From an uncultured Phascolarctobacterium sp. (GTDB taxonomy: Bacteria > Bacillota > Negativicutes > Acidaminococcales > Acidaminococcaceae): a stretch of 64,000 nucleotides of DNA. The DNA is taken from the NCBI GenBank assembly GCA_947589605.1, contig CANQBR010000002.1, forward strand, positions 7,361 to 71,360. The letters are read 5' to 3'. The translations under genes and the position numbers were made by a program. Shown piece after piece: positions 1 to 64,000 of this stretch. Each line of letters opens with the position of its first letter. Positions within the stretch are counted from its first letter, which is position 1. The notes under the pieces are model-generated. The model made no database searches. It saw only the letters and a list, made by a program, of their open reading frames with translations, and was not told the DNA's origin.

Positions 1-418
1 CCACTCGGATGCCGTCCAGTTCGTGCACCGTGAAGCCGTCCCCCGGCACCGCCCATTTTTCCGCGTTGGCCTTCACTACCCGCAATTTATCGTGACGCCA
101 CAGCACGTCGCCCCTGGCACCGATCGCCAAACAGCTGTTGTGAGGCCTATCTTCATCCAAAAAAGCGCAGCCTAAAAATAAAGTCTCTTCGAATTTTTGG
201 GCCGCTTCGCAAAAGGGGTGGAGCAGGCCGTTTTTTGACGAGGCCAGCTGAAAGGGGAGGTCCGAGCAAATCATCTTGTAACCTTGCAGGGCCATCTCCG
301 GGGTCAGCACCCAGCGGGCGCCGTGTTCGGCGGCGAGTTCCATGCCTTTTAAGATTTTCGCAGCATTTTCTCCTTGAGGGCGGCCGCAAAAAGCAAAATG
401 CAAAAAAGCGATCTTCAT
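1..418 (-). CDS. carbon-nitrogen hydrolase (nitrilase superfamily), N-terminal ~139 codons; continues past the left edge
   Basis: My own minus-strand translation from ATG at 418-416 gives MKIAFLHFAFCGRPQGENAAKILKGMELAAEHGARWVLTPEMALQGYKM... It is absent from the ORF track because there is no stop inside the window. It begins 20 nt after the permease stop. Confidence 0.6.
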   Translation of the reverse strand, partial: MKIAFLHFAFCGRPQGENAAKILKGMELAAEHGARWVLTPEMALQGYKMICSDLPFQLASSKNGLLHPFCEAAQKFEETLFLGCAFLDEDRPHNSCLAIGARGDVLWRHDKLRVVKANAEKWAVPGDGFTVHELDGIRV

Positions 419-437
419 AGCTCAAGCGGACCTTTCG

Positions 438-1475
438 TCAAAACGCCTGCTTCTGCAAGCGACGCAGCAGGTAGAGAAAATAGGGAGAGCCCAAGAGGGC
501 CGTCATGATGCCCACCCGCACTTCTGCCGGGGCCATGATGACCCGCCCCAAAGAATCGCACAGCACCAAAAAGAGAGCTCCCCCCAAAGCGCTGGCCGGC
601 AGCAGCACCCGATGATCGGGGCCCAGCAGCAACCGCATCATGTGGGGGATGACCAGCCCTACGAAGCCGATGTTGCCGCTGACGCAGACAGAGACGGCGG
701 TGGTGAGAGAGGCCACGGAGAGGAGGGTGAGGCGAAAGGCGGTGACCGGCATGCCCACAGCCTTGGCCTCCGTCTCTCCCAGCACCAAGATGTTGAGGTG
801 CCGGGCCAAGGCCAGCATCACGGCGAGGCCGGCCAAGATGGGGCCGGCTGCCAGATAAACATGCCACCAGCGGCGGTAATCTAAGCCGCCCACCATCCAG
901 AACAGATATTGCTGTATTTTTTGCTCGTTCATAAAGGTCAACAGGCCGGAGGTGACCGCCCCCAGCAAGATGCCCACGGCCACGCCCGCCAAGAGCAGGG
1001 TCATCACTGCGATCTTGCCGTTGCGCATCGATAAGAACACCGTTAAAAACACGGCGCAGATGCTGCCGCAAAAAGCAAAGGCCGGCATTGCGAAATAATT
1101 GCCGGCCGCAAGGCCCAAAGCGATGGAGAGCACGGCCCCCGTGGCGGCGCCGGCGGAGACGCCGATCAGGCCCGGATCGGCCAGGGGATTGCCGAAGATG
1201 CCTTGCATCACAGCACCGGCGGTGGCCAAAGCAGCGCCCACCAAAACGCCCACCAGCATGCGGGGCAGACGTATGTACCAGATCACCGCGAATTGTTCCG
1301 CGGAAAAACGGCTGCCATCAGCGAAGGGCAAATGAAATTGCCGCAGCAAAACGGCCACGGTGTTATCCAAAGGGATGCGTATCTGCCCGAAGGTGAGGGA
1401 GAGGCAGGCTGCTGCCGCCAAAAGAAGAGCCAAGATCAACAAAGCAAGGCGGCTGCGCCGGGAGGAGCTCATCAT
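438..1475 (-). CDS. FecCD/BtuC-family ABC permease (iron-chelate / haem / corrinoid type)
   Basis: Polytopic hydrophobic protein with a FecCD-like C-terminus (GPDHRVLLPASALGGALFLVLCDSLGRVI...GIMTALLGSPYFLYLLRR). Start moved to ATGATG at 1475, with AAGAGG upstream; the track start 1562 adds 29 implausible residues. Confidence 0.85.
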   Translation of the reverse strand: MMSSSRRSRLALLILALLLAAAACLSLTFGQIRIPLDNTVAVLLRQFHLPFADGSRFSAEQFAVIWYIRLPRMLVGVLVGAALATAGAVMQGIFGNPLADPGLIGVSAGAATGAVLSIALGLAAGNYFAMPAFAFCGSICAVFLTVFLSMRNGKIAVMTLLLAGVAVGILLGAVTSGLLTFMNEQKIQQYLFWMVGGLDYRRWWHVYLAAGPILAGLAVMLALARHLNILVLGETEAKAVGMPVTAFRLTLLSVASLTTAVSVCVSGNIGFVGLVIPHMMRLLLGPDHRVLLPASALGGALFLVLCDSLGRVIMAPAEVRVGIMTALLGSPYFLYLLRRLQKQAF

Positions 1476-1533
1476 TTCGTATACCTCTTTATAAAGTGCG
1501 TTCCATATTTGCGATATTTTTCTATTTAACAAA

Positions 1534-1562
1534 ATATTAAAACATTGCCGCACAAAAGTCAA
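1534..1562 (-). promoter_or_regulatory. sigma70-like promoter for the permease operon
   Basis: The minus strand reads TTGACT - 17 nt - TAATAT, about 55 nt upstream of ATG 1475. Confidence 0.55.
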
Positions 1563-1584
1563 GGCTCAAGGCCTTTTCGGCAAA

Positions 1585-1766
1585 GATGAAAAAAAGAGGA
1601 GCGGCCGTTTGCAAAGCAAAGTCGGTCGAAAAAGAGCAGTAAGTTCGAAAAAGGCAGTCGTTTGAAAAAGGCAGCAGCTTGAAAAAAGGGAGTCGGCTGA
1701 AAAAGCGGGCGCTTGCAAAAAGCAGGCACATTGAAAAAAGGCAGTCGACCGAAAAGAGCGGCAAGT
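1585..1766. repeat. degenerate tandem array, ~10 units of 15-20 nt, consensus TTGAAAAAGGCAGTCGN
   Basis: Read directly: tcgaaaaagagcagtaagt / tcgaaaaaggcagtcgt / ttgaaaaaggcagcagc / ttgaaaaaagggagtcggc / tgaaaaagcgggcgc / ttgcaaaaagcaggcaca / ttgaaaaaaggcagtcgacc / gaaaagagcggcaagt. Confidence 0.8.
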
Positions 1767-1872
1767 TTAAATGAGGCGAGGTCCCCGCAAAAGGACGAAA
1801 AAAATTTTTGTGCGAAAAATTTTATTGAGAAGAATTGCTTGCACAGCTGCGAGAGCTTATTGGCAAAAATTC

Positions 1873-1901
1873 TTGACAGCTATTTTTCCGTGTTGTAGAA
1901 T
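1873..1901 (+). promoter_or_regulatory. near-consensus sigma70 promoter
   Basis: TTGACA (1873-1878) - 17 nt - TAGAAT (1896-1901), 30 nt upstream of ATG 1932. RBS GAGGGAGGGAAG. Confidence 0.7.
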
Positions 1902-1931
1902 TTACTTAACTTCACCGAGGGAGGGAAGAAG

Positions 1932-2249
1932 ATGGCACAACATCCCGCAAGCAAGATCCCCGCAGATCCTCATGGGAAAAAACGGTACGAGAGCGCCAAG
2001 CTCCACGCAGAGGCCGCTGCGGCGGCAGGCAAGTCTTCACAAGAGGTCCATGCGATCTTTGACCGTGTGATGGCCTTCGATCCCAAGACCGATGTCTACA
2101 AATTGTCCCCCGAGGGGCCTCACGCCAAATACCGCTCGGCTTTGATCCATGCGCAAAAAGCCATGGCCGCCGGCAAGGGCAGCGACTACGCTCACAGTAT
2201 CTTTGCCAAGATCATGGCAGGGGAGACCTCCGGCTGCGCTCATCACTGA
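1932..2249 (+). CDS. small His-rich protein with an internal duplication and a C-terminal Cys-Ala-His-His; function unknown
   Basis: Strong RBS and promoter. Residues 14-48 and 64-96 are repeats (HGKKRYESAKLHAEAAAAAGKSSQEVHAIFDRVMA vs HAKYRSALIHAQKAMAAGKGSDYAHSIFAKIMA). 9 His in 105 aa. Confidence 0.7.
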   Translation: MAQHPASKIPADPHGKKRYESAKLHAEAAAAAGKSSQEVHAIFDRVMAFDPKTDVYKLSPEGPHAKYRSALIHAQKAMAAGKGSDYAHSIFAKIMAGETSGCAHH

Positions 2250-2330
2250 GGAAGCGGCCCGCAAAAAGGGCAAAATAAAACTGCAGCTCCGAGAAAAACA
2301 GCTCGGTGTTGCAGTTTTTTCTTTTATCGT

Positions 2331-3167
2331 TCATTGCTCTTTGAGGCGTACCGGCAGCGAGACCTCTACGGCGTATTCGGCGGGGGAGAGGGTCAGCCAA
2401 TGATCTTTGAGGGGCAGCACATAGACGTCGCCGCAGACGGTCAGCTCATGGGTGCGGATGAAATCCCGCAGTTTGAGGGCCAAGGCTTCGCCTTGACCGG
2501 TGAAGGTGCCCCTGAGAGAAACGGTGAGGTAAAGACCGGCGGGGCGGCTGCCGTTGGGGACGGGGCCGCCGCTTTCTTCTCTCACGACGGTGTAATAGGC
2601 TTTGGCGGTGAGAGACCGCCGCTTCAAATATTGAACGCTATCGATGAGCCAGCCGGTGGCCTCCGTTTTAAAACGCTGTTTGGAATTGTTGTGGCGGGCG
2701 TAAGCGGTGACCCGCTCTTTGGGAGAAGAGACAGCGGTGATGTCGGTGATATAAAGAGGCTGCTCTTCTTCCCGGCGCAGAGCGATGACGCCCAAGGTCC
2801 GCTCCTCCGTCTTTTGCAGCTTCAAGGCTACTGCCTCGATGAGCTCTTTATCTCGTTGAGCCCGGGCGATGAGCTCGTCGCAGTCTCGGCGGCGGGCTTC
2901 CAAAAGCTCTCGAAAATTTTTCTCTCCCCGCTCCTCTAAATAGCGCCTGATCTGTTTGACAGGCACGCCCAGCTTGCGCAGGTTGAGGATGATCTCCAAG
3001 GTGAGATATTGGCGGATGGAGTAATGGCGGTAATTGTTCTCCGAGATATATTCCGGCACCAACAGTTTGATCCTGTCGTAATAGAGCAGGGTCTGCCGGG
3101 GGATGTCGAAGAGGGCCGCCAGTTCGCCGGCGGTGTAGAAGGCGGTGGGCAAGGGACCGTCGTTCAT
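2331..3167 (-). CDS. MerR-family transcriptional regulator with a C-terminal GyrI-like (effector-binding) domain
   Basis: N-terminal MerR HTH (YTAGELAALFDIPRQTLLYYDRIKLLVPEYISENNYRHYSIRQYLTLEIILNLRKLGVPVKQIRRYL), a coiled-coil linker and a ~150-aa C-terminal domain. Start set to ATG 3167 with GGGAGAG upstream; track start 3188 is TTG. Confidence 0.8.
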   Translation of the reverse strand: MNDGPLPTAFYTAGELAALFDIPRQTLLYYDRIKLLVPEYISENNYRHYSIRQYLTLEIILNLRKLGVPVKQIRRYLEERGEKNFRELLEARRRDCDELIARAQRDKELIEAVALKLQKTEERTLGVIALRREEEQPLYITDITAVSSPKERVTAYARHNNSKQRFKTEATGWLIDSVQYLKRRSLTAKAYYTVVREESGGPVPNGSRPAGLYLTVSLRGTFTGQGEALALKLRDFIRTHELTVCGDVYVLPLKDHWLTLSPAEYAVEVSLPVRLKEQ

Positions 3168-3405
3168 GGGCACAACTCTCCCTCTCAAAGGTTTTATCTG
3201 CGCTCAATTATAACAAAAGCCCTGCCTTTGCGCAAGAAAAGAGAGGCGCCGGGCCAAGAGGCCTCGGCCCCGCATTTTTTTGAAAAAGCCGGCGGCAAAA
3301 GCTCTCGCCTTTCTCGAAAAAAGCGAAGAGAAAAAAGTTCGGCATGAAGGAGCGCCGGCATTTTGTTTTTAGGTCGGCCCAAAAGCTTCGCTCGGGAAAG
3401 TTTCC

Positions 3406-3436
3406 TTGACTGTATAACTGCTATACAGTTTATTAT
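3406..3436 (+). promoter_or_regulatory. MerR-type promoter: -35 TTGACT, 19-nt spacer carrying the dyad CTGTATA-N5-TATACAG, -10 TATTAT
   Basis: TTGACT 3406-3411; spacer 3412-3430 (19 nt); TATTAT 3431-3436; inverted repeat 3410-3416 / 3422-3428. Sits 34 nt upstream of ATG 3470. Confidence 0.65.
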
Positions 3437-3469
3437 AAAACCGATTACTATTTGCGGGAGGCTATCTTT

Positions 3470-4495
3470 ATGAAGCGAAAGGCAGTTTATCCCTTCACGG
3501 CCATCGTGGGGCAGGAAGCTATGAAGCTGGCCCTGATCCTGAATGTCATCGATCCTTCTCTGGGCGGCGTTTTGATCAAAGGAGAGAAGGGCACGGCCAA
3601 GTCTACGGCAGTGAGGGCCTTGGCTGAACTGCTGCCGGCTTTGACGGCGGTGCACGGCTGCCGCTTTCGCTGCGATCCTGCCGTGCCGGAGCATTTTTGC
3701 GACGATTGCGCCGCTCTGGCTGCCGCAGGGCAGCCTCTGCCGGAGGAAAAAATGAAGATGCGGGTAGTAGAACTGCCCGTCAGCGCCACCGAAGACAGAG
3801 TGGTGGGCACTTTGGATATAGAGCACGCCATCAAACACGGAGAGAAAAAATTCGAGCCGGGGCTTTTGGCGGAGGCCAACCGCAATATTTTATACGTAGA
3901 CGAGATCAATCTTTTGGACGATCACGTGGTGGACGTGCTGCTGGATGCGGCGGCCATGGGGGTCAACACGGTGGAGAGAGAGGGAGTGTCCTATTCTCAT
4001 CCGGCCCGCTTCGTGCTGGTGGGCACCATGAACCCGGAGGAAGGAGACATCCGCCCCCAGCTTTTGGATCGCTTCGGCCTTTCGGTGACCGTGACGGGAG
4101 AGCACGAGCCCTCGCAGCGGGTGGAAGTGATCAAACGCCGCTTGGCTTACGAAGAGGACCCGGACGCTTTTTGCCGCCGCTGGGAAAAAGAGCAGACGCA
4201 GTTGGCAGAGCGCATCATGGCGGCTAGGCAGTTGCTGCCCCGAACGGAGACAGACGACGAACTTTTGCTCAAAGCGGCAGAAGTAGCCGTCGCTTTGCAG
4301 GTTGACGGCCACCGGGCCGACATCACTTTGATCAAGACGGCCCTCACCGTCGCCGCTTTTGAGGGCCGCACCCAAGCGACGAAAGAAGATGTGAAGAGGG
4401 CGGCAGCTTTGGTGCTGCCTCATCGCCTGCGCCGCCTGCCCTTTGAAGAGAAAACGGTGGATTGGGACAAAGTAAAAGAAATTTTAGACGCATGA
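3470..4495 (+). CDS. Mg-chelatase ChlI/BchI-like AAA+ ATPase subunit
   Basis: Walker [10 protein letters not shown] and Walker [13 protein letters not shown]. Long colinear BchI-like blocks ([52 protein letters not shown]; [29 protein letters not shown]). ATG 3470 has GGGAGG 9 nt upstream. Confidence 0.9.
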
Positions 4496-4511
4496 AGCGA
4501 GAGACAGAGCG

Positions 4512-6449
4512 ATGAAAAAGTTTGAGGGCTATCCCTTCGCCGCCGTGGTGGGGCAAGAAAAAGTGAAAAAAGCTCTGCTGCTGGTGTTGGTCAACTCCCG
4601 TTGCGGCAGCCTCTTGATCGGCGGACGGCGGGGCACGGCCAAATCGGTGACGGCGCGGGGAGCAGAAGAAGTGGCCCAAGGCCGCCGTTTCTTCACCCTG
4701 CCGCTCAGCATCACGGAAGATATGCTGCTGGGCAGTCTCGATCTGGAGCGGACCTTGCAAAAAGGGGTCAGGGCCTTTGCCCCCGGTCTGCTGAGCCGGG
4801 CCGACGGCAACATCCTCTATGTGGACGATATCAATCTTCTGCGCCGAGAAGTGCTGGCGGCGGTGCAGACCGTCCATGCCGCAGGCGTGAACACAGTGGA
4901 AAGGGAGGGCCTCTCCCACCGTGAAGAAATATCTTTCACGCTCATCGGCACTATGGACCCGGCGGAAGGAACTTTCCCCGGGACCGTGCTGGATCGTTTC
5001 GGCCTCTACGTTGAAACGGAAGACATGACGGACGTAAAGCAGCGGGCCGAAGTGATAAGGCGGGCGCTGAGCTTTGCCGGCGACCCAGGGGCTTTCAGAA
5101 AAAAATTCGCCAAAGAAACGGCTGAGCTGCAGCGGCAGCTGGAGCGGGCGCAGCAGCTTTTGCCTCGGGTGGAAGTGCCCGAGGCGATGTTGGAGCTGAC
5201 TGCGCAAATGTGTGCCCGAGCCCTGTGCGCCGGCCATCGGGCGGAGCTTTATCTTTTAGAAGCGGGCAAAGCGGCGGCGGCTCTGGCCGGCCGCACCTTC
5301 GTGTTGCCCGCCGACTTAGATGAGGCCGCCCTTTTCGTTTTGCCTCATCGCATGGGCCGGTCGCCTCAGGCTCAGCAGCAACTGCAAGAAGAGAACGACG
5401 ACTCAAAAGAAGAAGAGGAAAAGCCAGAAAATAGATCTGAAACTCAAAAGGAAAACGAAGAAGAGAGCGCCCCGCAACTTCCTTCGCAAAACAAAAACAG
5501 GGAAGCGGACGGCTCAAAAGACAAAGAAGATAACGAAAACGAAGAGGAAAAAGAAAAAGAGGAAGATCCACACAGTCAGGAGAGCCCTGCCCCTGCCGAC
5601 GAGACAGCCGCCCCTGATAAAAACTTTCCGCCCCTGCAGCTTTTGGTGGCAGCGGGGCGCAGCCGGCAAGAGCGGCGAGGCAGCGGCAAACGGAGCCTGA
5701 CACGCACCTCTTTGAAGCAGGGCCGCTATGTGCGGGCCGAGCTGCCCGGAGGCGAGGCAGACGACATTGCCTTGGACGCCACCATCCGAGCTGCGGCGCC
5801 TTGGCAGCGGTGGCGGGAGCCCCAAGGCTGCGCCCTCACCGTTTGGCAGAGCGACCTGCGGCAAAAAGTGCGGGAGCAGCGCATCGGCAACACTTTTTTG
5901 TTCGCCGTGGACGCCAGCGGCTCCATGGGCGCTTGGGAGCGGATGAGGGCAGTGAAGGGAGCTGTCTTGCAACTGCTGCGGGAAGCTTATCAAAAGAGGG
6001 ACCGAGTGGGCCTCTTGGCTTTTCGCCGAGACAGGGCAGAGGTGCTGCTGCCCTTCACTCACAGCATCGAGCTGGCTCAAAAGGCGCTGGTGCGGCTGCC
6101 CACCGGAGGAAAAACTCCTTTGGCAGAAGGTCTGACGGCGGCCCTGACTATGATAGCGCAAGGCAATAAAGCGCAAAAAGAACAAGAGCCGGTGCTGATA
6201 TTGGTGACCGACGGCCGGGCCAACGCAAGAAGCGGTGCGACAGAGCCGGTGGCCGCGGCCCTAAAAGCGGCGGAGCGCATTCGCAGGGCCAAGATAAAAG
6301 CGGCGGTCATCGATACGGAGCGGGACTTCATCAAATTGGGCATCGCTCAAAAAGTGGCGGCGGCCATGGGGGCTTCTTATCATCCCCTGAGAAAATTGTC
6401 TCAAGAGGGCGTGCTCCGTATCGTAGAAAACTTAGAAGGCGAGCTGTAA
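4512..6449 (+). CDS. Mg-chelatase ChlD/BchD-like subunit (degenerate AAA+ N-domain, acidic linker, C-terminal VWA/MIDAS)
   Basis: N-domain parallels ChlI but has a degenerate P-loop (GGRRGTAKS). A ~90-aa Glu/Asp/Lys/Pro-rich linker follows. VWA domain carries the MIDAS motif FLFAVDASGSMG. Confidence 0.88.
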   Translation: MKKFEGYPFAAVVGQEKVKKALLLVLVNSRCGSLLIGGRRGTAKSVTARGAEEVAQGRRFFTLPLSITEDMLLGSLDLERTLQKGVRAFAPGLLSRADGNILYVDDINLLRREVLAAVQTVHAAGVNTVEREGLSHREEISFTLIGTMDPAEGTFPGTVLDRFGLYVETEDMTDVKQRAEVIRRALSFAGDPGAFRKKFAKETAELQRQLERAQQLLPRVEVPEAMLELTAQMCARALCAGHRAELYLLEAGKAAAALAGRTFVLPADLDEAALFVLPHRMGRSPQAQQQLQEENDDSKEEEEKPENRSETQKENEEESAPQLPSQNKNREADGSKDKEDNENEEEKEKEEDPHSQESPAPADETAAPDKNFPPLQLLVAAGRSRQERRGSGKRSLTRTSLKQGRYVRAELPGGEADDIALDATIRAAAPWQRWREPQGCALTVWQSDLRQKVREQRIGNTFLFAVDASGSMGAWERMRAVKGAVLQLLREAYQKRDRVGLLAFRRDRAEVLLPFTHSIELAQKALVRLPTGGKTPLAEGLTAALTMIAQGNKAQKEQEPVLILVTDGRANARSGATEPVAAALKAAERIRRAKIKAAVIDTERDFIKLGIAQKVAAAMGASYHPLRKLSQEGVLRIVENLEGEL

Positions 6450-6476
6450 AAAAAGCAGGCAGCGGAGGAGGAAGCG

Positions 6477-7289
6477 ATGAAAAAAATTGCAATCTACGGG
6501 AAGGGCGGCATAGGTAAATCCACGACGGCGGCCAATATCTCGGCGGCTCTCAGCCAACAGGGGCTGCGGGTGTGTCAGATAGGCTGCGACCCTAAAAACG
6601 ATTCCACCCGCCTGCTGCTGGGGCAGCTCTGTCGGCGCACGGTGCTGGACACGGTGCGGGACGGGAAAGAAGTGACCTTGGCCGACGTGGTGCACAGCGG
6701 CTACAACGGCATCAAATGCGTGGAGGCAGGAGGGCCGGAGCCGGGAGTGGGCTGCGCGGGGAGAGGCATCATCGTGGCCTTGGAAAAATTGACGGAGCTG
6801 CAGGCTTTGGACGAGGAAGACGTGCTCATCTACGACGTGCTGGGAGACGTGGTGTGCGGCGGTTTCGCCGTGCCCATCCAGGAAGGTTATGCAACCGATA
6901 TCTACATCGTCACCAGCGGCGAATTGATGAGCCTTTATGCCGCCAACAACATCGCCAAGGGCGTGCGCCGCTTTGCTCTCAGGGGCAGAGCACGGCTGGG
7001 CGGGCTCATCGGCAACAGCCGCAACATGCCCAACGAAAAGGAGTTGTTGGAAGCTTTCGCTCGGCGGCTCAACACTCGCCTTATCGCCTTCATCCCTCGG
7101 GCAGCGGTGGTGAACAGGGCGGAGAACCTGCGGCAGACGGTGCTGCAATATGCCCCAGATGATCCTCAGGCGGAAGTTTATCGGCATTTGGCAGCTCGTC
7201 TTTTGAGCAACGAAGAGTTGACGGTGCCTACTCCTTTGGACTTCGAAGAATTGGAAGACTTGGTGATAAAATATGGCGCTGCAGACTAA
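6477..7289 (+). CDS. NifH-like Fe-protein ATPase (nitrogenase-like, group IV/Nfl type by context)
   Basis: [15 protein letters not shown]-loop. [18 protein letters not shown] and [15 protein letters not shown] contain both [4Fe-4S] Cys ligands. Colinear with canonical NifH along the whole length. Confidence 0.92.
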
Positions 7290-8562
7290 ACGGTACATCA
7301 ATTGGCGCAACAGCTGCAGCTGCAGCATGACCGGCGTGTGGGAAGCTGTGGCCTTCGCAGAGGGAGCGGTGCTGATCTTTCACAGCCCCCGGGCCTGTGC
7401 CCATGTTGCTCGCACTATGGAGATCTATTCTCACTACCGCACTTTGGGAGACCTGCGCCCCGAGACTCTGCGGCCCATCCCCGTCCTCTCCACCCAATTG
7501 ACGGAGAAGCACACTATTTTCGGCGGGGGCGAGCAGCTGGCCGCCTGTCTGCGCTATGCGGCCGAAAAATATAAGCCCCGCTGTATAGCGGTGGCCAATT
7601 CCTGCGTCAGCGGCGTCATCGGCGACGATGTGGAAGCGGTGGGGGCGGAACTGGAAGAAGAGTTGGGCCTGCCGGTGCTGACTGTTAATTGCTACGGCTT
7701 TTTGAACACAGAATATTACGACGGTTATTATGCCATGACAGAGCAGCTCATCCGCCGCTTTTTTCAAAAGCAGCCCAAAGAAATGGGCACGGTGCTGCTT
7801 TTGGGGGACTGCGGCGGTCCTTGGGGCCTTTACGCCGGTGAAGTTCGACGGCTGCTGCAGGCCCTCGGCCTCAAGATCGTCGGTCAATTCCCCGGCTACA
7901 TGGCGGCGGACGAAATGGCTCGGGCGGCTCGGGCAGAGGCGGCGGTGATCTTGGGCGGCCGCGGCGATCTTTACGAAGGTCTGCGAAAGATCGCTCAGCA
8001 ATTAGAGAGGGACTATGCCGTCAAAGCTCTGGGTGCTTTTTATCCCGTAGATCTTCAACAGACGAAGCAGTGGCTCTTGAGCGTGGCCGGCTTTTTCGAC
8101 AAAGAAGAAGAGGGACGGCGGCTCATAGCGGCGGAAGAAGAAAATTTGCAGAGAGCCTTGGGACGTTTCTTGCCGGTGACGGAAGGGCAGAAAGTGCTCC
8201 TTTGTTTGGGGCGGCAATTGGATTATTTCGACCCGGCCACCACATTGGAACTGATCGAACTTTTACATTTGGACCTTTTGGGCGTGGTGCTGCTGGATGC
8301 TTACGAGCCGGCAGAACGGCGGGAAGTGCTGGCCAAAGTGCGGGCGGCGACAGACGCTCCCGTTCACGACACGACTGCGGCAGAAGGACTGTGCGCTCAA
8401 GCTCGGCTGGTGCTCACCACCCACGAACTGCAATATCCCGTGCCCCAACTTTTTTTGCCTATGATACCCGAGGTGGGATACAGCGGCACTCTGCGCCTGC
8501 TGCGGGCGGTCTATCGCCGCCTCTGCAGCCGCAAAGAGGGAGGAGGGCTCACCTATGTCTGA
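7273..8562 (+). CDS. nitrogenase component-1-type oxidoreductase, NifD/BchN-like subunit
   Basis: 429 aa. Cys15/17, Cys42 and Cys111 ([12 protein letters not shown]) have the spacing typical of NifD/BchN cluster ligands. Start overlaps the nifH-like stop by 17 nt. Confidence 0.75.
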
Positions 8563-9895
8563 AAAAGTGCCTTGGAGCGAAGTGTGCCGGCGGCCCGACA
8601 CCTGTGCTTTAACGGGAGCGGCGGCCTTCGCCGCCGGTATCGTCGGAGCGAAGATCTTGGTCAACGGGCCCCTGTGGTGCTATTTTTACGCTCTGCGTTA
8701 TTTGGAGCGCAGTGAGTACCACATGGCTCAAAGGATGCAAAATTCTCAGCCCGACGGCACATCGATAGTGTACGGGACGGAAAAATGTCTCGTCGCCGCT
8801 TTGGAGCGTTTGCAAAAAAGCGGCGGCCCTGCCGAGCTGCTCTTTGTGGAGAACAGCTGCTCCGTGAGCCTCATCGGCGACGATACGGAAGGGATCGTCG
8901 GCAGTCTCGACTTAAACTGTCCCTTCGTGACCATGGATTGCGGCGGGCTCATAGGCGGCTTCGCCGAAGGTTGGAGCAGGGCCGCCGTCCGCACTTTGAG
9001 CAAGCTGAGCTCTGCGGCCCCGGCTCCCGAGCGGAAAAGCTGCCGGCCTCGGCTCAACCTTTTGGGCCTTACCGATTTTTATTTCAACGGCAGGGCGGAC
9101 CGAGAAGAGCTGGTCCGTTTGCTGGAGCTGGCAGGCTACGAGGTGAATTGCATCTGCGGCGCCTCTACCGCAGAAGAGCTGCGATCCATCGCTTCTGCCG
9201 ACTTGAACGTGGTCTGTCACGAAGAACTGGGGCTGGAAGCGGCCCGCTATTTGAACAAACGCTACGGCCTTCCCTATATCAGCCCGGGCCTTCCCTACGG
9301 TTGTCGAGGCAGCGTGGCTTGGTTGGAAAAAGTACACTACGCTCTGCCCTGCCCTCACTTAGAGCGAGCACGGGCGGAAGCGGAGGAGACAGAGGGGCGC
9401 CTCACTGTGTGGGGCAATGAGCTGAGCAGCGTTTGGGGAGAATTGTGGTTCGATAAAGCGTTGGTGGCGGCGCCGGGGACGACGGCCCACTGTGTCGCTC
9501 AAGCCCTGCGTTGCGAGTGGGCCGACTTGGGAGAACTGGCGGTGTTGCCTCGGCAGGCTCTGCAAAACAGCTACTGCGACTGCGCCGATAAATCGCACAG
9601 CGCAGGAGAAGAAGAGGCTGCCTTGCAAGATCTTTGTTCATCCGCCGAAGGGCAGTGCCTTTTGCTTTTGGGAAGCAGCAACGAGAGCATGGAGCTGCGC
9701 AGAGCCGGTCTTTTTGACAGCGCCGTCTGCAACATAGCCCACCCCGTCAGCGACGAAGTGCTCCTCATCGGCGAGCCCTTCATGGGGCTGAGGGGCAGCG
9801 CCCACATGCAGCAGCGGCTGTGGAACGCTTATATCCGCCGGACCTTGGCCTGCGGCGGGCGAGCCGAAGAAAATTTCCGAAAGAATTTCCGATGA
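8555..9895 (+). CDS. nitrogenase component-1-type oxidoreductase, NifK/BchB-like subunit (paralog of the preceding gene)
   Basis: 446 aa. Cys17 (DTCALTG), Cys42 and Cys102 (ENSCSVSLIGDD) mirror the upstream paralog. ATGTCTGA gives an 8-nt overlap with the previous stop. Confidence 0.75.
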   Translation: MSEKVPWSEVCRRPDTCALTGAAAFAAGIVGAKILVNGPLWCYFYALRYLERSEYHMAQRMQNSQPDGTSIVYGTEKCLVAALERLQKSGGPAELLFVENSCSVSLIGDDTEGIVGSLDLNCPFVTMDCGGLIGGFAEGWSRAAVRTLSKLSSAAPAPERKSCRPRLNLLGLTDFYFNGRADREELVRLLELAGYEVNCICGASTAEELRSIASADLNVVCHEELGLEAARYLNKRYGLPYISPGLPYGCRGSVAWLEKVHYALPCPHLERARAEAEETEGRLTVWGNELSSVWGELWFDKALVAAPGTTAHCVAQALRCEWADLGELAVLPRQALQNSYCDCADKSHSAGEEEAALQDLCSSAEGQCLLLLGSSNESMELRRAGLFDSAVCNIAHPVSDEVLLIGEPFMGLRGSAHMQQRLWNAYIRRTLACGGRAEENFRKNFR

Positions 9896-9923
9896 TGATA
9901 GATCTTTTGCGGGGGAGCGAAAA

Positions 9924-12900
9924 ATGAAAGTGCTCTTTTTGACCAATGTGCTCCGCAGTTTGGGGACCATGCGGCAAGCCATGGGCTTTTTACAGCGAGA
10001 GGGCAGTCTGGACGGCAGTTGTTCCGCTTTGTGGGTGACGGAAGCGACGGCTTGGGACGATGCTTGGGCAGCTGAACTGGAAAAGACGGACTTTTTGCTT
10101 TTGCAATGGATGGGGACCGGCCTCGACACTCCCTTTCTGCAGCGGCTGCAGCAGATTTTGCAGCAAAGAGACATCCGTTATTACATCGATGCGGCGGGCA
10201 CGGAAGAAGGAGAATTTTCCAATAAACTTACGGAAGAGCAACTGGACCTGCTCCGGCGCTACTTCCTTTTGGGCGGCGAAAGCAATTTCAAAAATCTGTG
10301 GCTCTGCTGCGCCGCTTTCAGCGGAGCGAAAAATTCTTATGCGCCTCCCGAACCTCTTCCTTGGTGCGGCATCTATCATCCCCGAGCCGCCAAAGTTTAC
10401 ACAGATCTGCAAGAATACGAGGCGGACTTCTGTCGGCCCGGCCTCCCCGCTTTGGGCATCTTCTTCTATCGGGACGAATGGGTGTGGAATGATCTGGCCT
10501 ATCAAAAGGCGCTGGTGGAAGAAGCGGAGCGGCAGGGCCTCAATGCGGTGTGCGTCTTCAGCAACGGCATCCCCCTGCCTGAGCTGGGCATGCCGAGCCT
10601 GCCTCAGGTGTTCGACAAATTCTTTCGCAAAAACGGCGTGCCTTTCATCGACTGTCTCCTCAACACCACCAAGTTCTCTCTCACGGGGAGCGGCGCCCTG
10701 ACCGTTGCTTATTTGCAAGAGCTGGGGGTGCCGGTGCTGGCGGCCTACACATTGATGAAAGATTATAACGAGTGGGCGGAAAACTTTGAAGGGCTGAGCC
10801 CTACGGAGGTGGCCATAGGCGTGAGCATGCCGGAATTCGACGGGGTGCTCCACGGGGTGCCTGTGGCCTGCAAAAAAGTGCTGCCTAACGGTGACGTGTG
10901 CTATCTGCCCATAGCCGAGCGATTGGCGCAGATGGTGAAGAAAGCCAAAAAATGGGCGCTTCTCAGACGCAAACAAAACAGTGAGAAAAAGATCGCTGTC
11001 ATCTTTCATAATTATCCTCCCCGCAACTCCAACATCGGCAGCGCTTTAGGGCTGGACTCCGTCGAAAGCGTCCGCCGTCTGCTGGCGCTTTTAAAAGAAC
11101 GGGGTTATCAAGTGGACCACCTCCCTGCCGACGGCAACGAGCTTATCGCTCAGATAACCGCCAACGCCACCAACGACAAAAATATGTTGGGCAGCCGCCG
11201 CATCGAAGAAGCCATGAAGCTCTCAGCTGCGGCTTACAAAAAATTTTACGAACAACTCCCCGTCAAAACTCAAAACGAATTGAAACGAGATTGGGGCGAA
11301 GCGCCGGGGGAAGTGATGACTGTGGACGACTCCCTCTTGGTGCCTGGCACGGTGAACGGCAATATCTTCATCACCGTGCAGCCGCCCCGCGGCTTCGGCG
11401 AGGACCCGGCCAAGCTCTATCACGACCCCGACTGTGCTCCCACCCATCATTATTTGGCCGTTTACCGCTGGCTGAAGGAAGTGTGGCAGGCGGATGCATT
11501 GCTCCACATCGGCACTCACGGCAGTTTGGAATGGCTGCCGGGGAAAAATGCGGCCCTGAGCGCCGCCTGCTATCCCGATATAGCCCTGGCTCAGTTGCCG
11601 AACATCTATCCCTATCACATGACCATCGTAGGGGAAGGGCTGCAGGCCAAACGGCGGGGCGGCGCCTGCCTCATCGATCATCTTCCCGCTCCCCAGAGCA
11701 GGGCCGGGTCGTACGACGAAACGGAAGAAACGGAAAAATTATTAGATGAATATGCTTATTTTGCTCAAAATAGGCCCGAAGAGCTGCCCCGGGCAGAGCA
11801 GCTGCTGCTGAAAAAGGCCGAGGCAGCCCACCTCACCGACGACGTGCCCTACGATCCGGCCAAACCTTTCAAAGAATACGTTGCGGCTCTGCATAATTAT
11901 CTTTCCGAATTGAAGAGCATGGAAGTGCACGTGGGGCTCCACATTTTGGGCCAGCCGCCGCAAAAAGAGCTGCAGATCGATCAATTGTGGCTGCTGACCC
12001 GCAGAGACAACGGCAAAGTAATGAGCTTGGAAAAGATCATCGCTTCTTTATACGGCGTCACCTGCGAAGAATTGACTGCCCGCAGCGCAGAGATCTATCA
12101 GCCGCTGCAGCTCACTTACGGCCGCTTGGCCGACAAAATTTACGAAGAGGGCCGAGAAGTCCTCCGTTTGCTGCAAGAAGGAGGCTTCACTTCGGCAGCT
12201 GTCGAAAAAGTTTTGGCTCTGCCGCAGTTGACCGGTGCAGAAGCAACTCTTCGCAAAAAAATGAGAGAACTTTGCTTCTACATCAACGAAACGCTCTGCC
12301 CCGCTCTGCAGGCTACGGAGCAAGAAATGAAAAATATGCTGAGAGCTTTGGAAGGGCAGTATGTGGAGCCGGGACCCGGGGGCTCTCCTGCCAGCGCCGG
12401 CTGTGAGCTTTTGCCCAGCGGCCGCAACTTCTACGGCGTAGATCCCCGCAGTCTGCCTACACCGGCGGCGTGGGAGCTGGGGAAAATTTTAGGCGATCAA
12501 GTCATAGAGCGTTTCATCGCCGAAGAAGGGCGCTACCCCGAGAGCGTGGGGCTGGTGCTGTGGGCCGGCAGCAACATGAGGAGCCGAGGCCAATGTGCGG
12601 CTGAATTTTTGTACTTATTGGGCCTGCGGCCCCGCTATCAAAAGGGGAGCCTGCGGGTGACGGGGGTCGATGTCATCCCCTTGGAAGAATTACGCCGCCC
12701 CCGCATCGATGTGGTGGGCCGCATCAGCGGCCTCTTGCGTGACTCTATGCCTTCCGTGGCCGAACTTTTGGACCAAGGGGCGCAGATCGCGGCGTCTTTA
12801 GATGAACCGCCCGAACAAAACTACGTTCGGGCCCACGCTTTAGCCGATGCCGCCGAATTACAAGCAGGCGGTATGAAAAAAGAAGAAGCGTGGCGGCAGG

Positions 12901-13631
12901 CCTGCTATCGTATCTTCGGCGATCCGCCGGGCACTTATGGGGCGGGAGTGCCGGAGCTTTTGGAAGCAAAAAATTGGCAAACAGTGGATGATATAGCCTC
13001 CGTTTATATGCGTTGGGGCGGCCATGCTTACGGGGGCAGAGCCCGGGGCGTATATTTGCCGGAACTTTTTCGCAAACGTTTGAGCAGTGTGGATATCGCC
13101 GTGAAAAACGACGACAATCACGACAACAACATGCTGGCCAGCGACGATTACAACGCTTATCACGGCGGTCTGATCGCCGCGGTGCGCAGTGTGAGGGGCA
13201 AGGCCCCCAAAGGTTACAGCGGCGACAGCAGCGACCGGGGTAAGGTGACTCTGCACAGCGTGCAGGAGCAGGCCAAGCGGCTCTTTCGCAGCGAGGCGAT
13301 CAATCCCAAATTCATCAAAGGAATGATGGAGCACGGCTATAAAGGGGCTGCCGACATGGCCAACATGGTGGCTCACAGTTATCAGTGGGACGCCACCAGC
13401 GGGGTCTTGGAAGATTGGATGTACGAAGGCTACGCCGAAAAATATACCTTCGACCCGAAAGTGCAGGCATGGCTGAAAGAGGTGAACCCCTGGGCCCTGC
13501 AGCGGATGACGGAGGTGCTGTTGGAGGCGGAGCAGCGGGGGCTGTGGAACGCCCGGCCCGAGACCGCCGCCAAATTGCGGGAGTTGTACCTTTCTATGGA
13601 AGGGGACTTGGAGGAACTCAACGATCGATGA
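9924..13631 (+). CDS. CobN/ChlH/HmuS-family large chelatase subunit
   Basis: 1235 aa, the size and architecture typical of CobN-Mg_chel. Blocks such as HFGTHGSLEWLPGK-like (HIGTHGSLEWLPGKN). RBS GGGGGAG. Confidence 0.88.
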   Translation: MKVLFLTNVLRSLGTMRQAMGFLQREGSLDGSCSALWVTEATAWDDAWAAELEKTDFLLLQWMGTGLDTPFLQRLQQILQQRDIRYYIDAAGTEEGEFSNKLTEEQLDLLRRYFLLGGESNFKNLWLCCAAFSGAKNSYAPPEPLPWCGIYHPRAAKVYTDLQEYEADFCRPGLPALGIFFYRDEWVWNDLAYQKALVEEAERQGLNAVCVFSNGIPLPELGMPSLPQVFDKFFRKNGVPFIDCLLNTTKFSLTGSGALTVAYLQELGVPVLAAYTLMKDYNEWAENFEGLSPTEVAIGVSMPEFDGVLHGVPVACKKVLPNGDVCYLPIAERLAQMVKKAKKWALLRRKQNSEKKIAVIFHNYPPRNSNIGSALGLDSVESVRRLLALLKERGYQVDHLPADGNELIAQITANATNDKNMLGSRRIEEAMKLSAAAYKKFYEQLPVKTQNELKRDWGEAPGEVMTVDDSLLVPGTVNGNIFITVQPPRGFGEDPAKLYHDPDCAPTHHYLAVYRWLKEVWQADALLHIGTHGSLEWLPGKNAALSAACYPDIALAQLPNIYPYHMTIVGEGLQAKRRGGACLIDHLPAPQSRAGSYDETEETEKLLDEYAYFAQNRPEELPRAEQLLLKKAEAAHLTDDVPYDPAKPFKEYVAALHNYLSELKSMEVHVGLHILGQPPQKELQIDQLWLLTRRDNGKVMSLEKIIASLYGVTCEELTARSAEIYQPLQLTYGRLADKIYEEGREVLRLLQEGGFTSAAVEKVLALPQLTGAEATLRKKMRELCFYINETLCPALQATEQEMKNMLRALEGQYVEPGPGGSPASAGCELLPSGRNFYGVDPRSLPTPAAWELGKILGDQVIERFIAEEGRYPESVGLVLWAGSNMRSRGQCAAEFLYLLGLRPRYQKGSLRVTGVDVIPLEELRRPRIDVVGRISGLLRDSMPSVAELLDQGAQIAASLDEPPEQNYVRAHALADAAELQAGGMKKEEAWRQACYRIFGDPPGTYGAGVPELLEAKNWQTVDDIASVYMRWGGHAYGGRARGVYLPELFRKRLSSVDIAVKNDDNHDNNMLASDDYNAYHGGLIAAVRSVRGKAPKGYSGDSSDRGKVTLHSVQEQAKRLFRSEAINPKFIKGMMEHGYKGAADMANMVAHSYQWDATSGVLEDWMYEGYAEKYTFDPKVQAWLKEVNPWALQRMTEVLLEAEQRGLWNARPETAAKLRELYLSMEGDLEELNDR

Positions 13632-14644
13632 AAGATAGCCTCGGGCTCGCCCCCTTGAAGCAAGCAGTGCTGAGTTTGAGCGGCCGCTGCAACTATGCCT
13701 GCCGTTATTGCTATGCCTCGGGGCAGAGGAGCGAAGACATGAGCCCCGCAACGGCACGAAAAGCGGTGGAGCTGGCGGCAGGGCAAAAAGAAAAATTCAT
13801 ATTGCAATTCAGCGGCGGCGAACCCTTGTTGGCTCTTCCCGCTCTGCAGGCGGCAGTCATCTATGCGGAAGAAAAAAAGCTCGACTGCGTCATGCAGGTG
13901 CAGACCAATGCAGCTCTTTTGACGGAAGAGATCGCTTTGTGGCTCTTTCGCCATAAAGTGGGGATAGGCGTCAGCCTGGACGGCCGGCCTGCGGTGAACG
14001 ATCGGCTGCGGCGCACGAAAAAGGGCGAAGGCGCCTCTTTCTCCGCTTTGCGGGGGCTGGAAGTGTTGCGACGTTTGGGCATCGGTTGCGGCCTTACCTG
14101 TACGGTGACGAAAGAAAACGTGAACGAGCTGGAAAGGATAGTAGAGCTGGCCTACTTTCTCGGCAACGTGAGAAGATTGGGCTTCGACCTTTTGCGGGCG
14201 CAAGGCAGAGGCCGTGAGGTCTCGCCGCCGTCGCCCCAAGAGGCAGAGGCGGCGATAGAGCGGGTGCGGCGGCGCAACAAAGAGTTGGCGGAGCTCACCG
14301 GCTATGAGATAAAGCTCACCCAAGAAGAAAAAGCTGCGAAGAAAGGCGAGGGACTCCGCCACTGCCCGGCTGTGCGGGGAGAGGCAGTCTTTGTTGCGGC
14401 GGACGGGAGCCTCTACGCCTGTGCCTCTTTCATCGGCGACGAAAAATTTTACATCGGCTGCGCCGAGCGGGGCATCGACGAAAAACTGCGGCGGCAGGCG
14501 ACGGCCGCCTTGCAAAATATGTTGGCCTCTTGTCAACGTTGTCCCGAGCTCGCCGAGTGCGGGGGCGGCTGCGCCGCCCGTTGGCAGCAAGGTGCCTATC
14601 CCGCCGAGTGCGCCTGCAAACGAGCCTTTCGCACAACTTTGTGA
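13628..14644 (+). CDS. radical SAM enzyme with a C-terminal SPASM-type auxiliary cluster domain
   Basis: CNYACRYC (CxxxCxxC) at residues ~22-29, FSGGEPLL, and C-terminal CQRCPELAECGGGCAARW. Start set to ATG 13628, which overlaps the cobN-like stop (ATGA); the track N-terminus (13385) lies inside cobN. Confidence 0.85.
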   Translation: MKDSLGLAPLKQAVLSLSGRCNYACRYCYASGQRSEDMSPATARKAVELAAGQKEKFILQFSGGEPLLALPALQAAVIYAEEKKLDCVMQVQTNAALLTEEIALWLFRHKVGIGVSLDGRPAVNDRLRRTKKGEGASFSALRGLEVLRRLGIGCGLTCTVTKENVNELERIVELAYFLGNVRRLGFDLLRAQGRGREVSPPSPQEAEAAIERVRRRNKELAELTGYEIKLTQEEKAAKKGEGLRHCPAVRGEAVFVAADGSLYACASFIGDEKFYIGCAERGIDEKLRRQATAALQNMLASCQRCPELAECGGGCAARWQQGAYPAECACKRAFRTTL

Positions 14645-15019
14645 CAAAGCAAAACGAGAGCGCCGCTTTTAAAAGCACCTCTCGCAAAAAATCGGTGATA
14701 AAACGAAAGAGCGTCCGCTTCTGAACGAGTCTTTCGCAAAGATCGCGACCGTATGAACAGACGCACCCTTTTCCGAAAGGGATATTCGAAAAAATGTCGT
14801 CACCGAAACCGACGACACCTTCGCCTTCAGATACAGACGGATCGAGAAAAAGTCCCCGTTTTTTTCTTCAAGTCGCCGGAAAAGAGCGGGAGAGGAAAAG
14901 TCCCGAGTTTTCGTCCCGTGCGTTTTTTGCGGGAGGGAGAGAGAAAAAGACGAGGGCACGATGAAAAACCAAAAGGCGAAAGAAAAAAGCCGCAGTTTTG
15001 CGATAAAGAGCCATAATTA

Positions 15020-15048
15020 TTGACCTTCCCAAATGAAAAGTCTATAAT
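15020..15048 (+). promoter_or_regulatory. sigma70-like promoter
   Basis: TTGACC - 17 nt - TATAAT, 62 nt upstream of ATG 15111. Confidence 0.65.
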
Positions 15049-15110
15049 AAATGATAACAGGTTGCAAAAAACTCTCCGACGTATTAACTAAAAGAGGAGT
15101 GAGGAAAATA

Positions 15111-15536
15111 ATGCGAAAAACGATCGCAACATTGCTGACGGCGGTTCTTTTGTCTTTCGGCCTGTGTGCCTCGGCCTTAGCGGCGGAGGCGAGCGGCTTG
15201 GTGGGCTACGTGTATGTGCAGCAGGTGCTGCAGAGCCACCCCGATTATAAAACGGCGGTGAGCGCCGTAGGCTTGGAGCGCCAGCGGGCCGAGAAAGAAT
15301 TCGCCGACAAGGCGGCAGCGCTGGACGAAAACGCCAGGAACGCTTTGGCTGAAAGATTGACCCAGCAGGTGAACAAAAGGGAGCAGGAATTGATGGAGCC
15401 TATTTTGAAAAAAGTCCGCTCCGCCATCGCTGCCGTGGCCAAACAAAACAGCATCGCCAGCGTAGTGGACGGCGGGGCCATGCTCTACGGGGGCAAGGAC
15501 CTCACCCGGGACGTGATCGCCGAAGTGCTGAAATAA
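15111..15536 (+). CDS. OmpH/Skp-family periplasmic chaperone
   Basis: Signal peptide (LLSFGLCASALAAEA) followed by a coiled-coil OmpH-like body (YVYVQQVLQSHPDYK...EFADKAAALDE...QQVNKREQELMEPILKKV). RBS AGAGGAGTGAGG. Confidence 0.7.
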   Translation: MRKTIATLLTAVLLSFGLCASALAAEASGLVGYVYVQQVLQSHPDYKTAVSAVGLERQRAEKEFADKAAALDENARNALAERLTQQVNKREQELMEPILKKVRSAIAAVAKQNSIASVVDGGAMLYGGKDLTRDVIAEVLK

Positions 15537-15567
15537 GAGAGGCGAGGCAAAAAGTGAGGAGCAAAAC

Positions 15568-16125
15568 ATGAAGAAGCCGGCGGCTCTCGCTTTGGTCCTG
15601 CTGCTGGCTCTGCCCTTGGCCGGGGCTCGGGCCGAAGAGGAGCGGGGCACAGGCATGGACTGGCAGATCAGCATCCTGCCGCAGCAGACCCCGGAAGAAA
15701 AAGAAGCGGCTCGCTGGACGGAAGTGATGGAAAATTCCGTGGGCAAATATTTTTTGGCCCAAGACAGCATCTTCCTCACCCGTGGGCCCTTCGGGGATAA
15801 AGACAGGAACATCCTGCAGGCGGAGATCAAGACCGTCTTCGTCAACCCTCAGATCAAAAAGCAGCTGGACGAAAAGATCTTCGCCCCGCTCTTGAAAAAG
15901 GGCGACAGCGTAGAAAGCTGCAAGCAGAAGCTGCAGTTCAACCTGCGGGCCGGCCAGTACCGCGAGCTCTACAGCACGGTGTACGCCAAAAGCGGCGCAG
16001 TGCTGCAAGAGGGAGAAGGTAAAAAGCAATGGAAGCCGGTGCCGCCTCACAGCATCGCAGAAGCGGTGCTGGAAATTTTGAACCAAATACCCCCTTCGCA
16101 ATTGAAAGAAGAAGGGGAAGAGTAA
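15568..16125 (+). CDS. secreted hypothetical protein
   Basis: Good RBS (GTGAGGAG) and a cleavable-looking signal peptide MKKPAALALVLLLALPLAGARA. No recognisable motif. Confidence 0.6.
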   Translation: MKKPAALALVLLLALPLAGARAEEERGTGMDWQISILPQQTPEEKEAARWTEVMENSVGKYFLAQDSIFLTRGPFGDKDRNILQAEIKTVFVNPQIKKQLDEKIFAPLLKKGDSVESCKQKLQFNLRAGQYRELYSTVYAKSGAVLQEGEGKKQWKPVPPHSIAEAVLEILNQIPPSQLKEEGEE

Positions 16126-16147
16126 AAAATATCGGGAGGTATGACTT

Positions 16148-16645
16148 ATGAGCACAGAAGAGAAGGCCAAGGAACCTGCAACTTCATTGAACGTGAAGGC
16201 CCAAAAGTGGCAGACTTATTTGCAGGAGCAGAAGATCACCTGCTTCCAGTCCCGCATCGGCGGCGACGGGAAGCACACGGTGGTGTTCAGAGCTTTGATG
16301 GAGATCAACGGCCACAGGTTGCCCTTCTTGATCTACACCGACGACAGCATCTACATCGTGGTGAAGGTGCTGCTGGCAGAGGCAGGAGTGACCGTAGACA
16401 ACAAGGCTGCTCTTTTGGAATATATGGACGAGATGAACCGCAGCTATAAATTGTTCAAATATACCACTACGCCGGAAAACGATGTGGAATTGGTCTGCTG
16501 CCTGCTCCATACCGAAGAGAAATTCGACCCGGCCATGGTGCAGACCGCCATCGATCTGATGATGAGCCATTTGATCGAAAATTACTCCGCTTTGATGCGG
16601 GTGATCTGGACCGGCGAGAACAAGCCTCAGGAGAAGAAGAACTGA
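16148..16645 (+). CDS. hypothetical cytoplasmic protein (possibly YbjN-like fold)
   Basis: RBS GGGAGG and coding-like composition. The YbjN-like assignment is only a weak impression. Confidence 0.5.
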   Translation: MSTEEKAKEPATSLNVKAQKWQTYLQEQKITCFQSRIGGDGKHTVVFRALMEINGHRLPFLIYTDDSIYIVVKVLLAEAGVTVDNKAALLEYMDEMNRSYKLFKYTTTPENDVELVCCLLHTEEKFDPAMVQTAIDLMMSHLIENYSALMRVIWTGENKPQEKKN

Positions 16646-16691
16646 AGCGCCGGGCTCGCAAAAAGATGAAAAGAGCGAGGGCTCGAATATC

Positions 16692-17672
16692 ATGAAAAGA
16701 TCGGCCGCAATAGCGGGACTGCTTTTGGCAGTGTGTGCTCTGCTGGCCTTCGGCTGCGCTCCCCCGTCTCAAGAGCCTGCTCCTCCCGTAAAGGCCGGCA
16801 GCTACAGCGTGACGGACGCTACTGCCCGCAGGCTCACCTTCAAAGAAAAACCGCAGCGCATCGTTTCTTTGAGTATCTCTGCCGATGAGATGCTTTTAGA
16901 TATGGTGGCCTCGGAGCGGATAGCTGCCCTCACCTATTTGGCAGACGAGCCGGGCATCTCTTCCGTGGCTGGGCGGGCCGGCGTTGTGAAGGAGAGGGTG
17001 AAGAGCGGCAGTTTGGAATCGGTGCTGGGGCCGCGGCCCGACTTGGTGCTGGCCCCCGATTGGATGGACGCGGATTTCGTTGAACTGCTGCGCAGCGCCC
17101 ATGTACCCGTTTACGTTTTTAAAACGCCGGGGACGATCGACGGCGTGAAAAAAACGGTGCTGGAGCTGGCGGCGGTGCTGGGAGAAAAAGAGTCCGGGGC
17201 GAAAGTCGCCGCCCGCATGGATGAGGAGCTGGCCTTCGTGAGCTCCCGCGTGGGCGATATCCCCCCTGAAGCTCGCATCGGCGTGATGGCTCTTTCTTAC
17301 ATGGGAGCCATCGGGCTGAAGGGCAGCACCTTCGACGACATCTGCGCCCGGGCCAACGTGCGCAACTTGGTGGGCGACTACGATCTGCCTCCCAACGTGG
17401 TCTTTTCCGAAGAAACTATGGTGAAGCTGGACCCCCAGCTGCTGCTTTTGCCCAGCTGGCGCTACGGCAACGAAGAAGACCCTGGGCAGATGAGAGAAGA
17501 TATTTTGCGCAACCCGGCCTATCAGAGCATCAGGGCGGTGAAGGACAAGAGAGTGGTGCAGATACGGGACAATTATCTGCACAGCACCTCTCACTACATA
17601 GTTTACGCCGTGCGTGAGCTGGCCGAGGCCGCTTACCCCGAACGCTTCAAAAATGTCGACGCTGAAAAATAA
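16692..17672 (+). CDS. ABC transporter periplasmic substrate-binding protein, BtuF/FhuD/haem-binding class (cluster A-2)
   Basis: Signal/lipobox-like N-terminus (LLAFGCAP). RIVSLSISADEMLLDMVASERIAALTYLAD, typical of the Peripla_BP_2 family. Confidence 0.8.
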   Translation: MKRSAAIAGLLLAVCALLAFGCAPPSQEPAPPVKAGSYSVTDATARRLTFKEKPQRIVSLSISADEMLLDMVASERIAALTYLADEPGISSVAGRAGVVKERVKSGSLESVLGPRPDLVLAPDWMDADFVELLRSAHVPVYVFKTPGTIDGVKKTVLELAAVLGEKESGAKVAARMDEELAFVSSRVGDIPPEARIGVMALSYMGAIGLKGSTFDDICARANVRNLVGDYDLPPNVVFSEETMVKLDPQLLLLPSWRYGNEEDPGQMREDILRNPAYQSIRAVKDKRVVQIRDNYLHSTSHYIVYAVRELAEAAYPERFKNVDAEK

Positions 17673-17703
17673 GACGCATCATGCGAAGGAGAGGATATAA
17701 AAA

Positions 17704-18336
17704 ATGGGCATTTTTTCTACCGCTTTCGATTATTTTTTAAGAGGAGGCCCCTGCATGTGGCCCCTTTTGCTCTGTTCTGTCGCCGTCATCGCCATCGGCG
17801 TGGAAAGGCATCTTTATTATAAAAAAGCTCTCTCCGACACCGGCTTCGTCATGGAGTTCTGCCGTTTGATGAACGCCTTCGATATAGAAGGGGCGAAAGA
17901 GTTGGCCAGAGAGAGCAAAGGAGACGGAGCCCAACTGGCGACGGACATCTTGGAGATAAAAGAAGACATGGGCAAGAGGCTGGAGTCTATCGCCTACGCC
18001 AAGGCCGACAGGGCCATCGAAGCGGCGGAGGAGCATTTGGACTTTTTGACCGTGCTCATCGGCTTGGCCCCCATGCTGGGGCTGTTGGGCACCATCACCG
18101 GCATGATCAGTTCTTTTAACGCTCTGAACGAAAGAGTGCAGAACCCCATGGCGGTGACCGCCGGCATCGGAGAAGCCCTCATCACCACCGTGTTCGGCCT
18201 CAGCATCGCCATCATCGGCATGTGCATCCACGCCTATTTATCGGGCAGAGTGAAGATGGCTTCCCTGAACATCTACGAATTGGCCAGCGTGCTGGTGGAC
18301 ATCATCCAGGCCAAAAACGCCGGCGGCAAGCTGTGA
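17704..18336 (+). CDS. exbB: MotA/TolQ/ExbB proton-channel protein
   Basis: Three TM segments and the conserved LGLLGTITGMISSF motif. Followed by exbD and tonB. Confidence 0.85.
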   Translation: MGIFSTAFDYFLRGGPCMWPLLLCSVAVIAIGVERHLYYKKALSDTGFVMEFCRLMNAFDIEGAKELARESKGDGAQLATDILEIKEDMGKRLESIAYAKADRAIEAAEEHLDFLTVLIGLAPMLGLLGTITGMISSFNALNERVQNPMAVTAGIGEALITTVFGLSIAIIGMCIHAYLSGRVKMASLNIYELASVLVDIIQAKNAGGKL

Positions 18337-18351
18337 GGGACGGTGGCGAAG

Positions 18352-18768
18352 ATGCGCAGACGACCCAGAAAGAAGAGTTTGCCGCCGCAATTGATGCTGA
18401 GCCCCATGATCGACATGATCTTTTTGCTGCTGGTCTTCTTCATCGTCAGCACCATGTATATGAGCGAGGTGAAGACCATCCCCATCAGGTTGCCGGCAGC
18501 GCAAAATTCCGAAACGGTCAGCAAGAGCAGTTTTTCCGTCACCGTTAAAAAAGACGGAGACCTTTATTTGGAAGATAAAAAGGTAGACCTGCCCTGGCTG
18601 GTGGCGGAAGCAGCGGCGGAGAGCAAACGGGACGCCGCTTTTTCGGTGATCATTAGGGCCGACGGAGACGCCGCCTATAAACGAGTGATCGAACTGATGG
18701 ACAAATTGAAAGGGGCAGGCGTTACCCGCTTCGGCCTGGCCACGGATATAGGCGATGCAAATGACTGA
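18352..18768 (+). CDS. exbD: ExbD/TolR biopolymer transport protein
   Basis: LSPMIDMIFLLLVFFIV TM helix followed by an ExbD periplasmic domain. ATG 18352 preferred over GTG 18343 because GAGGGA lies 11 nt upstream. Confidence 0.85.
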   Translation: MRRRPRKKSLPPQLMLSPMIDMIFLLLVFFIVSTMYMSEVKTIPIRLPAAQNSETVSKSSFSVTVKKDGDLYLEDKKVDLPWLVAEAAAESKRDAAFSVIIRADGDAAYKRVIELMDKLKGAGVTRFGLATDIGDAND

Positions 18769-19501
18769 GAAAGGCAGAAGATTGTGGAAGGGCTTCGGCG
18801 CAGCTGTGGCCGTGCACATCGCCGTGGCCGTGCTGCTGGGCATTTTGGGCTACACCTTTTCTCAGCGGCCGAGCCAGATCATCGAAGTGACCTTGGCCGG
18901 CGGCAACGATAAGGCCGCGGCGGCCAAAGGAGCGGACGATAAACAGCAGGTGGCGGCCAAGCAGGCAGCGCCCAAGCCCCAAGACGACGAGATAGTGGAG
19001 AAAAAGCGGCAGACGCCTCAAGAGCAGACCGCACAGCAGGAGAAGCCGCAGGAAACGAACGAAACTGCTCAAAGCAACGTGGACGACGGCAAGGCCGACG
19101 CCACCGGCACCGGGGGCGGAGCAGGCACAGGAGCCGGCAGCGGTGCAGGCACCGGGCAGGGCAGCGGCCAAGGCAGCGGCAGCGGAGCCGGCCAAGGCAG
19201 CGGCACCGGCGTGCCGGTAACGGCCCCGGCTCTCCTTTCTGGGGCAGAGCCGAAATATCCGGCTGCGGCCCGCAACCGCGAGATAGAAGGCACCGTGTAC
19301 GTGCGGATGCTGGTGAACACTCAAGGCCGGGTGGAGAGCGTGGAGGTGAGCCGCTCCAGCGGCAACGATGCTTTGGATAGGGCGGCGACGGACGCCGTCA
19401 ACACATGGCGCTTCCGCCCGGGGCGAGATGCGCAGGGCAGAGCGGTGCGTTGTTATATAACCGTGCCGGTGCGTTTCGTGCTCCACGACCGCCGCAGATA
19501 A
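18755..19501 (+). CDS. tonB: energy transducer TonB (Gly/Ser/Thr/Ala-rich rather than Pro-rich linker)
   Basis: N-terminal TM anchor. C-terminal TonB_C block: YPAAARNREIEGTVYVRMLVNTQGRVESVEVSRSSGNDALDRAATDAVNTWRFRPG. Confidence 0.85.
   Translation: MQMTEKGRRLWKGFGAAVAVHIAVAVLLGILGYTFSQRPSQIIEVTLAGGNDKAAAAKGADDKQQVAAKQAAPKPQDDEIVEKKRQTPQEQTAQQEKPQETNETAQSNVDDGKADATGTGGGAGTGAGSGAGTGQGSGQGSGSGAGQGSGTGVPVTAPALLSGAEPKYPAAARNREIEGTVYVRMLVNTQGRVESVEVSRSSGNDALDRAATDAVNTWRFRPGRDAQGRAVRCYITVPVRFVLHDRRR
19102..19210 (+). repeat. GGC/AGC/ACC-rich coding microrepeat (TonB linker GTGGGAGTGAGSGAGTGQGSGQGSGSGAGQGSGTG)
   Basis: Read directly in the DNA and in the translation. Confidence 0.8.
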
Positions 19502-19550
19502 AAAAGTTTTGAAAAACATTTGCTTAAATGCTTTTAAGGACGGTGCGCAA

Positions 19551-19922
19551 ATGAAAAAACAGTGGAAGATCTTGACTTTGGCCGCGCTCTTGGCCTTGGG
19601 GCCTTTTTCGACGGGCTTCGCCGCAGAAAAACAGGAGGAAGTGTCGGTGGACCCGGCGGCCACCAACATGCCAGGGGTCTATGTCGCTTTAGAAGAGGCA
19701 GTGCCGCCCATGCCGGTGAAGCCGGCATCATTGCAAGACGCCAAGGCGGTGACCGCTTATGTGGCGGCGGTGGATAAATATCTGCAGGCGCTGCAAAAAT
19801 ATGTGGACGGCACCACCAACGATCTGAACAGGATCATCGACGAGAGGAACAAAGCCATCGCCGCTGCCACCAAGGTGACGGAAGAGTACAACGCTTTCTT
19901 CGAAGCCAACAAGAAAAAATAG
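19551..19922 (+). CDS. secreted hypothetical protein, last gene of the exbBD-tonB cluster
   Basis: ATG 19551 with AAGGA upstream. Signal peptide MKKQWKILTLAALLALGPFSTGFAAE, then a coiled-coil-like C-terminus. Confidence 0.6.
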   Translation: MKKQWKILTLAALLALGPFSTGFAAEKQEEVSVDPAATNMPGVYVALEEAVPPMPVKPASLQDAKAVTAYVAAVDKYLQALQKYVDGTTNDLNRIIDERNKAIAAATKVTEEYNAFFEANKKK

Positions 19923-19935
19923 GCGGCAGTGAAAA

Positions 19936-19970
19936 AATCATGACCACCCCTCTTAGGGGTGGTCATGATT
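19936..19970. terminator. perfect 15-bp hairpin (AATCATGACCACCCC-tctta-GGGGTGGTCATGATT)
   Basis: 14 nt after the stop at 19922. An A-run precedes it on the + strand, and there is no T-run after it on +. Confidence 0.5.
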
Positions 19971-20307
19971 GTGTGACGAAAACTTTGCTTTGGTGGCGTT
20001 CTTTTCGTCATGGCGGGGGATAAGATCGTTACGGGATTTAATTAGTGTTGCTTTCAAACATTTTTATCCGACCGCAACATGATACAATAGGTTTTTTAAA
20101 ATCTCTCATCCGATTTTACAAAAGATGCTCGCCGCTAGGCGCCGCAAAAAAATCTCGCGGCTTTTTTACAGAGCGGAGCCTCTCTTCCTCGGAGGCTTCC
20201 GCTCTTTTCATTTATCCGGCGGTATGATAAAATAAATCGGAGAATGATTTTCGCAAAGGAGGGCCGCAAGGCTTCCGCACAAAGAAAAAACAGTAAAGGA
20301 GCTTCTC

Positions 20308-22026
20308 GTGCTGCGCGATCTGCTGCCTTATTACAAACCGTATAGGATCCGGCTGGCCTTGGTGCTGGCGGGCGCTGTGCTCACCAGTTTGGTGGAGCTT
20401 TTCTTTCCTCTTTGCATTCGCTACATCATGGACCAAGTGCTGCCCAAAAAAGATCTGGTGCTGTTGGCCCAATTGTCATTGGGCCTTTTAGCGGGCTACA
20501 TCTTCAACTTGGCCATCAACTATCGGGTATCGGTGGAGGGACGGCTGGTGGGGGCCCTCATGGAGCGGGATCTCAGGCAAAAACTTTTCGAGCATGTGTC
20601 TCGCTTCAGCTTTAAATACTTCGACAATCATCAGGTGGGGCAGTTGCTGTCCCGCATCGTAGGCGACATCGCCGAGATCAGGGAGCTGGTCTCTTTAGGC
20701 CCCAACTTTCTTTTGGTGTGCACCATCTTCATGGTAGGCACAGCAGTCATCCTCTTTTCTTTGAATTGGAAACTGGCTCTTTTGATCAATGCTTTTCTCG
20801 TCGCCAAAGCATGGGACTCTTTCGTTACTAACCGCAAGCTGAAAGAGATGGGGCGGGCTACCAGGGGGGCTGTAGGCAATATCAGCGGTCGCGTGGCCGA
20901 AAGCCTCAGCGCCGTGCGTTTGGCTCAGGCCTTCACCAACGAAGACTTGGAGGCCCAAAGGCTGGCCAAAGAGGCAGAGGTCCTTTTGGCCTACCGCAAG
21001 AAAAATTTCCAACTTTTGGCCCACAGCCATGTGAGCATGGTGTTCTTCACCAATGTCATAAATTTGGCCATCATCTGCGCCGGCGGCGTGCTCATTTATA
21101 CGAGCGGCATGAAGATGAGCGATCTGGTGGCCTTCTTGCTCTATGTGGCCATCTTCGTGCGGCCGGTGCTGCGGCTCAATGCTTTGGCCGAAGTCTATCA
21201 AAAGGGAGTAGCGGGCTTTGCCCGTTACCAAGAACTGCTGAAAGAGCAGGGGGGCATCCCCGAGGCCGAGGATGCTTTCGACCCGGGGCCTCTTTGCGGC
21301 AACATCGTCTTTGAAGACGTTACCTTCGGTTATCGAGAAGATAGGCAAGTTTTGAAACATTTTTCTCTTGCCGTTAAGGCCGGGGAAGCGGTGGCCTTCG
21401 TGGGCAGCACCGGCGTGGGCAAAAGCACTCTCTGCAATTTGCTGCCTCGTTTTTACGAACTGCAGGGAGGCCGGATCACCATCGACGGCATCGACATAAA
21501 GAAGATGACTTTGGCAGGATTGCGCCGCAACATCGGCAGCGTGGCTCAAGATATCTTTCTTTTTGCCGACACCGTTTATAACAACATCGCTTACGGCAGG
21601 CCCGGGGCTACGCGAGAGGAAGTGGAGCAGGCGGCGATATTGGCCGAGGCCGATCGTTTCATCAAACTTTTGCCCCATGGTTATGACAGTGAATTGGGCG
21701 AAAGGGGCGTTAAATTGAGCGGAGGGCAGAAGCAGAGGCTGGCCATAGCTCGGGCTTTTTTGAAAGATCCTTCCATCCTTATCTTAGATGAAGCCACTTC
21801 TTCTTTGGACAACGAAACAGAACAGGCTATCCAGAATTCGCTCGCTGCTTTGAGCAAAGACCGCACCACTCTCATCATTGCCCATCGTCTGGCCACCATC
21901 AAAAATGCCGATAGGATAGTGGTCTTAAAAGACGGGGGCATCGCCGAACAGGGCACACATCATGAACTGCTGGCCGCTAAGGGCGAGTATTACAGATTAT
22001 ACATGGCTCAGTTCAAGGAGGATTGA
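20308..22026 (+). CDS. ABC exporter, fused permease/ATPase (MsbA/multidrug type)
   Basis: Six-TM N-domain. GSTGVGKST Walker A, LSGGQKQRLAIARA signature, ILILDEATSSLD Walker B. GTG start with AAGGAG 7 nt upstream. Confidence 0.9.
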   Translation: MLRDLLPYYKPYRIRLALVLAGAVLTSLVELFFPLCIRYIMDQVLPKKDLVLLAQLSLGLLAGYIFNLAINYRVSVEGRLVGALMERDLRQKLFEHVSRFSFKYFDNHQVGQLLSRIVGDIAEIRELVSLGPNFLLVCTIFMVGTAVILFSLNWKLALLINAFLVAKAWDSFVTNRKLKEMGRATRGAVGNISGRVAESLSAVRLAQAFTNEDLEAQRLAKEAEVLLAYRKKNFQLLAHSHVSMVFFTNVINLAIICAGGVLIYTSGMKMSDLVAFLLYVAIFVRPVLRLNALAEVYQKGVAGFARYQELLKEQGGIPEAEDAFDPGPLCGNIVFEDVTFGYREDRQVLKHFSLAVKAGEAVAFVGSTGVGKSTLCNLLPRFYELQGGRITIDGIDIKKMTLAGLRRNIGSVAQDIFLFADTVYNNIAYGRPGATREEVEQAAILAEADRFIKLLPHGYDSELGERGVKLSGGQKQRLAIARAFLKDPSILILDEATSSLDNETEQAIQNSLAALSKDRTTLIIAHRLATIKNADRIVVLKDGGIAEQGTHHELLAAKGEYYRLYMAQFKED

Positions 22027-22029
22027 GAG

Positions 22030-22743
22030 ATGAAGTTGGATGCTCGCTTGGCCGCCGTTGCTTCTTTGATAGAAGAGGGCTGTCCTCTGGCAGATATAGG
22101 CACGGACCACGCCTATCTGCCCTGTGCTCTCGTAGCCGGCGACCGCTCCCCCTTTGCCGTGGCGGCGGATGTGGCGGCGGGGCCCTGTGAAGCGGCGAAA
22201 CGGACGGTGAAAGCACTGAAGCTGGAAGCTAAGGTGGCAGTGCGGCAGGGAGACGGCCTCGCAGTTTTGAGGGACGAGCCTCACTTGGAAGATTTTTACA
22301 TCGTGATAGCCGGCATGGGCGGGAGCACCATCGCCGCCATTTTGGAAAAAGATCTTGAAGTGGCCGAAAAAGCAAAGGGCCTCGTCCTGCAGCCCATGGC
22401 CGGCGCCGCCGGCCTGCGAAGCTTCCTCTGCGATCGGGGCTTTGCCCTTATCAAAGAAGAATTGGTGCAGCAAGGCGAGCACCTTTATGAGATCATCGCA
22501 GCCGCCAAAGGAGAGAGCTGCCGCTACAGCCCGGGGCAGTTGCTGCTGGGGCCTCTGCTCCTGCGAGACAGGCACCCTCTTTTAAAACTGCAGCTGGCCA
22601 AGCAGCGGGGCAAATTGGCCCGCACTTTGGCCGCCATGGCCCAAGGCAGCGAAGCGGTGAACAGCCCCAAGTACAAATATTTATTGCAGTTGGCCGAAGA
22701 AGCGGAGGAGATAGAAGATGCGTGGCACGATAACCGTAGCTGA
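22030..22743 (+). CDS. trmK: tRNA (adenine22-N1)-methyltransferase TrmK
   Basis: MKLDARLAAVASLIEEGCPLADIGTDHAYLPCALV matches the TrmK/YqfN N-terminus. Followed by nif3 as in the Bacillus yqfN-yqfO pair. Confidence 0.8.
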   Translation: MKLDARLAAVASLIEEGCPLADIGTDHAYLPCALVAGDRSPFAVAADVAAGPCEAAKRTVKALKLEAKVAVRQGDGLAVLRDEPHLEDFYIVIAGMGGSTIAAILEKDLEVAEKAKGLVLQPMAGAAGLRSFLCDRGFALIKEELVQQGEHLYEIIAAAKGESCRYSPGQLLLGPLLLRDRHPLLKLQLAKQRGKLARTLAAMAQGSEAVNSPKYKYLLQLAEEAEEIEDAWHDNRS

Positions 22744-23508
22744 AGCAGCGGCCCTTTTAGAGAGCATGGTGCCGCAGCGTCTGGCAGCAGCATGGGATAA
22801 CGTGGGCCTGCTGCTGGGCAGAAAGCAGCATAAGGTCGAGAAGATATTGCTGGCTCTTGATCTTACGGAAGATACCTGCCGGCAGGCCTGTGAAGAAAAA
22901 GCGGACCTCTTGGTCACTCATCATCCGGTGATCTTTCAGCCGTTGAAACAGATGACCGGGGATACTTGGCGGCAGGAACTGCTGCTGCGGCTGGCAGAGC
23001 AGCAGATCGCCGTTTATTCAATGCACACCAATTTAGACTGCGCCGCCCACGGAGTCAATATGGCTTTGGCCAAAAAGCTGAAGATAAGAGATGTTTTCGA
23101 ACTGGACGAAGAGTGCGGGCTGGGGCGCATAGGTTATTTGGAAGAGCCTCAGCCGGATGTGCGCTCTTTTGCCCTGATCGTGAAAAAACACTGCGGGCTT
23201 CTTACGTGGCCTATGGGGATGCCGGCCGCCCGGTGCGGCGGGTGGCGGTGTGCGGCGGGGCAGGGGCCGACTTGGTGCCTCAAGCTTTGGCCAAAGGAGC
23301 CGACACTTTGGTGACGGGGGACGTCACCTATCACAAAGCGCAGGAAGCGGTCTATCAAGGTTTGAACATCATCGATGCAGGACATCAGAGCAGCGAGTGG
23401 CCCGTTTTGGAAGAATTGGCGGATCGGCTGTCCCTGCGTTTTACGGAAAAGAATTGGCCCATCACCGTTACGGTGGCGAAAGAAGAACTTTTGCTGAAGG
23501 GGGTGTGA
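22718..23508 (+). pseudogene. Nif3-family dinuclear-metal-centre protein (YqfO/YbgI-like) interrupted by a frameshift at an A6 run
   Basis: The N-terminal 2/3 lies in the frame of ORF 22718-23314 (DNVGLLLG, LLVTHHPVIF). The C-terminal 1/3 lies in the frame of ORF 22966-23508 (VRRVAVCGGAGADLV...GADTLVTGDVTYHKA...IDAGHQSSEW). The frames join cleanly if A6 at 23183-23188 is read as A7. Confidence 0.8.
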
Positions 23509-23512
23509 AGGA

Positions 23513-24445
23513 ATGTTGATCAAAGATCTTAAAGTGGGCAGCCAAGTGCGGCAGGCTCTGCTGCTGCGGGTGCAAAAAGTGGGGACCAGCAGCAAGGGGG
23601 GCACCTATGCCCGGGGCTTGGCCGAAGACAAGAGCGGCCGCGTGCAGTTCATCTGTTTCGAAAAAAGTTCCGTGGAAAAACTGGCTTCCTTGGACGGCCC
23701 CACTGCCTTTAAAGTAACGGGGGCGGTGGATGCCTACAAGTACAGCGACGAACAGGTGAACCAATTGATGGTGCAGCACGTGGAGCCGCTGGGGCCCGAC
23801 GACGACATCAAAAACATCATCCCCGACGGCGATTTCGATAAAGAAGTTTACGTCACAAAGTTGGCCAACCTCATCAAGACAGTGCGCAATCCCGTGTATC
23901 ACGGTTTATTGGAAGAGATATTCAAAGGGGAAACTTATGAGCGCTTCTTGAAAAACCCAGCCGGTTCCCGTCTGCATCATGCCTATTTGGGCGGTCTTCT
24001 GCAGCACTCGGTGGATGTGGCGGGCCTAGCCTTGGTCATGGCGGAGCAGATCGGCGGCGCCGATAAGGAATTGGTCATCACCGGTGCTCTTCTTCACGAC
24101 ATCGGCAAATTGAAAGAGATCTCTTATCAGGTGGGCTTCCCCTATACCGACAGCGGCCGTTTCGTGGGACACATCTGCTTTTCCGCTTTAACGGTGCAGG
24201 AAGCCGCCTTGAGATTGAAGATCCCCCTGTACAAATTGGAGAAACTTTTACATGTGCTTTTGTCTCATCACGGCGATAACGAAAAGGGTTCCCCGGTGGC
24301 CTGCGGCACCAAGGAAGCTTTCATCGTCCATTACGCCGATGAGATAGACGCCGTCATGAACCAATTCGCCGCAAGCGACGAGGCAGGCAAAGAAAGCTGG
24401 CAGTTCAACAAAATGCTGCAGCGTTATCTTTATACCAAAGCATGA
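23513..24445 (+). CDS. yhaM: 3'-5' exoribonuclease YhaM-like (OB-fold + HD domain)
   Basis: N-terminal OB-fold (VGSQVRQALLLRVQKVGTSSKGGTYARGLAEDKSGRVQFICF). HD domain (HHAYLGGLLQHS...LLHDIGK). Confidence 0.8.
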   Translation: MLIKDLKVGSQVRQALLLRVQKVGTSSKGGTYARGLAEDKSGRVQFICFEKSSVEKLASLDGPTAFKVTGAVDAYKYSDEQVNQLMVQHVEPLGPDDDIKNIIPDGDFDKEVYVTKLANLIKTVRNPVYHGLLEEIFKGETYERFLKNPAGSRLHHAYLGGLLQHSVDVAGLALVMAEQIGGADKELVITGALLHDIGKLKEISYQVGFPYTDSGRFVGHICFSALTVQEAALRLKIPLYKLEKLLHVLLSHHGDNEKGSPVACGTKEAFIVHYADEIDAVMNQFAASDEAGKESWQFNKMLQRYLYTKA

Positions 24446-25176
24446 GGGCAGTTCAGAGTATCGAAGAAGCGGAGATAGAGGGGCTGCGCATAGTTCTGCG
24501 GCGCAAAAAAGTCCTCTACCTGCGGCTGAGCGTGGACAGAAGAGGGCAGGTGAGCTGCTCCGTGCCCCTTTTCAGCAGGCGGGAGGATGTGGAAAAATTT
24601 TTGCGGGAGCGGTTGCCTTGGCTGCGAAAAAAGCTGGCGGCTCTGCGTCTTGACGAGCAGACTCCCGACCCGGACGCCGGCCCCGCAGGGGACAGGCAGT
24701 GGTTCTTCGGCCGCCTTTATGAAGTACGCACCGCCGAAGATATCACGCAGCCGCTTTTTAGCGGCGAGTTCTTCCTGTTGCCGCAAAGTTACAGCTCTTT
24801 GCAAAAAGAAGCGGCCCTCAAGAGCTTGCTGCAAAAACTCTTCACCCGCGAGGTGGAGATCGCGCTGCAAAAGTGGCAGCCTCTTTTGGGCCTTTACGCC
24901 CGCGCTTGGCAATTATTGAACGGCAAGAGCCGCTGGGGCCTGTGTCTTCCAGCCAAGGGACTCGTGAAATTCAATTTTCGTTTGGTGTACAGACCGAGAG
25001 CTTGTTTGGATTATGTCGTGGTGCACGAGTTGGCCCATTTGCGTCATGCCGATCACGGCGAAAAGTTTTGGCGAGCGGTGAGCTCCGTTTTGCCCGATCA
25101 CAAAAAGCGGCGGCAGTTGCTGAATAACTTTCTCTTTTTGGCCGAGGGGCAGGGCCGGCCGCTAAATAATTTATGA
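24442..25176 (+). CDS. DUF45/YgjP-like M48-type zinc metallohydrolase
   Basis: VVHELAHLRHADHGEKFWRAV (HExxH...H...FW) is the characteristic DUF45 motif. Confidence 0.75.
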   Translation: MRAVQSIEEAEIEGLRIVLRRKKVLYLRLSVDRRGQVSCSVPLFSRREDVEKFLRERLPWLRKKLAALRLDEQTPDPDAGPAGDRQWFFGRLYEVRTAEDITQPLFSGEFFLLPQSYSSLQKEAALKSLLQKLFTREVEIALQKWQPLLGLYARAWQLLNGKSRWGLCLPAKGLVKFNFRLVYRPRACLDYVVVHELAHLRHADHGEKFWRAVSSVLPDHKKRRQLLNNFLFLAEGQGRPLNNL

Positions 25177-25262
25177 CCACTCCCTTTTTGCCGTACTTTA
25201 TGATATAATGATTTTGCCCGAGCCTAAACGGGACGGGCGAGCAGCTAAGAGGAGAAAAGGCT

Positions 25263-25958
25263 ATGGCTAAACAGAAGATACTTATCGCCGACGACGAAGC
25301 GCAGATCAGAGAAATTTTACGGATCTATTTTGAGAACAGCGGTTTTGAAGTCTGCGAGGCCGAAAACGGAGCGGAGGCTATCACCAAGCTGCGCACGGAG
25401 CGGCCCAACTTGCTGCTTTTAGATATCATGATGCCGGTGATGGACGGCATAGAAGTGTGCAAGCAGGTGCGGCAGATGAGCGATTTGCCCATCATCATGC
25501 TTACCGCCAAAGACGAAGACGATGACCGCATCGCCGGCTTGGAGATCGGCGCCGATGATTATATCACCAAACCTTTCAATTCCCGTGAGGTAGTGGCCCG
25601 CGTGAAGGCGGTGTTGCGCCGCTCCGGCGGCATCAAAGGAGGTAAAGGCGGCAAGAAGCGCCTCACCTTCCCCGGCCTCACTATCGATCTGGAGCAATAT
25701 ATCGTAGAAGCCTTCGGCAAACGGGTGACTTTCACCGCCAAAGAGATGGAGCTTTTATGGTGTCTGGCCTCCAATCCGGGCAAGGCATTCAGCCGCAACC
25801 AGCTGCTGGAGACCATCTGGGGCTATTCCTATTACGGAGACACCCGCACCGTGGACACTCACGTTAAAAGGATAAGACAAAAATTGCTCATCCCCAAAGA
25901 TTCCGCTTGGGACATCCTCACAGTGTGGGGCATAGGCTATAAGTTCGAATTGAAGTAG
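25263..25958 (+). CDS. OmpR/PhoB-family response regulator
   Basis: Receiver domain (ILIADDE...LLLLDIMMPVMDG...MLTAKD) plus a winged-helix C-terminus (VDTHVKRIRQKL...GIGYKF). Confidence 0.92.
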   Translation: MAKQKILIADDEAQIREILRIYFENSGFEVCEAENGAEAITKLRTERPNLLLLDIMMPVMDGIEVCKQVRQMSDLPIIMLTAKDEDDDRIAGLEIGADDYITKPFNSREVVARVKAVLRRSGGIKGGKGGKKRLTFPGLTIDLEQYIVEAFGKRVTFTAKEMELLWCLASNPGKAFSRNQLLETIWGYSYYGDTRTVDTHVKRIRQKLLIPKDSAWDILTVWGIGYKFELK

Positions 25959-26001
25959 GGCCGGACGCCCCTTAAAGAGGTCCGCCCCGGAGAGAAGCGG
26001 C

Positions 26002-27564
26002 ATGAGAAGATCGTTGAGCGCACGTTTGGCCTACAGTTTCATGGCTGTCATAGTTTGCGTCCTTCTGGTTGCTTCCGTGGGCGTCTCTTATTTGGTGGGC
26101 AATTATTTCTTTTCCATGCGGGAACGAGAGCTGGGCCTGCAGGGAGACGAGATCGCCGGCAACATCTCTTATTTTATCAGCATCAAAGATAAGGACACCC
26201 TGCAGCGCTACATCAATGCCGTAGATCAGCTCATCGGAGCCCGCATCTGGCTGTTCGACGACAACTTCCACCTTTTGGCCGCCTCCTATATAGAAGGGCC
26301 CAAGAGCCGCCAGCCCGGCTACAACATCGGCATTTGGGACGCTTTTTTCGGCAAGGACGAAGAAAACACCGAACTGCAGCCCCAAGAAGGCATCATCGCT
26401 TTAGACAAAGCCATCAAAGAGGGCGATCTGTCCCAAAGAGTGCAGATCGTGCTGAAAGATATCTATGCGGGCAAGAGCCTGCGCTCTCAGGTCTTTCATC
26501 CTTATTACAAAGAACAGGTGCTGATGGTGGGACTGCCCTATCACAACACCATCGACGGCACCACCGGGGCCATTTTGATTACCACGCCTTTGGGCGATTT
26601 CGATAATTTTCTCCGTAACATCTATATCTATGTTGCACTGGTCGGCCTCTGCGCTCTGGGCTTCAGCCTCTTTTTGGTGAATAGGCTGGCCCGGCGCTTT
26701 ATCAAACCGCTGGTGGATATGAAGGGCATAGCCACCGCCATCGCCGGAGGTGATTACAGCCGCAGGGTCACCATCAAAGGTGACGACGAAGTGGCGGATC
26801 TCGGCCGCGCCTTGAACAGTTTGGGCGCCGACTTGGGGGATTACGTGGACAAGATGCAGCGGACCGAAAAGATCCGCCGAGATTTCGTAGCCAACGTATC
26901 TCACGAGTTACGCACTCCCATCACTATCATCAGAGGCTACAACGAGGCCATCAGCGACGGTATCATCACCGATCAGGCGGTGCTTCAGCGCTACAGAGGC
27001 CTCATCAACGAGGAAACGGTGCGTTTGGAGCGCATGGTGCGGGAACTTTTGGACATCAGCCGTCTGCAGGCGGAAGATCCCCTCGCTCCCGAAAGTTTGG
27101 AGGCTCTGCCTTTAGCCACCATCATCCGCACCGTGGCGGAAAAGCTGTTGGTGAGCAGCGCCCGCCGCCACATCAAGTTCAACATCCAGGCCGACGACGG
27201 TATCAAAATATTAGGCAACGGCGATCAATTGGTGCAGTTGGTGCTCATCCTCTGCGACAACGCCAGCAAATATTCGCCGGAAGACGGCACCATAACGTTG
27301 AGCCTGCGGCGGCAGGAAGACGGCAGCGTGCTGCTGAAGGTCCACGATGACGGACCCGGCATCCCCGAGGAAGACCTGCCCTTTATTTGGGAGCGGTTCT
27401 ACAAGGTGGATAAATCTCACAGCCGCAACCGGCCCGGCTCGGGTCTGGGGCTGGCCATCGCCAAAGAGATCGTGCGTGTGCACGGAGCCAGCGCAAAAGT
27501 TACCAGCAAACGGGGTGAAGGCACCACGTTTGAAATAAATTTTCCGAAGGTCAAGGTAGTATGA
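26002..27564 (+). CDS. sensor histidine kinase (2 TM, HAMP, HisKA, HATPase_c)
   Basis: H-box FVANVSHELRTP, N-box CDNASKYS, G-boxes HDDGPGI and GSGLGLAIAKEIV. Confidence 0.9.
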   Translation: MRRSLSARLAYSFMAVIVCVLLVASVGVSYLVGNYFFSMRERELGLQGDEIAGNISYFISIKDKDTLQRYINAVDQLIGARIWLFDDNFHLLAASYIEGPKSRQPGYNIGIWDAFFGKDEENTELQPQEGIIALDKAIKEGDLSQRVQIVLKDIYAGKSLRSQVFHPYYKEQVLMVGLPYHNTIDGTTGAILITTPLGDFDNFLRNIYIYVALVGLCALGFSLFLVNRLARRFIKPLVDMKGIATAIAGGDYSRRVTIKGDDEVADLGRALNSLGADLGDYVDKMQRTEKIRRDFVANVSHELRTPITIIRGYNEAISDGIITDQAVLQRYRGLINEETVRLERMVRELLDISRLQAEDPLAPESLEALPLATIIRTVAEKLLVSSARRHIKFNIQADDGIKILGNGDQLVQLVLILCDNASKYSPEDGTITLSLRRQEDGSVLLKVHDDGPGIPEEDLPFIWERFYKVDKSHSRNRPGSGLGLAIAKEIVRVHGASAKVTSKRGEGTTFEINFPKVKVV

Positions 27565-28079
27565 TTCTAGAATATTTCAATCCCGATTATCGCGTGAAAC
27601 ACCTGTGCGATATTTCGCCTAAATGGCTGAAGCGCAACGGGTACACAAAAGTAGTGGTGGATATCGACAACACCCTTCTGCCCCGAGACAAAAACATGGT
27701 AGGTCCCAGAGTGATGAACTGGCTGCGCCAGTGCCGGGAGATGGGCATCACCGTGGCCCTCATCTCCAACAACCACGGTAGCCGCATCGACGGCATCCTG
27801 CGGCAGACCGGCTGCGGCGGCGCCACCAGGGCTGCCAAACCCATGCCCACCGCCTTCAAGCGTTTGGTGAAAGCTATGGGCGGCGGCAAGGTGCTCTTTG
27901 TAGGCGACCAGATAATGACCGATGTGCTGGGAGCTAAATTGGCCAAACAAAAAGTCATCCTATGCGACAGCTTAGGCGGTAAAGAGTTGTGGATCACCAG
28001 AGTGAACCGCAAGCTGGAAAAATTTTTCCTGCGCCGCCTCGCCAACAACAACATGTTGCCTAAGGAGCGGGTACTGTGA
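27561..28079 (+). CDS. yqeG: YqeG-family HAD-IIIA phosphatase
   Basis: VVVDIDNTLLPRD (DxDxT) and ISNN...VGDQIMTDVLGA. ATGA overlap with the kinase stop. Confidence 0.8.
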   Translation: MILEYFNPDYRVKHLCDISPKWLKRNGYTKVVVDIDNTLLPRDKNMVGPRVMNWLRQCREMGITVALISNNHGSRIDGILRQTGCGGATRAAKPMPTAFKRLVKAMGGGKVLFVGDQIMTDVLGAKLAKQKVILCDSLGGKELWITRVNRKLEKFFLRRLANNNMLPKERVL

Positions 28080-28852
28080 AAGCAGCTTTGGTGCAACTTG
28101 AGGTGCGGGAAAGGGCCAAGGCTGAAAATGTACGGCGGGGCTTGGAACTGGCGGCCGAGGCAGCCACGAGCTGCGACCTTTTGGTGATGCCCGAAGTGTG
28201 GACCACCGGTTACAGCTTGGGCCATCTCGTGCAGGAAGCGGAAGAGCCGGACGGCCCCGTGCTGAAAGAGATGCAGGCAGTGGCTGCGAAGGAGAAGTGC
28301 GCCATCGTGGCAGGTTCTGTGCCCCTTTTCAGAGACGGGCTGGTCTATAATTCTTCTGTGGCCATAGATAAAAAAGGAGAAGTTGTTCACACTTACGATA
28401 AGGTGCATCTCTTCGGCCTTTTTCATGAAGAAACTTTTTTCGCACCGGGGAACGACTTTTCGGCCTACGACTTGGACGGCGTGAGGTGCGGCTCTACCAT
28501 CTGCTACGATCTGCGTTTTCCCGAATTGTATAGGCATCTGGCCTTGCAGGGAGCGGAGCTCTTCTTCTGTCCGGCAGAGTGGCCTACCGCCAGAGGCGAT
28601 ATCTGGCGGCTTTTGGCTCAGGCCCGGGCAGCGGAGAACCACGCTTGGCTCTTGGCGGTGAATTGCGCCGGCACATTTAAAGGCGCCCCCTTCTTCGGCC
28701 ACTCCATGGCGATAGATCCCATGGGCAGGATCGTAGCCGAAGCCGGAGAAGAGGAAGAAATTTTATACGTCGATATCGATCTTGCTTTGGTCAAAAAAGT
28801 GCGGCAGCGCCTCAATGCGCTGGCGGACGTGCGCAGGGAGCTGATCTCCTGA
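28076..28852 (+). CDS. carbon-nitrogen hydrolase family protein (omega-amidase/nitrilase-like)
   Basis: LLVMPEVWTTGY (Glu), a K-containing block YDKVHLF, and ICYDLRFPELYR (Cys). GTGA overlap with yqeG. Confidence 0.85.
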   Translation: MKAALVQLEVRERAKAENVRRGLELAAEAATSCDLLVMPEVWTTGYSLGHLVQEAEEPDGPVLKEMQAVAAKEKCAIVAGSVPLFRDGLVYNSSVAIDKKGEVVHTYDKVHLFGLFHEETFFAPGNDFSAYDLDGVRCGSTICYDLRFPELYRHLALQGAELFFCPAEWPTARGDIWRLLAQARAAENHAWLLAVNCAGTFKGAPFFGHSMAIDPMGRIVAEAGEEEEILYVDIDLALVKKVRQRLNALADVRRELIS

Positions 28853-30006
28853 TGGCCGAGGGACAGAAGCGTTATAACAGTGTGACCGTGAAAGGGGCCG
28901 TTCTTTTGATCGGCCTGTTTTTCTATGCCCTTTTCGTCCCCGGCTTCGCAGAAGCCGCACCCAAGCCGAGCAAAGAAGAATTGCTCAAACAGGAAGAGAC
29001 GGAAGCGGCCAATCGCTACGGCCTGCCCCCCGCACCGCCGAAAGATATCCAATACATAGTGGGGCTCTATTACGGCAACGGCGAAAATTTTCTCATCCGC
29101 GAGAACGACGGCCGTTTGGAATTGATTTATCGCTACAGCCCCGCCGACGGCAATTTCAGCCGAGGCAACATCTTCCCCCTCACCAAGGAACGTTTCGATT
29201 CTTATATCCTCTATGAAGCCGGGCCCGGCCGGGGAGCGGAGGTGCCTCTGACTTTCGAAAGAGACGAAGACGGCTACGGCATCACCTGCAAAGTAGGGGG
29301 CGTGCGCTACACCCGTTTCTTTTTAGGCTACGGCGCCGGCGAGAGACAGCGGCTCTTCAGGTTGCCCGCTATAAGCGAAGAAAGTTGGGAAAATTTGAAA
29401 AAGACGGCAGATAACGCTGTCGAGCCATTGCTTTTGACTGTGGGCAAAGAAGCTATTTTAGAAGATGCTGCGACAGTGGCGGGTCTAAAGATACGCTCTG
29501 TATATGCCACAGAGGCCAATCTTTTCGGCAGACCTTTATATGAAAGCCCCAAACTTTTCGTGAGCAAACAGGCAGCTGCTGCTTTAAGGAGAGCTCAGGC
29601 TCTTTTAGAAAAAGAGGGCTACGGTTTGGTGCTTTTAGATGCCTATCGCCCTTGGCGGGCGAGCAAGCTGGCTCACTTGGCTCTGCCCGAAGGGAATAAG
29701 GGCATGTTGGAAGACCCGGACTTAAAAGGCAGCAGCCACAATACCGGCAACGCGGTAGATGTGAGCCTCTGCGAATTGAGCACAGGAGCGGAGGCAGAGA
29801 TGATCTCCGCCTTCGATGAACCTTCGCCCCGTCAGTTCAGCCACTATCCAGGAGGCAGCAGCCGAGCCCGCTATCTGCGCGATCTTTTGCGTTCTTCGAT
29901 GTTGGCCGCAGGTTTTAGAGGGATCGAGATGGAGTGGTGGCACTTCGTCATCGAAGACGGCGAAGAGTATGCTCATTTGAATATTCCCCTGAGGGACTTA
30001 CAATGA
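28852..30006 (+). CDS. M15-family D-Ala-D-Ala dipeptidase-like (VanX/DdpX type) with signal anchor and ~180-aa N-terminal extension
   Basis: LLDAYRPW, SSHNTGNAVDVSL (SxHxxGxAxD), EMEWWHF. N-terminal TM AVLLIGLFFYALFVPGFAEA. Confidence 0.75.
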   Translation: MAEGQKRYNSVTVKGAVLLIGLFFYALFVPGFAEAAPKPSKEELLKQEETEAANRYGLPPAPPKDIQYIVGLYYGNGENFLIRENDGRLELIYRYSPADGNFSRGNIFPLTKERFDSYILYEAGPGRGAEVPLTFERDEDGYGITCKVGGVRYTRFFLGYGAGERQRLFRLPAISEESWENLKKTADNAVEPLLLTVGKEAILEDAATVAGLKIRSVYATEANLFGRPLYESPKLFVSKQAAAALRRAQALLEKEGYGLVLLDAYRPWRASKLAHLALPEGNKGMLEDPDLKGSSHNTGNAVDVSLCELSTGAEAEMISAFDEPSPRQFSHYPGGSSRARYLRDLLRSSMLAAGFRGIEMEWWHFVIEDGEEYAHLNIPLRDLQ

Positions 30007-30138
30007 GCCGAATTTTTTAAAGAGAGCGACGCAAAGTCGTTTCTTGCCGCCGCGAAGACTTCAGCTGTAAAAGCGATCGGCTGTAAAAAGGACGGCAAAA
30101 TTATAGTTTAGCGACGATCTTGCTAGGAGGTAACAGGT

Positions 30139-30480
30139 ATGAACGTTTACGACAGCGCCAATGAATTGGCCAGAGCTTTAAAAGAAAGCAGAGAATTCCA
30201 AAATTTGAAAGAGACCAAAGAAACGCTGGCGAAAGACTCCGATGCTTTGAAGATGGCTCAGGAATTCATGGCTCTCAACGTGGAAGTGGGCATGGCCAAG
30301 TATCAGGGACAGGAGCCGGAGAAAGAAAAGACGGAGAAGGCGGACAAACTGCTGAGCATTTTGCAGCTGAACCCGGACGCCGTGGCCTATCTGCAAGCCA
30401 TGATGCGTTTCGAAATGTTGATGAACGATATCAACAAGGCCCTCGCCGATGTGGTGAAGCAAGTTTTAGGGGATAAGTGA
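30139..30480 (+). CDS. ylbF: YlbF/YmcA-family regulatory protein (UPF0342)
   Basis: MNVYDSANELARALKESREFQNLKETKETL... is a typical YlbF N-terminus. 113 aa. Confidence 0.75.
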   Translation: MNVYDSANELARALKESREFQNLKETKETLAKDSDALKMAQEFMALNVEVGMAKYQGQEPEKEKTEKADKLLSILQLNPDAVAYLQAMMRFEMLMNDINKALADVVKQVLGDK

Positions 30481-31391
30481 TGAGCTTCGAGGCTGCTCTG
30501 GAAAAGCTTCATTTGGCTCGGCCCGTACTGCGGGGCGAAAGCATGGCCCGCCACACCAGCTTTCGCATAGGCGGCCCGGCGGATTTTTTGGCGCAGCCGT
30601 CTTCTGCGCAGGAAGCGGCCGCAGTGTTGCAGCTGGCAGCAGCCTATGCCGAGCCCGTCACCTTGATGGGCCGAGGCACCAACCTGTTGGTTCGTGACAA
30701 AGGCATAAGAGGGCTGGCGCTGAAAATGGCGGACGGTCTGCAGGAGTGGTCTATGGACGAAGAGACGGGGCTGCTCCGTTGCGGGGCCGGGCTTTCACTG
30801 GCGGCCGCAGCTCACAAAGCGGCGGAGCTGAGCTTCTGCGGTTTGGAGTTTGCCTGCGGCATCCCCGGCAGTTTGGGAGGAGCCGTTTATATGAATGCGG
30901 GAGCCTACGGCGGCGAGATCGGGCCGCTGGTGGCGAAGGTGACGGCGCTGGATGAGCAGGGAAGAGAGCACAGCCTCACCGGCGAGGAACTGGATTTTTC
31001 CTACCGCCATTCTGCTCTCATGGAAAAAGAACTGTGCGTCACTCACGTCGAGCTTAAACTTTCGCAAGGCGATAAAGAAAAAATTCGGGCCGCCATGGAA
31101 GAGCTCAAGGCCAAACGCTGGGCGGCTCAGCCGGTGGGGGAGGCCAGCGCCGGCAGCACTTTCAAGCGGCCGCCGGGCGCTTTCGCCGCCGCCCTCATCG
31201 ATCGGGCGGGGCTGAAGGGCACTCGGGTAGGGGCGGCTCAGGTCTCTCTTAAACACGCAGGCTTCATCGTCAACACCGGAGGGGCTACAGCGCAAGATGT
31301 GCTCGATCTGATGACCTGCGTGCAGGAAAAAGTGTGGGAAAAATTCCGAGTTCGTTTGGAGCCGGAAGTAAAGATCATCGGTGAAGAGTAG
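30480..31391 (+). CDS. murB: UDP-N-acetylenolpyruvoylglucosamine reductase
   Basis: HTSFRIGGPADF, GRGTNLLVRD, GIPGSLGGAVYMNAGAYGGE, AGSTFKRP, SLKHAGFIVN. ATG 30480 (GTG 30477 is also possible). Confidence 0.93.
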   Translation: MSFEAALEKLHLARPVLRGESMARHTSFRIGGPADFLAQPSSAQEAAAVLQLAAAYAEPVTLMGRGTNLLVRDKGIRGLALKMADGLQEWSMDEETGLLRCGAGLSLAAAAHKAAELSFCGLEFACGIPGSLGGAVYMNAGAYGGEIGPLVAKVTALDEQGREHSLTGEELDFSYRHSALMEKELCVTHVELKLSQGDKEKIRAAMEELKAKRWAAQPVGEASAGSTFKRPPGAFAAALIDRAGLKGTRVGAAQVSLKHAGFIVNTGGATAQDVLDLMTCVQEKVWEKFRVRLEPEVKIIGEE

Positions 31392-31400
31392 GGAGGGGCC

Positions 31401-31781
31401 ATGGCCAGAGAATTGACGGCGGACGAACTGCACCGCACCGGGCTGAACCTGTTGCTGCAGTGGCTGGAGGCCAACGGCAATAATATCGAAATGATCCAGC
31501 CCGATCGGAACGTGCTGCCTCACATCATCATCAAAAGCGGACATATCCTCACCTTCATCGCCGCAGATTTTGCCTGCTACCCCGGCAAAGGCAGGGTGGA
31601 CGATGGGACCAGAGCCGCGCTGCTGGCTCAGGCGGAAAAGTTCGGGGCCTTTGCGGCCATCGCCGAAGTTGGCATGGCCAATGCAGCGGGCATAGAGAGC
31701 AGAGACAAAAAAGTTTTGGGCCGAGCCGAAGAGGGTGCGGCTTATGTGCTGGACTTTGCCGGCTTGCGATATTTGCGGTGA
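31401..31781 (+). CDS. hypothetical protein
   Basis: RBS GGGAGGGG and coding-like composition. No motif recognised. Confidence 0.55.
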   Translation: MARELTADELHRTGLNLLLQWLEANGNNIEMIQPDRNVLPHIIIKSGHILTFIAADFACYPGKGRVDDGTRAALLAQAEKFGAFAAIAEVGMANAAGIESRDKKVLGRAEEGAAYVLDFAGLRYLR

Positions 31782-31909
31782 AGATCGAAGCTTATATAAA
31801 TCTTGTTATGGTATAAAGACATTAATTGTTTCCTAAATATAAATGCGTTTACCAAATTAATCTATTATGTTAAAATGATGTTGAGGTTTTACAAGGGGGG
31901 TATCATAAA

Positions 31910-32956
31910 ATGCAGTCAAGGCTTATACAAAACCAAAAATTCCCAGCTGAATATTTCCGAGAAGAAAATTTTATAAAAAATACTACTAAATATGAATATT
32001 GTCAAGGATCAGCCTTGCCGCACCTACATATTAGCTTTGGCATAGATAGCAACTTCTGTCGGCAATTAGGGGTAACGCTTGTATCTATTTTGGAAAACAA
32101 CCCTGATATGACTTTCTCTTTCCATATATTCATGGATCACATTGCCGCTGAGGATGAAGAAAAGATTGCTCTTGTTGCGCGTAAGTACTTAGCCAATGTG
32201 TATGTTTACTTCATGTTTATGGAGCCATTCGAAAATTTTCCCACGGAAACCACAGAAGATAAATCTTATATCTATAAAATAATATGTTTCCGTCTTTATA
32301 TGAATAAAATTTTACGGAAGGTCGCTGAGCGGTTTTTATATCTTGATGCAGATTTGTTTTGCTTGGGGAGTTTACGCTCTCTTTTGGAGATAGACTTTGC
32401 TGGTACTGCTATTGCCGCGGTATACGACGATTATGGTATGACGCATGATACTTATGCGGAAACACCAAAATATTTTAACGCTGGAGTTATGTTGATAAAT
32501 TGTGAAGAATGGGAAAAGCAACAGGTTACTGAGAAAGCTTTTTCGTGTCAAGATATGTTGAGCAAAGAGTGTATTTTTTTGGATCAAACTATTTTAAATC
32601 GTATATTCAAAGGCAATGTGAAATTTCTTGATAGTAAGTTCAATACCTATGGTAATACTGATCCTGCCGTAGATTGCATTATTTATCATTTTAACGGAAG
32701 AGCAAAACCATGGTATTTGCCGTTGCGCCCTATTCATGAGCAATGGCGGCATTACCTGAAACTTTCCCCTTGGGAAGATATAGTATGTGACAAACTTCCT
32801 CCCAAAAAGGTGTTGAAAGCTAACTATCATTATTGCAAAGATGCCGCCCGCTATTATATGAATAAAGGAGAGGTATTAAATGCTATATATCTCTACCTTT
32901 ATTACAAACTATTAAAACTTCAAAGCCATTTAAATAGTAATAATACTGGGGAATGA
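31910..32956 (+). CDS. family-8 glycosyltransferase (LPS/LOS alpha-1,3-gal/glucosyltransferase, RfaI/RfaJ-like)
   Basis: LHISFGIDSNF...; FLYLDADLFCLGSL (DxD); YFNAGVMLINCEEW; FLDQTILN; IYHFNGRAKPW. These are classic GT8 blocks. Confidence 0.85.
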   Translation: MQSRLIQNQKFPAEYFREENFIKNTTKYEYCQGSALPHLHISFGIDSNFCRQLGVTLVSILENNPDMTFSFHIFMDHIAAEDEEKIALVARKYLANVYVYFMFMEPFENFPTETTEDKSYIYKIICFRLYMNKILRKVAERFLYLDADLFCLGSLRSLLEIDFAGTAIAAVYDDYGMTHDTYAETPKYFNAGVMLINCEEWEKQQVTEKAFSCQDMLSKECIFLDQTILNRIFKGNVKFLDSKFNTYGNTDPAVDCIIYHFNGRAKPWYLPLRPIHEQWRHYLKLSPWEDIVCDKLPPKKVLKANYHYCKDAARYYMNKGEVLNAIYLYLYYKLLKLQSHLNSNNTGE

Positions 32957-33092
32957 TAACGTTCCAATAAAAGAGGTCCTGTTAGACAGTAAAGCATGTT
33001 GTGCTCGCATGTATCACAAATATTATACTAAGAGACATGGGAGGTTGTGGCAATCATTGAAAAATTTCTATGCGACATATGGAAGTATGGAA

Positions 33093-33117
33093 AAAGGACG
33101 GCGGCTGCCGTCCTTTT
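33093..33117. terminator. bidirectional rho-independent terminator
   Basis: AAAGGACGGC-ggct-GCCGTCCTTT with A/T runs on both sides. Lies between the convergent GT8 and flavodoxin-like genes. Confidence 0.7.
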
Positions 33118-33142
33118 ACGTTGCGCAAAATTTTAAGATTTT

Positions 33143-33748
33143 TTAAAAGCCCAAGCTCTCCACCCATTTTTGCGTGCCGCCTTCGTCGCTGGCATAGAGG
33201 CGGGTGCCTTCTTTAAATGCAGACCTCGCCAGAGCCTTGCTGAGGCCGGGGGTGCTTTCGCCGATGGAACTGCCGCCGCTGGTGCAGAAGCTGATGACGG
33301 TCTTGCCGCTGAGATCGTTCTGCTCGATGAAAGTATAAACGGCCATAGGCGCATCATACCACCAAATGGGGAAGCCCAAAAAGATCACGTCGTAATCTTT
33401 CAAATTGGCAGGCGCAGGCTTGATGGCCGGCCGCCCGTTCTTGGCCTTTTCTTCTTTGGCGTAGGCGGTGCAGTCTCTGTAAGCCGCAGGGTAGGGAGTG
33501 ACGGTCTCGATCTTGAAGATATCGCCCTTGGTTTTTGCTTGGATGGCCTTGGCTACCTGCTCGGTCTGGCCGCTGTAAGAGAAATAGGCTACCAGCACTT
33601 TTTTGGCAGATTGTGCGGGAGCGGCAGGGGCGGCTGCGGCCGCAGAGGCGGACGCAGGGGCTGCCTTGCCGGAAGAGGAAGAGCTGCCGCAAGCGCTCAA
33701 AGCCACGAGACAGCAGAAGCTGAGAAGAAAGACGAAAAATTTTTTCAT
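33143..33748 (-). CDS. flavodoxin-like lipoprotein (extracytoplasmic flavodoxin_4-type)
   Basis: Lipobox LVALSAC, then an Ala/Pro/Ser-rich linker, then KKVLVAYFSYSGQTEQVA...DVIFLGFPIWWYDAP...ISFCTSGGS. Confidence 0.75.
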   Translation of the reverse strand: MKKFFVFLLSFCCLVALSACGSSSSSGKAAPASASAAAAAPAAPAQSAKKVLVAYFSYSGQTEQVAKAIQAKTKGDIFKIETVTPYPAAYRDCTAYAKEEKAKNGRPAIKPAPANLKDYDVIFLGFPIWWYDAPMAVYTFIEQNDLSGKTVISFCTSGGSSIGESTPGLSKALARSAFKEGTRLYASDEGGTQKWVESLGF

Positions 33749-33996
33749 GGAAGAACATCCTTTCGTTGAAGTTTTGAAGCTCGAATGTAGGCGCTCTCAC
33801 TGCGAGGGCAGCGCACTGAAAGTCGCTGCGAAGAGCAGAGCCGTTCGCTTTAAATTATAAAGCGCAAAAAAGACAAAAGCAAATGCTTCTAAACTATAAA
33901 AACAATGCTTGCCGAGTATCTTTCGCCGTTAAAGTTTACTTTAAGGCTTGATGAGCGGGGGATTTTTACGTAAGATATGAGCGCCGTCGGCGGCGC

Positions 33997-34269
33997 TCAC
34001 GTAAGCCGACTTTTGCATTTTCTGTAACGTTGATCTTTGCTGTTTGGCTTAGCGGGGATAGTGCGCTCGATCAACTTTTGCGCCAAGGCCGGTCGCAAAT
34101 AATTTTGCCGAAAGGTGGGACGATGGCTCAGCCCCAACCGTTGCATGAGCTGAACTGCGGAAAGAGTCTCGTCGCCAAGGGCGGCAAGCAACCGTTCCGT
34201 CGGAGTTTTAGCAATTCCGGCGGCTCTATCTTGGTCGGTGTCGTTTTCCGCAAGGGCAGTTTCCCGCAA
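33997..34269 (-). pseudogene. isolated C-terminal winged-helix fragment of a Fic/RecG-like (AlbA_2-type) transcriptional regulator
   Basis: RLLAALGDETLSAVQLMQRLGLSHRPTFRQNYLRPALAQKLIERTIPAKPNSKDQRYR resembles the conserved tail (...PDKPNSxxQKYRLT) of much larger proteins. Only 90 codons, with no obvious RBS. Confidence 0.5.
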
Positions 34270-34411
34270 ACTTTCGCAAATGAGTTGAAGGATGAATTTA
34301 ACGAAGTCCTTCGCTCTACTTTATTTGGCCTTAAACCGAACTTCAGGACTTGTCTTGTTTTTCATTCTTTTTTATAATGAATTCGAGCTGGAATTTCCTA
34401 AGAAGGGGGCG

Positions 34412-35296
34412 GTGAAAACGGAACTGAGAGTGCTGCGTTATTTTTTGGCGGTGGCCCGAGAGGGGAACATCACCAAGGCCGCCCGGCAGTTGTACATAAC
34501 TCAGCCCACTTTGAGCCGGCAGCTGGCTCATTTGGAAGAAGAACTGGGCGTGGCCCTCTTTAAAAGAGGGAGCAAAAAATTAGAGCTCACCTCTGCCGGG
34601 CTGCAATTGAAGCGGCGAGCGGAAGAGATTGACGAATTGGCCAACAAAACGGTGAAGGAAGTGGCGGCCAACGAAAACAGCGTGGCCGGCACCGTCTCCA
34701 TCAGCATGGGAGAACTGGCGGGCGTGGGCCTGGTGGCCGAGGCCATAGCTTCTTTCAAAAAACTTTATCCCGCCGTGGTCTTCGATATCGTGACCGCCAC
34801 CGCCGACGTGGTGAAAGAGCAGTTGGAGAAGGGGCTGACTGATATAGGCCTGATGCTGGAGCCTGCAGACACCGGCAGTTTCGATTTTCTTCGTTTGCGG
34901 CAGAAGGAGACTTGGGTGGTTTTGATGCGCACCGATGCTCCTTTGGCTTCTTTAGAAGCAGTGAGGCCCGCAGATCTTCGCACCATGCCCGTCATCATGC
35001 CCCGTCGGGCCGATGCTCAAAGTGCCCTGGCCGCTTGGTTCGGGCCCTCTTATAAAGATCTGAAGGTGGGCTTCACCAGTAATTTTTCCAATAATGCGGC
35101 GGTCTTGGTAAGGCAGGGCTTGGGTTATGCCATCGCCATCGGCGGCATGAAAGGTTGGGGCGAGGCAGACTCGATCTGCAGCCGACCTTTGGAACCGCCG
35201 CTGGAAGCGAGCAGTGTGCTGGTGTGGAAGAAGGGCCTGCCCTTCAGTCACGCCGCCGCCCGTTTCATCCAACATCTGCAAACCACCTTGGGTTAA
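34412..35296 (+). CDS. LysR-family transcriptional regulator
   Basis: LRVLRYFLAVAREGNITKAARQLYITQPTLSRQLAHLEEELGVALFKR plus a LysR substrate-binding domain. GTG 34412 chosen as start; the track N-terminus is hydrophobic junk. Confidence 0.88.
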   Translation: MKTELRVLRYFLAVAREGNITKAARQLYITQPTLSRQLAHLEEELGVALFKRGSKKLELTSAGLQLKRRAEEIDELANKTVKEVAANENSVAGTVSISMGELAGVGLVAEAIASFKKLYPAVVFDIVTATADVVKEQLEKGLTDIGLMLEPADTGSFDFLRLRQKETWVVLMRTDAPLASLEAVRPADLRTMPVIMPRRADAQSALAAWFGPSYKDLKVGFTSNFSNNAAVLVRQGLGYAIAIGGMKGWGEADSICSRPLEPPLEASSVLVWKKGLPFSHAAARFIQHLQTTLG

Positions 35297-35302
35297 AAGA
35301 AA

Positions 35303-35329
35303 AGCTGTCTCGAAGGAGACAGCTTTTTT
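35303..35329 (+). terminator. rho-independent terminator after the lysR-type gene
   Basis: AGCTGTCTC-gaag-GAGACAGCT followed by TTTTT. Confidence 0.85.
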
Positions 35330-35345
35330 GTGCGAAGAGGAGACA

Positions 35346-35378
35346 ACAAAAAGATCCCCGTCCCGAAGAGGACGGGGA
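35346..35378 (-). terminator. rho-independent terminator after the usp gene
   Basis: The minus strand reads TCCCCGTC-ctcttcgg-GACGGGGA followed by TCTTTTTGTTG. Confidence 0.75.
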
Positions 35379-35411
35379 AAATTTTTGCCAACGAGCAGAG
35401 CGCTGCGGCTT

Positions 35412-35858
35412 TTATTTGACGATCAGCACCGGCACCTCGGCGTATTGAGAAACTTTGGAAGAAACGCTGCCCAAAAAGAATTCGGCGATGCCGCTGAGGC
35501 CTCTGCTGCCCAGGATGATGGCGTCGGCCTCCAGCTTTTTGCTCAAAGCGATGATGCGCTCGCTGGGGTGGCCCGTCTCCAAACAAAATTCCAGAGGATA
35601 GGGGTAGCCTTGCAGCCGCACTTTGGCCATCTCCAGCACCTTGTCGCCGATGCGTTCCAAGTCGCTGTTGCCTTGGGCGATGGTGGAATGATCCAGAGGC
35701 ACGGCCAAAAGGGCCGCATTGTTGTAGGGCTGCACCACGTTGACCACGATGAGCTCGGAGGAGAACTTCTCGCCGATGGCCTTGGCGTTCTCCAGCGCCC
35801 GCCAGGCGCTTTCGCTGCCGTCTACCGGCACGATGATCTTGCTGTACATAGAAAACAC
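35412..35858 (-). CDS. universal stress protein (UspA family)
   Basis: KIIVPVDGSESAWRALENA...LIVVNVV...IILGSRGLSGIAEFFLGSVSSKVSQYAEVPVLIVK. Confidence 0.9.
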   Translation of the reverse strand: MFSMYSKIIVPVDGSESAWRALENAKAIGEKFSSELIVVNVVQPYNNAALLAVPLDHSTIAQGNSDLERIGDKVLEMAKVRLQGYPYPLEFCLETGHPSERIIALSKKLEADAIILGSRGLSGIAEFFLGSVSSKVSQYAEVPVLIVK

Positions 35859-35869
35859 CTCCAGATATT

Positions 35870-36256
35870 TTATTCCCGGCCGCGTTTCTGCCGGGCGGCA
35901 TGGATGCGTTGAGATTTTTTGCTCTCTTTTTTCTCGCCGACGGCGGGCTTAGACGGGGCCTTGGGAGCTTCGTCGTTGTCTAAGGGGCTTTCTCCTTTGA
36001 TGAAATAAAAGTAAAAGATCAAAGCGGCCAAAGCCACCAGCGGCAAGCTGCCCACATAGTAACGATATTGAACGGGGGCGGCGATGGTGACGAAGTCGAA
36101 GAGGATGATCAAGATGGGCACCAGCACCACCTGACCGATCTTGGCTACCCAACCGGTCTTGCCCCAGAAGCGCACCACGAAACCGTAGGCCAAAAAGGCC
36201 ATGGCAAAGGATGCGATGGACATGAAGAGCAAAAACATGAAGAAATCGAAATTCAT
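35870..36256 (-). CDS. small membrane protein, unknown function
   Basis: Three or four hydrophobic helices and a basic C-terminal tail. Packed 8-11 nt from its neighbours. Confidence 0.6.
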   Translation of the reverse strand: MNFDFFMFLLFMSIASFAMAFLAYGFVVRFWGKTGWVAKIGQVVLVPILIILFDFVTIAAPVQYRYYVGSLPLVALAALIFYFYFIKGESPLDNDEAPKAPSKPAVGEKKESKKSQRIHAARQKRGRE

Positions 36257-36264
36257 CGGCGACT

Positions 36265-37668
36265 TTAGACCTCCTCTTTGTTATCAAAACGCCGGAGCAC
36301 GGCCCGAGCGGCCCACACGCCGCTGGCGGAAGCCTGAGAGAGGCCGCGGGTGATGCCCGCCCCGTCGCCGACGGCGAAGAGGCCGGGGATGGCGGTCTCC
36401 AACTCGGAGCTCAATTGGGGACGGGCGCTGTAAAATTTCACTTCGGCTCCGTAGAGCAGAGTGTCGGCGTTGGCCATGCCCGGAGCGATCTTGTCCAAGG
36501 CATAGATCATTTCGATGATGTCGTCTAGCTGCCGCTTGGGCAGAGCCAAGCTGAGATCGCCCGGCGTGGCGGCTAGGGTGGGCTTGGTGAAACTTTTGGC
36601 CATCCGCTTCTCGCTGGTGCGGCGGCCCTTCACTAAGTCGCCGAAGCGCTGCACCAGCACGCCGCCTCCCAGCATATTGGAGAAAGAAGCGATGCGTTTG
36701 CCGTATTGCAGGGGCTCGCGGAAGGGCTCGGTGAAACGGTTGCTCACCAACAGGGCGAAGTTGGTGTTGCCGCTGCGCAGTTTGGGGTCGCGGTAGCTGT
36801 GGCCGTTGACGGTGATGATGCCGTCGGTGTTTTCCGCCACCACATAGCCGTAAGGGTTCATGCAGAAAGTGCGCACCAAGTCGTTGTATTGCTGGGTGCG
36901 GTAAAGGATCTTCGCCTCGTAGACCTGATCGGTGATCTCTTTCAGGACCTGAGCGGGCACTTCCACCCGTACTCCCACGTCCACCTGATTGTTGATGAGG
37001 GGAAGGCCCAACTGCCGGCATTCTTCGGCGAACCATTCGGCCCCGGCTCGGCCGGGGGCGCAAATCAAATAGGGGCACTCCAGCACATTGCCGTCCCCCA
37101 GCGTCACGGTGAAACCGCCGGCAGAGGGGCGGAAGTTCTCCACCGCCGTATCGCAGAGCAAAGCGATCTTGTCTTTAAGATAGGCGTAGATGCTCTCCAT
37201 GATGAGCAGGTTGTTCTCCGTGCCCAAATGGCGCACCTTGGCGCTCAAAAGGTGGAGGTCGTACTGCAGGCAGCGGGCGGCAAGGGGAGAGTTCTTCGTG
37301 GTGAAATATTCTCCCGGGGCGCCGTGGCGGCAGTTCAATTCGTCTACGTAATCGATGAGCTCTTCGATGGTCTTAACCGGCAGATAATCGGTGAGCCAGC
37401 CGCCGAACTCGGTGGTGAAATTGTATTTGCCGTCGGAAAAAGCACCGGCGCCGCCGAAGCCCCGCATGATGGAGCAGGGCTTGCAGCTGAGGCAGTGATC
37501 GGTCTTTTTCGCGGCCAAGGGGCAGAAGCGGGCCTTGATGGGATGCCCGGCCTCCAGCAGCGCCACCTGCAAGCTGGGAGCTCTCAGCGTGAACTCATAG
37601 GCGGCGAAGATGGCTGCAGGGCCGCCGCCCACTATGCACACGTCGAAATGTCTGCCTGTAGTCTTCAC
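36265..37668 (-). CDS. FAD-dependent oxidoreductase (COG2509-like uncharacterised FAD-dependent dehydrogenase)
   Basis: DVCIVGGGPAAIFAAYEF dinucleotide fold and C-terminal GLFAVGDGAGITRG. GTG start with GAGG upstream. Confidence 0.75.
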   Translation of the reverse strand: MKTTGRHFDVCIVGGGPAAIFAAYEFTLRAPSLQVALLEAGHPIKARFCPLAAKKTDHCLSCKPCSIMRGFGGAGAFSDGKYNFTTEFGGWLTDYLPVKTIEELIDYVDELNCRHGAPGEYFTTKNSPLAARCLQYDLHLLSAKVRHLGTENNLLIMESIYAYLKDKIALLCDTAVENFRPSAGGFTVTLGDGNVLECPYLICAPGRAGAEWFAEECRQLGLPLINNQVDVGVRVEVPAQVLKEITDQVYEAKILYRTQQYNDLVRTFCMNPYGYVVAENTDGIITVNGHSYRDPKLRSGNTNFALLVSNRFTEPFREPLQYGKRIASFSNMLGGGVLVQRFGDLVKGRRTSEKRMAKSFTKPTLAATPGDLSLALPKRQLDDIIEMIYALDKIAPGMANADTLLYGAEVKFYSARPQLSSELETAIPGLFAVGDGAGITRGLSQASASGVWAARAVLRRFDNKEEV

Positions 37669-37671
37669 TGT

Positions 37672-38166
37672 TCAAACCTCAAAATGCTGCTTCTCGTCTC
37701 CCAAAGGCTCATCCTTTTTGGGATGCTCTTTGAAAATGGTCATATTGTCTTTGGCGGTAGCTACCGCATCGTCGAAAACTTTTTTGAAAGGGGAGAGGTC
37801 GGCGGGTTTGCCGGCCAGATACCACTCGTACACTACGCGGCCCAAACCGTAGGTGGTGCCCACGGCGATGGGTATCTGCAGGGGAGGAAAGGGGATGAGG
37901 GCAGAAAGAGTGCTGCCGATGAAGTGGGCGCCCAAACTGCCCATGAGGCCGGCCGCGGCCTTTTGGGTCAGGGTCTCGCCGAAAAGTTTGCCCATCTTCA
38001 TGATGAGATAGATGTCGTTGGCCCACAGGCTCAAAGGCCCCAGCCCCGGCACCACCACGATGGCGCCGGCTCTGGCGGCTGCCCAGCGGCACAACGACTC
38101 CGCTTCTTCGGCTCGCATATTATCGTCGATGATCTCTGCGTCTACAACTTCCGGTCCGTCGCTCAT
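37672..38166 (-). CDS. hypothetical protein (DUF697/YcjF-like impression only)
   Basis: RBS AAGGAGG; stop lies 3 nt before the next gene. Amphipathic/hydrophobic middle region. Confidence 0.55.
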   Translation of the reverse strand: MSDGPEVVDAEIIDDNMRAEEAESLCRWAAARAGAIVVVPGLGPLSLWANDIYLIMKMGKLFGETLTQKAAAGLMGSLGAHFIGSTLSALIPFPPLQIPIAVGTTYGLGRVVYEWYLAGKPADLSPFKKVFDDAVATAKDNMTIFKEHPKKDEPLGDEKQHFEV

Positions 38167-38206
38167 GGCTCGACCTCCTTATCAGCCGCTGCCGCCGTTT
38201 TTCTCG

Positions 38207-38584
38207 TCATTCGCCGAATTTTGCCCGGCGCTCTGCTTCCCGTTTGCGGATGTAGTCGGTGACCATGACGGTGCTGTCTTCGATCACCACCAGAGAATGC
38301 TCGGCGTGTTTTTCCAAAAAGGGCAGGATCTTTTCGATGTTCTCCCTAAGGTCCACGATCTCCACGAGGATGGGGAGATTGCCGTTGCCGCTGATGAAAG
38401 TGTTGATGGCCCTGCCCATGCCCCGGGCCGTGGAGGCGTAGCCCCCTATGCCCTTGCAGACGGTGCCGCCGGCCAAGCCCAGACGGCGGGCCTCTTCGAT
38501 GATGCACTTATAAAGGGGCTTGTCGTCGCACAGCACGTCTTCGCCGGTATAAACTTTTAAGAAAGTGGCTTTTCTGAATTCCAT
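38207..38584 (-). CDS. DUF190 (PII-like fold, UPF0166) protein
   Basis: MEFRKATFLKVYTGEDVLCDDKPLYKCIIEEARRLGLAGGTVCKGIGGYA...LPILVEIVD is typical of DUF190. Start set to ATG 38584. Confidence 0.7.
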   Translation of the reverse strand: MEFRKATFLKVYTGEDVLCDDKPLYKCIIEEARRLGLAGGTVCKGIGGYASTARGMGRAINTFISGNGNLPILVEIVDLRENIEKILPFLEKHAEHSLVVIEDSTVMVTDYIRKREAERRAKFGE

Positions 38585-38742
38585 GATGCTCTCGACCTCC
38601 CGCGGCAGAATTGCTTTCGCTTTCATTATACCATTTTTGCCAAAAGAGGTTAAGGCGAATTTCTTCCTTCGCAAAAATTATGAAAAATTATTTTGAGCGA
38701 GGCCGCCGCTGCCTCAAGAAAAATTTTCCGAGGCGTCGCTCC

Positions 38743-38772
38743 TTGCCTTGGCGGTGAAAACTTTGTTATAAT
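38743..38772 (+). promoter_or_regulatory. possible sigma70 promoter for the thioesterase gene
   Basis: TTGCCT - 18 nt - TATAAT. Confidence 0.4.
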
Positions 38773-38859
38773 CAAAAAAAGTCCGAAAAAATTTTTACGA
38801 ATGCGTTCAAAAAAGTTCGAGGCAAAACGCTTCGAGCCGAGGCTGAAGGAGGAAGAAGC

Positions 38860-39237
38860 ATGGAGATCAAAGCCGGTCTGGAAGGCAGAGCACAGGAAAA
38901 AGTGACGGCGGCAGTGACGGCCAAGGCTGTGGGCAGCGGGTCTTTAGCCGTTTACGCTACCCCCGCCATGTGCGCCCTAATGGAAAAGGCGGCTTGCGCC
39001 GCCATCGATGATCTTTTGCAAGAAGGAGAGAGCAGCGTGGGCACGCTGCTGGAGATCGTTCACGAAAGAGCCAGCGCCCCGTGCAGCCTCATCACCGCCG
39101 TCGCACGCTTGACGGAAGTGAAGGGCAGGGCCCTGAGCTTTGCGGTGGAAGCCGCCGATGAAAAAGGCCCCATAGGCAGGGGCCGGCATCAAAGAGTGAT
39201 CGTCAATGTGGAAAAATTTTTGGCGCGGCTGAGCTAA
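38860..39237 (+). CDS. hot-dog-fold thioesterase, FlK-like family
   Basis: ATPAMCALMEKAA...VGTLLEIVHERA...VKGRALSFAVEAADEKGPIGRGRHQRVIV is colinear with the fluoroacetyl-CoA thioesterase family. The Thr, Glu and His positions are present. Confidence 0.65.
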   Translation: MEIKAGLEGRAQEKVTAAVTAKAVGSGSLAVYATPAMCALMEKAACAAIDDLLQEGESSVGTLLEIVHERASAPCSLITAVARLTEVKGRALSFAVEAADEKGPIGRGRHQRVIVNVEKFLARLS

Positions 39238-40802
39238 TCCGCAGCTTTTTCTTCCGCCAAAGAAGCAAGATAGGGGATGTTGGCGTTCTCCGTCATGATG
39301 TAAAGATAATCGCCGGCTCGCAGGAGAGTGTCGCCGTGAGGGATGAGCTGCTGCTCGCCTCGTTTGATGTCCACCAGCAGAGTGTCGCTAGGCCAGGCCA
39401 CGTGTTTGATGAGTTTGTTTTCCAGCACGCTGCCGCTGGCCACCGCCAATTCCGTCACGTTGCGCTGTCGCAAGAGGGCCTTTTTCGGTTTGCCCTGCTC
39501 CAAGGAGCGGAGCAGCAATTCTTCGTAGATGGGGCGGCCGCCACACAGTTCCGCCACGCTGAAGGCTACCAAAGAAGCCAAGGCCAGCACCAAAAGATGC
39601 TGATAAGAAGCGGTCATCTCCATGATCAGCACCATGCCGGTGATGGGGGCCTTGGTGCAGGCAGCGAAGAGAGCGGCCATAGAGATGACGATGATATTGG
39701 GAGCAAAGCTCGGCTCCAAAAGACCGAGGGCGATGCAGGCTTGGCCGCAAAGCCCGCCGCAAAGGGCGCCGATGACCAACATGGGCAGAAAGAAACCGCC
39801 GGGGGCGCCGCTGCCGTAGCTGAAAAGAGTGAAGATAAATTTTCCCAACAAAAAGAGAGCCAAGAGGCGTAAAGGCGCAGGAGAGCGCACCAGACCGTTG
39901 ATCAATTCGTTGCCTCCCCCCAGCACTTGGGGCAGGTACAGCCCCAGCACCCCGGCCGAAAAGAGAGGGAAGAGCAATCTGGCGAAAGTATTTTTAAAAA
40001 AGGGCAGGGCGTAGAAGCGGCCGATGGAGAGCAGGCCTTTGTTGAAGGCCACGCCCGCCAGCCCGGCGATGAGGGCCGCCAAGATGATGATGCCGTAGTG
40101 ATGATCGATGGGCACCAAGGGCAGTTCTTCGAAAATAAAAATGGCGTCGCGGCCGAAAAGGGCTCTGCTCACTACAGTGGCGCACACCGCTGCCGTCATG
40201 GAGGGCAGCAGCACCACGATGGAAAAATTTTTGTGCAATTCTTCCAAGGCGAAGATCACTCCCGCCAAGGGCGCATTGAAAGCGGCGGCGAGGCCGGCGC
40301 TGGCGCCGCTGGTGAGCAGGTAGCGCTCTTCCATGCGGGTGCGGCCCAAGCCTCGGCTGATGCCCTGAGCGGTGACGGCTCCCAATTGGATGCTGGGGCC
40401 CTCTCGGCCCAGAGAGAGACCGGCGCCGATGGCCAAGATACCGCCCAACAGTTTAGCCCATAAAATAGAGGCCCAGCGGAGCTTCACCAAGCCCATCAGC
40501 ACGCCCTTCACCTGAGGGATGCCGCTGCCGGAAGCCAAGGGCTCCGTCTTCACCAATCCGGCCAAAAGAAAAGCGATGACGGCGAGAAAGAGGAAAAGAG
40601 GCAGCAGATAGGCAGCGGGAGCGGAGCGAAGAAAGAGATAGGCTTCCGACCGTAATTTTTCCGCCCAAAAAAGGGCGAAGCGAAAGAAGCTGATCACCAG
40701 ACCGGACGAGAGACCGATGAGGCAGCCTTCGGCAAAAAGTTTTAGCCGGAAACCTTGCCAGTGATTGATGCTGTTCATGGTGTTGTGCAAAGCATCTTTC
40801 AT
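39234..40802 (-). CDS. ClC-family chloride channel / Cl-/H+ antiporter with a C-terminal TrkA-C (RCK_C) domain
   Basis: Canonical selectivity motifs GSGIP, GREGP and GGFFLP. The C-terminal ~80 aa are TrkA_C-like (LIKHVAWPSDTLLVDIKRGEQQLIPHGDTLLRAGDYLYIM). Confidence 0.88.
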   Translation of the reverse strand: MKDALHNTMNSINHWQGFRLKLFAEGCLIGLSSGLVISFFRFALFWAEKLRSEAYLFLRSAPAAYLLPLFLFLAVIAFLLAGLVKTEPLASGSGIPQVKGVLMGLVKLRWASILWAKLLGGILAIGAGLSLGREGPSIQLGAVTAQGISRGLGRTRMEERYLLTSGASAGLAAAFNAPLAGVIFALEELHKNFSIVVLLPSMTAAVCATVVSRALFGRDAIFIFEELPLVPIDHHYGIIILAALIAGLAGVAFNKGLLSIGRFYALPFFKNTFARLLFPLFSAGVLGLYLPQVLGGGNELINGLVRSPAPLRLLALFLLGKFIFTLFSYGSGAPGGFFLPMLVIGALCGGLCGQACIALGLLEPSFAPNIIVISMAALFAACTKAPITGMVLIMEMTASYQHLLVLALASLVAFSVAELCGGRPIYEELLLRSLEQGKPKKALLRQRNVTELAVASGSVLENKLIKHVAWPSDTLLVDIKRGEQQLIPHGDTLLRAGDYLYIMTENANIPYLASLAEEKAAD

Positions 40803-40834
40803 GCAGCGACCTTCTTTGCGTTAAAAAATTTGCG

Positions 40835-40873
40835 GATAAAGGGAAAGAGCCCGCGGGCGGCGCACTGCGGGCT
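40835..40873 (-). terminator. probable terminator after the gltD-like gene
   Basis: The minus strand reads AGCCCGC-12 nt-GCGGGCT, then CTTTCCCTTTATC. Confidence 0.5.
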
Positions 40874-40893
40874 TAAAGCACGGCCGACGGAGC

Positions 40894-42261
40894 CTAGAGC
40901 TCGCAGTCGGCCAAAAGTTTTTTGGCGGCTATGTATTGAGCCATGCCCTCGGCTACCAGTTTGCTCTCTTTCATGGTGTTGACCACGGTGGCGGGGCCGC
41001 TGTCTACGCCGGTGAAAACTCCGGCGCGGGTGGTCATGCCGTAGGGACGCCGGCGGGTGATGACGAAGCCTCGGCTGTCGGTCTGCAGGCCCTCGGTAGA
41101 GGCGATGATGCGAGGCATGGGCTTGTGGCCCACGGAGAGGATGATGCTGTCTGCTTCCATGAGCTGCTGGCCGCCTTCCGGCACCAAAGAGCCGTCCTCG
41201 TCACGGGCAAGGTTTTGCAAGAGCAGGCCGGCTACTCGGCTCTCATCGGCCATGTCGCCGTTGCGGCGCACATTAAGGAGGGCCCGCATCTGCTTTTTGT
41301 TGAAATAAGCCATGGGCTTGGTCAAAAAATTGAATTGCACGCCGGCCGCTGCCGTTTGCATATAATCTTCGTAACCGCAGGCCAAAGTGCCTTCGTCCCT
41401 GCCGGTGACGATGTTCACGGAGGCCGGGCCGAAGTTCAAAGCGGTGCGGGCCGCTTCCATGGCCATGGCATCGTTGCCCACCACCACTACATTGTCGCCG
41501 GGTTGCAGCAGCGTTTCTCCTTCGTCCAAACGGCCGGCTTCGATGAGGGTGGCATTGCGCAAAAAGAAGCTGGCGGCTTGGATGCCGCTCAATTCTTTGC
41601 CGGGCAGATCCAATGTATAGGGGAGAGAAGTGCCGCTGCCTATGAAAATAGCATCGAAGCCTGCGGCGAAGAGGTCGTCCACGGTGAAGTCTTCGCCGGC
41701 CAGCCGGCCTGTTTCGATGGCCACTCCCAAACTGCGGAGCTGGGCTATCTCGCGGCGCACCACGCTTTTTTGCAGGCGATATTCGGGAAAACCGTAGAGG
41801 AGCACGCCTCCCGGCTCGGCTTGAGCTTCGAAGATGGTGACGTCGTAATTTAAACGGGCCAGTTCTCCCGCTACCGTCAGCCCCGCGGGACCGGAGCCGA
41901 TGACAGCTACTCGTCCCTCCTCTTTGGTGGAGGGACAGGGAGGCTTGATGTCATTATTGAGGGCGAAGTCGGCTACGAAAGCTTCGAGATTGCCGATATT
42001 GACGGCAGTCTGCCGCCGAGCCAAAAAGCAACGGGCTTCGCATTGACGTTCATGGGGGCACACCCGGCCGCAAACGGCGGGCAGATTGTTGCTGCCGATG
42101 ATGATCTCGTAGGCGCTGCCCAAGTTGCCTTCCGCCAGCGCCCGCATAAAATCGGGGATGGGCACGGCCAAGGGGCAGCCGTCGATGCAAGTGGGGCAGG
42201 GGCAACCCCGGCAGCGGCGTGCTTCTTTGATGGCTTCGCCGGTGTCGATGCTTCTGTACAT
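40894..42261 (-). CDS. GltD-family NAD(P)H-dependent oxidoreductase (glutamate synthase small-subunit-like, Fe-S + FAD)
   Basis: N-terminal Cys clusters (CRGCPCPTCIDGCP; CGRVCPHERQCEARC) and VAVIGSGPAGL. No large-subunit gene is adjacent. Confidence 0.8.
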   Translation of the reverse strand: MYRSIDTGEAIKEARRCRGCPCPTCIDGCPLAVPIPDFMRALAEGNLGSAYEIIIGSNNLPAVCGRVCPHERQCEARCFLARRQTAVNIGNLEAFVADFALNNDIKPPCPSTKEEGRVAVIGSGPAGLTVAGELARLNYDVTIFEAQAEPGGVLLYGFPEYRLQKSVVRREIAQLRSLGVAIETGRLAGEDFTVDDLFAAGFDAIFIGSGTSLPYTLDLPGKELSGIQAASFFLRNATLIEAGRLDEGETLLQPGDNVVVVGNDAMAMEAARTALNFGPASVNIVTGRDEGTLACGYEDYMQTAAAGVQFNFLTKPMAYFNKKQMRALLNVRRNGDMADESRVAGLLLQNLARDEDGSLVPEGGQQLMEADSIILSVGHKPMPRIIASTEGLQTDSRGFVITRRRPYGMTTRAGVFTGVDSGPATVVNTMKESKLVAEGMAQYIAAKKLLADCEL

Positions 42262-42438
42262 AAAACTTCCTCCCTCATCGATCCGCCGCTTTTTGTGCGG
42301 ACAAAGGGCTCGTTATCGTCTTCATATATTTTAGCATAGCGAGGAAAGGGTGTAAACGAAAATCAAGACAACAGGTGGAGGGAGGCTCTTTCCTTCGAGA
42401 TGGGAGTACTTTTTTCGGAAAGAAAATTTTTCGGCCTC

Positions 42439-42467
42439 TTGTCAAAAGTCGAAAAGTCAAATATAAT
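42439..42467 (+). promoter_or_regulatory. sigma70 promoter with CtsR-box-like GTCAAA repeats in the spacer
   Basis: TTGTCA - 17 nt - TATAAT. The spacer/-35 region reads GTCAAAAGTCGAAAAGTCAAA (three GTC(A/G)AA heptad-like units). Confidence 0.6.
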
Positions 42468-42536
42468 AAGGGCAGAAAGAAAAGCTCCGGCCCTAGGCTC
42501 GCATGAAAGCCGCAAGACAGGCGAAGGAAGACCATT

Positions 42537-42986
42537 ATGCAAAATTTAGCAGACATTATCGAAAATTTCATCCTGAGAGAATTGTATCAGGAGGGAGAAG
42601 CGGGTTATTTGGTGCAGCGCAACGAACTGGCCGAGCATTTGGACTGCGCTCCCTCTCAGATCAGCTATGTGCTCAGCACCCGCTTCACCCCGGAGCGAGG
42701 CTATTTGGTCCAGTCACGCCGGGGCAGCGGCGGCTTCGTCCGCATTTTGCGTTTGCGCGAAGAACTTCCCCGAGGGAGCGAAGAAAAAGAGCAGCAGCCG
42801 CCCAAGCAGCCTCCCACAGCGGAGGAGCTGTTGAAAACTTTGCAGGAGGAAAGAGTCATCACTCCCAGAGAGCGGCGGCTCTTGGCCTACTTTTTGCGAG
42901 CGATCAAAGCCGACGAAGGGAAAAAACTGGAGCTGCTGCGGGAAGCTCTGCGGCACATGCGGGAGCAAAGAGGAGCGAGCCGTTAA
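42537..42986 (+). CDS. ctsR: class III stress-gene repressor CtsR
   Basis: MQNLADIIENFILREL...QRNELAEHLDCAPSQISYVLSTRFTPERGYLVQSRRGSGGFVRI is a near-canonical CtsR N-domain. Confidence 0.9.
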   Translation: MQNLADIIENFILRELYQEGEAGYLVQRNELAEHLDCAPSQISYVLSTRFTPERGYLVQSRRGSGGFVRILRLREELPRGSEEKEQQPPKQPPTAEELLKTLQEERVITPRERRLLAYFLRAIKADEGKKLELLREALRHMREQRGASR

Positions 42987-43043
42987 AGAAAAAAGCCCGC
43001 GCAAAAATCCCCGGCGCGAGCCGGATAAAGAGAGGACAAAATC

Positions 43044-45740
43044 ATGTTATGCGAAGAGTGTCATAAAAGACAGGCGATCTTACATCTCACCAGCATGAGC
43101 GCCGGTAAAGAGATAAGCAAGTGGCTGTGCGGCGAGTGTGCGAAAAAATATATCTCTTTCGACAAATTCGATCTTTCTTCCATGCCCAAGGAGTCTCGTG
43201 ATTTCTTCCTTAAAGTTTTGAATTACGGGCAAGAACAGCAGAAGGAAGAAAGATACAGCCCAGGTGCAGAAAGAGTGCTGCGGGAGGCCAGCGGCAAAGC
43301 CTACGATCTGGGCTCGGAGCACATCGGCACCGAGCACATCCTCTACGGCCTCATCACCGCCGGCTGCTTCGCCCAAACTTTGTTGAAAAAGCTGGGAGCG
43401 ACGGAGGCCATCGCAGCGGAGCTGGAGCAGTGGCTGGAAAAGGGCAGTCACAAAGGGGGAGTGCCGGCTTACAGTCCCCGGGCGAAAAAAACTTTGGAAG
43501 AGGCGGTGAAGAACGCCAGAAGGTTCCGCAGCGAGCGAGTTAGCAGCGTCAATATCTTGTTGGGCCTTTACATGGCCGGCGACGGTGCCGGCTACCAGAT
43601 CTTGCAGAAACTGGGCCTTACCATAGATCGCCTTAGCGAAGGCCTCAAAGAAATGTACGAGGAAAGCGGCGCAGCGGAGTTTTTTGCCAAAGCGGTGCCG
43701 GGAGGCAAGGTCAAATTGGGCGGGCCCGACGGCGAGGACGGCGACGGTTCCGCTTTGGAATTGTTGGCCGAGTTCGGGCGCAATCTCAATCAATTGGCTC
43801 AGGAGGGGAGCATCGACCCGGTCATCGGCAGAGAAAGAGAAGTGGAGAGGCTCATCCAGATCTTGGGCCGCCGCACCAAAAACAATCCGGTGCTGATAGG
43901 CGAAGCCGGCGTGGGCAAGACTGCTGTGGCCGAAGCCTTGGCTCAAAGATTGGTCAGCGGAGCCGTGCCCGATTATCTGCAGGGGAAGATCCTCCATACT
44001 TTGGAGATGGGCGTATTGGTGGCAGGCAGCAAGTATCGTGGCGAATTCGAAGAGCGGTTGGCCCGCATCCTCGACCTTTTGCGGGAAGATAGGCGGATCA
44101 TCCTCTTTGTGGACGAACTTCACACTTTAGTAGGCGCAGGTGCGGCCGAAGGCAGCATCGATGCGGCCAATATGATCAAACCGGCGCTGGCCCGCGGAGA
44201 ACTGCAGCTCATCGGTGCTACTACCGTGGAAGATTACCGCAAGCGGATAGAGCAGGACGCCGCTTTGGAAAGGCGTTTTCAAACGGTCACGGTGAAGGCG
44301 CCTACGGTGGAAGAATGTGTGCATATGCTGCAGGGCCTGCAGGATAAATATCAAAATTTTCACGGCCTCACCCTCACGAAGGAAGCTATACGGGCGGCGG
44401 CAGAACTCAGCGAACGTTATATCACCGACAGAAATCTGCCGGATAAGGCCATAGACGTTATGGACGAAGCCTGCGCCCGGCGCAAATTGATGCTTTACAA
44501 AGAAGATGAGCCGCTGCGCAAAGCCGAAGAGCAGTTGAGCAAAATGCAAAAGGAACGGGAAGCTGCCGTAAGAGAAAAAAATTACGAAGCGGCGGCCGAA
44601 CTGCGGGACAAAGAGGCAGAGTTGCAAAAAGAAAGAGAGCTCCTTTTGGCTCGGCCCGGCAGAGAAAAGATCGTAGATGCCGAGGGGGTGGCTCAGGTGG
44701 TGGCCTCCTGGACCGGCATACCTGTGCAAAAATTGAGCAGAGACGAAAGGCAGCGGCTGCTGCATTTGGAAGAACACCTGCATCGGCGGGTCATCGGGCA
44801 GGAGCAGGCAGTGACGGCTCTGGCCAAAGCGGTGCGTCGTGCTCGAGCAGGGTTCAAAGACGACAAGCGGCCTCAGGGCAGCTTCCTCTTCTTGGGCCCC
44901 ACCGGCGTGGGCAAAACAGAACTGGCCAAGGCTCTGGCAGCAGAGCTCTTCAATGACGAGCGGGCGTTGGTGCGTTTCGATATGTCCGAATATCGGGAGC
45001 GGCACACCACCGCACGGCTGATAGGTGCGCCTCCGGGCTACGTAGGCTACGGCGAGGGCGGCAAACTGACCGAAGCGGTACGGCGCCGGCCTTACTGCGT
45101 CATCCTTTTGGACGAGATAGAAAAGGCCCACACCGATGTTTTCAATCTTTTCCTGCAGATCATGGACGACGGCCGCCTCACCGACAGTCAAGGCCGCACT
45201 GTCGATTTCAAAAACACTATCATCATCATGACCAGCAATGCAGGAGCCCAGACCGTGGGCAGCGGTCAGGCACTGGGCTTTGCCGGCAGCCGCGAACAGG
45301 AAGCGGCAGGCCGCAGAGAGCGGCTGCTGAAAGAAGTGCGGCAGTTTTTCAAACCGGAATTTTTGAACCGCGTCGACGAGATCATAGTCTTCGACCCTCT
45401 GACCGAGGAGGAATTGCGCTCTATCTCTTCTCTCATGCTGCGGGAACTCAACGACAGATTGGTGCCTCAGGGGCTTACTCTGGAGCTGGCCCCGTCCGCT
45501 TTGGAACTGTGGCTGAAAGAAGGCCGAGATCCCCGTTACGGAGCCAGACCCTTGCGCAGAGCGCTCCGCAAATTGATAGAAGATCCTCTCAGCGACCTTT
45601 GCCTGGCGGGCAATTTCGCCAAAGGCGACAAGATCAGAGCAGAAGCGGCGGGGACGGTCCTCAGTTTTCACAAAGCAGTGGAGGGAGAGCATTTTTTGCT
45701 GGAAGTGCCGGTGGATAAGCTGGCCCTCTGCCGGGAGTGA
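43044..45740 (+). CDS. clpC: ATP-dependent Clp protease ATPase ClpC with an N-terminal McsA-like zinc-ribbon extension
   Basis: Two Clp_N repeats, AAA-1 ([10 protein letters not shown]), a UVR-type M-domain ([18 protein letters not shown]) and AAA-2 ([13 protein letters not shown]). The first ~40 aa are CEEC...CGEC. 898 aa. Confidence 0.9.
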
Positions 45741-45743
45741 CTT

Positions 45744-47126
45744 ATGGTCAAGAGCAAATATCACTATGTATGTCAAAGTTGCGGCTACAGTTCCCCTAAA
45801 TGGCTGGGGCGCTGCCCGGAGTGCGGTGCTTGGGACAGTTTGACGGAAGAGGTACAGCCTCTTGCCGTCGCCAGCCGTTCTTATCTGCCTGCTGCTCAGG
45901 GTGTTTTGGAGCCGAAAAAATTGTCCGGCATCGCCCAACAGGAAGTGGGGCGTTTGAGCTCTGGCATCAGAGAACTGGACAGAGTGCTGGGAGGCGGTCT
46001 TGTGCGGGGCAGCTTGGTGCTGTTGGGAGGAAGCCCCGGCATCGGCAAGTCCACCATCCTTTTGGATGCAGCTCTTTGTTACAGCAAAAAAGGTCTGAAG
46101 CCCCTTTATGTGAGCGGAGAAGAATCGGAAGAGCAGACAGCTCTCAGAGCCAAACGTTTGGGCGGAGGGCAGGCAGAGCTGGCCATCCTCACCGCCACCG
46201 ATCTGAATGCCATTCTGCAAACGGCGCAAAAAATGAAGCCGGACATCCTCATCATCGATTCCATCCAGACCATGTATTGGCCTGCTCTTGCTGCGGGGGC
46301 CGGCAGCGTGGGGCAGGTGCGGGAGTGCACCGCTCAATTGCTGCAATTTGCCAAGACCACTAACATCGCCTGCTTATTGATCGGCCATGTCACTAAGGAC
46401 GGCACCATCGCCGGTCCCCGGCTTTTGGAGCACATGGTGGATGTGGTGCTGCAGTTCGACGGCGACCGTTCTTATAACTTCCGCATTTTGCGAGCTTTGA
46501 AGAATCGTTTCGGCAGCACCCGAGAGAGCGGCATCTTTTCTATGGAAGCAGGCGGCCTCGCAGAGGTGGCCAATCCTGCCGGACTTTTTTTGGAAAACAG
46601 GCGGGAAGGAGTTTCGGGCAGCACCATCGGCGCTCTTTTGGAAGGGAACCGCCCCATTTTGGCCGAGTTCCAAGCGCTCTTGGCCAAGACTCCTTACGGT
46701 CTGCCCCGGCGGACGGCAGTGGGCTTCGATTATAACAGAGTCAATCTGCTCATAGCCGTGTTGGAGCGGCACTTGAATTTGGATCTGGGCAGCTACGACG
46801 CTTACGTGAACGTAGTGGGCGGGCTGAAAGCGGCAGAACCGGCGGCGGACCTGCCGGTGGCAGCGGCCTTGGTCTCCAGTTATCGCGGCAAGAGCCTGCC
46901 GGCCCTCACTCTTCTCTTCGGAGAAGTGGGGCTGACGGGAGAAGTGAGGAAGGTGGCTGAACCGGAGCGGCGTATCTTAGAAGCTTATGCTTTGGGTTTT
47001 CGCAATTTCATCGTGCCTAAAGGAAGGCTGCAGATGAGAAGAGAGCAGGTTGCTGAAGCTCGCATCTATCAGGCCGGCACTTTGGCCGAAGCCATAGGGG
47101 CCGCTTTGGGTAGCAAAGACAAGTGA
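45744..47126 (+). CDS. radA: DNA repair protein RadA/Sms
   Basis: Zn finger CQSCGYSSPKWLGRCPECGAW, GGSPGIGKST, the KNRFG motif (LKNRFGST) and a Lon-like C-domain. Confidence 0.93.
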   Translation: MVKSKYHYVCQSCGYSSPKWLGRCPECGAWDSLTEEVQPLAVASRSYLPAAQGVLEPKKLSGIAQQEVGRLSSGIRELDRVLGGGLVRGSLVLLGGSPGIGKSTILLDAALCYSKKGLKPLYVSGEESEEQTALRAKRLGGGQAELAILTATDLNAILQTAQKMKPDILIIDSIQTMYWPALAAGAGSVGQVRECTAQLLQFAKTTNIACLLIGHVTKDGTIAGPRLLEHMVDVVLQFDGDRSYNFRILRALKNRFGSTRESGIFSMEAGGLAEVANPAGLFLENRREGVSGSTIGALLEGNRPILAEFQALLAKTPYGLPRRTAVGFDYNRVNLLIAVLERHLNLDLGSYDAYVNVVGGLKAAEPAADLPVAAALVSSYRGKSLPALTLLFGEVGLTGEVRKVAEPERRILEAYALGFRNFIVPKGRLQMRREQVAEARIYQAGTLAEAIGAALGSKDK

Positions 47127-47212
47127 GCCGATGAGTTCTAAGCACAGAGCAAAATAAAAAAAGTCAAACCTTGCGATCTATATAAATCAAATGCAAAAAG
47201 GAGTGAAGAACA

Positions 47213-47989
47213 GTGGAAACTGCCGTGTTGTATCAAGTCGAAAAAGGCATAGCCACTATCACCTTGAACCGGCCGCAAAGCCTGAACAGCATGAATAAGG
47301 AGCTGATCGACGGCCTCCATGAGGCCTTGGACAAGGTGGAGAAAGACGAGGCGGTGCGCTGCGTCGTGCTGACCGGTGCCGGCAAGGGCTTTTGCGCCGG
47401 CGGCGACTTGGGCTACCTGAACAGTTTGGAAGGAGCCGCAGAGAAAAAAGCCTTCATCGCCCGGGTGGGTGCGGTGGCAAAACGTATCACTGCTATAGCC
47501 AAGCCCTTCATCTGTATGGTGAACGGCGTGGCTGCCGGTGCGGGCGTGAATTTGATGCTGGCCTGCGATCTCACCTATGCGACGGCAAAGGCCCGTTTCG
47601 GTCAAGCCTTCGTCAACGTAGCTCTCATCCCCGACTGCGGCGGTCTCTACTTTTTGCCGAAGGCCGTGGGGGTGCATCGGGCCAAAGAATTGATGTTCAC
47701 CGCCGATCTCATCGATGCGGCCGCAGCGGAAAGATACGGTATGCTGAACCATGTCTGCGCTCCGGAAAATTTGCAGCAGGAAGTTTACGCTATGGCGGAA
47801 AAATTGGCGGCTAAGGCACCGCTGGCCTTGGGCCTCATCAAACGCTATCTGAGCGACGAAGGGCTCACGTTGGATCAGGTGCTGGCGATAGAAGAGACTA
47901 CGCAGCCTCTCTTGATGGGCACCGCCGACTGCAAAGAAGGCATCGCCGCCTTTCAAGAAAAAAGGCCGCCTAAATTCAGCGGCAAATAA
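47213..47989 (+). CDS. enoyl-CoA hydratase/isomerase (crotonase family)
   Basis: ITLNRPQSLNSMN, GAGKGFCAGGDL, CMVNGVAAGAGVNLMLACD, EGIAAFQEKRPPKF. GTG start with AAGGAG. Confidence 0.88.
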   Translation: METAVLYQVEKGIATITLNRPQSLNSMNKELIDGLHEALDKVEKDEAVRCVVLTGAGKGFCAGGDLGYLNSLEGAAEKKAFIARVGAVAKRITAIAKPFICMVNGVAAGAGVNLMLACDLTYATAKARFGQAFVNVALIPDCGGLYFLPKAVGVHRAKELMFTADLIDAAAAERYGMLNHVCAPENLQQEVYAMAEKLAAKAPLALGLIKRYLSDEGLTLDQVLAIEETTQPLLMGTADCKEGIAAFQEKRPPKFSGK

Positions 47990-48048
47990 AAAGCGTTCTT
48001 TGGCAAGCATAAGCTCAAACAAAAGAAACTTAAAGAGAGCAACAAAAG

Positions 48049-48077
48049 ACGCCTCGCAGAAAGCGGGGCGTTTTTTC
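48049..48077 (+). terminator. rho-independent terminator
   Basis: ACGCCTCGC-agaaa-GCGGGGCGT (one G-U pair) followed by TTTTTT. Confidence 0.75.
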
Positions 48078-48110
48078 ATGCGGAGATCGAAATTTTATCG
48101 CAAAAAATTT

Positions 48111-48425
48111 TTAAAGTTCGTTTTGTTCTTGCCCGCGGCTCGCGGTGCTCAAGGCCGCAAGCAAAGCGTCGCTGCCCGGGTCGTGAGCGGCGAAAACTTT
48201 TTTAAAGGCGGAAAAATTTTTATATTCGGCGAACCAGAGGAAGGCGCCGTCCTCATCATAGCAGGCCGCGATGAGGGGGCTCTTTTCGTCGACGGGGGTG
48301 CGGCCCTCGGCATCGGTGACTTCGATGTAGCAATTCGCAAAATCCATGGTGTAAACGGGGATGTTTTCTTCGGGCGTGGCTTCTTGGGCCAGCCCCAGTT
48401 CGGCAAAAAGATCTTCGTTGAGCAT
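48111..48425 (-). CDS. hypothetical acidic protein (104 aa)
   Basis: ATG 48425 with AAGGAG 7 nt upstream. The upstream part of the track ORF lacks coding character. Confidence 0.55.
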   Translation of the reverse strand: MLNEDLFAELGLAQEATPEENIPVYTMDFANCYIEVTDAEGRTPVDEKSPLIAACYDEDGAFLWFAEYKNFSAFKKVFAAHDPGSDALLAALSTASRGQEQNEL

Positions 48426-48573
48426 GGCAGACTCCTTTCTTGCTTTTATCATAAGCCTTGAGGGGGCGTTTGTAAAGAGCGGGGCCGGCAGTCTTGACCG
48501 AAAGCGTGAAAGTAGTATATTATTAAAAGCAAAGAAGAGAGACTGCCTTCGGCAGTGAAGAAAGGGTGATAAC

Positions 48574-49197
48574 ATGGGCAAGAAGTTGCTTTTTGCGCTG
48601 CTGATGCTGATCGGCCTGCTGCCGATGAGCGGTGCCTTCGCCGGGGTGAACAGCAGCGGCCTCACAATTTCCACAGATTATGTGGCGAAAAAAGAAACTG
48701 TGCACTGCACCAGAGGCGAGATCACCGCCGTCAACGGCAGCTTGATCACTGTCAGCGGCACGGGCTATTACGATGAAGTGACCGTTTTGCTCCGCTCCCG
48801 CACTTATGTGGTGAAGGCAGAAGACGGCAGCAAGTTGGAGAAAAGCGAATTGCAGGTGGGAGACAGCGTGGCCGCTTACTACGGCGAGAAGGCCAGCCGC
48901 AGCTTGCCGCCTCAGGTGCAGGGCGCAGCCCTCATCGTCGGCGAAGCTAAGCTTGGCCATTGCTTCTTCTTCCCCGTGGCCAAGGTGAGATTGGAAAAAG
49001 ACAAAGCCAGCAAGGGCAGTTATGCTGTCATCACCAATCAAAGCGGCGATCTGATCGCCACGGTGACGGAGTTCGCCTGTGCCGATTACGACGAGATCGA
49101 AGTGGGCGACAATTTATTGCTGTGGTGCGACCTCATCAGCTTGAGCCTGCCGGCCAGGACCAATGCATCCAAGGTCGTGGTGCTGCCGGACAAATAA
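48574..49197 (+). CDS. secreted hypothetical protein
   Basis: Signal peptide MGKKLLFALLMLIGLLPMSGAFA. No motif recognised. Confidence 0.6.
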   Translation: MGKKLLFALLMLIGLLPMSGAFAGVNSSGLTISTDYVAKKETVHCTRGEITAVNGSLITVSGTGYYDEVTVLLRSRTYVVKAEDGSKLEKSELQVGDSVAAYYGEKASRSLPPQVQGAALIVGEAKLGHCFFFPVAKVRLEKDKASKGSYAVITNQSGDLIATVTEFACADYDEIEVGDNLLLWCDLISLSLPARTNASKVVVLPDK

Positions 49198-49209
49198 AGG
49201 AGGAAAAAG

Positions 49210-49857
49210 ATGAAGATCTTCATGGATACGGCCGATGTGGCGGAGTTGGCCGCTTATGTGAACTGGGGCGTCGTGTGGGGCGTCACCACCAATCCCAGCC
49301 TTATCGCCAAGACCGGGCGGCCTCAGGAAGAGGTGATCCCTAAGATCGCCGCTCTCGTTTCGGGGCCGGTGTCTGCCGAAGTGATCAGCACCGACGCAGC
49401 CGGTATGGTACGGGAAGCAAAAGAACTGGCCGCCATCGCTCCCAATGTGGTCATCAAGATACCCTGCACATCCGATGGGCTGCGGGCCACCAAAGAGCTG
49501 GCCTATTTGGGCATCGCCACCAATGTGACGCTGATCTTCAGCCTTTCTCAGGCCATGCTGGCGGCTCGGGCCGGGGCAACGTACGTGAGCCCCTTCATCG
49601 GCCGCTTGGACGACATCGGTGAAGACGGAGTGAAATTGGTAGCCGACATCGTACAGGCTTTCAAACTTTATCAGATAGAGACCCAGGTGATAGCCGCTTC
49701 CATTCGCAGCGTGAAGCATGTGGAGGAAGTGATGCTCACCGGTTGCCACATCGCTACCATCCCCACCAAGGTGCTGGCCCAGATGATCAAGCACGACCTT
49801 ACCGATAAGGGCTTGGCCGCCTTCATCGCCGATTACGAAAAGAGCAAAAAGGCATGA
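49210..49857 (+). CDS. fructose-6-phosphate aldolase / short transaldolase (TalC/Fsa family)
   Basis: MKIFMDTADV...GVTTNPSL...VIKIPCT (Schiff-base Lys)...ATNVTLIFS...YVSPFIGRLDDIG. Confidence 0.9.
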   Translation: MKIFMDTADVAELAAYVNWGVVWGVTTNPSLIAKTGRPQEEVIPKIAALVSGPVSAEVISTDAAGMVREAKELAAIAPNVVIKIPCTSDGLRATKELAYLGIATNVTLIFSLSQAMLAARAGATYVSPFIGRLDDIGEDGVKLVADIVQAFKLYQIETQVIAASIRSVKHVEEVMLTGCHIATIPTKVLAQMIKHDLTDKGLAAFIADYEKSKKA

Positions 49858-50969
49858 GAGCGAAGTTTATCGTCTATTTTGCTCTCGCTCTCGCCGCTTT
49901 GGCCCTGCCCGCCGCCGCAGAACAGGTGCTGCTCACTCCGAAAGACGAGAAATTCATCACCGTGGAAACGGAGAAGCGGGAGGGGGGCCCGGTGTTGCTT
50001 TTTTCGGACAGCCCCGAAGAAGTTTTTAAAGACGGCCTTCTCTACCGCGACCGAGTGGTGGGGCACAACCGTCTTTTCTTTCATCATGTGAATGCCACGG
50101 GCAGCGACGGGAAAAAACTGGCTGTGCTTTTGGAAAATACCGACGACTTGCACCCGGTGGCCTTTCAGGTGGAGCGCTCCGGCGTGGGAGATTCTTCCTA
50201 TAATTATCTTTTCGAAGGCAAACAGGGACAGTGGCGCTATTTTTCCGAAGACTATCAAAAGAACGCTCCTCTGCCTGCCGGGAAGTTGGGCTTCGGCCGC
50301 TGGACGGAACTGCTGACGGGGAGAGGCTTTCTTTTGGACGACAAAAAGCTCCTCAGCGGCATGATCGATTTTTACACCGAAAGACCGCTGCGCCTGACAG
50401 TGTTATTGTGCGACGAGAAAAATTTTCTCGACCTTTTCAGCAAAAACGCCGCCATGCAGCCCATGGACTCTCACCCTCTGCGGGGCACCTTCCCGGCCGC
50501 AGACATCGAATATAAGGTGAAGAAGCCTATCGTTTTCGCCGACGAGCAAACGGCCGACTTTGCACTGAAAATGGCAAGCGGCGGCGAAGGCTTCGAGGAG
50601 GGCACCGATGCCACCACCGGCCTCGATGCCGTGAATTACGGCAATTACGGCGTGATCTATACGGTGCGCTTTGCGATCGAGAACGACGACCCGGTGAGCT
50701 TGCAGTTCAACCCTATGGGCGGCGAGTTCGCCGGCTGGGGCCTTTTGCGCAAAGAGGGCGGCAAAGAGCAGATCATCGCTTTGCCGGCCGACCAGCTCTC
50801 TTTGGGCATAACGGAGGAAGAGACCATCGAAGTGGCGAGTCTGAGCAAAGGCCGTTATACTTTCGTGTGGTCGCCCCCCGGAGCCAGCAACGTGCCGGTG
50901 CGCCTCATCTGGCGGGCCCGCCGGCCCGACAGCTTTTCGGTGAGGTTGGAAAAGAAAATGAAAAGATAA
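49854..50969 (+). CDS. secreted hypothetical protein (371 aa)
   Basis: ATGA overlap with the aldolase stop. Signal peptide FALALAALALPAAAEQ. No motif recognised. Confidence 0.6.
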   Translation: MRAKFIVYFALALAALALPAAAEQVLLTPKDEKFITVETEKREGGPVLLFSDSPEEVFKDGLLYRDRVVGHNRLFFHHVNATGSDGKKLAVLLENTDDLHPVAFQVERSGVGDSSYNYLFEGKQGQWRYFSEDYQKNAPLPAGKLGFGRWTELLTGRGFLLDDKKLLSGMIDFYTERPLRLTVLLCDEKNFLDLFSKNAAMQPMDSHPLRGTFPAADIEYKVKKPIVFADEQTADFALKMASGGEGFEEGTDATTGLDAVNYGNYGVIYTVRFAIENDDPVSLQFNPMGGEFAGWGLLRKEGGKEQIIALPADQLSLGITEEETIEVASLSKGRYTFVWSPPGASNVPVRLIWRARRPDSFSVRLEKKMKR

Positions 50970-51001
50970 GAGCTCCTTTACAAAAACGGAAAATGAAAAA
51001 C

Positions 51002-51041
51002 GGCCCGGCCTTCTCTTTAAGGGAAAGTGCGGGCCTTTTTT
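51002..51041 (+). terminator. probable rho-independent terminator
   Basis: GGCCCG - 22 nt - CGGGCC followed by TTTTTT. Confidence 0.5.
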
Positions 51042-51141
51042 ACGGGGCCGGGACGGCGAGATCTTTGTGAAAAAACAAAAAGCCTTTCGCGCACGGCAAA
51101 GCAGCGTATACTTTTTCCATAAAATATATTTTGAAAATGAG

Positions 51142-51171
51142 TAGACAAAGCAATAGGCTATAATGTATAAT
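51142..51171 (+). promoter_or_regulatory. possible promoter of the gdh gene, with tandem TATAAT hexamers
   Basis: TAGACA - 18 nt - TATAAT (51166-51171). A second TATAAT lies at 51159-51164. Confidence 0.35.
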
Positions 51172-51272
51172 GTATACAGGCACAAGCTTTAAGAATTTTT
51201 TGCGGGAGCCGAGGCGGCGAAGACGGCGTATCGGACTTTCGCGGCAATGGAAATACACATAGGAGGAAGATC

Positions 51273-52511
51273 ATGAACATTTTCGAAATGGCGCAGATCC
51301 CTTTCAATCAAGCTGTTGAGGCTATGAAATTGGACCAGGGCGTGCGGGACATCATCGCCAACCCGGAGCGCACTCTGGAAGTATCCATCCCCGTGAACAT
51401 GGACGACGGCAGCGTGAAAGTTTTCACCGGCTACCGCAGCCAGCACAGCACCATCCTCGGCCCTGCCAAGGGCGGCGTTCGCTATCATCAGAACGTTTCT
51501 ATGGATGAAGTGAAAACTTTGGCCTTCTGGATGACCTGCAAGTGCGCCGTGGCCGGCCTGCCTTACGGCGGCGGCAAGGGCGGCATCATCGTCGATCCTT
51601 CCAAGCTGTCCTTAAGAGAGAAGGAAGCCCTCACCCGCGGCTTCATCGACAAGATCGCTCCCATCATCGGCGAGAAGAAAGACATCCCCGCTCCCGACAT
51701 GAACACCAATGCTCAGGTGATGGGCTGGATGATGGACGAATACAGCAAGCTCACCGGTCAATACGAGCCCGGCTTCATCACCGGCAAGGCGATCATCGTG
51801 GGCGGCTCCTTGGGCCGCACCGCCGCCACCGGCAGAGGCGTGGTCGTAGCCGCTCTGGAAGCTTTGAAGTTGAAAGGCATCGCTCCCGCCGAGGCTACCG
51901 CTGCCGTTCAGGGCTTCGGCAACGTAGGCAGTTGGACCGCCAAACTTTTCTGCGACGAGGGCGTGAAAGTGGTGGCCCTCAGCGACATCAACGGCGCCAT
52001 CTACAACGCCGACGGCTTCGATTGCTACAAAGTAGACGAATACGTGCAGAAGACCGGCTCTGTTGTGGGCTACCCCGGCAGCAAAGAGATCAGCAACGCC
52101 GAATTGCTGTCCCTGCCGGTAACGGTGCTGGCACCCTGCGCTATGGAGCTGCAGATCACTGCCGAGAATGCGGATAAAGTTCAGGCTCAGATCATCTCCG
52201 AAGGCGCCAACGGACCTACCACCCCCGAGGCCGATGAGATCTTGGCCAAAAAGGGCGTGCTCGTCGTTCCCGACATTCTGGCCAACGGCGGCGGCGTGAC
52301 CGTATCCTATTTCGAGTGGGTACAGAACCTCTACCGTTACTTCTGGAGCGAAGAAGATGTTATCGAGCGCCAGAACGCTTTAATGCGCTCCGCTTTCAAA
52401 GAAGTGGTGGCCGCAGCCGAAAAATACGGCGTGCACATGCGGGTGGCCGCTTATATCGTGGCTCTCAGCAGGCTGATCGAAGCCATGAAGATCAGAGGCA
52501 TCATCCATTAA
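51273..52511 (+). CDS. gdh: glutamate dehydrogenase (Glu/Leu/Phe/Val dehydrogenase family)
   Basis: GPAKGGVRYH (catalytic Lys), LPYGGGKGGI, GFGNVGS Rossmann motif. RBS AGGAGGAAG. Confidence 0.93.
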   Translation: MNIFEMAQIPFNQAVEAMKLDQGVRDIIANPERTLEVSIPVNMDDGSVKVFTGYRSQHSTILGPAKGGVRYHQNVSMDEVKTLAFWMTCKCAVAGLPYGGGKGGIIVDPSKLSLREKEALTRGFIDKIAPIIGEKKDIPAPDMNTNAQVMGWMMDEYSKLTGQYEPGFITGKAIIVGGSLGRTAATGRGVVVAALEALKLKGIAPAEATAAVQGFGNVGSWTAKLFCDEGVKVVALSDINGAIYNADGFDCYKVDEYVQKTGSVVGYPGSKEISNAELLSLPVTVLAPCAMELQITAENADKVQAQIISEGANGPTTPEADEILAKKGVLVVPDILANGGGVTVSYFEWVQNLYRYFWSEEDVIERQNALMRSAFKEVVAAAEKYGVHMRVAAYIVALSRLIEAMKIRGIIH

Positions 52512-52543
52512 AGCAAAAGTTTTGAGCAGATCCTTTACGAGAG

Positions 52544-52568
52544 GGGCGCCGCAAGGCGCCCTTCTGTT
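52544..52568 (+). terminator. rho-independent terminator after gdh
   Basis: GGGCGCC-gcaa-GGCGCCC followed by TTCTGTT. Confidence 0.65.
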
Positions 52569-52572
52569 AGTG

Positions 52573-52600
52573 TGGAGAGTGGAGAGTGGAGTGTGGAGTT
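52573..52600. repeat. heptamer tandem repeat TGGAG(A/T)(G/T) x4
   Basis: tggagag tggagag tggagtg tggagtt, read directly. Confidence 0.85.
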
Positions 52601-52649
52601 TAGGGTGTGCTCAATGCATATCGCCGGTCACTGAGCTCCGTCCCGCAGG

Positions 52650-52795
52650 CGCTTCCTCAGCAGAATTTTTTAAATAGGCTGAAAGTTCAAGAGGAAGGGC
52701 TTCCTCAGCACAGCCATATAAATCAGCTGAGTGTACAAGAGCCGGGCTCCCTCAGCAGGGTCATCTAAAACATTTGGATGTGCAAGAGGGAGGAG
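52650..52795. repeat. three degenerate ~47-48-nt tandem units, each starting CT(T/C)CCTCAGCA and ending CAAGAG(G/C)..GG
   Basis: Unit starts at 52652, 52700 and 52747. Units 1 and 3 can fold (CTTCCTC...GAGGAAG; CTCCCTC...GAGGGAG). A weaker fourth unit may lie at 52607-52649. Confidence 0.7.
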
Positions 52796-52982
52796 TGTGG
52801 AGTTGGGTGCTTCTTATATATGAAGAAAAAAGAGGACGCCGCCTTTCTGTTTTTCGAAGCGATAGCTTCGGGGCAGGCCTGCTTATGCGGAAAAAATATT
52901 TTACAAAGAAGGACGGCAAAGGTAAAATTAGAACAACGAAAAGGCAGAAGAGCGCAGCTTTCTGCCCGAAGGAGGGAAGATC

Positions 52983-53981
52983 GTGTTCAAGGTAAAACGT
53001 ATGCTCTCTCTAATGCTCGCAGCTCTCATGGCCGGGCTGTTTTTTGCCGCAGCCGCTCTGGCGGCCCCCAATTTTTACGGCTCCGTCGCCTATAAAAATT
53101 TAAAAGGCCCGGCCAAGGCCGCCTATATAGAAGAAAAAACGGCAGCCATATTTCGAGCCGGAGCCTACGGACCTCAGCCTCCCTACACGGTGTGCGACGG
53201 ATGGACCCGAGAGCTGGCAACTTTTGACGGCGTGCCAGTGGAAAAATATAAGCCCCTCAAGAAGGGCAAGGACCGAGTGGTGTTCTTCTGCCACGGCGGC
53301 GGCTATGTGTTGGGCCTGACCAATTCTTACCGAGACTGGGGCATCAACCACGCCGTTTTGGCCGGCAACGCCCTTCTTTACACCTTCGATTACCGCCTTG
53401 CCCCTAGATATAAATATCCCGCTGCTTTGGAAGATGCGGTGAAGGTTTACAAGGGGATGCTGCAAGAAGGCGTCGACCCCGAAAAAGTGATCATGATCGG
53501 CGATTCTGCCGGCGGCAATTTGGCCATGGCCCTGGCCATGTACCTTAGGGACAACAAACTTCCTCTGCCGAAAGTGCTGATCCTCATCTCCCCCTGGCTG
53601 GACCTAGGGACGACCCTACCCAGCCGCAAACTGGCTCTCGATTCGGACAAGATCTTGGGCAACATCAATAAAAGGATGGTGGGACAGGTGACGCAAGAAG
53701 CCGCTTATGCCAAAGGCTGCGATCTCTTCGACCCCTACGTGTCGCCTTTATACGGAAGTTTTGAAGGCCTGCCCGAGATGCTCTTGACCGCAGGCAGCGA
53801 CGAATTGCTGCTGGATGACACACTGTTGGCAAGCGAGCGGGCCGAATTGGCCGGTGCCCACGTGCAGCGCACCGTTTATGCGGGGATGTCTCACGATTGG
53901 ACCCTCACCCTTCCCGAATTGCCGGACACCAAAGCCATGTTCAAAGAGATCAAAAAGTTCATAAATAAAAAGATGGACTGA
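52983..53981 (+). CDS. alpha/beta hydrolase, HSL/family-IV esterase-lipase type
   Basis: Signal peptide, oxyanion HGGGY ([11 protein letters not shown]) and nucleophile elbow [12 protein letters not shown] start with AAGGAGG 7 nt upstream. Confidence 0.85.
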
Positions 53982-54249
53982 AAAAGAAAAGCAAAAAAAT
54001 TTTTCAAGCAGGCAAAAGGCGGAGCGGTCGGACAAGATCGCTTTGCCTTTTAAATTTTTCTTGCGCCCCGCGGCCCTGCGTGGTAAAATAAATGAGCACG
54101 TTTTTGAGAACGTGTGCATTTCGCACGCAGGCAAATACTGTTTACCCAAAGCTTTTGCCGGCTCACTCGGCACCGGCGGCCAAGGACCGAAAGAAGAGAG
54201 CAAGAGGAGAGGGCAGGTGGCCTGCGGAAGTAAAAACAGGAGGCTGAAT

Positions 54250-55002
54250 ATGGCAATCATCTCAATGAAACAATTGTTGGAGGCCGGTGTCCACTTCGGT
54301 CACCAGACTCGCCGCTGGAACCCCAAGATGGCCAAGTACATCTTCACCGAACGCAACGGTATCTACATCATCGATCTGCAGAAGACCGTGCGCAAGGTAG
54401 AAGAAGCCTACAATTTCGTAAAAGACGTCGTAGCCGCCGGCGATACCGTCCTTTTCGTAGGCACCAAGAAACAGGCTCAGGAAGCCATGCGGGAAGAGGC
54501 CACCCGCTGCAACATGCTCTATGTGAACGAGCGCTGGCTGGGCGGCATGCTCACCAACTTCAAGACCATCCAGACCCGTATCGCCCGGCTGCGCAAGCTG
54601 GAAGCTATGGAAGCCGACGGCACCTTCGACTTGCTGCCCAAGAAGGAAGTTATCCTGTTGCGGCACGAGATGGGCCGCCTCACCAAATATCTGGGCGGCA
54701 TCAAAGAAATGAAGAAACTGCCCGGCGCTCTTTTCATCGTGGATCCCCGCAAGGAACACATCGCCGTGCTGGAAGCTCGCAAGCTGAACATCCCCATCAT
54801 CGCCACCGTGGATACCAACTGCGATCCCGATGAGATCGACTATGTGATCCCCGCCAACGACGACGCTATCAGGGCCGTGAAACTGCTGACCGCCAAGATG
54901 GCCGACGCCGTGCTGGAAGGCCGTCAGGGCGTTCAGACCGAAGAAGAGGCCGCCGAGGCGGAGGAAGCTGCAGACGCAGAAGCCGCTCCGGCAGCTGAAT
55001 AG
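54250..55002 (+). CDS. rpsB: 30S ribosomal protein S2
   Basis: [27 protein letters not shown]... RBS AGGAGG. The track N-terminal 69 codons are discarded. Confidence 0.95.
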
Positions 55003-55014
55003 GAGGGAGAGCAT

Positions 55015-55893
55015 ATGGCTATTACCGCCGCTTTAGTAAAAGAATTGAGAGAACGCACCGGCGCCGGTATGATGGACTGCAAGAAGGCCCTTACCGCCAC
55101 CGACGGAGATATGGATAAAGCCGTAGACTTTTTACGGGAAAAAGGCTTGGCCGCAGCTGCCAAGAAAGCCAGCCGCATCGCCGCCGAAGGCGCCGTGGCC
55201 AGTTTCGTGAGCCCCGACGGCAAAGTAGGCGTCATCGTAGAAGTCAACTGTGAGACCGACTTCGTAGCCAAGACTCCCGGCTTCCAAGACATGGCCAAAG
55301 CCATCGCCAAACAGATCGCCGTGACCGCACCCGCCGATGTAGCCGCTTTGCTGGCCTCCGAGATGGACGGGCAGACCGTCAGCGAAGTAGTGACCGCTGC
55401 CATCGCCAAGATCGGCGAGAACATGGCAGTACGTCGCTTTGCTCGTTTAGAAGCTGCCGAAGACGGCTTGGTAGCCGCTTACATCCACATGGGCGGCAAG
55501 ATCGGCACCTTGGTCAACTTGGTGGGAGGCTCCGCCGAGCTGGGCAAAGATCTTGCTATGCAGGTGGCCGCAGCCAATCCTCAATATCTGACCAGAGAGC
55601 AGGTGCCCGCCGATGTGCTGGAGCACGAGAAGGCGGTGCAGAGAGAAAAGGCCCGCAACGAGGGCAAGCCGGACAAGATCATCGAGAAGATGGTGATGGG
55701 CCGCATCCAAAAATTCTACAAGGACGTATGCCTGGTAGATCAGGAATTCGTCAAAGACCCGGATCTCAGCGTGGCCGCTCTGCTGAAACAGAAGGCCGCC
55801 AAGGTCAGCGACTTTGCCCGCTTCCAGCTGGGCGAAGGCATCGAAAAGAAGAAAGAAGACTTTGCCGCCGAGGTCATGAGCCAGATCAAATAA
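55015..55893 (+). CDS. tsf: translation elongation factor Ts
   Basis: [26 protein letters not shown]... Confidence 0.95.
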
Positions 55894-55907
55894 GCAGTGC
55901 GTAACGG

Positions 55908-55942
55908 CAGCCACAGAGCTTAGGCTCTGTGGCTGTTTTTTT
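55908..55942 (+). terminator. rho-independent terminator after tsf
   Basis: CAGCCACAGAGC-ttag-GCTCTGTGGCTG followed by TTTTTTT. Confidence 0.9.
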
Positions 55943-56005
55943 AGAGAGAGCCGGGAAGAAAAGCTAAAGACGAGCAGGCGGCAGCCCGGGGAAAGAGGGC
56001 CTGAG

Positions 56006-56581
56006 ATGGGTAAATTGATCTTGGTGACAGGAGGAGTTCGCAGCGGCAAGAGCGCTTTTGCGGAAAGATATTGTTTGCGGGCCGCAAAAAACTGCGCCTA
56101 CATCGCCACGGCCGAGATAACCGACGAAGAGATGGCAGAAAGGGTGCGGCTGCATAGAGCACGGCGGCGGAACGGCCGCTGGTCGAATTTTGAGGCTCCT
56201 TATGAAGCGGAAAAAATTTTTCAAGAGCTGCCGCATGAGGTGGGGGCAGTGCTCTTTGACTGCATCACCGTCTATCTGGCCAATGCCATGTACGGGCGTA
56301 CGACTAAAGAAGATACCATAGCCAGAGGCTTGGCAGCCGTCAAAAAATTGGCTGCCGCAGCTCTTGAGTGGGACGGCCTCACCGTGTTCGTCAGCGATGA
56401 AGTGGGCTGCGGCGTGGTGCCTCCCACGCCCGTGGGGAGAGAATATCGAGATGCTTCCGGCTGGGCCAATCAGCATTTGGCGGCGTTGGCCGCAGAAGTT
56501 TATCAATGCACGGCGGGCCTGGCCGTAGAGATAAAAGGAGGGGCTCATCCCCTCAGTCCCGCAAAAACCGTCAAGGAGTAA
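56006..56581 (+). CDS. cobU: adenosylcobinamide kinase / adenosylcobinamide-phosphate guanylyltransferase
   Basis: MGKLILVTGGVRSGKSAFAE P-loop. 191 aa. Cob-gene context. Confidence 0.88.
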   Translation: MGKLILVTGGVRSGKSAFAERYCLRAAKNCAYIATAEITDEEMAERVRLHRARRRNGRWSNFEAPYEAEKIFQELPHEVGAVLFDCITVYLANAMYGRTTKEDTIARGLAAVKKLAAAALEWDGLTVFVSDEVGCGVVPPTPVGREYRDASGWANQHLAALAAEVYQCTAGLAVEIKGGAHPLSPAKTVKE

Positions 56582-56584
56582 AGG

Positions 56585-57637
56585 ATGCAAGCTATCACGA
56601 TACCGCCTCTTGATCTGGAGGCAGGGAAAAAAGTGGCCCGCAGTTTGGGCGCTTTGGAAGAATTTACCGGAGAACTGGGCCTCTTGCCGGTGCTGGCCGG
56701 CCAATATGCCGCCATGCGGGGCCTCGATACCTCAGCTTTGCAAAAAGCCGACGAAGCATGGAGCAAATTACGGCCGGCACTGATCCTGATGTGCGGCGAC
56801 CACGGCATCACCAAGTATGGGGTCAGCGCCTTTCCTCAGGAAGTGACTCTGCAGATGATCAACGGGTACATGCGGCAAACAGCTGGGGCCAGCGTGCTGG
56901 CCCGCCACGCCGGGGCCGATGTTTATGTGTGCGACGTAGGCACTGCCTTCGATCTGTCGGAGCAAAAAGGCGTCTATCACAGAAAGGTGGCCTGGGGCAC
57001 GGAAGACTTCACTTCGGGCCCGGCCATGAGCAAAGAACAGGCAGAGGCTGCTTTGCAGGCGGGCATGGAAATGGCCGACATCGCCATAGAGGCCGGACAT
57101 AATTTGCTTTACACAGGCGAGATGGGCATAGGCAACACCACTTCCACCGCCGCCATCGCCGCCGCTTATCTGGGGCTGGACCCGGTGCTCACCGTAGGAC
57201 GGGGCAGCGGCATCAACGATGCCCGCCTCAAAGTGAAACGGCAAGTGGTGGCCAAGGGGCTGGCGGTGAATAAGCCCAAAGTTCACGATGCCATGGATGT
57301 GCTGTGCAAGGTGGGCGGTTACGATCACGCCGGCTTGGCCGGCGCCATCATCGGCGGGGCCCGCCGCCGCATCCCCACGGTGGTGGACGGCTGCAACGCC
57401 ACCGCCGCCGCTCTCATCGCAGTGGGGCTTTGTCCCGGCTGCCGAAATTATCTTTTCTGCAGCCACAAGAGCAGCGATCTTTCTCAAAATAAAATGTTGG
57501 AAGAATTGCAACTGCAGCCCATCGTAGATGCGGGCCTGCGGCTGGGAGAGGGAACAGGAGCTTCTTTGGCCATCCCCGTGTTGCAGGCGGCGCTGGACCT
57601 TTACACCGAAGCAGGCAGGTGCGCCGATGCTGAATGA
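56585..57637 (+). CDS. cobT: nicotinate-nucleotide--dimethylbenzimidazole phosphoribosyltransferase family (CobT/ArsA-like)
   Basis: CGDHGITKYGVSAFPQEVTLQMI, GEMGIGNTTSTAAIAAA, RLGEGTGASLA (catalytic Glu present). Confidence 0.88.
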   Translation: MQAITIPPLDLEAGKKVARSLGALEEFTGELGLLPVLAGQYAAMRGLDTSALQKADEAWSKLRPALILMCGDHGITKYGVSAFPQEVTLQMINGYMRQTAGASVLARHAGADVYVCDVGTAFDLSEQKGVYHRKVAWGTEDFTSGPAMSKEQAEAALQAGMEMADIAIEAGHNLLYTGEMGIGNTTSTAAIAAAYLGLDPVLTVGRGSGINDARLKVKRQVVAKGLAVNKPKVHDAMDVLCKVGGYDHAGLAGAIIGGARRRIPTVVDGCNATAAALIAVGLCPGCRNYLFCSHKSSDLSQNKMLEELQLQPIVDAGLRLGEGTGASLAIPVLQAALDLYTEAGRCADAE

Positions 57638-58385
57638 TCTTCTTACCTGCATAGAATTTTTGACGAGATGGAAGCCGGCGGCTAGGACGTCTTGGCGGGA
57701 CGACGCCTTTGCCCGCAGCGTGCCTTGGTTCCCTGCGGTGGGCCTTTTGGTGGGCTCGGCCATGGGGGCAGGCGCTTATCTTTTGTTTTGCCTCAACGTG
57801 CCCTATCTGTTGCGGGCCGCTTTGTTGATCTTGTGGGAGTTGCTTTTGCTAGGCTCGCTGATGTATGACGGCTTCATGGACAGCTGCGACGGTCTGTTCA
57901 GCGCCCGCGACAGAGAGCGGATGCTGGAGATCATGAAGGACAGCCACGTGGGGGCCAATGCGGTCATCGGTCTTTGCTCCCTCGTGCTGGTGAAATTTGC
58001 CGCTTTGGCAAGTTTGCGGCCCGATGTGCTGCCCCTTGCTCTGTTAGTGCTTTATGTGGCAAGATGCACCCACATGGTGCTCTACATCGTAAAATTTCCC
58101 TGCGCCCGGCCCGACGGCATCGCTCGTCTCTTCGCCAACGGCGCCAAGTCGTCCTACGTTACGGCAGCCCTGCTCTTTTATGCTGCGGTGCTGCTGCTAA
58201 GTTTCGGTGTGAACCCCGCCTATGCGTTGGCGGCACTGGCGAGCCTCGTCTGCAGTTTGCTCGCGGCCTGCTATGTGAAGCAACAACTGGGGGGCCTCAC
58301 CGGCGACACCTACGGTTTCCTCACGGAGATCGGCACTCTGGCCTATTTGCTGGCTTTGCCGATCTTGGGAAGAATGTTGTTTTAA
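57627..58385 (+). CDS. cobS: adenosylcobinamide-GDP ribazoletransferase (cobalamin synthase)
   Basis: MLNDLLTCIEFLTR..., YDGFMDSCDG. Polytopic membrane protein. Start ATG 57627 overlaps the cobT stop. Confidence 0.88.
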   Translation: MLNDLLTCIEFLTRWKPAARTSWRDDAFARSVPWFPAVGLLVGSAMGAGAYLLFCLNVPYLLRAALLILWELLLLGSLMYDGFMDSCDGLFSARDRERMLEIMKDSHVGANAVIGLCSLVLVKFAALASLRPDVLPLALLVLYVARCTHMVLYIVKFPCARPDGIARLFANGAKSSYVTAALLFYAAVLLLSFGVNPAYALAALASLVCSLLAACYVKQQLGGLTGDTYGFLTEIGTLAYLLALPILGRMLF

Positions 58386-58394
58386 GGAGCCCAC

Positions 58395-59195
58395 ATGCAT
58401 ATAGAAGAAATAATCCAAAGTATAGTACCTCCTTCGGCCGAATGCCGCAGGCTGGCGCAAAAACGTTTCGACGAATTGATCAAACCGGTAGGCTCGCTGG
58501 CTCTTTTGGAAGTGAACACCAGCCGCTATTGCGGAATTTTGGGAGAGACTGACAAAAATAAATTGGACTATCCTCGGGCCGCTCTTTTCGTTTTCGCCGA
58601 TGCCGGCCACATGAAAAGAACAGAGCGCTTGCTCACCGGCCGCGACCCCCTCAACGTGCTGGCCAAAACGGCGGGGCTCCAGGTGCAGCCGCTGCTGGTG
58701 ACCTGCACCGCTGCGGCCGATGCTTTGAACGAAGGGGTGGCTCTGGTACAGGAAGTGGCGGCAGAGGAAGGGCTGGGCCTTTTGGCCTTGGGTTGTTTGG
58801 CTCCGCCTTCAAATGCAGCGGTCCACAGCGCCATGGTAGGGGCAATATTGGCGGCGGCCGGCCGCAAATTGCCGATCATTTTGGACGGCGTGGCTGCTCT
58901 TGAGGCAGCCCGAGGAGCGGCGGCGCTGGCGCCGGCGGCCTTGGACTATTGTTTTGCCGCCCAAGTGAGCGGAGAAGAAGGCTGCGAAGAACTTTTGCAA
59001 AAATTGGGGCTCGTCCCGCCGTTAAGGCTGGGGATCAGCGGGGGCACGGGCTGCGGCGCGGCCTTAGCCGTCACCGTCTTCAACGCCGGCATCAAGGTTT
59101 ATAAAGAAATGGAAACTTTCGAAGAGGCCGGGGTGCACGTAGAAGTGAAAGAATATTCTCATGCGGAGCAGCAAAAACGGCAGCGGGAAGTTTAG
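58395..59195 (+). CDS. short, degenerate CobT-family paralog (possible non-catalytic ArsB-like partner)
   Basis: The N-terminus keeps the LxKPxGSLxxLE-like block (LIKPVGSLALLEV). The GIGNTT motif is absent, and the LGEGTG motif is replaced by ISGGTGCG. 266 aa versus 350. Confidence 0.65.
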   Translation: MHIEEIIQSIVPPSAECRRLAQKRFDELIKPVGSLALLEVNTSRYCGILGETDKNKLDYPRAALFVFADAGHMKRTERLLTGRDPLNVLAKTAGLQVQPLLVTCTAAADALNEGVALVQEVAAEEGLGLLALGCLAPPSNAAVHSAMVGAILAAAGRKLPIILDGVAALEAARGAAALAPAALDYCFAAQVSGEEGCEELLQKLGLVPPLRLGISGGTGCGAALAVTVFNAGIKVYKEMETFEEAGVHVEVKEYSHAEQQKRQREV

Positions 59196-59204
59196 GAGGA
59201 GAAG

Positions 59205-59915
59205 ATGGGAAAGCTTTATCTTATCCGTCACGGCCAGACCGATTCCAACAGCGGCAAGCAGCTACAGGGCCGCATCGACTATCCTCTCAACGCCGAAGGC
59301 TTGCGGCAGGCTCGGGCCATGACCGCTTATATGAGCTCGGTGAAGTTGGATGCCATCTATTGCAGCAGCATGCTGAGGGCCAGGATGACGGCGGCGCCTT
59401 TGGCTTTGTCTCATAATTTGCCTTATCGATGCACCGAACTGTTGCAGGAGATGAGCTTCGGTGAGTGGGAGGGCCTGCCTCTGGATGAGATAGGCCGGCG
59501 CTGGCCCCGCGAGATGGAACTGTTCCTCACCAGACCGGGGGAGTGGCAGCCGCCGGGAGGTGAAACTTTCGCCGAGGCCGTAGAGCGGAGCAAAAAAGCG
59601 CTGGCCTATATCTTTTCTCAAGAAGGTCACGATAAAGATATCGCCGTAGTCAGCCACGGCGGCCTTATAAGATGTTTGCTCTGCGTTTTTTTGGGCCTGC
59701 CTTTGAATAATTTTTGGAAATTGTGCGTCCACAACGTCAGTGTCAGCGTCATTAGGGAATGGGACGGCAACTTTATGGCGGAGAACATCAACGTCCGCAA
59801 TTTTTTGCGCGAAGACAAGGCTCTTGCAGGCAGTTCTCCTTTTAAAACTCCTGCGGCCGCCGGACCGTCTTTCGGCAAAGACGAAGCTGCCGAAGGAGGG
59901 GCCGGGATACTGTGA
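59205..59915 (+). CDS. cobC: alpha-ribazole phosphatase (histidine phosphatase family) with a ~40-aa C-terminal tail
   Basis: LYLIRHGQTDSN and VVSHGG. Cob-operon context. Confidence 0.8.
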   Translation: MGKLYLIRHGQTDSNSGKQLQGRIDYPLNAEGLRQARAMTAYMSSVKLDAIYCSSMLRARMTAAPLALSHNLPYRCTELLQEMSFGEWEGLPLDEIGRRWPREMELFLTRPGEWQPPGGETFAEAVERSKKALAYIFSQEGHDKDIAVVSHGGLIRCLLCVFLGLPLNNFWKLCVHNVSVSVIREWDGNFMAENINVRNFLREDKALAGSSPFKTPAAAGPSFGKDEAAEGGAGIL

Positions 59916-59967
59916 GCGGCGATTAAAATTTTGCCTGTAAGATAGGCGGGGGCAGGCTCTTTACCCG

Positions 59968-59996
59968 TTGACTTTTTAAAAACCTGCCATTATACT
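59968..59996 (+). promoter_or_regulatory. sigma70-like promoter with a long AT-rich leader
   Basis: TTGACT - 17 nt - TATACT, ~145 nt upstream of GTG 60141. Confidence 0.55.
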
Positions 59997-60140
59997 ATTA
60001 CGTAGGTATCTCACGTAGCCAGCTTAGGTTCCTAACTTCACTGTCTTTCTATTATTTTTACATAGACGACTGGAGAAGCAAGTAACATCTAGAGGTGCTC
60101 CTTGGGGTATGTCAGCTATGTAAAAGGAGAGGAAGAAAAA

Positions 60141-60431
60141 GTGAAAGAAGACAAAGTTTTGACTTGCTGCGAATGCCACAACGAATTCGTGTTCACCGCA
60201 TCCGAGCAGGAGTTCTACGAAGAGAAAGGCTTTACCAACGAGCCTCGCCGCTGCCCCAGCTGCCGTCAGGCCCGCAAGCAGCGTTTGGGCATCAACACCG
60301 AGCGTTCTCAGCGGGAACTGTTCCCCGCCGTGTGCGCCGAGTGCGGCAAGGAGACCATGGTCCCCTTCCGTCCTTCCGACGACAGGCCGGTCTATTGCCG
60401 GGACTGCTTCAACGCCCGCCGCGGCCGTTAA
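60141..60431 (+). CDS. tandem zinc-ribbon protein (zf-trcl-like, 2 x CxxC...CxxC)
   Basis: CCECHNEFVFTASEQEFYEEKGFTNEPRRCPSCRQARK, then CAECGKETMVPFRPSDDRPVYCRDCF. GTG start with GGAGAGGAAG upstream. Confidence 0.75.
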   Translation: MKEDKVLTCCECHNEFVFTASEQEFYEEKGFTNEPRRCPSCRQARKQRLGINTERSQRELFPAVCAECGKETMVPFRPSDDRPVYCRDCFNARRGR

Positions 60432-60455
60432 GCTCGATAACATTTACGCTCATTC

Positions 60456-60486
60456 AGGCACAGCGAAAGCTGTGCCTTTTGCTTTT
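60456..60486 (+). terminator. rho-independent terminator
   Basis: AGGCACAGC-gaaa-GCTGTGCCT followed by TTTTGCTTTT. Confidence 0.8.
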
Positions 60487-60642
60487 CCTGTCCGTCTTTA
60501 GCGGAGGAGCTCATTGGGCCGTCCCTCTATTTAAAAGCCGCGATCAGCAAATTTATAACGCAAAGAAAAGAGCCGCGCTTTCTGCGGCTTTTGCTTTTAT
60601 GTTCATGCATCGAAGAGAAGAGCGCGAGTCGCCGCCGATCTT

Positions 60643-60815
60643 ATAAAAGTCGGACGCCATGATGAGGATGGAAAGAAAAAAAGTCGAGATAATTTCGCCG
60701 AGGATGCAAGCAAAAAGTCACAGTAAGCTCGCCGAGAGTAAAAAGAAAAAGATCACAGTCGTTAAGTCGAAGATGCGAAGAAAAGAGGCGAAGAAAAGGC
60801 GACGATGACGCAAAG
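60643..60815. repeat. five degenerate ~35-nt purine-rich tandem units (AAAAAGTC...CGCCGAG..T..AAG)
   Basis: aaaaaaagtcgagataatttcgccgaggatgcaagc / aaaaagtcacagtaagctcgccgagagtaaaaag / aaaaagatcacagtcgttaagtcgaagatgcgaag / aaaagaggcgaagaaaaggcgacgatgacgcaaag, read directly. Confidence 0.65.
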
Positions 60816-60990
60816 AAAAAAGGCAAAGCCTCAGTTCACGGCGGGCAATTTCGTTCGCTCATTTGCAAAGAAAGGCCCTTTGAACGGCGGAGCAAAGGGC
60901 TTTTCGCTCCCGCTATTTTGTTTGCCAAAAGAGGCAAAAGGTTGTACAATAAAATAACATCAACGACACAGTCGGGAAAGGGGCTCTTCG

Positions 60991-62382
60991 ATGAGCGCTG
61001 CCATATTTATGACCGCCACCGCGGGCTGCACCCGTCTGGCTCTTACGGAAGAGGGCCGCTTGGCGGAGTACGCGCTGGAATGGGAAGGGGAAGAACTGGT
61101 AGGGAGCATCTTCAACGCCAAAGTGGAGAGAGTGCTGCCTTCTTTGCAGGCCGCTTTTTTGGACTTAGGCCTCGCTCAAAACGGCTTTCTCTATTTGGAA
61201 AAGGGCAGCGGCATCAGCGAGGGGCAGCAGCTTTTGGTGCAGGTCACCAAAGCGCCCCGGGGCAACAAGGGCCCTGCCTGCACGAGACAGCTGAGCTTGG
61301 CCGGCAGGTATGCGGTGCTTTTGATCGGCAGCAAACATTTGGGCATTTCCAAAAAGATCGCCGACAGAGGCGAGCGGCAGCGTCTGAGCGATCTTTACGC
61401 TCCTTACATAGAAGCAGGCTACGGCTTGGTGGTGCGCACCGCCGCCTGCAGCGCCGACGAGGATCTTTTGCGGCGGGAAGCCGACGGTTTGGTGAGCGAA
61501 TATCAAACATTGCTGGCCCGCAGCCGCCTTGCGCCAAAGAGCGGCCTTTTGCGGCGGGAATTGAGCCTGCCTATGCGCATGGTGCGCGATTATAATCAAA
61601 GCACTTTGGAGCGGGTGGTGTGCGATCGGCCTGCTCTTTACGAAAGACTGCAGGAATTGGTGAAGACTTTGCCGGAAAAAGAGCGGCCTTCGTTAGAACT
61701 CTACCGGGGCCGCGAGCCTCTCTTTTCTCACGCCGGCTTGGAAGAAGAAACGGCCGGCCTCACGGCACGGCGGGTAGAGCTGCCCGAAGGCGGCTATTTG
61801 GTCATCGATCAGACCGAAGCCATGACCGTCATCGACGTGAACAGCGGCAAATTTTCCGCGGCAGCCAACATAGAGGAGACCGGTCGGCGCATCAATCTGT
61901 GGGCGGCGGCGGAAGTGGCCCGTCAGCTGCGGCTGCGGGACATCGGCGGCATCATCATCGTAGATTTCATCGATATGCGGCAACCTGCACATAAAGAAGA
62001 AGTGCTGGCCGCTTTGACTGCGGCCTTGGGCAAAGACAGGATGCACCCTAAAGTGATCGACATCACGCCTTTGAATTTGGTGGAGCTCACAAGGCGGCAG
62101 GCCCGGCCCGCTTTGCTGAACAGCCTCACCGCTCCCTGCCCGGTGTGCGGCGGCAGCGGCAGGATAACTAGTTTAACGGAATTGGCGGAACAAGTGAAAG
62201 AAAGGCTGGGTGCTCAGCAAAAAAGCGGCGGCAAAAGAGAATTGGAGCTGGTGTGCCATCCCTATTTGGCCGAGCAGCTGCGCAAAGAACTGAAGGCCAT
62301 GGAGCGGCAGTTCCACTGCTCGCTGCTTTTAAGGCAGGACGCCGGCCTCCACCTTGCGGCCTTCATGCTTTTGGAAAGATAG
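60991..62382 (+). CDS. rng: ribonuclease E/G family protein (RNase G-like, no C-terminal scaffold)
   Basis: S1 domain (VGSIFNAKVERVLPSLQAAFLDLG), catalytic block VIDVNSGKF...IGGIIIVDFIDM, and Zn-link CPVCGGSG. Confidence 0.85.
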   Translation: MSAAIFMTATAGCTRLALTEEGRLAEYALEWEGEELVGSIFNAKVERVLPSLQAAFLDLGLAQNGFLYLEKGSGISEGQQLLVQVTKAPRGNKGPACTRQLSLAGRYAVLLIGSKHLGISKKIADRGERQRLSDLYAPYIEAGYGLVVRTAACSADEDLLRREADGLVSEYQTLLARSRLAPKSGLLRRELSLPMRMVRDYNQSTLERVVCDRPALYERLQELVKTLPEKERPSLELYRGREPLFSHAGLEEETAGLTARRVELPEGGYLVIDQTEAMTVIDVNSGKFSAAANIEETGRRINLWAAAEVARQLRLRDIGGIIIVDFIDMRQPAHKEEVLAALTAALGKDRMHPKVIDITPLNLVELTRRQARPALLNSLTAPCPVCGGSGRITSLTELAEQVKERLGAQQKSGGKRELELVCHPYLAEQLRKELKAMERQFHCSLLLRQDAGLHLAAFMLLER

Positions 62383-62409
62383 GAGGGGGCCGACGGCCGG
62401 GCCCCGCTC

Positions 62410-62438
62410 TTGTGCAGCACCTGCTTTTACGCTATAAT
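62410..62438 (+). promoter_or_regulatory. sigma70-like promoter
   Basis: TTGTGC - 17 nt - TATAAT, ~70 nt upstream of ATG 62512. Confidence 0.5.
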
Positions 62439-62511
62439 GTAAAAATGAAAACTTCCCGCTTTTTGCCTTGAAGGTCTGCTTTTTTGCGCAAGGAGCGGGG
62501 GAAGGAAGAAT

Positions 62512-63141
62512 ATGTTCAACGGTTTCGATCTTGCCAGCATGGTCTTTCGCATCCCGGCCCTGCTTTTGGCTATATCCATCCACGAATATGCCCACGCCCA
62601 GTGCGCCGACAGTTTGGGAGACCCGACCCCTCGGCTCATGGGCCGTCTTACTTTAAATCCGTTGGCTCATCTCGACCCTATCGGTGCGCTGCTCTTGGTG
62701 GTGTGCGGCTTCGGCTGGGCCAAACCGGTATCCATCAACTTCAACAACATCTATCCTCGCCGCAGCGGCATGATCAAGATCTCCGTGGCCGGAGTGGCCG
62801 CCAATCTTTTTCTTTGCTTTTTGGCTGCGTTTCTCATGGCTTTGATGAGCAGGCTGGGGCTTTTGAGCGATACCCTTTACAGGTTTTTCCTCTGGCTGCA
62901 GCTTTACAATGTTTGGTTTGCTTTTTTCAATCTCGTTCCCATTCCGCCTCTGGACGGCTATCGCCTGCTGACGGAGCTGCTGCCGGGCCGCTTGGCCTGG
63001 TCTTACGATAACTTCGTCGGTCGCTTCGGGCTCTGGCTGCTTTTGGCTTTGGTGGTTTCCGGCCTCATCGGCTGGCTCATCAATCCTCCGGCCCGGCTCT
63101 ATATGCTGTTGGTGAATCGCGTCTTGGGGCTTATCTTTTAA
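62512..63141 (+). CDS. site-2 protease family (M50) zinc metalloprotease
   Basis: HEYAHA (HExxH) in TM1 and NLVPIPPLDG (NxxPxxxLDG). Polytopic. Confidence 0.85.
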   Translation: MFNGFDLASMVFRIPALLLAISIHEYAHAQCADSLGDPTPRLMGRLTLNPLAHLDPIGALLLVVCGFGWAKPVSINFNNIYPRRSGMIKISVAGVAANLFLCFLAAFLMALMSRLGLLSDTLYRFFLWLQLYNVWFAFFNLVPIPPLDGYRLLTELLPGRLAWSYDNFVGRFGLWLLLALVVSGLIGWLINPPARLYMLLVNRVLGLIF

Positions 63142-63170
63142 CATCATCTTACCGCAAAGGGGTTTTTGAC

Positions 63171-64000
63171 ATGAACAAAGGCAGGATCTTCAGCGGCATG
63201 CAGCCTTCCGGCCGCTTTCATCTGGGCAACTACATGGGCGCTTTGGAGAATTGGGTGCGCTTGCAGCACGAATACGAGTGCTTCTTCGCCATCGTCGATC
63301 TTCACGCGCTCACTTCCAGCTATGCGGACACTTCCAAGCTGCAGGAAAATATCCACCAGATGGCCATCGATTGGCTCAGCGCCGGTCTCGACCCGGAGAA
63401 GAACGTGATCTTCCTCCAGAGCCATGTGCAGGAGCATGCGGAGCTGGCCCTGCTCTTGGGCATGCTCACGCCCCTTTCTTGGCTGGAGCGGGTGCCCACT
63501 TACAAAGATAAACTGCGCGACTTGGAAGACAGCGGCAAAGATCTTCACACCTACGGTTTTTTGGGCTACCCGGTGCTGATGGCCGCCGACATCATCCTCT
63601 ATAAGGCTACGCGGGTGCCGGTGGGCGAAGATCAAAGCGCTCATTTGGAGTTGACCAGAGAGATAGTGCGCCGTTTTAATCATCTTTACAAACAGGAAGT
63701 GTTCCCCGAACCGCAGGCGGTCTTCTCCAAGGCCAAGGTGCTGCCGGGCATCGATGGGCGCAAGATGAGCAAATCTTACGACAACACCATCCCCTTCGGT
63801 GCTTCTCCCGAAGAATTGTGGGAGAGGGTGAGGATGATGACCACCGACCCGGCCCGCATCCGCAAAACAGACCCGGGCCATCCGGAAGTTTGCATCGTTC
63901 ATCGCTTCCAAAAAGTGTTCAATGAAGAAGAAGTCGAAAATATCACCGCTCAGTGCAGGGCCGGCGAGATCGGCTGCATGCAGTGCAAGCGCTGCTTGGC
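63171..64000 (+). CDS. trpS: tryptophan--tRNA ligase, N-terminal ~276 codons; runs off the right edge
   Basis: My own translation gives MNKGRIFSGMQPSGRFHLGNYMGALENWV... (HIGH-type motif), ...GEDQSAHLELTREI..., KMSKSYDN. Not in the ORF track because there is no stop in the window. Confidence 0.9.
   Translation, partial: MNKGRIFSGMQPSGRFHLGNYMGALENWVRLQHEYECFFAIVDLHALTSSYADTSKLQENIHQMAIDWLSAGLDPEKNVIFLQSHVQEHAELALLLGMLTPLSWLERVPTYKDKLRDLEDSGKDLHTYGFLGYPVLMAADIILYKATRVPVGEDQSAHLELTREIVRRFNHLYKQEVFPEPQAVFSKAKVLPGIDGRKMSKSYDNTIPFGASPEELWERVRMMTTDPARIRKTDPGHPEVCIVHRFQKVFNEEEVENITAQCRAGEIGCMQCKRCL

Follow-up and report, generated by a model that had tools for sequence, protein, structure and literature searches.

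We propose that seven genes of an uncultured Phascolarctobacterium sp. form the cytoplasmic enzyme core of a cobamide-repressed locus by which Negativicutes would salvage corrinoid-type tetrapyrroles, a reading to which we assign a probability of about one half. The genes lie in a stretch of 64,000 nucleotides (GCA_947589605.1 CANQBR010000002.1:7361-71360; hereafter the window) and join a nitrogenase-like (Nfl) reductase to a class I chelatase and a radical-SAM enzyme. A literature search found no paper describing such a cluster, and in the searchable literature neither a nitrogenase-like reductase nor a class I chelatase nor a SPASM radical-SAM enzyme is part of any described salvage locus.

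A seven-gene operon with a MerR-type promoter

The seven-gene operon is real. Its + strand genes span positions 3470-14644 in the order ChlI-like, ChlD-like, NflH, NflD, NflK, CobN-like and radical SAM, and the junctions recomputed from the gene coordinates are +16, +27, -17, -8, +28 and -4 nt. Domains were called using Pfam and NCBIfam equivalog models with curated cut-offs, and solved structures (PDB) were used to find the nearest relatives. Genes, junctions and domains agree with a preliminary description of the window; Fer4_NifH, two Oxidored_nitro, CobN-Mg_chel, Mg_chelatase, VWA and radical SAM plus SPASM were all present. The absence of an internal terminator was likewise borne out, as a scan of 1500-19800 gave 36 terminator-like matches vs 26.5 +/- 6.2 in shuffled sequences and the + strand matches within the operon were weak, none of them a convincing terminator. 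The start of the first gene had to be moved from 3406, which is base 1 of a -35 hexamer, to the ATG at 3470, which is preceded by the ribosome-binding site GGGAGG. The description had also deduced a diderm Firmicute from the gene content, correctly, the source being a member of the Negativicutes.

The hexamer belongs to a MerR-type promoter (3406-3436, + strand) consisting of -35 TTGACT (3406-3411), a 19-nt spacer and -10 TATTAT (3431-3436). The spacer holds a perfect palindrome, ACTGTATA-N5-TATACAGT (3409-3429). We compared the window with the loci of 80 related species, 37 of which have full 10-kb flanks. One of them, L001, carries a palindrome of identical type, and the same type, ACTATATA-N5-TATATAGT, lies upstream of nflH in L026-L029. 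Divergent from the operon is a MerR-family regulator (2331-3167, - strand, start ATG 3167; MerR_1 E = 1e-13, residues 18-86), whose C-terminal ~170 aa look like a ligand-binding domain, GyrI/BmrR-like by eye and without HMM support. A MerR regulator occupies this position in 34 loci (20/37 of those fully flanked).

A nitrogenase-like reductase outside the known families

NflH (6477-7289, + strand) is a NifH-type ATP-dependent [4Fe-4S] Fe protein (Fer4_NifH E = 8.5e-108, 360 bits) with a P-loop and the cluster cysteines C93 and C127. It scored 378.8 bits on the CfbC model (cut-off 402) and 378.3 bits on the NifH model (cut-off 394); among solved relatives, NifH of C. pasteurianum was best (324 bits), followed by MarH (274) and BchL (174). 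NflD (7273-8562, + strand) is a NifD/E-like catalytic-component subunit (Oxidored_nitro E = 3e-53) and NflK (8555-9895, + strand) its NifK/N-like partner (E = 1.6e-41). That these proteins belong to no Nif, Bch or Cfb family, as had been suspected, fits the equivalog scores of NflD and NflK, all of which are far under the respective cut-offs (BchN, BchB and BchZ models, 36-86 bits vs 420-529; CfbD model on NflD, 43 bits vs 268). The solved structure nearest to NflD is MarD, both by sequence (98.6 bits, 22-23% identity) and by fold (9fmg_A, TM 0.66), and the 50 best fold matches do not include DPOR.

All six P-cluster-type cysteines are retained in the family alignments, three in NflD (C17, C42 and C111, 99-100% conserved) and three in NflK (C17, C42 and C102, 100%). 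The FeMo-co/L-cluster cysteine (Cys275 equivalent) is absent from NflD in the alignment. Because a P-cluster-type cluster is present without a FeMo-co/L-cluster site, we propose that the NflDK cofactor pocket may be free for an organic substrate.

This pattern sets NflHDK apart from the known nitrogenase-like systems. The methylthio-alkane reductase MarHDK (Group IV-C) is likewise built of H, D and K subunits and has P-cluster cysteines, but the catalytic-cluster cysteine of MarD is missing from NflD, and MarHDK stands in a context of sulfur assimilation rather than corrinoid uptake. CfbCD, which together with CfbA takes part in F430 synthesis (Group IV-B), resembles our system in its NifH-type ATPase with a NifD-like partner, its metallated tetrapyrrole, its chelatase and the score of NflH on the CfbC model. 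However, CfbD forms a homodimer that carries a simple [4Fe-4S] cluster instead of a D plus K pair, CfbA is a class II instead of a class I chelatase, and the hosts are methanogens, not bacteria. DPOR/COR with Mg-chelatase (Group V) pair an ATP-driven ring reductase of the Nfl type with a class I chelatase within one pathway, yet BchL is distant from NflH and no phototrophy genes are found here. The locus has no link to biosynthesis of the F430 type or of the (bacterio)chlorophyll type, the latter being the logic considered initially. The Group VI proteins of Elusimicrobia are uncharacterised as well, with a proposed tetrapyrrole role and radical-SAM neighbours, and the paper describing them mentions no chelatase (bioRxiv 10.1101/765248). 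They retain no more than four of the six P-cluster cysteines, and their NflH is ~40% identical to NifH (PMC13474568), unlike the complete set and the very NifH-like NflH of the window.

Chelatase, Nfl reductase and radical-SAM enzyme together follow the F430/bacteriochlorophyll template (PMC13474568; PMC3087415), which favours an idea of the preliminary description, namely that an imported or endogenous tetrapyrrole is turned into a new cofactor, a reduced porphinoid of cobalt (or nickel). Such a cofactor might serve under cobamide scarcity, and cobamide-repressed expression is the pattern of B12-independent substitutes. We nevertheless consider this quite unlikely, as no candidate client enzyme was seen in any locus, no Cfb-type amidotransferase or ligase was found in the loci, and the substrates of CbiZ and CobA are true corrinoids. 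The broader notion that this is a tetrapyrrole pathway distinct from those already known is still tenable.

A cobaltochelatase-like complex and a SPASM radical-SAM enzyme

The ChlI-like AAA+ motor subunit of the class I chelatase (3470-4495, + strand; AAA_lid_2 and Mg_chelatase; TIGR02030 452 bits) has the Walker A motif GEKGTAKST as well as a Walker B motif. The ChlD-like subunit (4512-6449, + strand) combines an AAA-like domain, an acidic linker and a VWA domain (VWA_2 E = 2e-15) with a MIDAS of the DxSxS type, DASGSMG. The large subunit (9924-13631, + strand) is of the CobN type (CobN-Mg_chel 1242 bits): it reached 909.8 bits on TIGR02257 cobN, over the cut-off of 822, and its PDB matches were CobN (7c6o, 697 bits), ChlH (532) and HmuS (376). 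With a large subunit over the equivalog cut-off and a full set of motor subunits, the complex resembles the CobNST and CobN-ChlID cobaltochelatases, although its hosts are anaerobes and its genes share one operon with the Nfl reductase and import genes. The canonical cobalt chelatases of anaerobes are CbiK and CbiX (PMC6461909).

HmuS of Bacteroidota offers a further comparison, since this CobN-superfamily protein is encoded, in gut and oral anaerobes, within a TonB-dependent locus for tetrapyrrole uptake. The preliminary description named it as a haem de-chelatase, rightly, since this activity was demonstrated experimentally for the membrane-bound, NADH-dependent protein of 1463 aa with a Met-rich insertion, which was studied without the AAA+ motors that CobN and ChlH have as partners (PMC12583661). 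In contrast, the protein described here has 1235 aa and hence no room for the Met-rich insertion, is nearer to CobN and comes with a complete ChlI/ChlD motor, which would be the kind used for metal insertion. Given this difference in motor proteins, de-chelation by the CobN-like protein is not favoured.

The last gene encodes a radical-SAM enzyme (13628-14644, + strand) with the motif CX3CX2C at C21/C25/C28 and a C-terminal SPASM domain (two auxiliary clusters; CX2CX5CX3C at C302-C315). Its best models were PapB (128 bits, cut-off 340) and CteB (5wgg, 77 bits), and the AhbC, AhbD and NirJ models gave 60-77 bits vs cut-offs of 500 or more. The enzyme is therefore at least as similar to peptide maturases as to these tetrapyrrole enzymes, a likeness that counts against the salvage reading.

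The operon is part of a conserved uptake locus

The operon had been regarded as an orphan, but at least 80 Negativicutes species conserve it within a TonB/ABC uptake locus. In the window it is flanked by a BtuC-like permease on one side and by a block of binding protein, ExbBD and TonB on the other. The permease (FecCD family, 438-1562, - strand; Pfam FecCD E = 1.4e-95) has BtuC as its best NCBIfam match (298.7 bits, under the cut-off of 461). Next to it, the window edge cuts an amidase-type carbon-nitrogen hydrolase (2-418, - strand, N-terminal 139 codons) that is 88% identical to a CN_hydrolase (253 aa; Pfam) of L001. The order in L001 is TIM barrel <- CbiZ <- CN hydrolase <- BtuC, and by synteny CbiZ and the TIM-barrel gene should lie just beyond the edge. 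A His/Ala-rich two-repeat protein of 105 aa ending in CAHH (1932-2249, + strand) has no Pfam or NCBIfam match; its family is kept beside the cluster in 15 loci and, at a guess, it could be a metal-binding helper. Downstream follow three small envelope-associated proteins, all on the + strand: an OmpH/Skp-like protein (15051-15536), an adhesin-E-like lipoprotein (15568-16125) and a conserved 165-aa protein (16148-16645), a relative of which weakly matches YbjN. Homologues of the latter two recur near the cluster in other loci. The + strand then encodes a periplasmic substrate-binding lipoprotein of the B12/haem/siderophore ABC class (Peripla_BP_2, 16692-17672), ExbB (17704-18336), ExbD (18343-18768) and TonB (18755-19501).

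The survey of related loci revealed that the cluster is kept together. Among the 37 fully flanked loci, NflDK is accompanied by CobN in 33, a radical-SAM gene in 26 and ChlI in 17, and by a binding protein in 33, a BtuC-like permease in 32 and a TonB-dependent receptor in 16. Across all 80 loci, permease orthologues (60-80% identity) lie within the Nfl operon in 50, and the Peripla_BP_2 family occurs in 60, frequently in 2-3 copies. Gene order differs between loci and membership stays. Four of five near-full loci without CobN in the stretch examined have CbiK instead, so that a cobalt chelatase looks like a required partner of Nfl; the alternation is not strict, as L054 has CbiK together with ChlI/ChlD and a weak CobN-like start at the stretch edge.

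Cobalamin riboswitches connect the locus to corrinoids

Cobalamin riboswitches (RF00174, 85-122 bits) regulate the locus in relatives. We found them upstream of Nfl genes or the Nfl operon in eight species. In Anaerospora (L054), Sporomusa ovata (L074), a member of the Veillonellaceae (L079) and a Phascolarctobacterium (L039), nflH directly follows the riboswitch; in the Selenomonas loci L058 and L072 the riboswitch precedes a PBP/rSAM-ChlI-ChlD-(CbiZ)-CobN-NflHDK operon, and in L053 and L055 it precedes CbiK-Nfl. The window itself holds no cobalamin riboswitch, its place being taken by the MerR/GyrI-like regulator, and we therefore infer cobamide control here from the relatives. The corrinoid amidohydrolase CbiZ (PF01955, E = 1e-58) is encoded in 22 loci and lies between cluster genes in L033, L040, L053, L063, L071 and L072, and the adenosyltransferase CobA/BtuR and CbiK adjoin Nfl in some loci. 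With their TonB receptor, binding protein, BtuC-like permease, CbiZ and riboswitches, the loci resemble riboswitch-controlled BtuBFCD salvage loci with CbiZ or CbiR (for background on these two enzymes see PMC7733943).

The riboswitches together with CbiZ, CobA and CbiK in or beside the Nfl operon point to corrinoids, not haem, as the substrate class. Of the two earlier ideas, salvage of an imported tetrapyrrole is the one that suits this context. We regard it as very unlikely that haem is imported for its iron as in Hmu systems, the CobN-like protein removing the metal before the porphyrin is reduced and modified. The TonB/ABC context would suit this, haem models score equally well on receptors and ATPases, and haem is available in the habitats of hosts such as oral Selenomonas and gut Phascolarctobacterium; against it stand the corrinoid genes and riboswitches just named and the CobN-type rather than HmuS-type large subunit. 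It should be added that the about equal scores of B12 and haem models on the transporter components, and the failure of the conserved TIM-barrel gene on the CbiR model (21.7 bits vs a cut-off of 105), count against the salvage reading.

Riboswitch control suits cobalt supply as well as salvage. CbiZ, the amidase and the TIM-barrel enzyme could strip unusable imported corrinoids, whose ring or cobalt would be reduced by NflHDK, in some species also by a double-cubane reductase, and whose cobalt would be extracted by CobN/ChlID as a de-chelatase and reused by CbiK for de novo synthesis. CN hydrolase and CbiZ could yield the a,c-diamide form, which is the form recognised by CobN; a second ATP-driven strong reductase, encoded after nflK in L074 and L015, suggests deep reduction; and HmuS sets a precedent for de-chelation in the superfamily. 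Such harvesting still seems unlikely to us, because the large subunit is much nearer to true CobN than to HmuS and has the complete motor without which HmuS was examined, and because destroying the ring would cost far more than remodelling by the co-located CbiZ.

De novo anaerobic cobamide synthesis, in which Nfl and CobN/ChlID would replace canonical steps such as ring reduction and cobalt insertion, would also explain the riboswitches, the adjoining CbiK and CobA, and a pairing of chelatase and Nfl reductase that follows the logic of F430 and chlorophyll synthesis (PMC13474568). Transporter genes would then be present only because B12 regulons gather such genes, yet import and enzyme genes are interleaved in most loci. 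The distribution is patchy within the Negativicutes, with no Veillonella species genome among the 80 loci, and the ligand-sensing MerR of most Phascolarctobacterium is more typical of substrate induction. We judge this explanation improbable.

The operon order CbiK-NflD-NflK-CbiZ-CobA in L053 could mean that NflHDK uses ATP to reduce cob(II)/cob(III) to cob(I), which CobA would adenosylate so that CbiZ, which needs an adenosylated substrate, can act. ATP-coupled reduction of corrinoid cobalt has precedents in the RACo- and RamA-type activases; flavodoxin or ferredoxin, however, is sufficient in other bacteria. Reductive activation alone leaves the near-constant chelatase partner and the radical-SAM enzyme unexplained, and we think it highly improbable.

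A proposed route for corrinoid salvage

The data above establish which genes are present and conserved, how they are regulated and which cluster ligands they keep; for the salvage of corrinoid-type tetrapyrroles we infer substrate, chelatase direction and step order as follows. A TonB-dependent receptor, periplasmic binding proteins and a BtuCD-like ABC importer would bring in a corrinoid-type macrocycle. NflH would pass low-potential electrons to NflDK, which would reduce the macrocycle or its metal centre, the CobN/ChlI/ChlD complex would insert cobalt at the expense of ATP, and the SPASM radical-SAM enzyme would tailor a side chain. The product would enter the normal cobamide route, with neighbouring CbiZ and amidase and, in some species, CobA taking part. 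In most lineages a riboswitch lets cobamide switch off expression, a role that the ligand-sensing MerR regulator would assume in most Phascolarctobacterium, including the window. The substrate may be a corrinoid that is metal-free or oxidised, or else an early precursor in oxidised form, such as uroporphyrin III or a sirohydrochlorin-type compound. Two further points count against this route: metal-free or oxidised corrinoids are not known to occur abundantly in nature, and CbiZ-type remodelling can do without reductase and chelatase.

Many Negativicutes of the gut and mouth have the locus. A search of 1.84 billion proteins placed just 46 representative clusters in the Nfl family at E <= 1e-30, and its named members seen all come from Negativicutes; on this basis the Nfl cluster is accessory rather than core. 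Since the locus is B12-repressed in relatives, it would represent a nitrogenase-like step, so far undescribed, in the salvage of B12 (corrinoids) and not in haem or chlorophyll chemistry.

Seven co-directional genes lie within a TonB/ABC uptake locus

The operon genes were called by ORF listing and HMM scans, and both bore out the seven plus-strand genes that the preliminary description had proposed. The operon opens with a ChlI-like gene (3470-4495; AAA_lid_2 and Mg_chelatase) and a ChlD-like gene (4512-6449; AAA, acidic linker and VWA). These are followed by the genes of NflH (NifH-like, 6477-7289; Fer4_NifH, E = 8.5e-108), NflD (NifD-like, 7273-8562; Oxidored_nitro, E = 3e-53) and NflK (NifK-like, 8555-9895; Oxidored_nitro, E = 1.6e-41), together referred to as NflHDK. 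A CobN-like gene (9924-13631; CobN-Mg_chel, 1242 bits) and a radical-SAM gene (13628-14644; CX3CX2C and a C-terminal CX2CX5CX3C SPASM motif) complete the set. Recomputing the junctions from the coordinates returned the values reported earlier (+16, +27, -17, -8, +28 and -4 nt), and no credible plus-strand terminator was found within the operon, again as described. The start has to be moved, since position 3406 is the first base of the -35 hexamer and the first gene begins with the ATG at 3470 behind GGGAGG. As read from the sequence, the operon promoter consists of TTGACT, a 19-nt spacer and TATTAT. The spacer contains a perfect palindrome, ACTGTATA-N5-TATACAGT, and such a layout is typical of MerR-controlled promoters. 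In other Phascolarctobacterium, too, the orthologous operon is preceded by a palindrome of this type. A MerR-family regulator (2331-3167, minus strand) is encoded divergently from the operon. A CarH-like B12-binding domain was looked for in this protein and not found, Pfam and NCBIfam giving an HTH only; by eye, its C-terminal part looks GyrI/BmrR-like.

Further upstream, also on the minus strand, lie a BtuC-like FecCD permease gene (438-1562) and a carbon-nitrogen hydrolase gene (2-418), which is cut by the window edge and is 88% identical to its orthologue in L001, the related locus of a rabbit-gut Phascolarctobacterium genome. Downstream of the operon follow an OmpH-like gene and genes for a lipoprotein, a conserved 165-aa protein, a Peripla_BP_2 binding lipoprotein, ExbB, ExbD and TonB. 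The window thus holds import genes for a permease, a binding protein and a TonB system on both sides of the operon, which makes the operon part of a TonB/ABC uptake locus. The transport parts (binding proteins, receptors and ATPase) did not discriminate between B12 and haem specificity when compared with NCBIfam and PDB entries. One rival explanation is that Nfl and the chelatase replace steps of de novo cobamide synthesis; import genes lie among the enzyme genes in most loci, which speaks against it. The 20-64 kb portion of the window carries housekeeping genes (MsbA-like exporter, ClpC-like ATPase, RadA, glutamate dehydrogenase, RNase E/G and others), and no cbi or cob genes were found there.

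Other features of the window were recorded alongside. A 17-nt unit with the consensus AGTCGCTTGAAAAAGGC is present in 7.3 tandem copies at 1620-1747, in a long non-coding stretch upstream of the BtuC-like gene. At 32001-34000 the G+C content falls to 0.44 from about 0.56, coinciding with a family-8 glycosyltransferase gene (31910-32956) that is possibly a horizontally acquired envelope-glycan gene.

The cluster recurs across Negativicutes

NflD has hundreds of close relatives, and the named ones all belong to the Negativicutes (Phascolarctobacterium, Acidaminococcaceae, Pectinatus). It belongs to a small family with sharp limits (46 representative clusters at E <= 1e-30 in a set of 1.84 billion proteins), and a single Phascolarctobacterium NflD cluster represents thousands of metagenome sequences. 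Scanning one genome per species yielded 80 loci with the cluster, hosted by Phascolarctobacterium, Acidaminococcaceae, Selenomonas, Schwartzia, Megamonas, Mitsuokella, Centipeda, Pelosinus, Anaerospora, Sporomusa and Veillonellaceae; the L001 NflD is 91% identical to that of the window. The operon had been regarded as an orphan, a view that does not hold given its recurrence within an uptake locus across these 80 loci.

To define neighbour families, all ORFs of the loci were clustered, and families were counted in all 80 loci and in the 37 with full flanks (counts for the latter in brackets). NflD/K occurred in 77 loci (37), NflH in 66 (30), the binding protein in 60 (33), CobN in 56 (33), the BtuC-like permease in 50 (32) and the radical-SAM enzyme in 42 (26). 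MerR was found in 34 (20), ChlI and the TonB-dependent receptor in 26 each (17 and 16, respectively), the ABC ATPase in 23 (13), ChlD in 18 (11) and the CN hydrolase in 16 (13). Gene order is shuffled between lineages but membership is kept, which argues for a functional unit.

A 105-aa protein encoded at 1932-2249 (plus strand) carries two His/Ala-rich repeats and ends in CAHH. It matched nothing in Pfam or NCBIfam and lies beside the cluster in at least 15 loci (family count 15 of 80, and 10 of the 37); it might be a candidate metal (cobalt) carrier. In AT-rich relatives, ORF calling gave an antisense ORF (family f15) in this region instead. A few near-identical loci come from bins labelled as other taxa (e.g. 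Bacteroides, Segatella, Escherichia). Several loci (L021, L017, L020, L041, L043 and L008) are nearly identical to P. succinatutens and come from bins labelled Escherichia coli, Segatella copri, Bacteroides, Ruminococcus or Duodenibacillus, most likely reflecting mis-binning rather than gene transfer.

NflHDK is distinct from the characterised nitrogenase-like enzymes

In NflH, the P-loop and switch regions are present, as are both cysteines of the cluster. It is strongly NifH-like, matching C. pasteurianum NifH with 324 bits vs 274 for MarH and 174 for BchL (PDB sequence matches), and falls slightly under the CfbC and NifH model cut-offs. We placed NflD and NflK using HMM cut-offs, PDB sequence matches and fold matches, and with neither protein did any curated Nif, Vnf, Anf, NifEN, Bch or CfbD model come near its cut-off. 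Three cysteines in NflD (C17, C42, C111) and three in NflK (C17, C42, C102) are 99-100% conserved among 73 and 69 family members, respectively. Judged by motif context, the six probably correspond to P-cluster ligands; motif context (HSPxxC, NSCxxGxIGDD) and the alignment to MarD are the reasons for equating them with NifD C62, C88 and C154. NflD/NflK thus show the three P-cluster cysteines per alpha and beta subunit that are expected of a nitrogenase. Cys275 serves as a ligand to FeMo-co in NifD, and its counterpart in MarD to the L-type cluster; at this position MarD reads GFCY vs ILGGRGD in NflD, with no cysteine. NflD His384, part of a conserved T383-H384-E385 triad, is 95% conserved and lies at a similar distance from the C-terminus as His442, of which it is a candidate equivalent.

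Nitrogenase proper (Nif/Vnf/Anf) was rejected for NflD because the FeMo-co ligand Cys275 is missing. The HMMs led to the same rejection: NflD scored 90 bits on NifD (cut-off 653), 109 on NifE (505) and 45 on NifK (427), NflK did not match the NifK model at E <= 0.001, and no NifB/E/N-like family was found among the conserved neighbours of the related loci. DPOR and COR were rejected on BchL (225 bits, cut-off 345), BchX (177, 331), BchN (46, 420), BchB (86, 490) and BchZ (36, 529). MarHDK was rejected as well, with a MarD match of 98.6 bits at 22-23% identity and the cysteine that ligates the mar2/L-type cluster missing. CfbCD was a near miss on CfbC (378.8 bits, cut-off 402) and was rejected on CfbD (TIGR03282, 43 bits, cut-off 268); moreover, the CfbD component is homomeric, whereas 77 of the loci here have distinct genes for D and K. 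The synthesis of a new cobalt or nickel cofactor is a further rival. The nearest conceptual precedent for the cluster is an older proposal in which CobN-like chelatases work together with Nfl proteins in methanogen F430 synthesis (PMC3087415).

In an AlphaFold model of NflD (pLDDT 83), the closest folds were MarD, NifD and NifE (TM 0.62-0.67 at 17-23% identity), and DPOR was not in the top 50 fold matches. The nearest sister groups of NflD in cluster look-ups are almost all metagenome proteins; one of them is a second NflD paralogue of P. succinatutens. Taken together, these features describe a putative electron-transfer cluster beside an empty cofactor pocket, an arrangement that the substrate-reducing homologues share.

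Additional copies were noted in some genomes. P. succinatutens encodes a second, distant NflD-like paralogue (protein handles P0157/P0285) that is 30% identical to the window NflD and belongs to a cluster of 1367 sequences. L028 and L053 each have an extra NflD/K-like gene, and the L053 copy has its own cobalamin riboswitch (14420-14602).

The chelatase is CobN-like and its motor subunits are complete

The class I chelatase has a CobN/ChlH-type large subunit, a ChlI AAA+ protein with Walker A and B, and a ChlD protein with VWA/MIDAS. With 909.8 bits, the large subunit exceeds the cut-off (822) of the curated CobN equivalog TIGR02257 and is thus predicted to be a cobaltochelatase CobN at equivalog level; among solved structures, too, CobN is a closer match than ChlH or HmuS. 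The preliminary description had named HmuS of Bacteroidota as a haem dechelatase, and rightly so (PMC12583661). HmuS is set apart by a Met-rich insertion, the haem ligands Met79/His254 and membrane association; compared here by length and overall score, it has 1463 aa vs 1235 aa for the CobN-like protein and was rejected as its identity, scoring 376 bits in two stretches vs 697 for CobN. The ChlI-like subunit (3470-4495) has a four-cysteine insertion at residues 64-80 (CRFRC-x8-CDDC), possibly a binding site for a metal or cluster.

Two arguments favour metal insertion over removal. No subunit of the ChlI/ChlD motor is missing, whereas the known de-chelatase HmuS was studied in the absence of motor proteins of this kind; and loci that lack CobN in the fetched stretch mostly carry CbiK, as set out below. 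This bears on two rivals. Haem iron salvage would fit the uptake context, and the salvage of an imported tetrapyrrole proposed earlier is retained on that ground; its haem and de-chelation parts are less favoured, as the evidence points to corrinoids rather than haem and to metal insertion rather than removal. In cobalt harvesting, the corrin ring would be reductively dismantled to recover cobalt, an explanation that shares the corrinoid link and is set against the same preference for insertion.

The radical-SAM enzyme has the cysteines C21/C25/C28 and C302/C305/C311/C315 (Radical_SAM E = 2.8e-16), and the two motifs place it in the radical SAM/SPASM group. Identity with AhbC (77 bits, cut-off 650), AhbD (68, 500) or NirJ (60, 515) was rejected. 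A PapB-type peptide maturase model scored higher than these three (128 bits, cut-off 340).

Cobalamin riboswitches and CbiZ link the cluster to corrinoids

The riboswitches are the most telling part of the corrinoid link. A cobalamin riboswitch precedes the orthologous operon in eight other species. In Anaerospora, Sporomusa ovata, a Veillonellaceae genome and one Phascolarctobacterium without a MerR gene, nflH follows immediately after it. Two Selenomonas have it ahead of the complete PBP/rSAM-ChlI-ChlD-(CbiZ)-CobN-NflHDK operon, and in Pelosinus and Schwartzia it precedes CbiK-Nfl. Neither the window nor L001 has one: Rfam at gathering thresholds and a permissive scan of 1450-3500 detected none in the window. 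In both, a MerR regulator occupies the position held by the riboswitch elsewhere, and regulation in the window would therefore be by the MerR protein only. The regulators are swapped inside one genus. In L039 (Phascolarctobacterium UMGS706) a cobalamin riboswitch (8905-9079) precedes nflH and no MerR gene is present there, vs the MerR/operator region at 2331-3436 of the window; most other Phascolarctobacterium have the divergent MerR regulator and conserved palindromic operator instead of a riboswitch.

CbiZ, found in 22 of the 80 loci and 16 of the 37 with full flanks, occurs together with BtuBFCD-type import genes, the combination by which we judged corrinoid salvage. In L001, the genes after the permease are, in this order, those of the CN hydrolase, CbiZ (PF01955, E = 7e-58) and a TIM barrel; CbiZ thus lies two genes downstream of the BtuC-like gene, in the stretch that would be just beyond the window edge. 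Elsewhere CbiZ sits between cluster genes: Selenomonas noxia and S. infelix have the order ChlD-CbiZ-CobN, L033 and L040 have CobN-CbiZ, and Pelosinus has NflK-CbiZ-CobA. The AP-endonuclease-2 TIM barrel is present in 17 loci (11 of the 37). CbiR is a member of this superfamily (PMC7733943); identity with CbiR was rejected for the neighbour, the L063 member scoring 21.7 bits on NF041277 (cut-off 105) and the L001 member not matching that model, which leaves superfamily membership only (AP_endonuc_2, 29.6 bits).

Most loci without CobN in the fetched stretch have CbiK, and a cobalt chelatase of either class therefore looks like a required partner; the alternation of CobN and CbiK is not strict. 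In some loci, CbiK and the corrinoid adenosyltransferase CobA adjoin Nfl. Such a neighbourhood could also suit a rival in which NflHDK serves purely in the reductive activation of cob(II), to be weighed against the chelatase partner and the radical-SAM enzyme, which it does not account for.

Several loci carry further genes next to nfl. Directly after nflK, L074 of Sporomusa ovata (12660-16484) and L015 (15717-19549) encode a second ATP-driven reductase set: a 284-290-aa protein, a NapH-like membrane ferredoxin, a double-cubane-cluster-type reductase (246.8 bits vs a cut-off of 350) and a BcrAD/BadFG-type activator ATPase. In S. ovata this set is under the nflHDK riboswitch, placing two ATP-coupled strong reductases in one cobamide-regulated operon. 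Just upstream of the nflH riboswitch of L074 (6559-8364), three small ORFs contain short stretches 35-65% identical to parts of CobN that look like decayed cobN remnants, and CbiK genes are found near them. In Schwartzia succinivorans (L055), a ZMP/ZTP riboswitch (12656-12736, 61 bits) immediately follows nflK, ahead of a 427-aa gene.

Discussion

The best-supported reading of the seven genes is a cobamide-repressed salvage module. A corrinoid-type macrocycle would be imported and reduced by NflHDK in an ATP-driven step, CobN/ChlID would then insert cobalt, again driven by ATP, and the SPASM enzyme might tailor a side chain. The product would enter the cobamide route alongside CbiZ, the amidase and CobA. 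The substrate could be a metal-free or oxidised corrinoid, or else an oxidised early precursor, for instance uroporphyrin III or sirohydrochlorin; salvagers of tetrapyrrole precursors, mostly Firmicutes, are documented (PMC6461909). The evidence points to a nitrogenase-like reductase recruited to cobamide metabolism. The more specific proposal, that NflHDK is the first nitrogenase-like enzyme of cobamide metabolism and reduces an imported macrocycle that a class I cobaltochelatase then loads with cobalt, is tentative, and we give it roughly one chance in three.

Full-text literature searches, whose coverage excludes subscription-only papers, found no description of this cluster. A 2026 review of nitrogenase-like systems lists Groups IV-D, IV-E and VI as uncharacterised and makes no mention of a bacterial clade linked to a chelatase or to cobamides (PMC13474568). 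A paper on Group VI of Elusimicrobia mentions radical-SAM neighbours and no chelatase. Most nitrogenase-like clades are without an assigned function, and gene context has been of little help except for links to sulfur (Group IV) and tetrapyrroles (Group VI) (PMC13474568). The window Nfl is Group-IV-like, with a full P-cluster ligand set and without the catalytic-cluster cysteine, and its context is unusually informative, comprising cobalamin riboswitches, a cobaltochelatase, CbiZ and corrinoid-type importers. This context makes the function directly testable. The locus also offers a concrete, testable hypothesis for the role of "CobN" homologues in anaerobes, which the HmuS paper (PMC12583661) and cobamide genomics surveys (PMC6461909) flag as open.

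The cluster is common in human gut and oral Negativicutes. If our reading is true, salvage at the level of the ring, not of the lower ligand, would be a new B12 entry point for gut and oral anaerobes; reductive dismantling of corrins for cobalt recovery, if true, would be equally new. Ring-level salvage would add an enzymatic layer to the sharing of B12-type cofactors in microbial communities.

Follow-up and report, generated by a model that had tools for sequence, protein, structure and literature searches.

A nitrogenase-like H-D-K reductase with a candidate six-cysteine inter-subunit cluster in a probable cobamide-salvage locus of Phascolarctobacterium

The H, D and K genes of an uncultured gut Phascolarctobacterium sp. 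(Negativicutes) are predicted from their sequences to encode an ATP-dependent, nitrogenase-like enzyme of the two-component reductase type, which is no nitrogenase. In the best explanation of the data, the enzyme is probably an ATP-driven reductase whose six cysteines hold an inter-subunit cluster and whose substrate, in cobamide salvage, is a corrinoid or tetrapyrrole. Because the operon also encodes a chelatase, a radical SAM enzyme and an importer, and because relatives of the locus carry a cobalamin riboswitch, the reaction is most likely an undescribed ATP-driven reduction in B12 salvage rather than nitrogen fixation. The DNA analysed, referred to as the window, is a stretch of 64,000 nt (assembly GCA_947589605.1, contig CANQBR010000002.1, positions 7,361-71,360 of the forward strand).

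Gene layout and control of the locus

The genes are arranged in the order chlI-chlD-H-D-K-cobN-radical SAM (SPASM), with BtuC/BtuF-like and TonB genes alongside. The H and D genes overlap by 17 nt, D and K by 8 nt, and cobN and the radical SAM gene by 4 nt, the start of the latter overlapping the cobN stop (ATGA); because of these overlaps, the genes are considered a single operon. The features of the locus are as follows.

2..418, minus strand: 3' part of a CN_hydrolase (nitrilase/amidase-family) gene, truncated at the window edge (tblastn)
438..1562, minus strand: FecCD-family ABC permease, BtuC-like (NCBIfam), kept in related loci
1932..2249, plus strand: conserved protein of 105 aa, belonging to the locus
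2331..3188, minus strand: divergent MerR-family regulator, BmrR type (Pfam MerR_1/MerR)
3406..3436, plus strand: putative MerR-type promoter/operator (inverted-repeat search and sequence reading)
3470..4495, plus strand: ChlI/BchI/CobS-like AAA+ chelatase ATPase, 341 aa (Pfam, NCBIfam)
4512..6449, plus strand: ChlD/BchD/CobT-like chelatase subunit (Pfam, NCBIfam)
6477..7289, plus strand: H, NifH-like Fe-protein, 270 aa (Pfam, NCBIfam)
7273..8562, plus strand: D, alpha-type NifD/MarD-like subunit, 429 aa (HMMER, MAFFT, AF2, Foldseek)
8555..9895, plus strand: K, beta-type BchB/NifK-like subunit, 446 aa (HMMER, MAFFT, AF2, Foldseek)
9924..13631, plus strand: CobN-type large chelatase subunit (TIGR02257)
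13628..14644, plus strand: radical SAM enzyme carrying a complete SPASM domain (Pfam, NCBIfam)
16692..17672, plus strand: Peripla_BP_2 substrate-binding protein (PBP), from the class to which BtuF, HmuT and IsdE belong
17704-18336, plus strand: ExbB (Pfam annotation of homologs in the related loci L002 and L004)
18343-18768, plus strand: ExbD (same basis)
18755-19501, plus strand: TonB (same basis)

The chlI-like gene starts at the ATG at 3470, preceded by a ribosome-binding site (GGGAGG, 3456-3461), and the four-cysteine motif of its product (Cys64/68/77/80) is 91-95% conserved. The ChlD-like protein consists of an AAA-like N-terminus, an acidic/Pro-rich linker and a VWA domain; it scores 637 bits on TIGR02442 ('putative cobaltochelatase') and 440 bits on BchD-ChlD, both under cutoff. 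CobN scores 909.8 bits on the TIGR02257 cobaltochelatase equivalog, over the cutoff of 822, and is presumed to be cytoplasmic because its N-terminus, judged by eye, does not look like a signal peptide. In the radical SAM enzyme, the CX3CX2C motif and seven SPASM cysteines are invariant in 42 sequences. This protein is not NifB.

The 105-aa protein contains two His-rich repeats in its interior and ends in a Cys/His tail (GETSGCAHH), and it has no family match in Pfam or NCBIfam. Related loci with a homolog next to the operon number at least 35, and the protein is a candidate metal (cobalt) chaperone. A sigma70-like promoter at 1873-1901, with 11/12 matches, lies 5' of its gene.

The MerR-family regulator combines an HTH with a ligand-binding C-terminal domain, its residues 16-279 matching BmrR structures full-length (E 6e-15), and such a gene lies upstream in about 40 related loci. 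The putative operator comprises a -35 element (TTGACT), a 19-nt spacer and a -10 element (TATTAT), the spacer containing a perfect dyad, ACTGTATA-N5-TATACAGT, at 3409-3429; among related loci, the same element occurs in L004 and L006 only. Long-spacer promoter architecture is an established trait of MerR-family control, and on this architecture the element is probably a MerR-type promoter. Control would be exerted by a BmrR-type MerR activator through a 19-bp-spacer promoter in the window's lineage and by a cobalamin riboswitch in others.

Cysteine ligands and cluster type

The P-cluster ligands of NifD are Cys62, Cys88 and Cys154 (spacing 26/66) and those of NifK are Cys70, Cys95 and Cys153 (25/58), while the NB-cluster of DPOR is held by three BchN cysteines and Asp36 of BchB. 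D has cysteines at 15, 17, 42 and 111 and K at 17, 42 and 102, with spacings of 25/69 and 25/60; the coordinates, residues, lengths and spacings given for H, D and K in a sequence-only reading of this DNA were exact on rechecking. When the subunits were aligned by MAFFT L-INS-i to annotated NifD/K/E/N, BchN/B and BchY/Z, D Cys17, Cys42 and Cys111 were found to share columns with NifD Cys62, Cys88 and Cys154 and with the three BchN cysteines, and K Cys17, Cys42 and Cys102 with NifK Cys70, Cys95 and Cys153. K Cys42 occupies the column of BchB Asp36, of the sole NifN cysteine and of a BchZ cysteine; the first cysteine is absent from NifN, BchB and BchZ, and the third is absent from NifN and BchZ and kept in BchB. 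HMMER alignments to PDB chains gave the same correspondence, and when the D and K families were compared profile to profile, the three cysteine pairs fell in register. The positions match the P-cluster/NB-cluster ligands, and the proposal of a 3+3 pattern, as opposed to the three cysteines plus Asp of DPOR, holds with Cys42 in place of Asp36.

Conservation was followed in sequences from 85 related loci (83 D, 77 K and 72 H). D Cys42 and Cys111 are present in 83/83 and Cys17 in 82/83 (one gap), and K Cys17, Cys42 and Cys102 are each present in 77/77; the remaining cysteines, 8 in D and 18 in K, are mostly variable. Given Cys frequencies of 2.6% and 4.7%, the expectation for Cys in all six pre-specified ligand columns is about 2e-9, and the pattern is well beyond chance. 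The sequence-only reading had left the first D ligand as Cys15/17; Cys17 is the ligand-equivalent residue, and Cys15 is only 81% conserved, being otherwise Ser, Ala or Thr. By homology, the six cysteines most likely constitute a P-cluster ligand set at the D/K interface and a candidate inter-subunit cluster.

AF2 models of D and K have a pLDDT of 84.5 and 86.9, and the top Foldseek matches are MarD, NifD and NifE for D, and BchB (TM 0.77/0.81), AnfK and MarK for K. At about 20% identity to each other, D and K are, as judged from sequence, anciently diverged paralogs.

H contains the P-loop GKGGIGKST, Cys93 within GVGCAGRG, and Cys127, both cysteines being conserved in 72/72 sequences and probably serving as ligands of an inter-dimer [4Fe-4S] cluster. 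It had been called a canonical NifH. Its colinearity is borne out, since residues 2-267 correspond to positions 1-269 of the 271 in the Pfam Fer4_NifH profile, and identity to D. vulgaris NifH is 57% over residues 1-267 (40% to BchL). However, it falls just under the cutoffs of both the NifH model (378.3 versus 394.35) and the CfbC model (378.8 versus 402 bits), and "NifH-like" is the more accurate term.

A FeMo-co-type site had been discounted on the ground that both subunits are too short. This argument carries little weight, BchN and NifE having similar lengths; the missing ligands are decisive. In the HMMER-PDB and MAFFT alignments, the D residues opposite Cys275 and His442 of NifD are neither Cys nor His, and nifB, nifE and nifN are absent from the 64 kb window. 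Cys patterns of the 3+3 type without FeMo-co ligands have been described in nitrogenase-like clades since 2012 (PMC3464626; PMC13474568). The pattern is not novel alone, and the cobamide context is the novel and more informative part.

The sequence is compatible with each of three contents for the site, which may be an [8Fe-7S] P-cluster, a pair of [4Fe-4S] clusters or one [4Fe-4S] cluster. An [8Fe-7S] cluster has slightly less than or about an even chance. The solved 3+3-Cys systems NifDK, VnfDK, AnfDK and MarDK all hold P-clusters, so that every solved D/K pair with the full set has [8Fe-7S], while the solved 3+1 systems NifEN and DPOR hold [4Fe-4S], as does COR, inferred from mutagenesis (PMC13474568). 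A NifH-like partner able to fuse a [4Fe-4S] pair is also present. It is equally credible that the six cysteines hold a single [4Fe-4S] cluster with spare cysteines, as in NifEN, DPOR and COR, or two [4Fe-4S] cubanes with extra ligands from K Cys11 and D Cys92/Cys15. The characterised tetrapyrrole-reducing nitrogenase-like enzymes all use [4Fe-4S] and none a P-cluster (PMC13474568), and Dos Santos et al. proposed [4Fe-4S] for nitrogenase-like proteins with 3+3 Cys and no FeMo-co ligands. K Cys11 (97%) and D Cys92 (98%, retained in distant relatives too) are further near-invariant cysteines, and the place of NifK Ser188 is taken in K by an invariant Gly. On the other hand, homology would put D Cys92 some two helical turns beneath the cluster site, and 94% of sequences have Ser or Cys at K residue 129, which adjoins the Ser188 column. 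The [4Fe-4S] usage of the tetrapyrrole-reducing enzymes was counted against reading this one as a P-cluster-type tetrapyrrole reductase. The non-P-cluster alternative concerns cluster type only and fits any functional reading.

By homology, an H homodimer with a [4Fe-4S] cluster on Cys93/Cys127 would bind MgATP and dock on a D2K2 core. Low-potential electrons would pass from H to the metallocluster on D Cys17/42/111 and K Cys17/42/102 at the D/K interface, and then to an organic substrate in a cavity corresponding to the FeMo-co site of NifD and the protochlorophyllide site of DPOR, which in D is devoid of cluster ligands.

Cobamide context and alternative roles

The gene context suggests a place for the enzyme in a module that acquires and salvages cobamide (vitamin B12). 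This module would comprise a CobN-ChlI-ChlD class I (cobalt) chelatase, the SPASM radical SAM enzyme, the small His/Cys-tailed putative metal chaperone, and BtuC/BtuF-like and TonB-dependent import genes, with CbiZ and an amidase-family hydrolase nearby. From this content, the substrate is most likely an imported corrinoid, or the tetrapyrrole substrate or product of the chelatase, and the nitrogenase-like step would reduce a macrocycle or bound metal beyond the reach of ordinary cellular reductants.

Several observations link the locus to B12. First, synteny of H-D-K with PBP, FecCD, CobN, radical SAM and ChlI/ChlD genes is kept across Negativicutes (Phascolarctobacterium, Acidaminococcaceae, Dialister, Selenomonas, Megamonas, Pectinatus and Veillonellaceae), and in most relatives the Peripla_BP_2 ortholog lies within the operon, in the order H-D-K-PBP-FecCD-CobN. 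ExbB-ExbD-TonB forms a complex energising outer-membrane receptors. Second, the nifH-like gene of four related loci (L048, L055, L056 and L057) is immediately preceded by a cobalamin riboswitch (RF00174), and exbB of L056 by an AdoCbl riboswitch; in Pelosinus (L084), one riboswitch precedes CbiK-D-K-CbiZ and another a second K-like gene. Third, 17 distinct loci have CbiZ at a distance of no more than 10 kb. The closest relative (L004) has the gene order CbiZ, CN_hydrolase, FecCD (BtuC-like permease); the partial product at 2..418 is 88% identical to residues 1-139 of its CN_hydrolase in tblastn, and a cbiZ gene probably lies just past the left edge of the window.

Some points were counted against the B12 reading: riboswitches were found in just 5/83 sources searched and the window itself has none, cbiZ is absent from the 64 kb window, and in some Dialister genomes H-D-K stands alone amid housekeeping genes. 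Moreover, no known cobamide-salvage step needs an ATP-driven reductase.

A close parallel is provided by operon-2 of Dehalobacter restrictus and Acetobacterium woodii, which has CobN, ChlD-like, ChlI and radical SAM/SPASM proteins of near-equal sizes, CbiZ, FepB/BtuCD-type transport and a cobalamin riboswitch, the last found here in relatives of the locus. In D. restrictus, the four proteins have 1262, 657, 348 and 347 aa, against 1235, 645, 341 and 338 aa in the window, and the operon is riboswitch-controlled with CbiZ and FepB/BtuCD genes (PMC4285132); orthology with the window's module is based on annotation and protein lengths. Operon-2 proteins rise 17-82-fold under corrinoid starvation (PMC4285132, supplement), and the operon is described as salvage in an organism unable to make corrinoids (PMC4285132). 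Operon-2 has no nitrogenase-like genes, and the word 'nitrogenase' is absent from the paper and its tables (PMC4285132). The Dehalobacter module works without such genes, and the nitrogenase-like step is therefore no inherent part of it.

An unlikely alternative is de novo synthesis of a reduced metallo-tetrapyrrole, either in an oxygen-independent late-cobalt-insertion cobamide branch or toward a distinct F430-like cofactor, with the nitrogenase-like enzyme in a CfbCD/DPOR role following metal insertion by CobN-ChlID. Pairing a chelatase with a nitrogenase-like enzyme is the logic of F430 (CfbA, CfbCD) and bacteriochlorophyll synthesis, and Sulfitobacter has the order bchN-bchB-bchH (CobN family)-bchL; H scores equally high on the CfbC and NifH models, BchB is the best match of K in both sequence and fold, and riboswitch control would fit biosynthetic genes as well. 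However, in most relatives the PBP and FecCD import genes sit between K and cobN inside the operon, the neighbours are salvage (CbiZ) and not cbi/cob ring-synthesis genes, the homologous D. restrictus module is described as a salvage operon in a corrinoid non-producer, and the locus has no methyltransferase or amidotransferase genes.

Heme or porphyrin use is about as unlikely. Here, CobN-like and ChlI/ChlD would act as an HmuS-like dechelatase obtaining iron from imported heme, the nitrogenase-like enzyme would reduce heme or freed porphyrin, and the radical SAM enzyme would process the macrocycle. CobN-family heme dechelatases do exist (HmuS of Bacteroides, PDB 9d26), and heme-to-PPIX conversion in Bacteroides lysates requires NADH and a membrane fraction (PMC12583661). 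The PBPs match the heme-binding protein IsdE weakly, the BmrR-type regulator would suit a planar ligand, and the TonB-dependent receptors of L001 and L002 have a heme/hemoglobin receptor subfamily as top NCBIfam match. Nevertheless, receptor matches in related loci are all under cutoff, with heme- and B12-receptor models nearly tied. CobN clears its equivalog cutoff and, against PDB chains, scores 697 and 609 bits on true CobN, 532 on ChlH and 376 on HmuS, which puts it far closer to CobN than to HmuS; the top NCBIfam match of the permease is BtuC (NF007081, 298.7 bits, under the cutoff of 461). CbiZ and CbiK are neighbours, the control element in five lineages is a cobalamin riboswitch rather than an iron or heme signal, and corrinoid starvation induces the homologous Dehalobacter module.

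A C-S bond-cleaving enzyme of the MarHDK/IsrHDK type, or a true or alternative nitrogenase, is very improbable: MarD is the top solved-structure match of D (98.6 bits; Foldseek rank 1), D/K shares the P-cluster cysteine set with MarDK and NifDK, and Mar systems are said to occur in Negativicutes, but D is only 22-24% identical to MarD and has Leu in the column of the L-cluster/FeMo-co-binding Cys, the locus has no NifB/MarB, nifE/N or sulfur-metabolism genes, and Nif equivalog scores are all far under cutoff (e.g., nifD 90 versus 653).

Comparison with known systems

Compared to the NifEN maturase, D resembles NifE, which is among its best sequence and fold matches and whose three cysteines correspond to those of D. 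NifN keeps one of three cysteines, and NifEN therefore holds [4Fe-4S]; it operates with NifB on the L-cluster, a partner absent from the window.

Group VI nitrogenase-like proteins of Elusimicrobia (10.1101/765248; PMC13474568) are likewise uncharacterised, with a tetrapyrrole role proposed from gene context, no FeMo-co ligands, no NifB and radical SAM neighbours. Their D/K proteins keep at most 4/6 P-cluster cysteines and their H proteins are about 40% identical to NifH, whereas here all six are invariant and H reaches 57%; no CobN/ChlID or B12 riboswitches are reported for Group VI loci.

CfbCD shares the sequence of a chelatase followed by nitrogenase-like reduction of a metallo-tetrapyrrole, the a,c-diamide form of which is also a CobN substrate type, and H lies just below the CfbC cutoff. 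The claim that two paralogs distinguish the present enzyme from CfbCD is upheld: CfbD is a single subunit, homomeric, with symmetric [4Fe-4S] binding, while D and K are two paralogs of about 20% identity. D matches the CfbD model over residues 69-141 only (43 bits versus a cutoff of 268), and the CfbCD host is a methanogen, as opposed to a bacterium here.

DPOR (dark-operative protochlorophyllide reductase, BchL/BchN/BchB, Group V) is the nearest relative of K, through BchB (85.7 bits in NCBIfam); its three BchN cysteines correspond to those of D, a CobN/BchH-family gene adjoins (bchN-B-H-L), and ATP-driven tetrapyrrole reduction is the expected chemistry. In contrast, K has Cys for BchB Asp36 and the first Cys that BchB is missing, and at 446 aa versus 514-536 aa it does not have the C-terminal extension of about 70-90 residues. 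The window has no bch genes, the host is no phototroph, and H is closer to NifH than to BchL.

The methylthio-alkane reductase MarHDK (Group IV-C; PDB 9fmg, 9d9u) is the closest solved relative of D. It likewise has a NifH-like partner, a D/K heterotetramer and the full 3+3 P-cluster cysteine set, and it is no nitrogenase. With 429 aa against the 519 of MarD, D is shorter by about 90 residues, and the cofactor-binding Cys of MarD is replaced by Leu. Instead of MarB/NifB and a sulfur context, the locus has a chelatase and corrinoid transport, with B12 riboswitches in its relatives.

Family placement and putative cluster ligands of H, D and K

The H, D and K genes are co-directional and overlapping, and together they occupy window positions 6477-9895:

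6477-7289, + strand: H gene, encoding the NifH-like ATPase, 270 aa
7273-8562, + strand: D gene, encoding the NifD/MarD-like subunit, 429 aa, overlapping the H gene by 17 nt
8555-9895, + strand: K gene, encoding the BchB/NifK-like subunit, 446 aa, overlapping the D gene by 8 nt

The H protein carries the P-loop GKGGIGKST, Cys93 within GVGCAGRG and Cys127, and matches the Pfam family Fer4_NifH over its full length. It shares 57% identity with the NifH of D. vulgaris, and about 40% with BchL and BchX. Its NCBIfam scores fall under the cutoffs of both nifH (378.3 vs 394.35) and CfbC (NF033200; 378.8 vs 402, also close), and H is therefore termed NifH-like rather than annotated as NifH. A sequence-only reading of the locus had called H a canonical NifH, a description tempered by the score just under the NifH cutoff. 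The residues quoted in that reading for H (the P-loop and both Cys), D (Cys15/17, 42 and 111) and K (Cys17, 42 and 102) are all present.

The D and K proteins each have the generic PF00148 as their sole domain match and score far under every NCBIfam equivalog cutoff. The nifD score of D was 90.4 against a cutoff of 653.55, nifK was absent among the NCBIfam matches of K, and the best match of K was BchB. The Bch equivalogs likewise scored under their cutoffs (BchL, 224.6 vs 345; BchN, 45.6 vs 420; BchB, 85.7 vs 490), as did CfbD (TIGR03282; 43 vs 268.4), in a match confined to residues 69-141. Confident AF2 models were obtained for D (pLDDT 84.5) and K (pLDDT 86.9). The fold of D is nearest to those of MarD, NifD and NifE, and that of K to DPOR BchB (TM 0.77/0.81), AnfK and MarK, in agreement with the NCBIfam result.

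The sequence-only reading further proposed that D and K keep a P-cluster-like set of three plus three Cys, unlike the three Cys plus Asp of DPOR. Reference genes were taken from annotated plasmid records (NifD/K/E/N of Bradyrhizobium; NifH/D/K of D. vulgaris; BchN/B/H/L of Sulfitobacter guttiformis; BchX/Y/Z of Roseobacter litoralis) and aligned with 12 D-like and 12 K-like sequences, with NifD and NifK numbered as in A. vinelandii. Cys17, Cys42 and Cys111 of D share columns with NifD Cys62, Cys88 and Cys154, with the three Cys of NifE and with the three Cys of BchN, and Cys17, Cys42 and Cys102 of K share columns with NifK Cys70, Cys95 and Cys153. All six P-cluster columns are thus occupied by Cys, and the proposed equivalence with the P-cluster ligand positions is borne out. 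In D it is Cys17, not Cys15, of the quoted pair that is equivalent to a ligand. The column of K Cys42 holds Asp36 in BchB, the sole ligand Cys in NifN and a Cys in BchZ. In the first K ligand column, Cys is absent from NifN, BchB and BchZ; in the third, it is absent from NifN and BchZ and kept by BchB. The invariant K Cys at the Asp36 column, together with the two further ligand-column Cys, distinguishes the set from that of DPOR. HMMER alignments to PDB chains reproduced these pairings; in one of them K Cys42 falls on residue 36 of chain 3aet_B, which is a Cys in that chain and Asp36 in wild-type BchB.

Among sequences from 85 related loci, the ligand Cys are conserved in 82-83 of 83 D proteins and in all 77 K proteins, and most other Cys drift; this conservation settled the question of chance. 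The same 3+3 set is kept in remoter relatives (28-35% identity). A profile-profile comparison of the D and K families gave an end-to-end match (probability 99.5%, E 5e-23, 20% identity) with the three Cys pairs in register. D and K are therefore paralogs of ancient divergence, and their 3+3 ligand set is pseudo-symmetric. As far as sequence can reach, these results support the earlier interpretation. The six Cys very probably bind an Fe-S cluster at the subunit interface, and the chance that this cluster is of the [8Fe-7S] type is close to even, if slightly below it.

Several other residues in this region were noted. K Cys11 (window 8585-8587), an extra Cys near the ligand set, is 97% conserved. 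D Cys92 (window 7546-7548) is 98% conserved and persists in remote relatives; neither NifD/E nor BchN/Y has a Cys at the corresponding position. K residue 129 (window 8939-8941; Ser in 56%, Cys in 38%) lies one residue ahead of the NifK Ser188 column, which is an invariant Gly in K, and its reading as a Ser188 equivalent is suggestive only.

The earlier reading had argued against a FeMo-co-type site, and the ligands of such a site were indeed not found in D. First, the NifD Cys275 column corresponds to a Leu or an insert within the Cys-free segment GGRGD-LYEG, and in the MarD alignment the cofactor-binding Cys (in GFCYT) pairs with a Leu of D. Second, the NifD His442 column is a Gln; D His384, in the motif TTHEL, is three residues off that column, and some members have Ser, Asn, Val or Glu in its place. 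No nifB, nifE or nifN was found in the 64 kb window or in some 85 related loci, the longest of which span 21 kb, and tblastn with Nif and Bch references detected a single H-D-K set in the window, the remainder of which is housekeeping. The sole radical SAM (rSAM) gene of the locus is of the SPASM type, with a complete, invariant seven-Cys SPASM domain, and is not NifB-like. The earlier argument that both subunits are too short for FeMo-co does not decide the matter, since BchN and NifE have a similar size, but its conclusion holds through the absent ligands. H-D-K is almost certainly not a nitrogenase. A true nitrogenase and a Mar/Isr-type enzyme were both rejected on three grounds: no cofactor ligands in D, no NifB gene in the locus, and the surrounding genes.

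Gene neighborhood and distribution

The gene order around H-D-K is chlI-chlD-H-D-K-cobN-rSAM. The locus also holds a divergent BmrR-type MerR regulator gene and a BtuC-like permease gene, and is followed by genes for a BtuF/HmuT-class binding protein and then ExbB-ExbD-TonB; in most relatives, the genes for the binding protein and the permease are part of the operon itself and separate K from cobN. CobN scores above the cobaltochelatase equivalog cutoff (909.8 vs 822). The CobN plus TonB context had initially suggested that the principal function was HmuS-like heme dechelation, a reading that was downgraded because solved structures matched the protein in the order CobN, ChlH and HmuS, and because of the riboswitches and CbiZ found at related loci.

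Two further elements lie upstream of the H gene:

3406-3436, + strand: MerR-type promoter (TTGACT, 19-nt spacer, TATTAT), between the BmrR-like gene and chlI
1932-2249, + strand: gene for a 105-aa protein with two internal repeats and a Cys/His C-terminal tail, with a strong promoter at 1873-1901

The spacer of the MerR-type promoter holds a perfect 8-bp dyad, ACTGTATA-N5-TATACAGT, and the promoter was missed by a scan that allows only 16-18-nt spacers. The operator sequence is kept only in the closest relative. The repeats of the 105-aa protein follow PHxKxRYESAxxHxEAAKxAGKSxEExHxIFxKVM, and the tail ends in SGCAHH or SGHCHH. The protein belongs to no Pfam or NCBIfam family; its homologs (for example, at 8701-9006 in related locus L001, 19438-19746 in L048 and 19192-19491 in L056) adjoin the operon in 35 or more related loci. 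It may be a cobalt chaperone substituting for CobW.

In the ChlI-like ATPase, residues 64-80 counted from the ATG at 3470 (window 3659-3709) form a four-Cys motif, C-x3-C-x8-C-x2-C. Across 22 orthologs its conservation is 91-95%, suggesting that it binds Zn or an Fe-S cluster; Mg-chelatase BchI is not known to have such a site. Elsewhere in the window, GC content falls to 0.44 at 32001-34000, compared to about 0.55-0.60 in other parts, around a family-8 glycosyltransferase gene (31910-32956), and this region may be a horizontally acquired cell-envelope gene.

Relatives are encoded in 181 species genomes, and conservation of the gene arrangement extends across Phascolarctobacterium, Acidaminococcaceae, Dialister, Selenomonas, Megamonas, Schwartzia, Pectinatus and Veillonellaceae. 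The nearest relative is the rabbit-gut Phascolarctobacterium sp. MAG Lapin-024, whose D is 91% identical. Ten loci (L013, L022, L025, L026, L050, L052, L064, L075, L077 and L083) come from GTDB representative bins titled Bacteroides, Segatella, Escherichia coli, Ruminococcus, Lachnospiraceae and others. Despite these titles they carry this Negativicutes operon, 40-52% identical to the window and with the typical synteny; contamination or mislabelling of the bins is a more probable explanation than horizontal transfer.

Association with vitamin B12 and a proposed role

Related loci tie the system to vitamin B12. In L056, Rfam places a cobalamin riboswitch directly 5′ of the nifH-like gene and an additional AdoCbl riboswitch ahead of exbB. 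The same placement before the nifH-like gene was found in L048, L055 and L057 with our own model, built from five riboswitches and liable to miss divergent ones, and was confirmed with Rfam. The Pelosinus MAG locus L084 (6450-19475) holds four cobalamin riboswitches. Riboswitches lie ahead of a CbiK-D-K-CbiZ unit, of a second K-like gene and of a gene for a binding protein. Here the class II chelatase CbiK, encoded directly 5′ of D-K-CbiZ, replaces CobN/ChlID, a BacA/SbmA-type ABC transporter gene adjoins the riboswitch-controlled genes, and no nifH-like gene occurs within 19.6 kb. Rfam detected no riboswitch in the window, which has the MerR-type promoter in its place; L048, L055, L056 and L057 lack a MerR gene, so MerR and the riboswitch are alternative regulators.

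CbiZ is encoded at most 10 kb away in 17 distinct related loci; for a nitrilase-family hydrolase the count is 18. No cbiZ lies inside the 64 kb window, which starts within a CN_hydrolase (nitrilase-family) gene; in the 91%-identical close relative L004, that gene is followed by cbiZ. Furthermore, operon-2 of Dehalobacter restrictus, a riboswitch-controlled corrinoid-salvage operon whose proteins increase 17-82-fold under corrinoid starvation, encodes CobN (1262 aa), a ChlD-like protein (657 aa), ChlI (348 aa) and an rSAM/SPASM protein (347 aa), together with CbiZ and FepB/BtuCD (PMC4285132). The window encodes CobN, ChlD-like, ChlI and rSAM/SPASM proteins of matching size (1235, 645, 341 and 338 aa, respectively) plus FepB/BtuCD-type transporter genes. 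It shares the chelatase/rSAM module with operon-2, but the latter has no nitrogenase-like genes. The enzyme belongs to a chelatase and transport module that is widespread among gut Negativicutes and B12-regulated in related loci, a setting beyond the frame of the sequence-only reading, and a cobamide-linked role for H-D-K is probable.

Alongside the observed homology, conservation, synteny and riboswitches, we infer a cluster type, an electron path, a substrate and a reaction. H, with its [4Fe-4S] cluster and MgATP, would reduce the inter-subunit cluster bound by the six Cys, and this cluster would reduce an organic substrate in the cofactor-less D/K cavity. The substrate would most likely be a corrinoid brought in by import, or some other tetrapyrrole on which the CobN-ChlID chelatase acts, and the system would serve cobamide acquisition. 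Several observations argue against such a mechanism. The window itself has no riboswitch, and the riboswitch loci number only five. In some Dialister genomes H-D-K stands alone: at L060, L063, L069, L077 and L083 (Dialister and mislabelled bins) it lies amid housekeeping genes (dxr, ispG, uvrD, ligA and rpoB/C), and neither chelatase nor transporter genes are close by. Two further Dialister loci (L062 and L067) encode the complete H-D-K-CobN-rSAM-ChlI-ChlD set. In addition, the receptor models do not tell heme from B12, and the known salvage steps include none that needs such a reductase. The proposed mechanism together with its cobamide role is, on the whole, moderately favored. A more specific proposal, that H-D-K is the first nitrogenase-like enzyme (NFL) of B12 metabolism, an ATP-driven corrinoid reductase, possibly with a true [8Fe-7S] P-cluster, working with CobN-ChlID and the SPASM rSAM, is tentative and rather doubtful as a whole. 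It might, for example, catalyze reductive cobalt removal and re-insertion, or the repair or conversion of unusable gut corrinoids.

NFLs form a small family, and each newly assigned clade has brought unexpected chemistry (chlorophyll, F430, methylthio-alkane and isethionate reduction). The context of the H-D-K clade, with its chelatase, rSAM, corrinoid-type importers and B12 riboswitches, is unusually informative and yields a concrete, testable hypothesis. If correct, it would add an ATP-driven reduction step to cobamide salvage, give a role to a CobN/ChlID/rSAM salvage module left without explanation since 2015, and provide the first tetrapyrrole-linked NFL with a full P-cluster ligand set and, if the cluster is [8Fe-7S], the first use of a P-cluster in tetrapyrrole chemistry. 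It would also mean that Negativicutes abundant in human and animal guts, such as Phascolarctobacterium and Dialister, have a new route of cobamide salvage. These hosts are common gut succinate consumers, and their conversion of succinate to propionate via methylmalonyl-CoA mutase needs B12; the system therefore bears on gut cobamide competition. H-D-K also accounts for part of the "pseudo-nifH" signal that inflates counts of nitrogen fixers in gut metagenomes (PMC8597730). A 2026 review named the assignment of functions to the remaining NFL clades as a central problem, with context of little help so far (PMC13474568).

Comparison with known nitrogenase-like systems

The 3+3 Cys pattern without FeMo-co ligands is by itself not new: it was described for nitrogenase-like clades in 2012 (PMC3464626) and is said to apply to most Group IV sequences (PMC13474568). 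Among tetrapyrrole-linked clades, DPOR and CfbCD use [4Fe-4S] clusters, which are likewise implicated for COR (PMC13474568). For Group IV, gene context has pointed only to sulfur metabolism, and for Group VI only to tetrapyrroles (PMC13474568). In the open-access full-text literature no paper was found that connects a nitrogenase-like enzyme to CobN/ChlID, cobamides or a B12 riboswitch. Group VI enzymes (the Elusimicrobia type) have at most four of the six P-cluster Cys and a NifH about 40% identical to NifH (PMC13474568). Judged by its published description, membership in that group is argued against by the six of six Cys and the 57% identity of H to NifH.

Compared to individual systems, H-D-K shows a distinct combination of features. 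Nitrogenase shares the six P-cluster Cys, but its FeMo-co ligands are absent from D. MarHDK (Group IV-C) has the P-cluster ligand set in common with H-D-K; however, MarD has an L-cluster-type cofactor Cys and a NifB-like MarB partner, whereas D has a Leu and the locus has only the SPASM rSAM. The NB-cluster of DPOR is held by three BchN Cys and BchB Asp36; D matches the BchN part, but K has a Cys in place of the Asp. CfbCD uses a single CfbD as its homomeric catalytic component, with a symmetric [4Fe-4S] cluster, whereas D and K are two paralogs, about 20% identical and encoded by adjacent, overlapping genes, which sets the enzyme apart from CfbCD as the earlier reading held. Finally, the Sulfitobacter guttiformis plasmid pSD118 (reference record L087, 18430-25750) has the order bchF-bchN-bchB-bchH-bchL-bchM, in which bchH is annotated "cobaltochelatase subunit CobN", comparable to the D-K-cobN order of the window. 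This adjacency of D/K-type and CobN-family genes may reflect a common ancestry of the chelatase and NFL modules.
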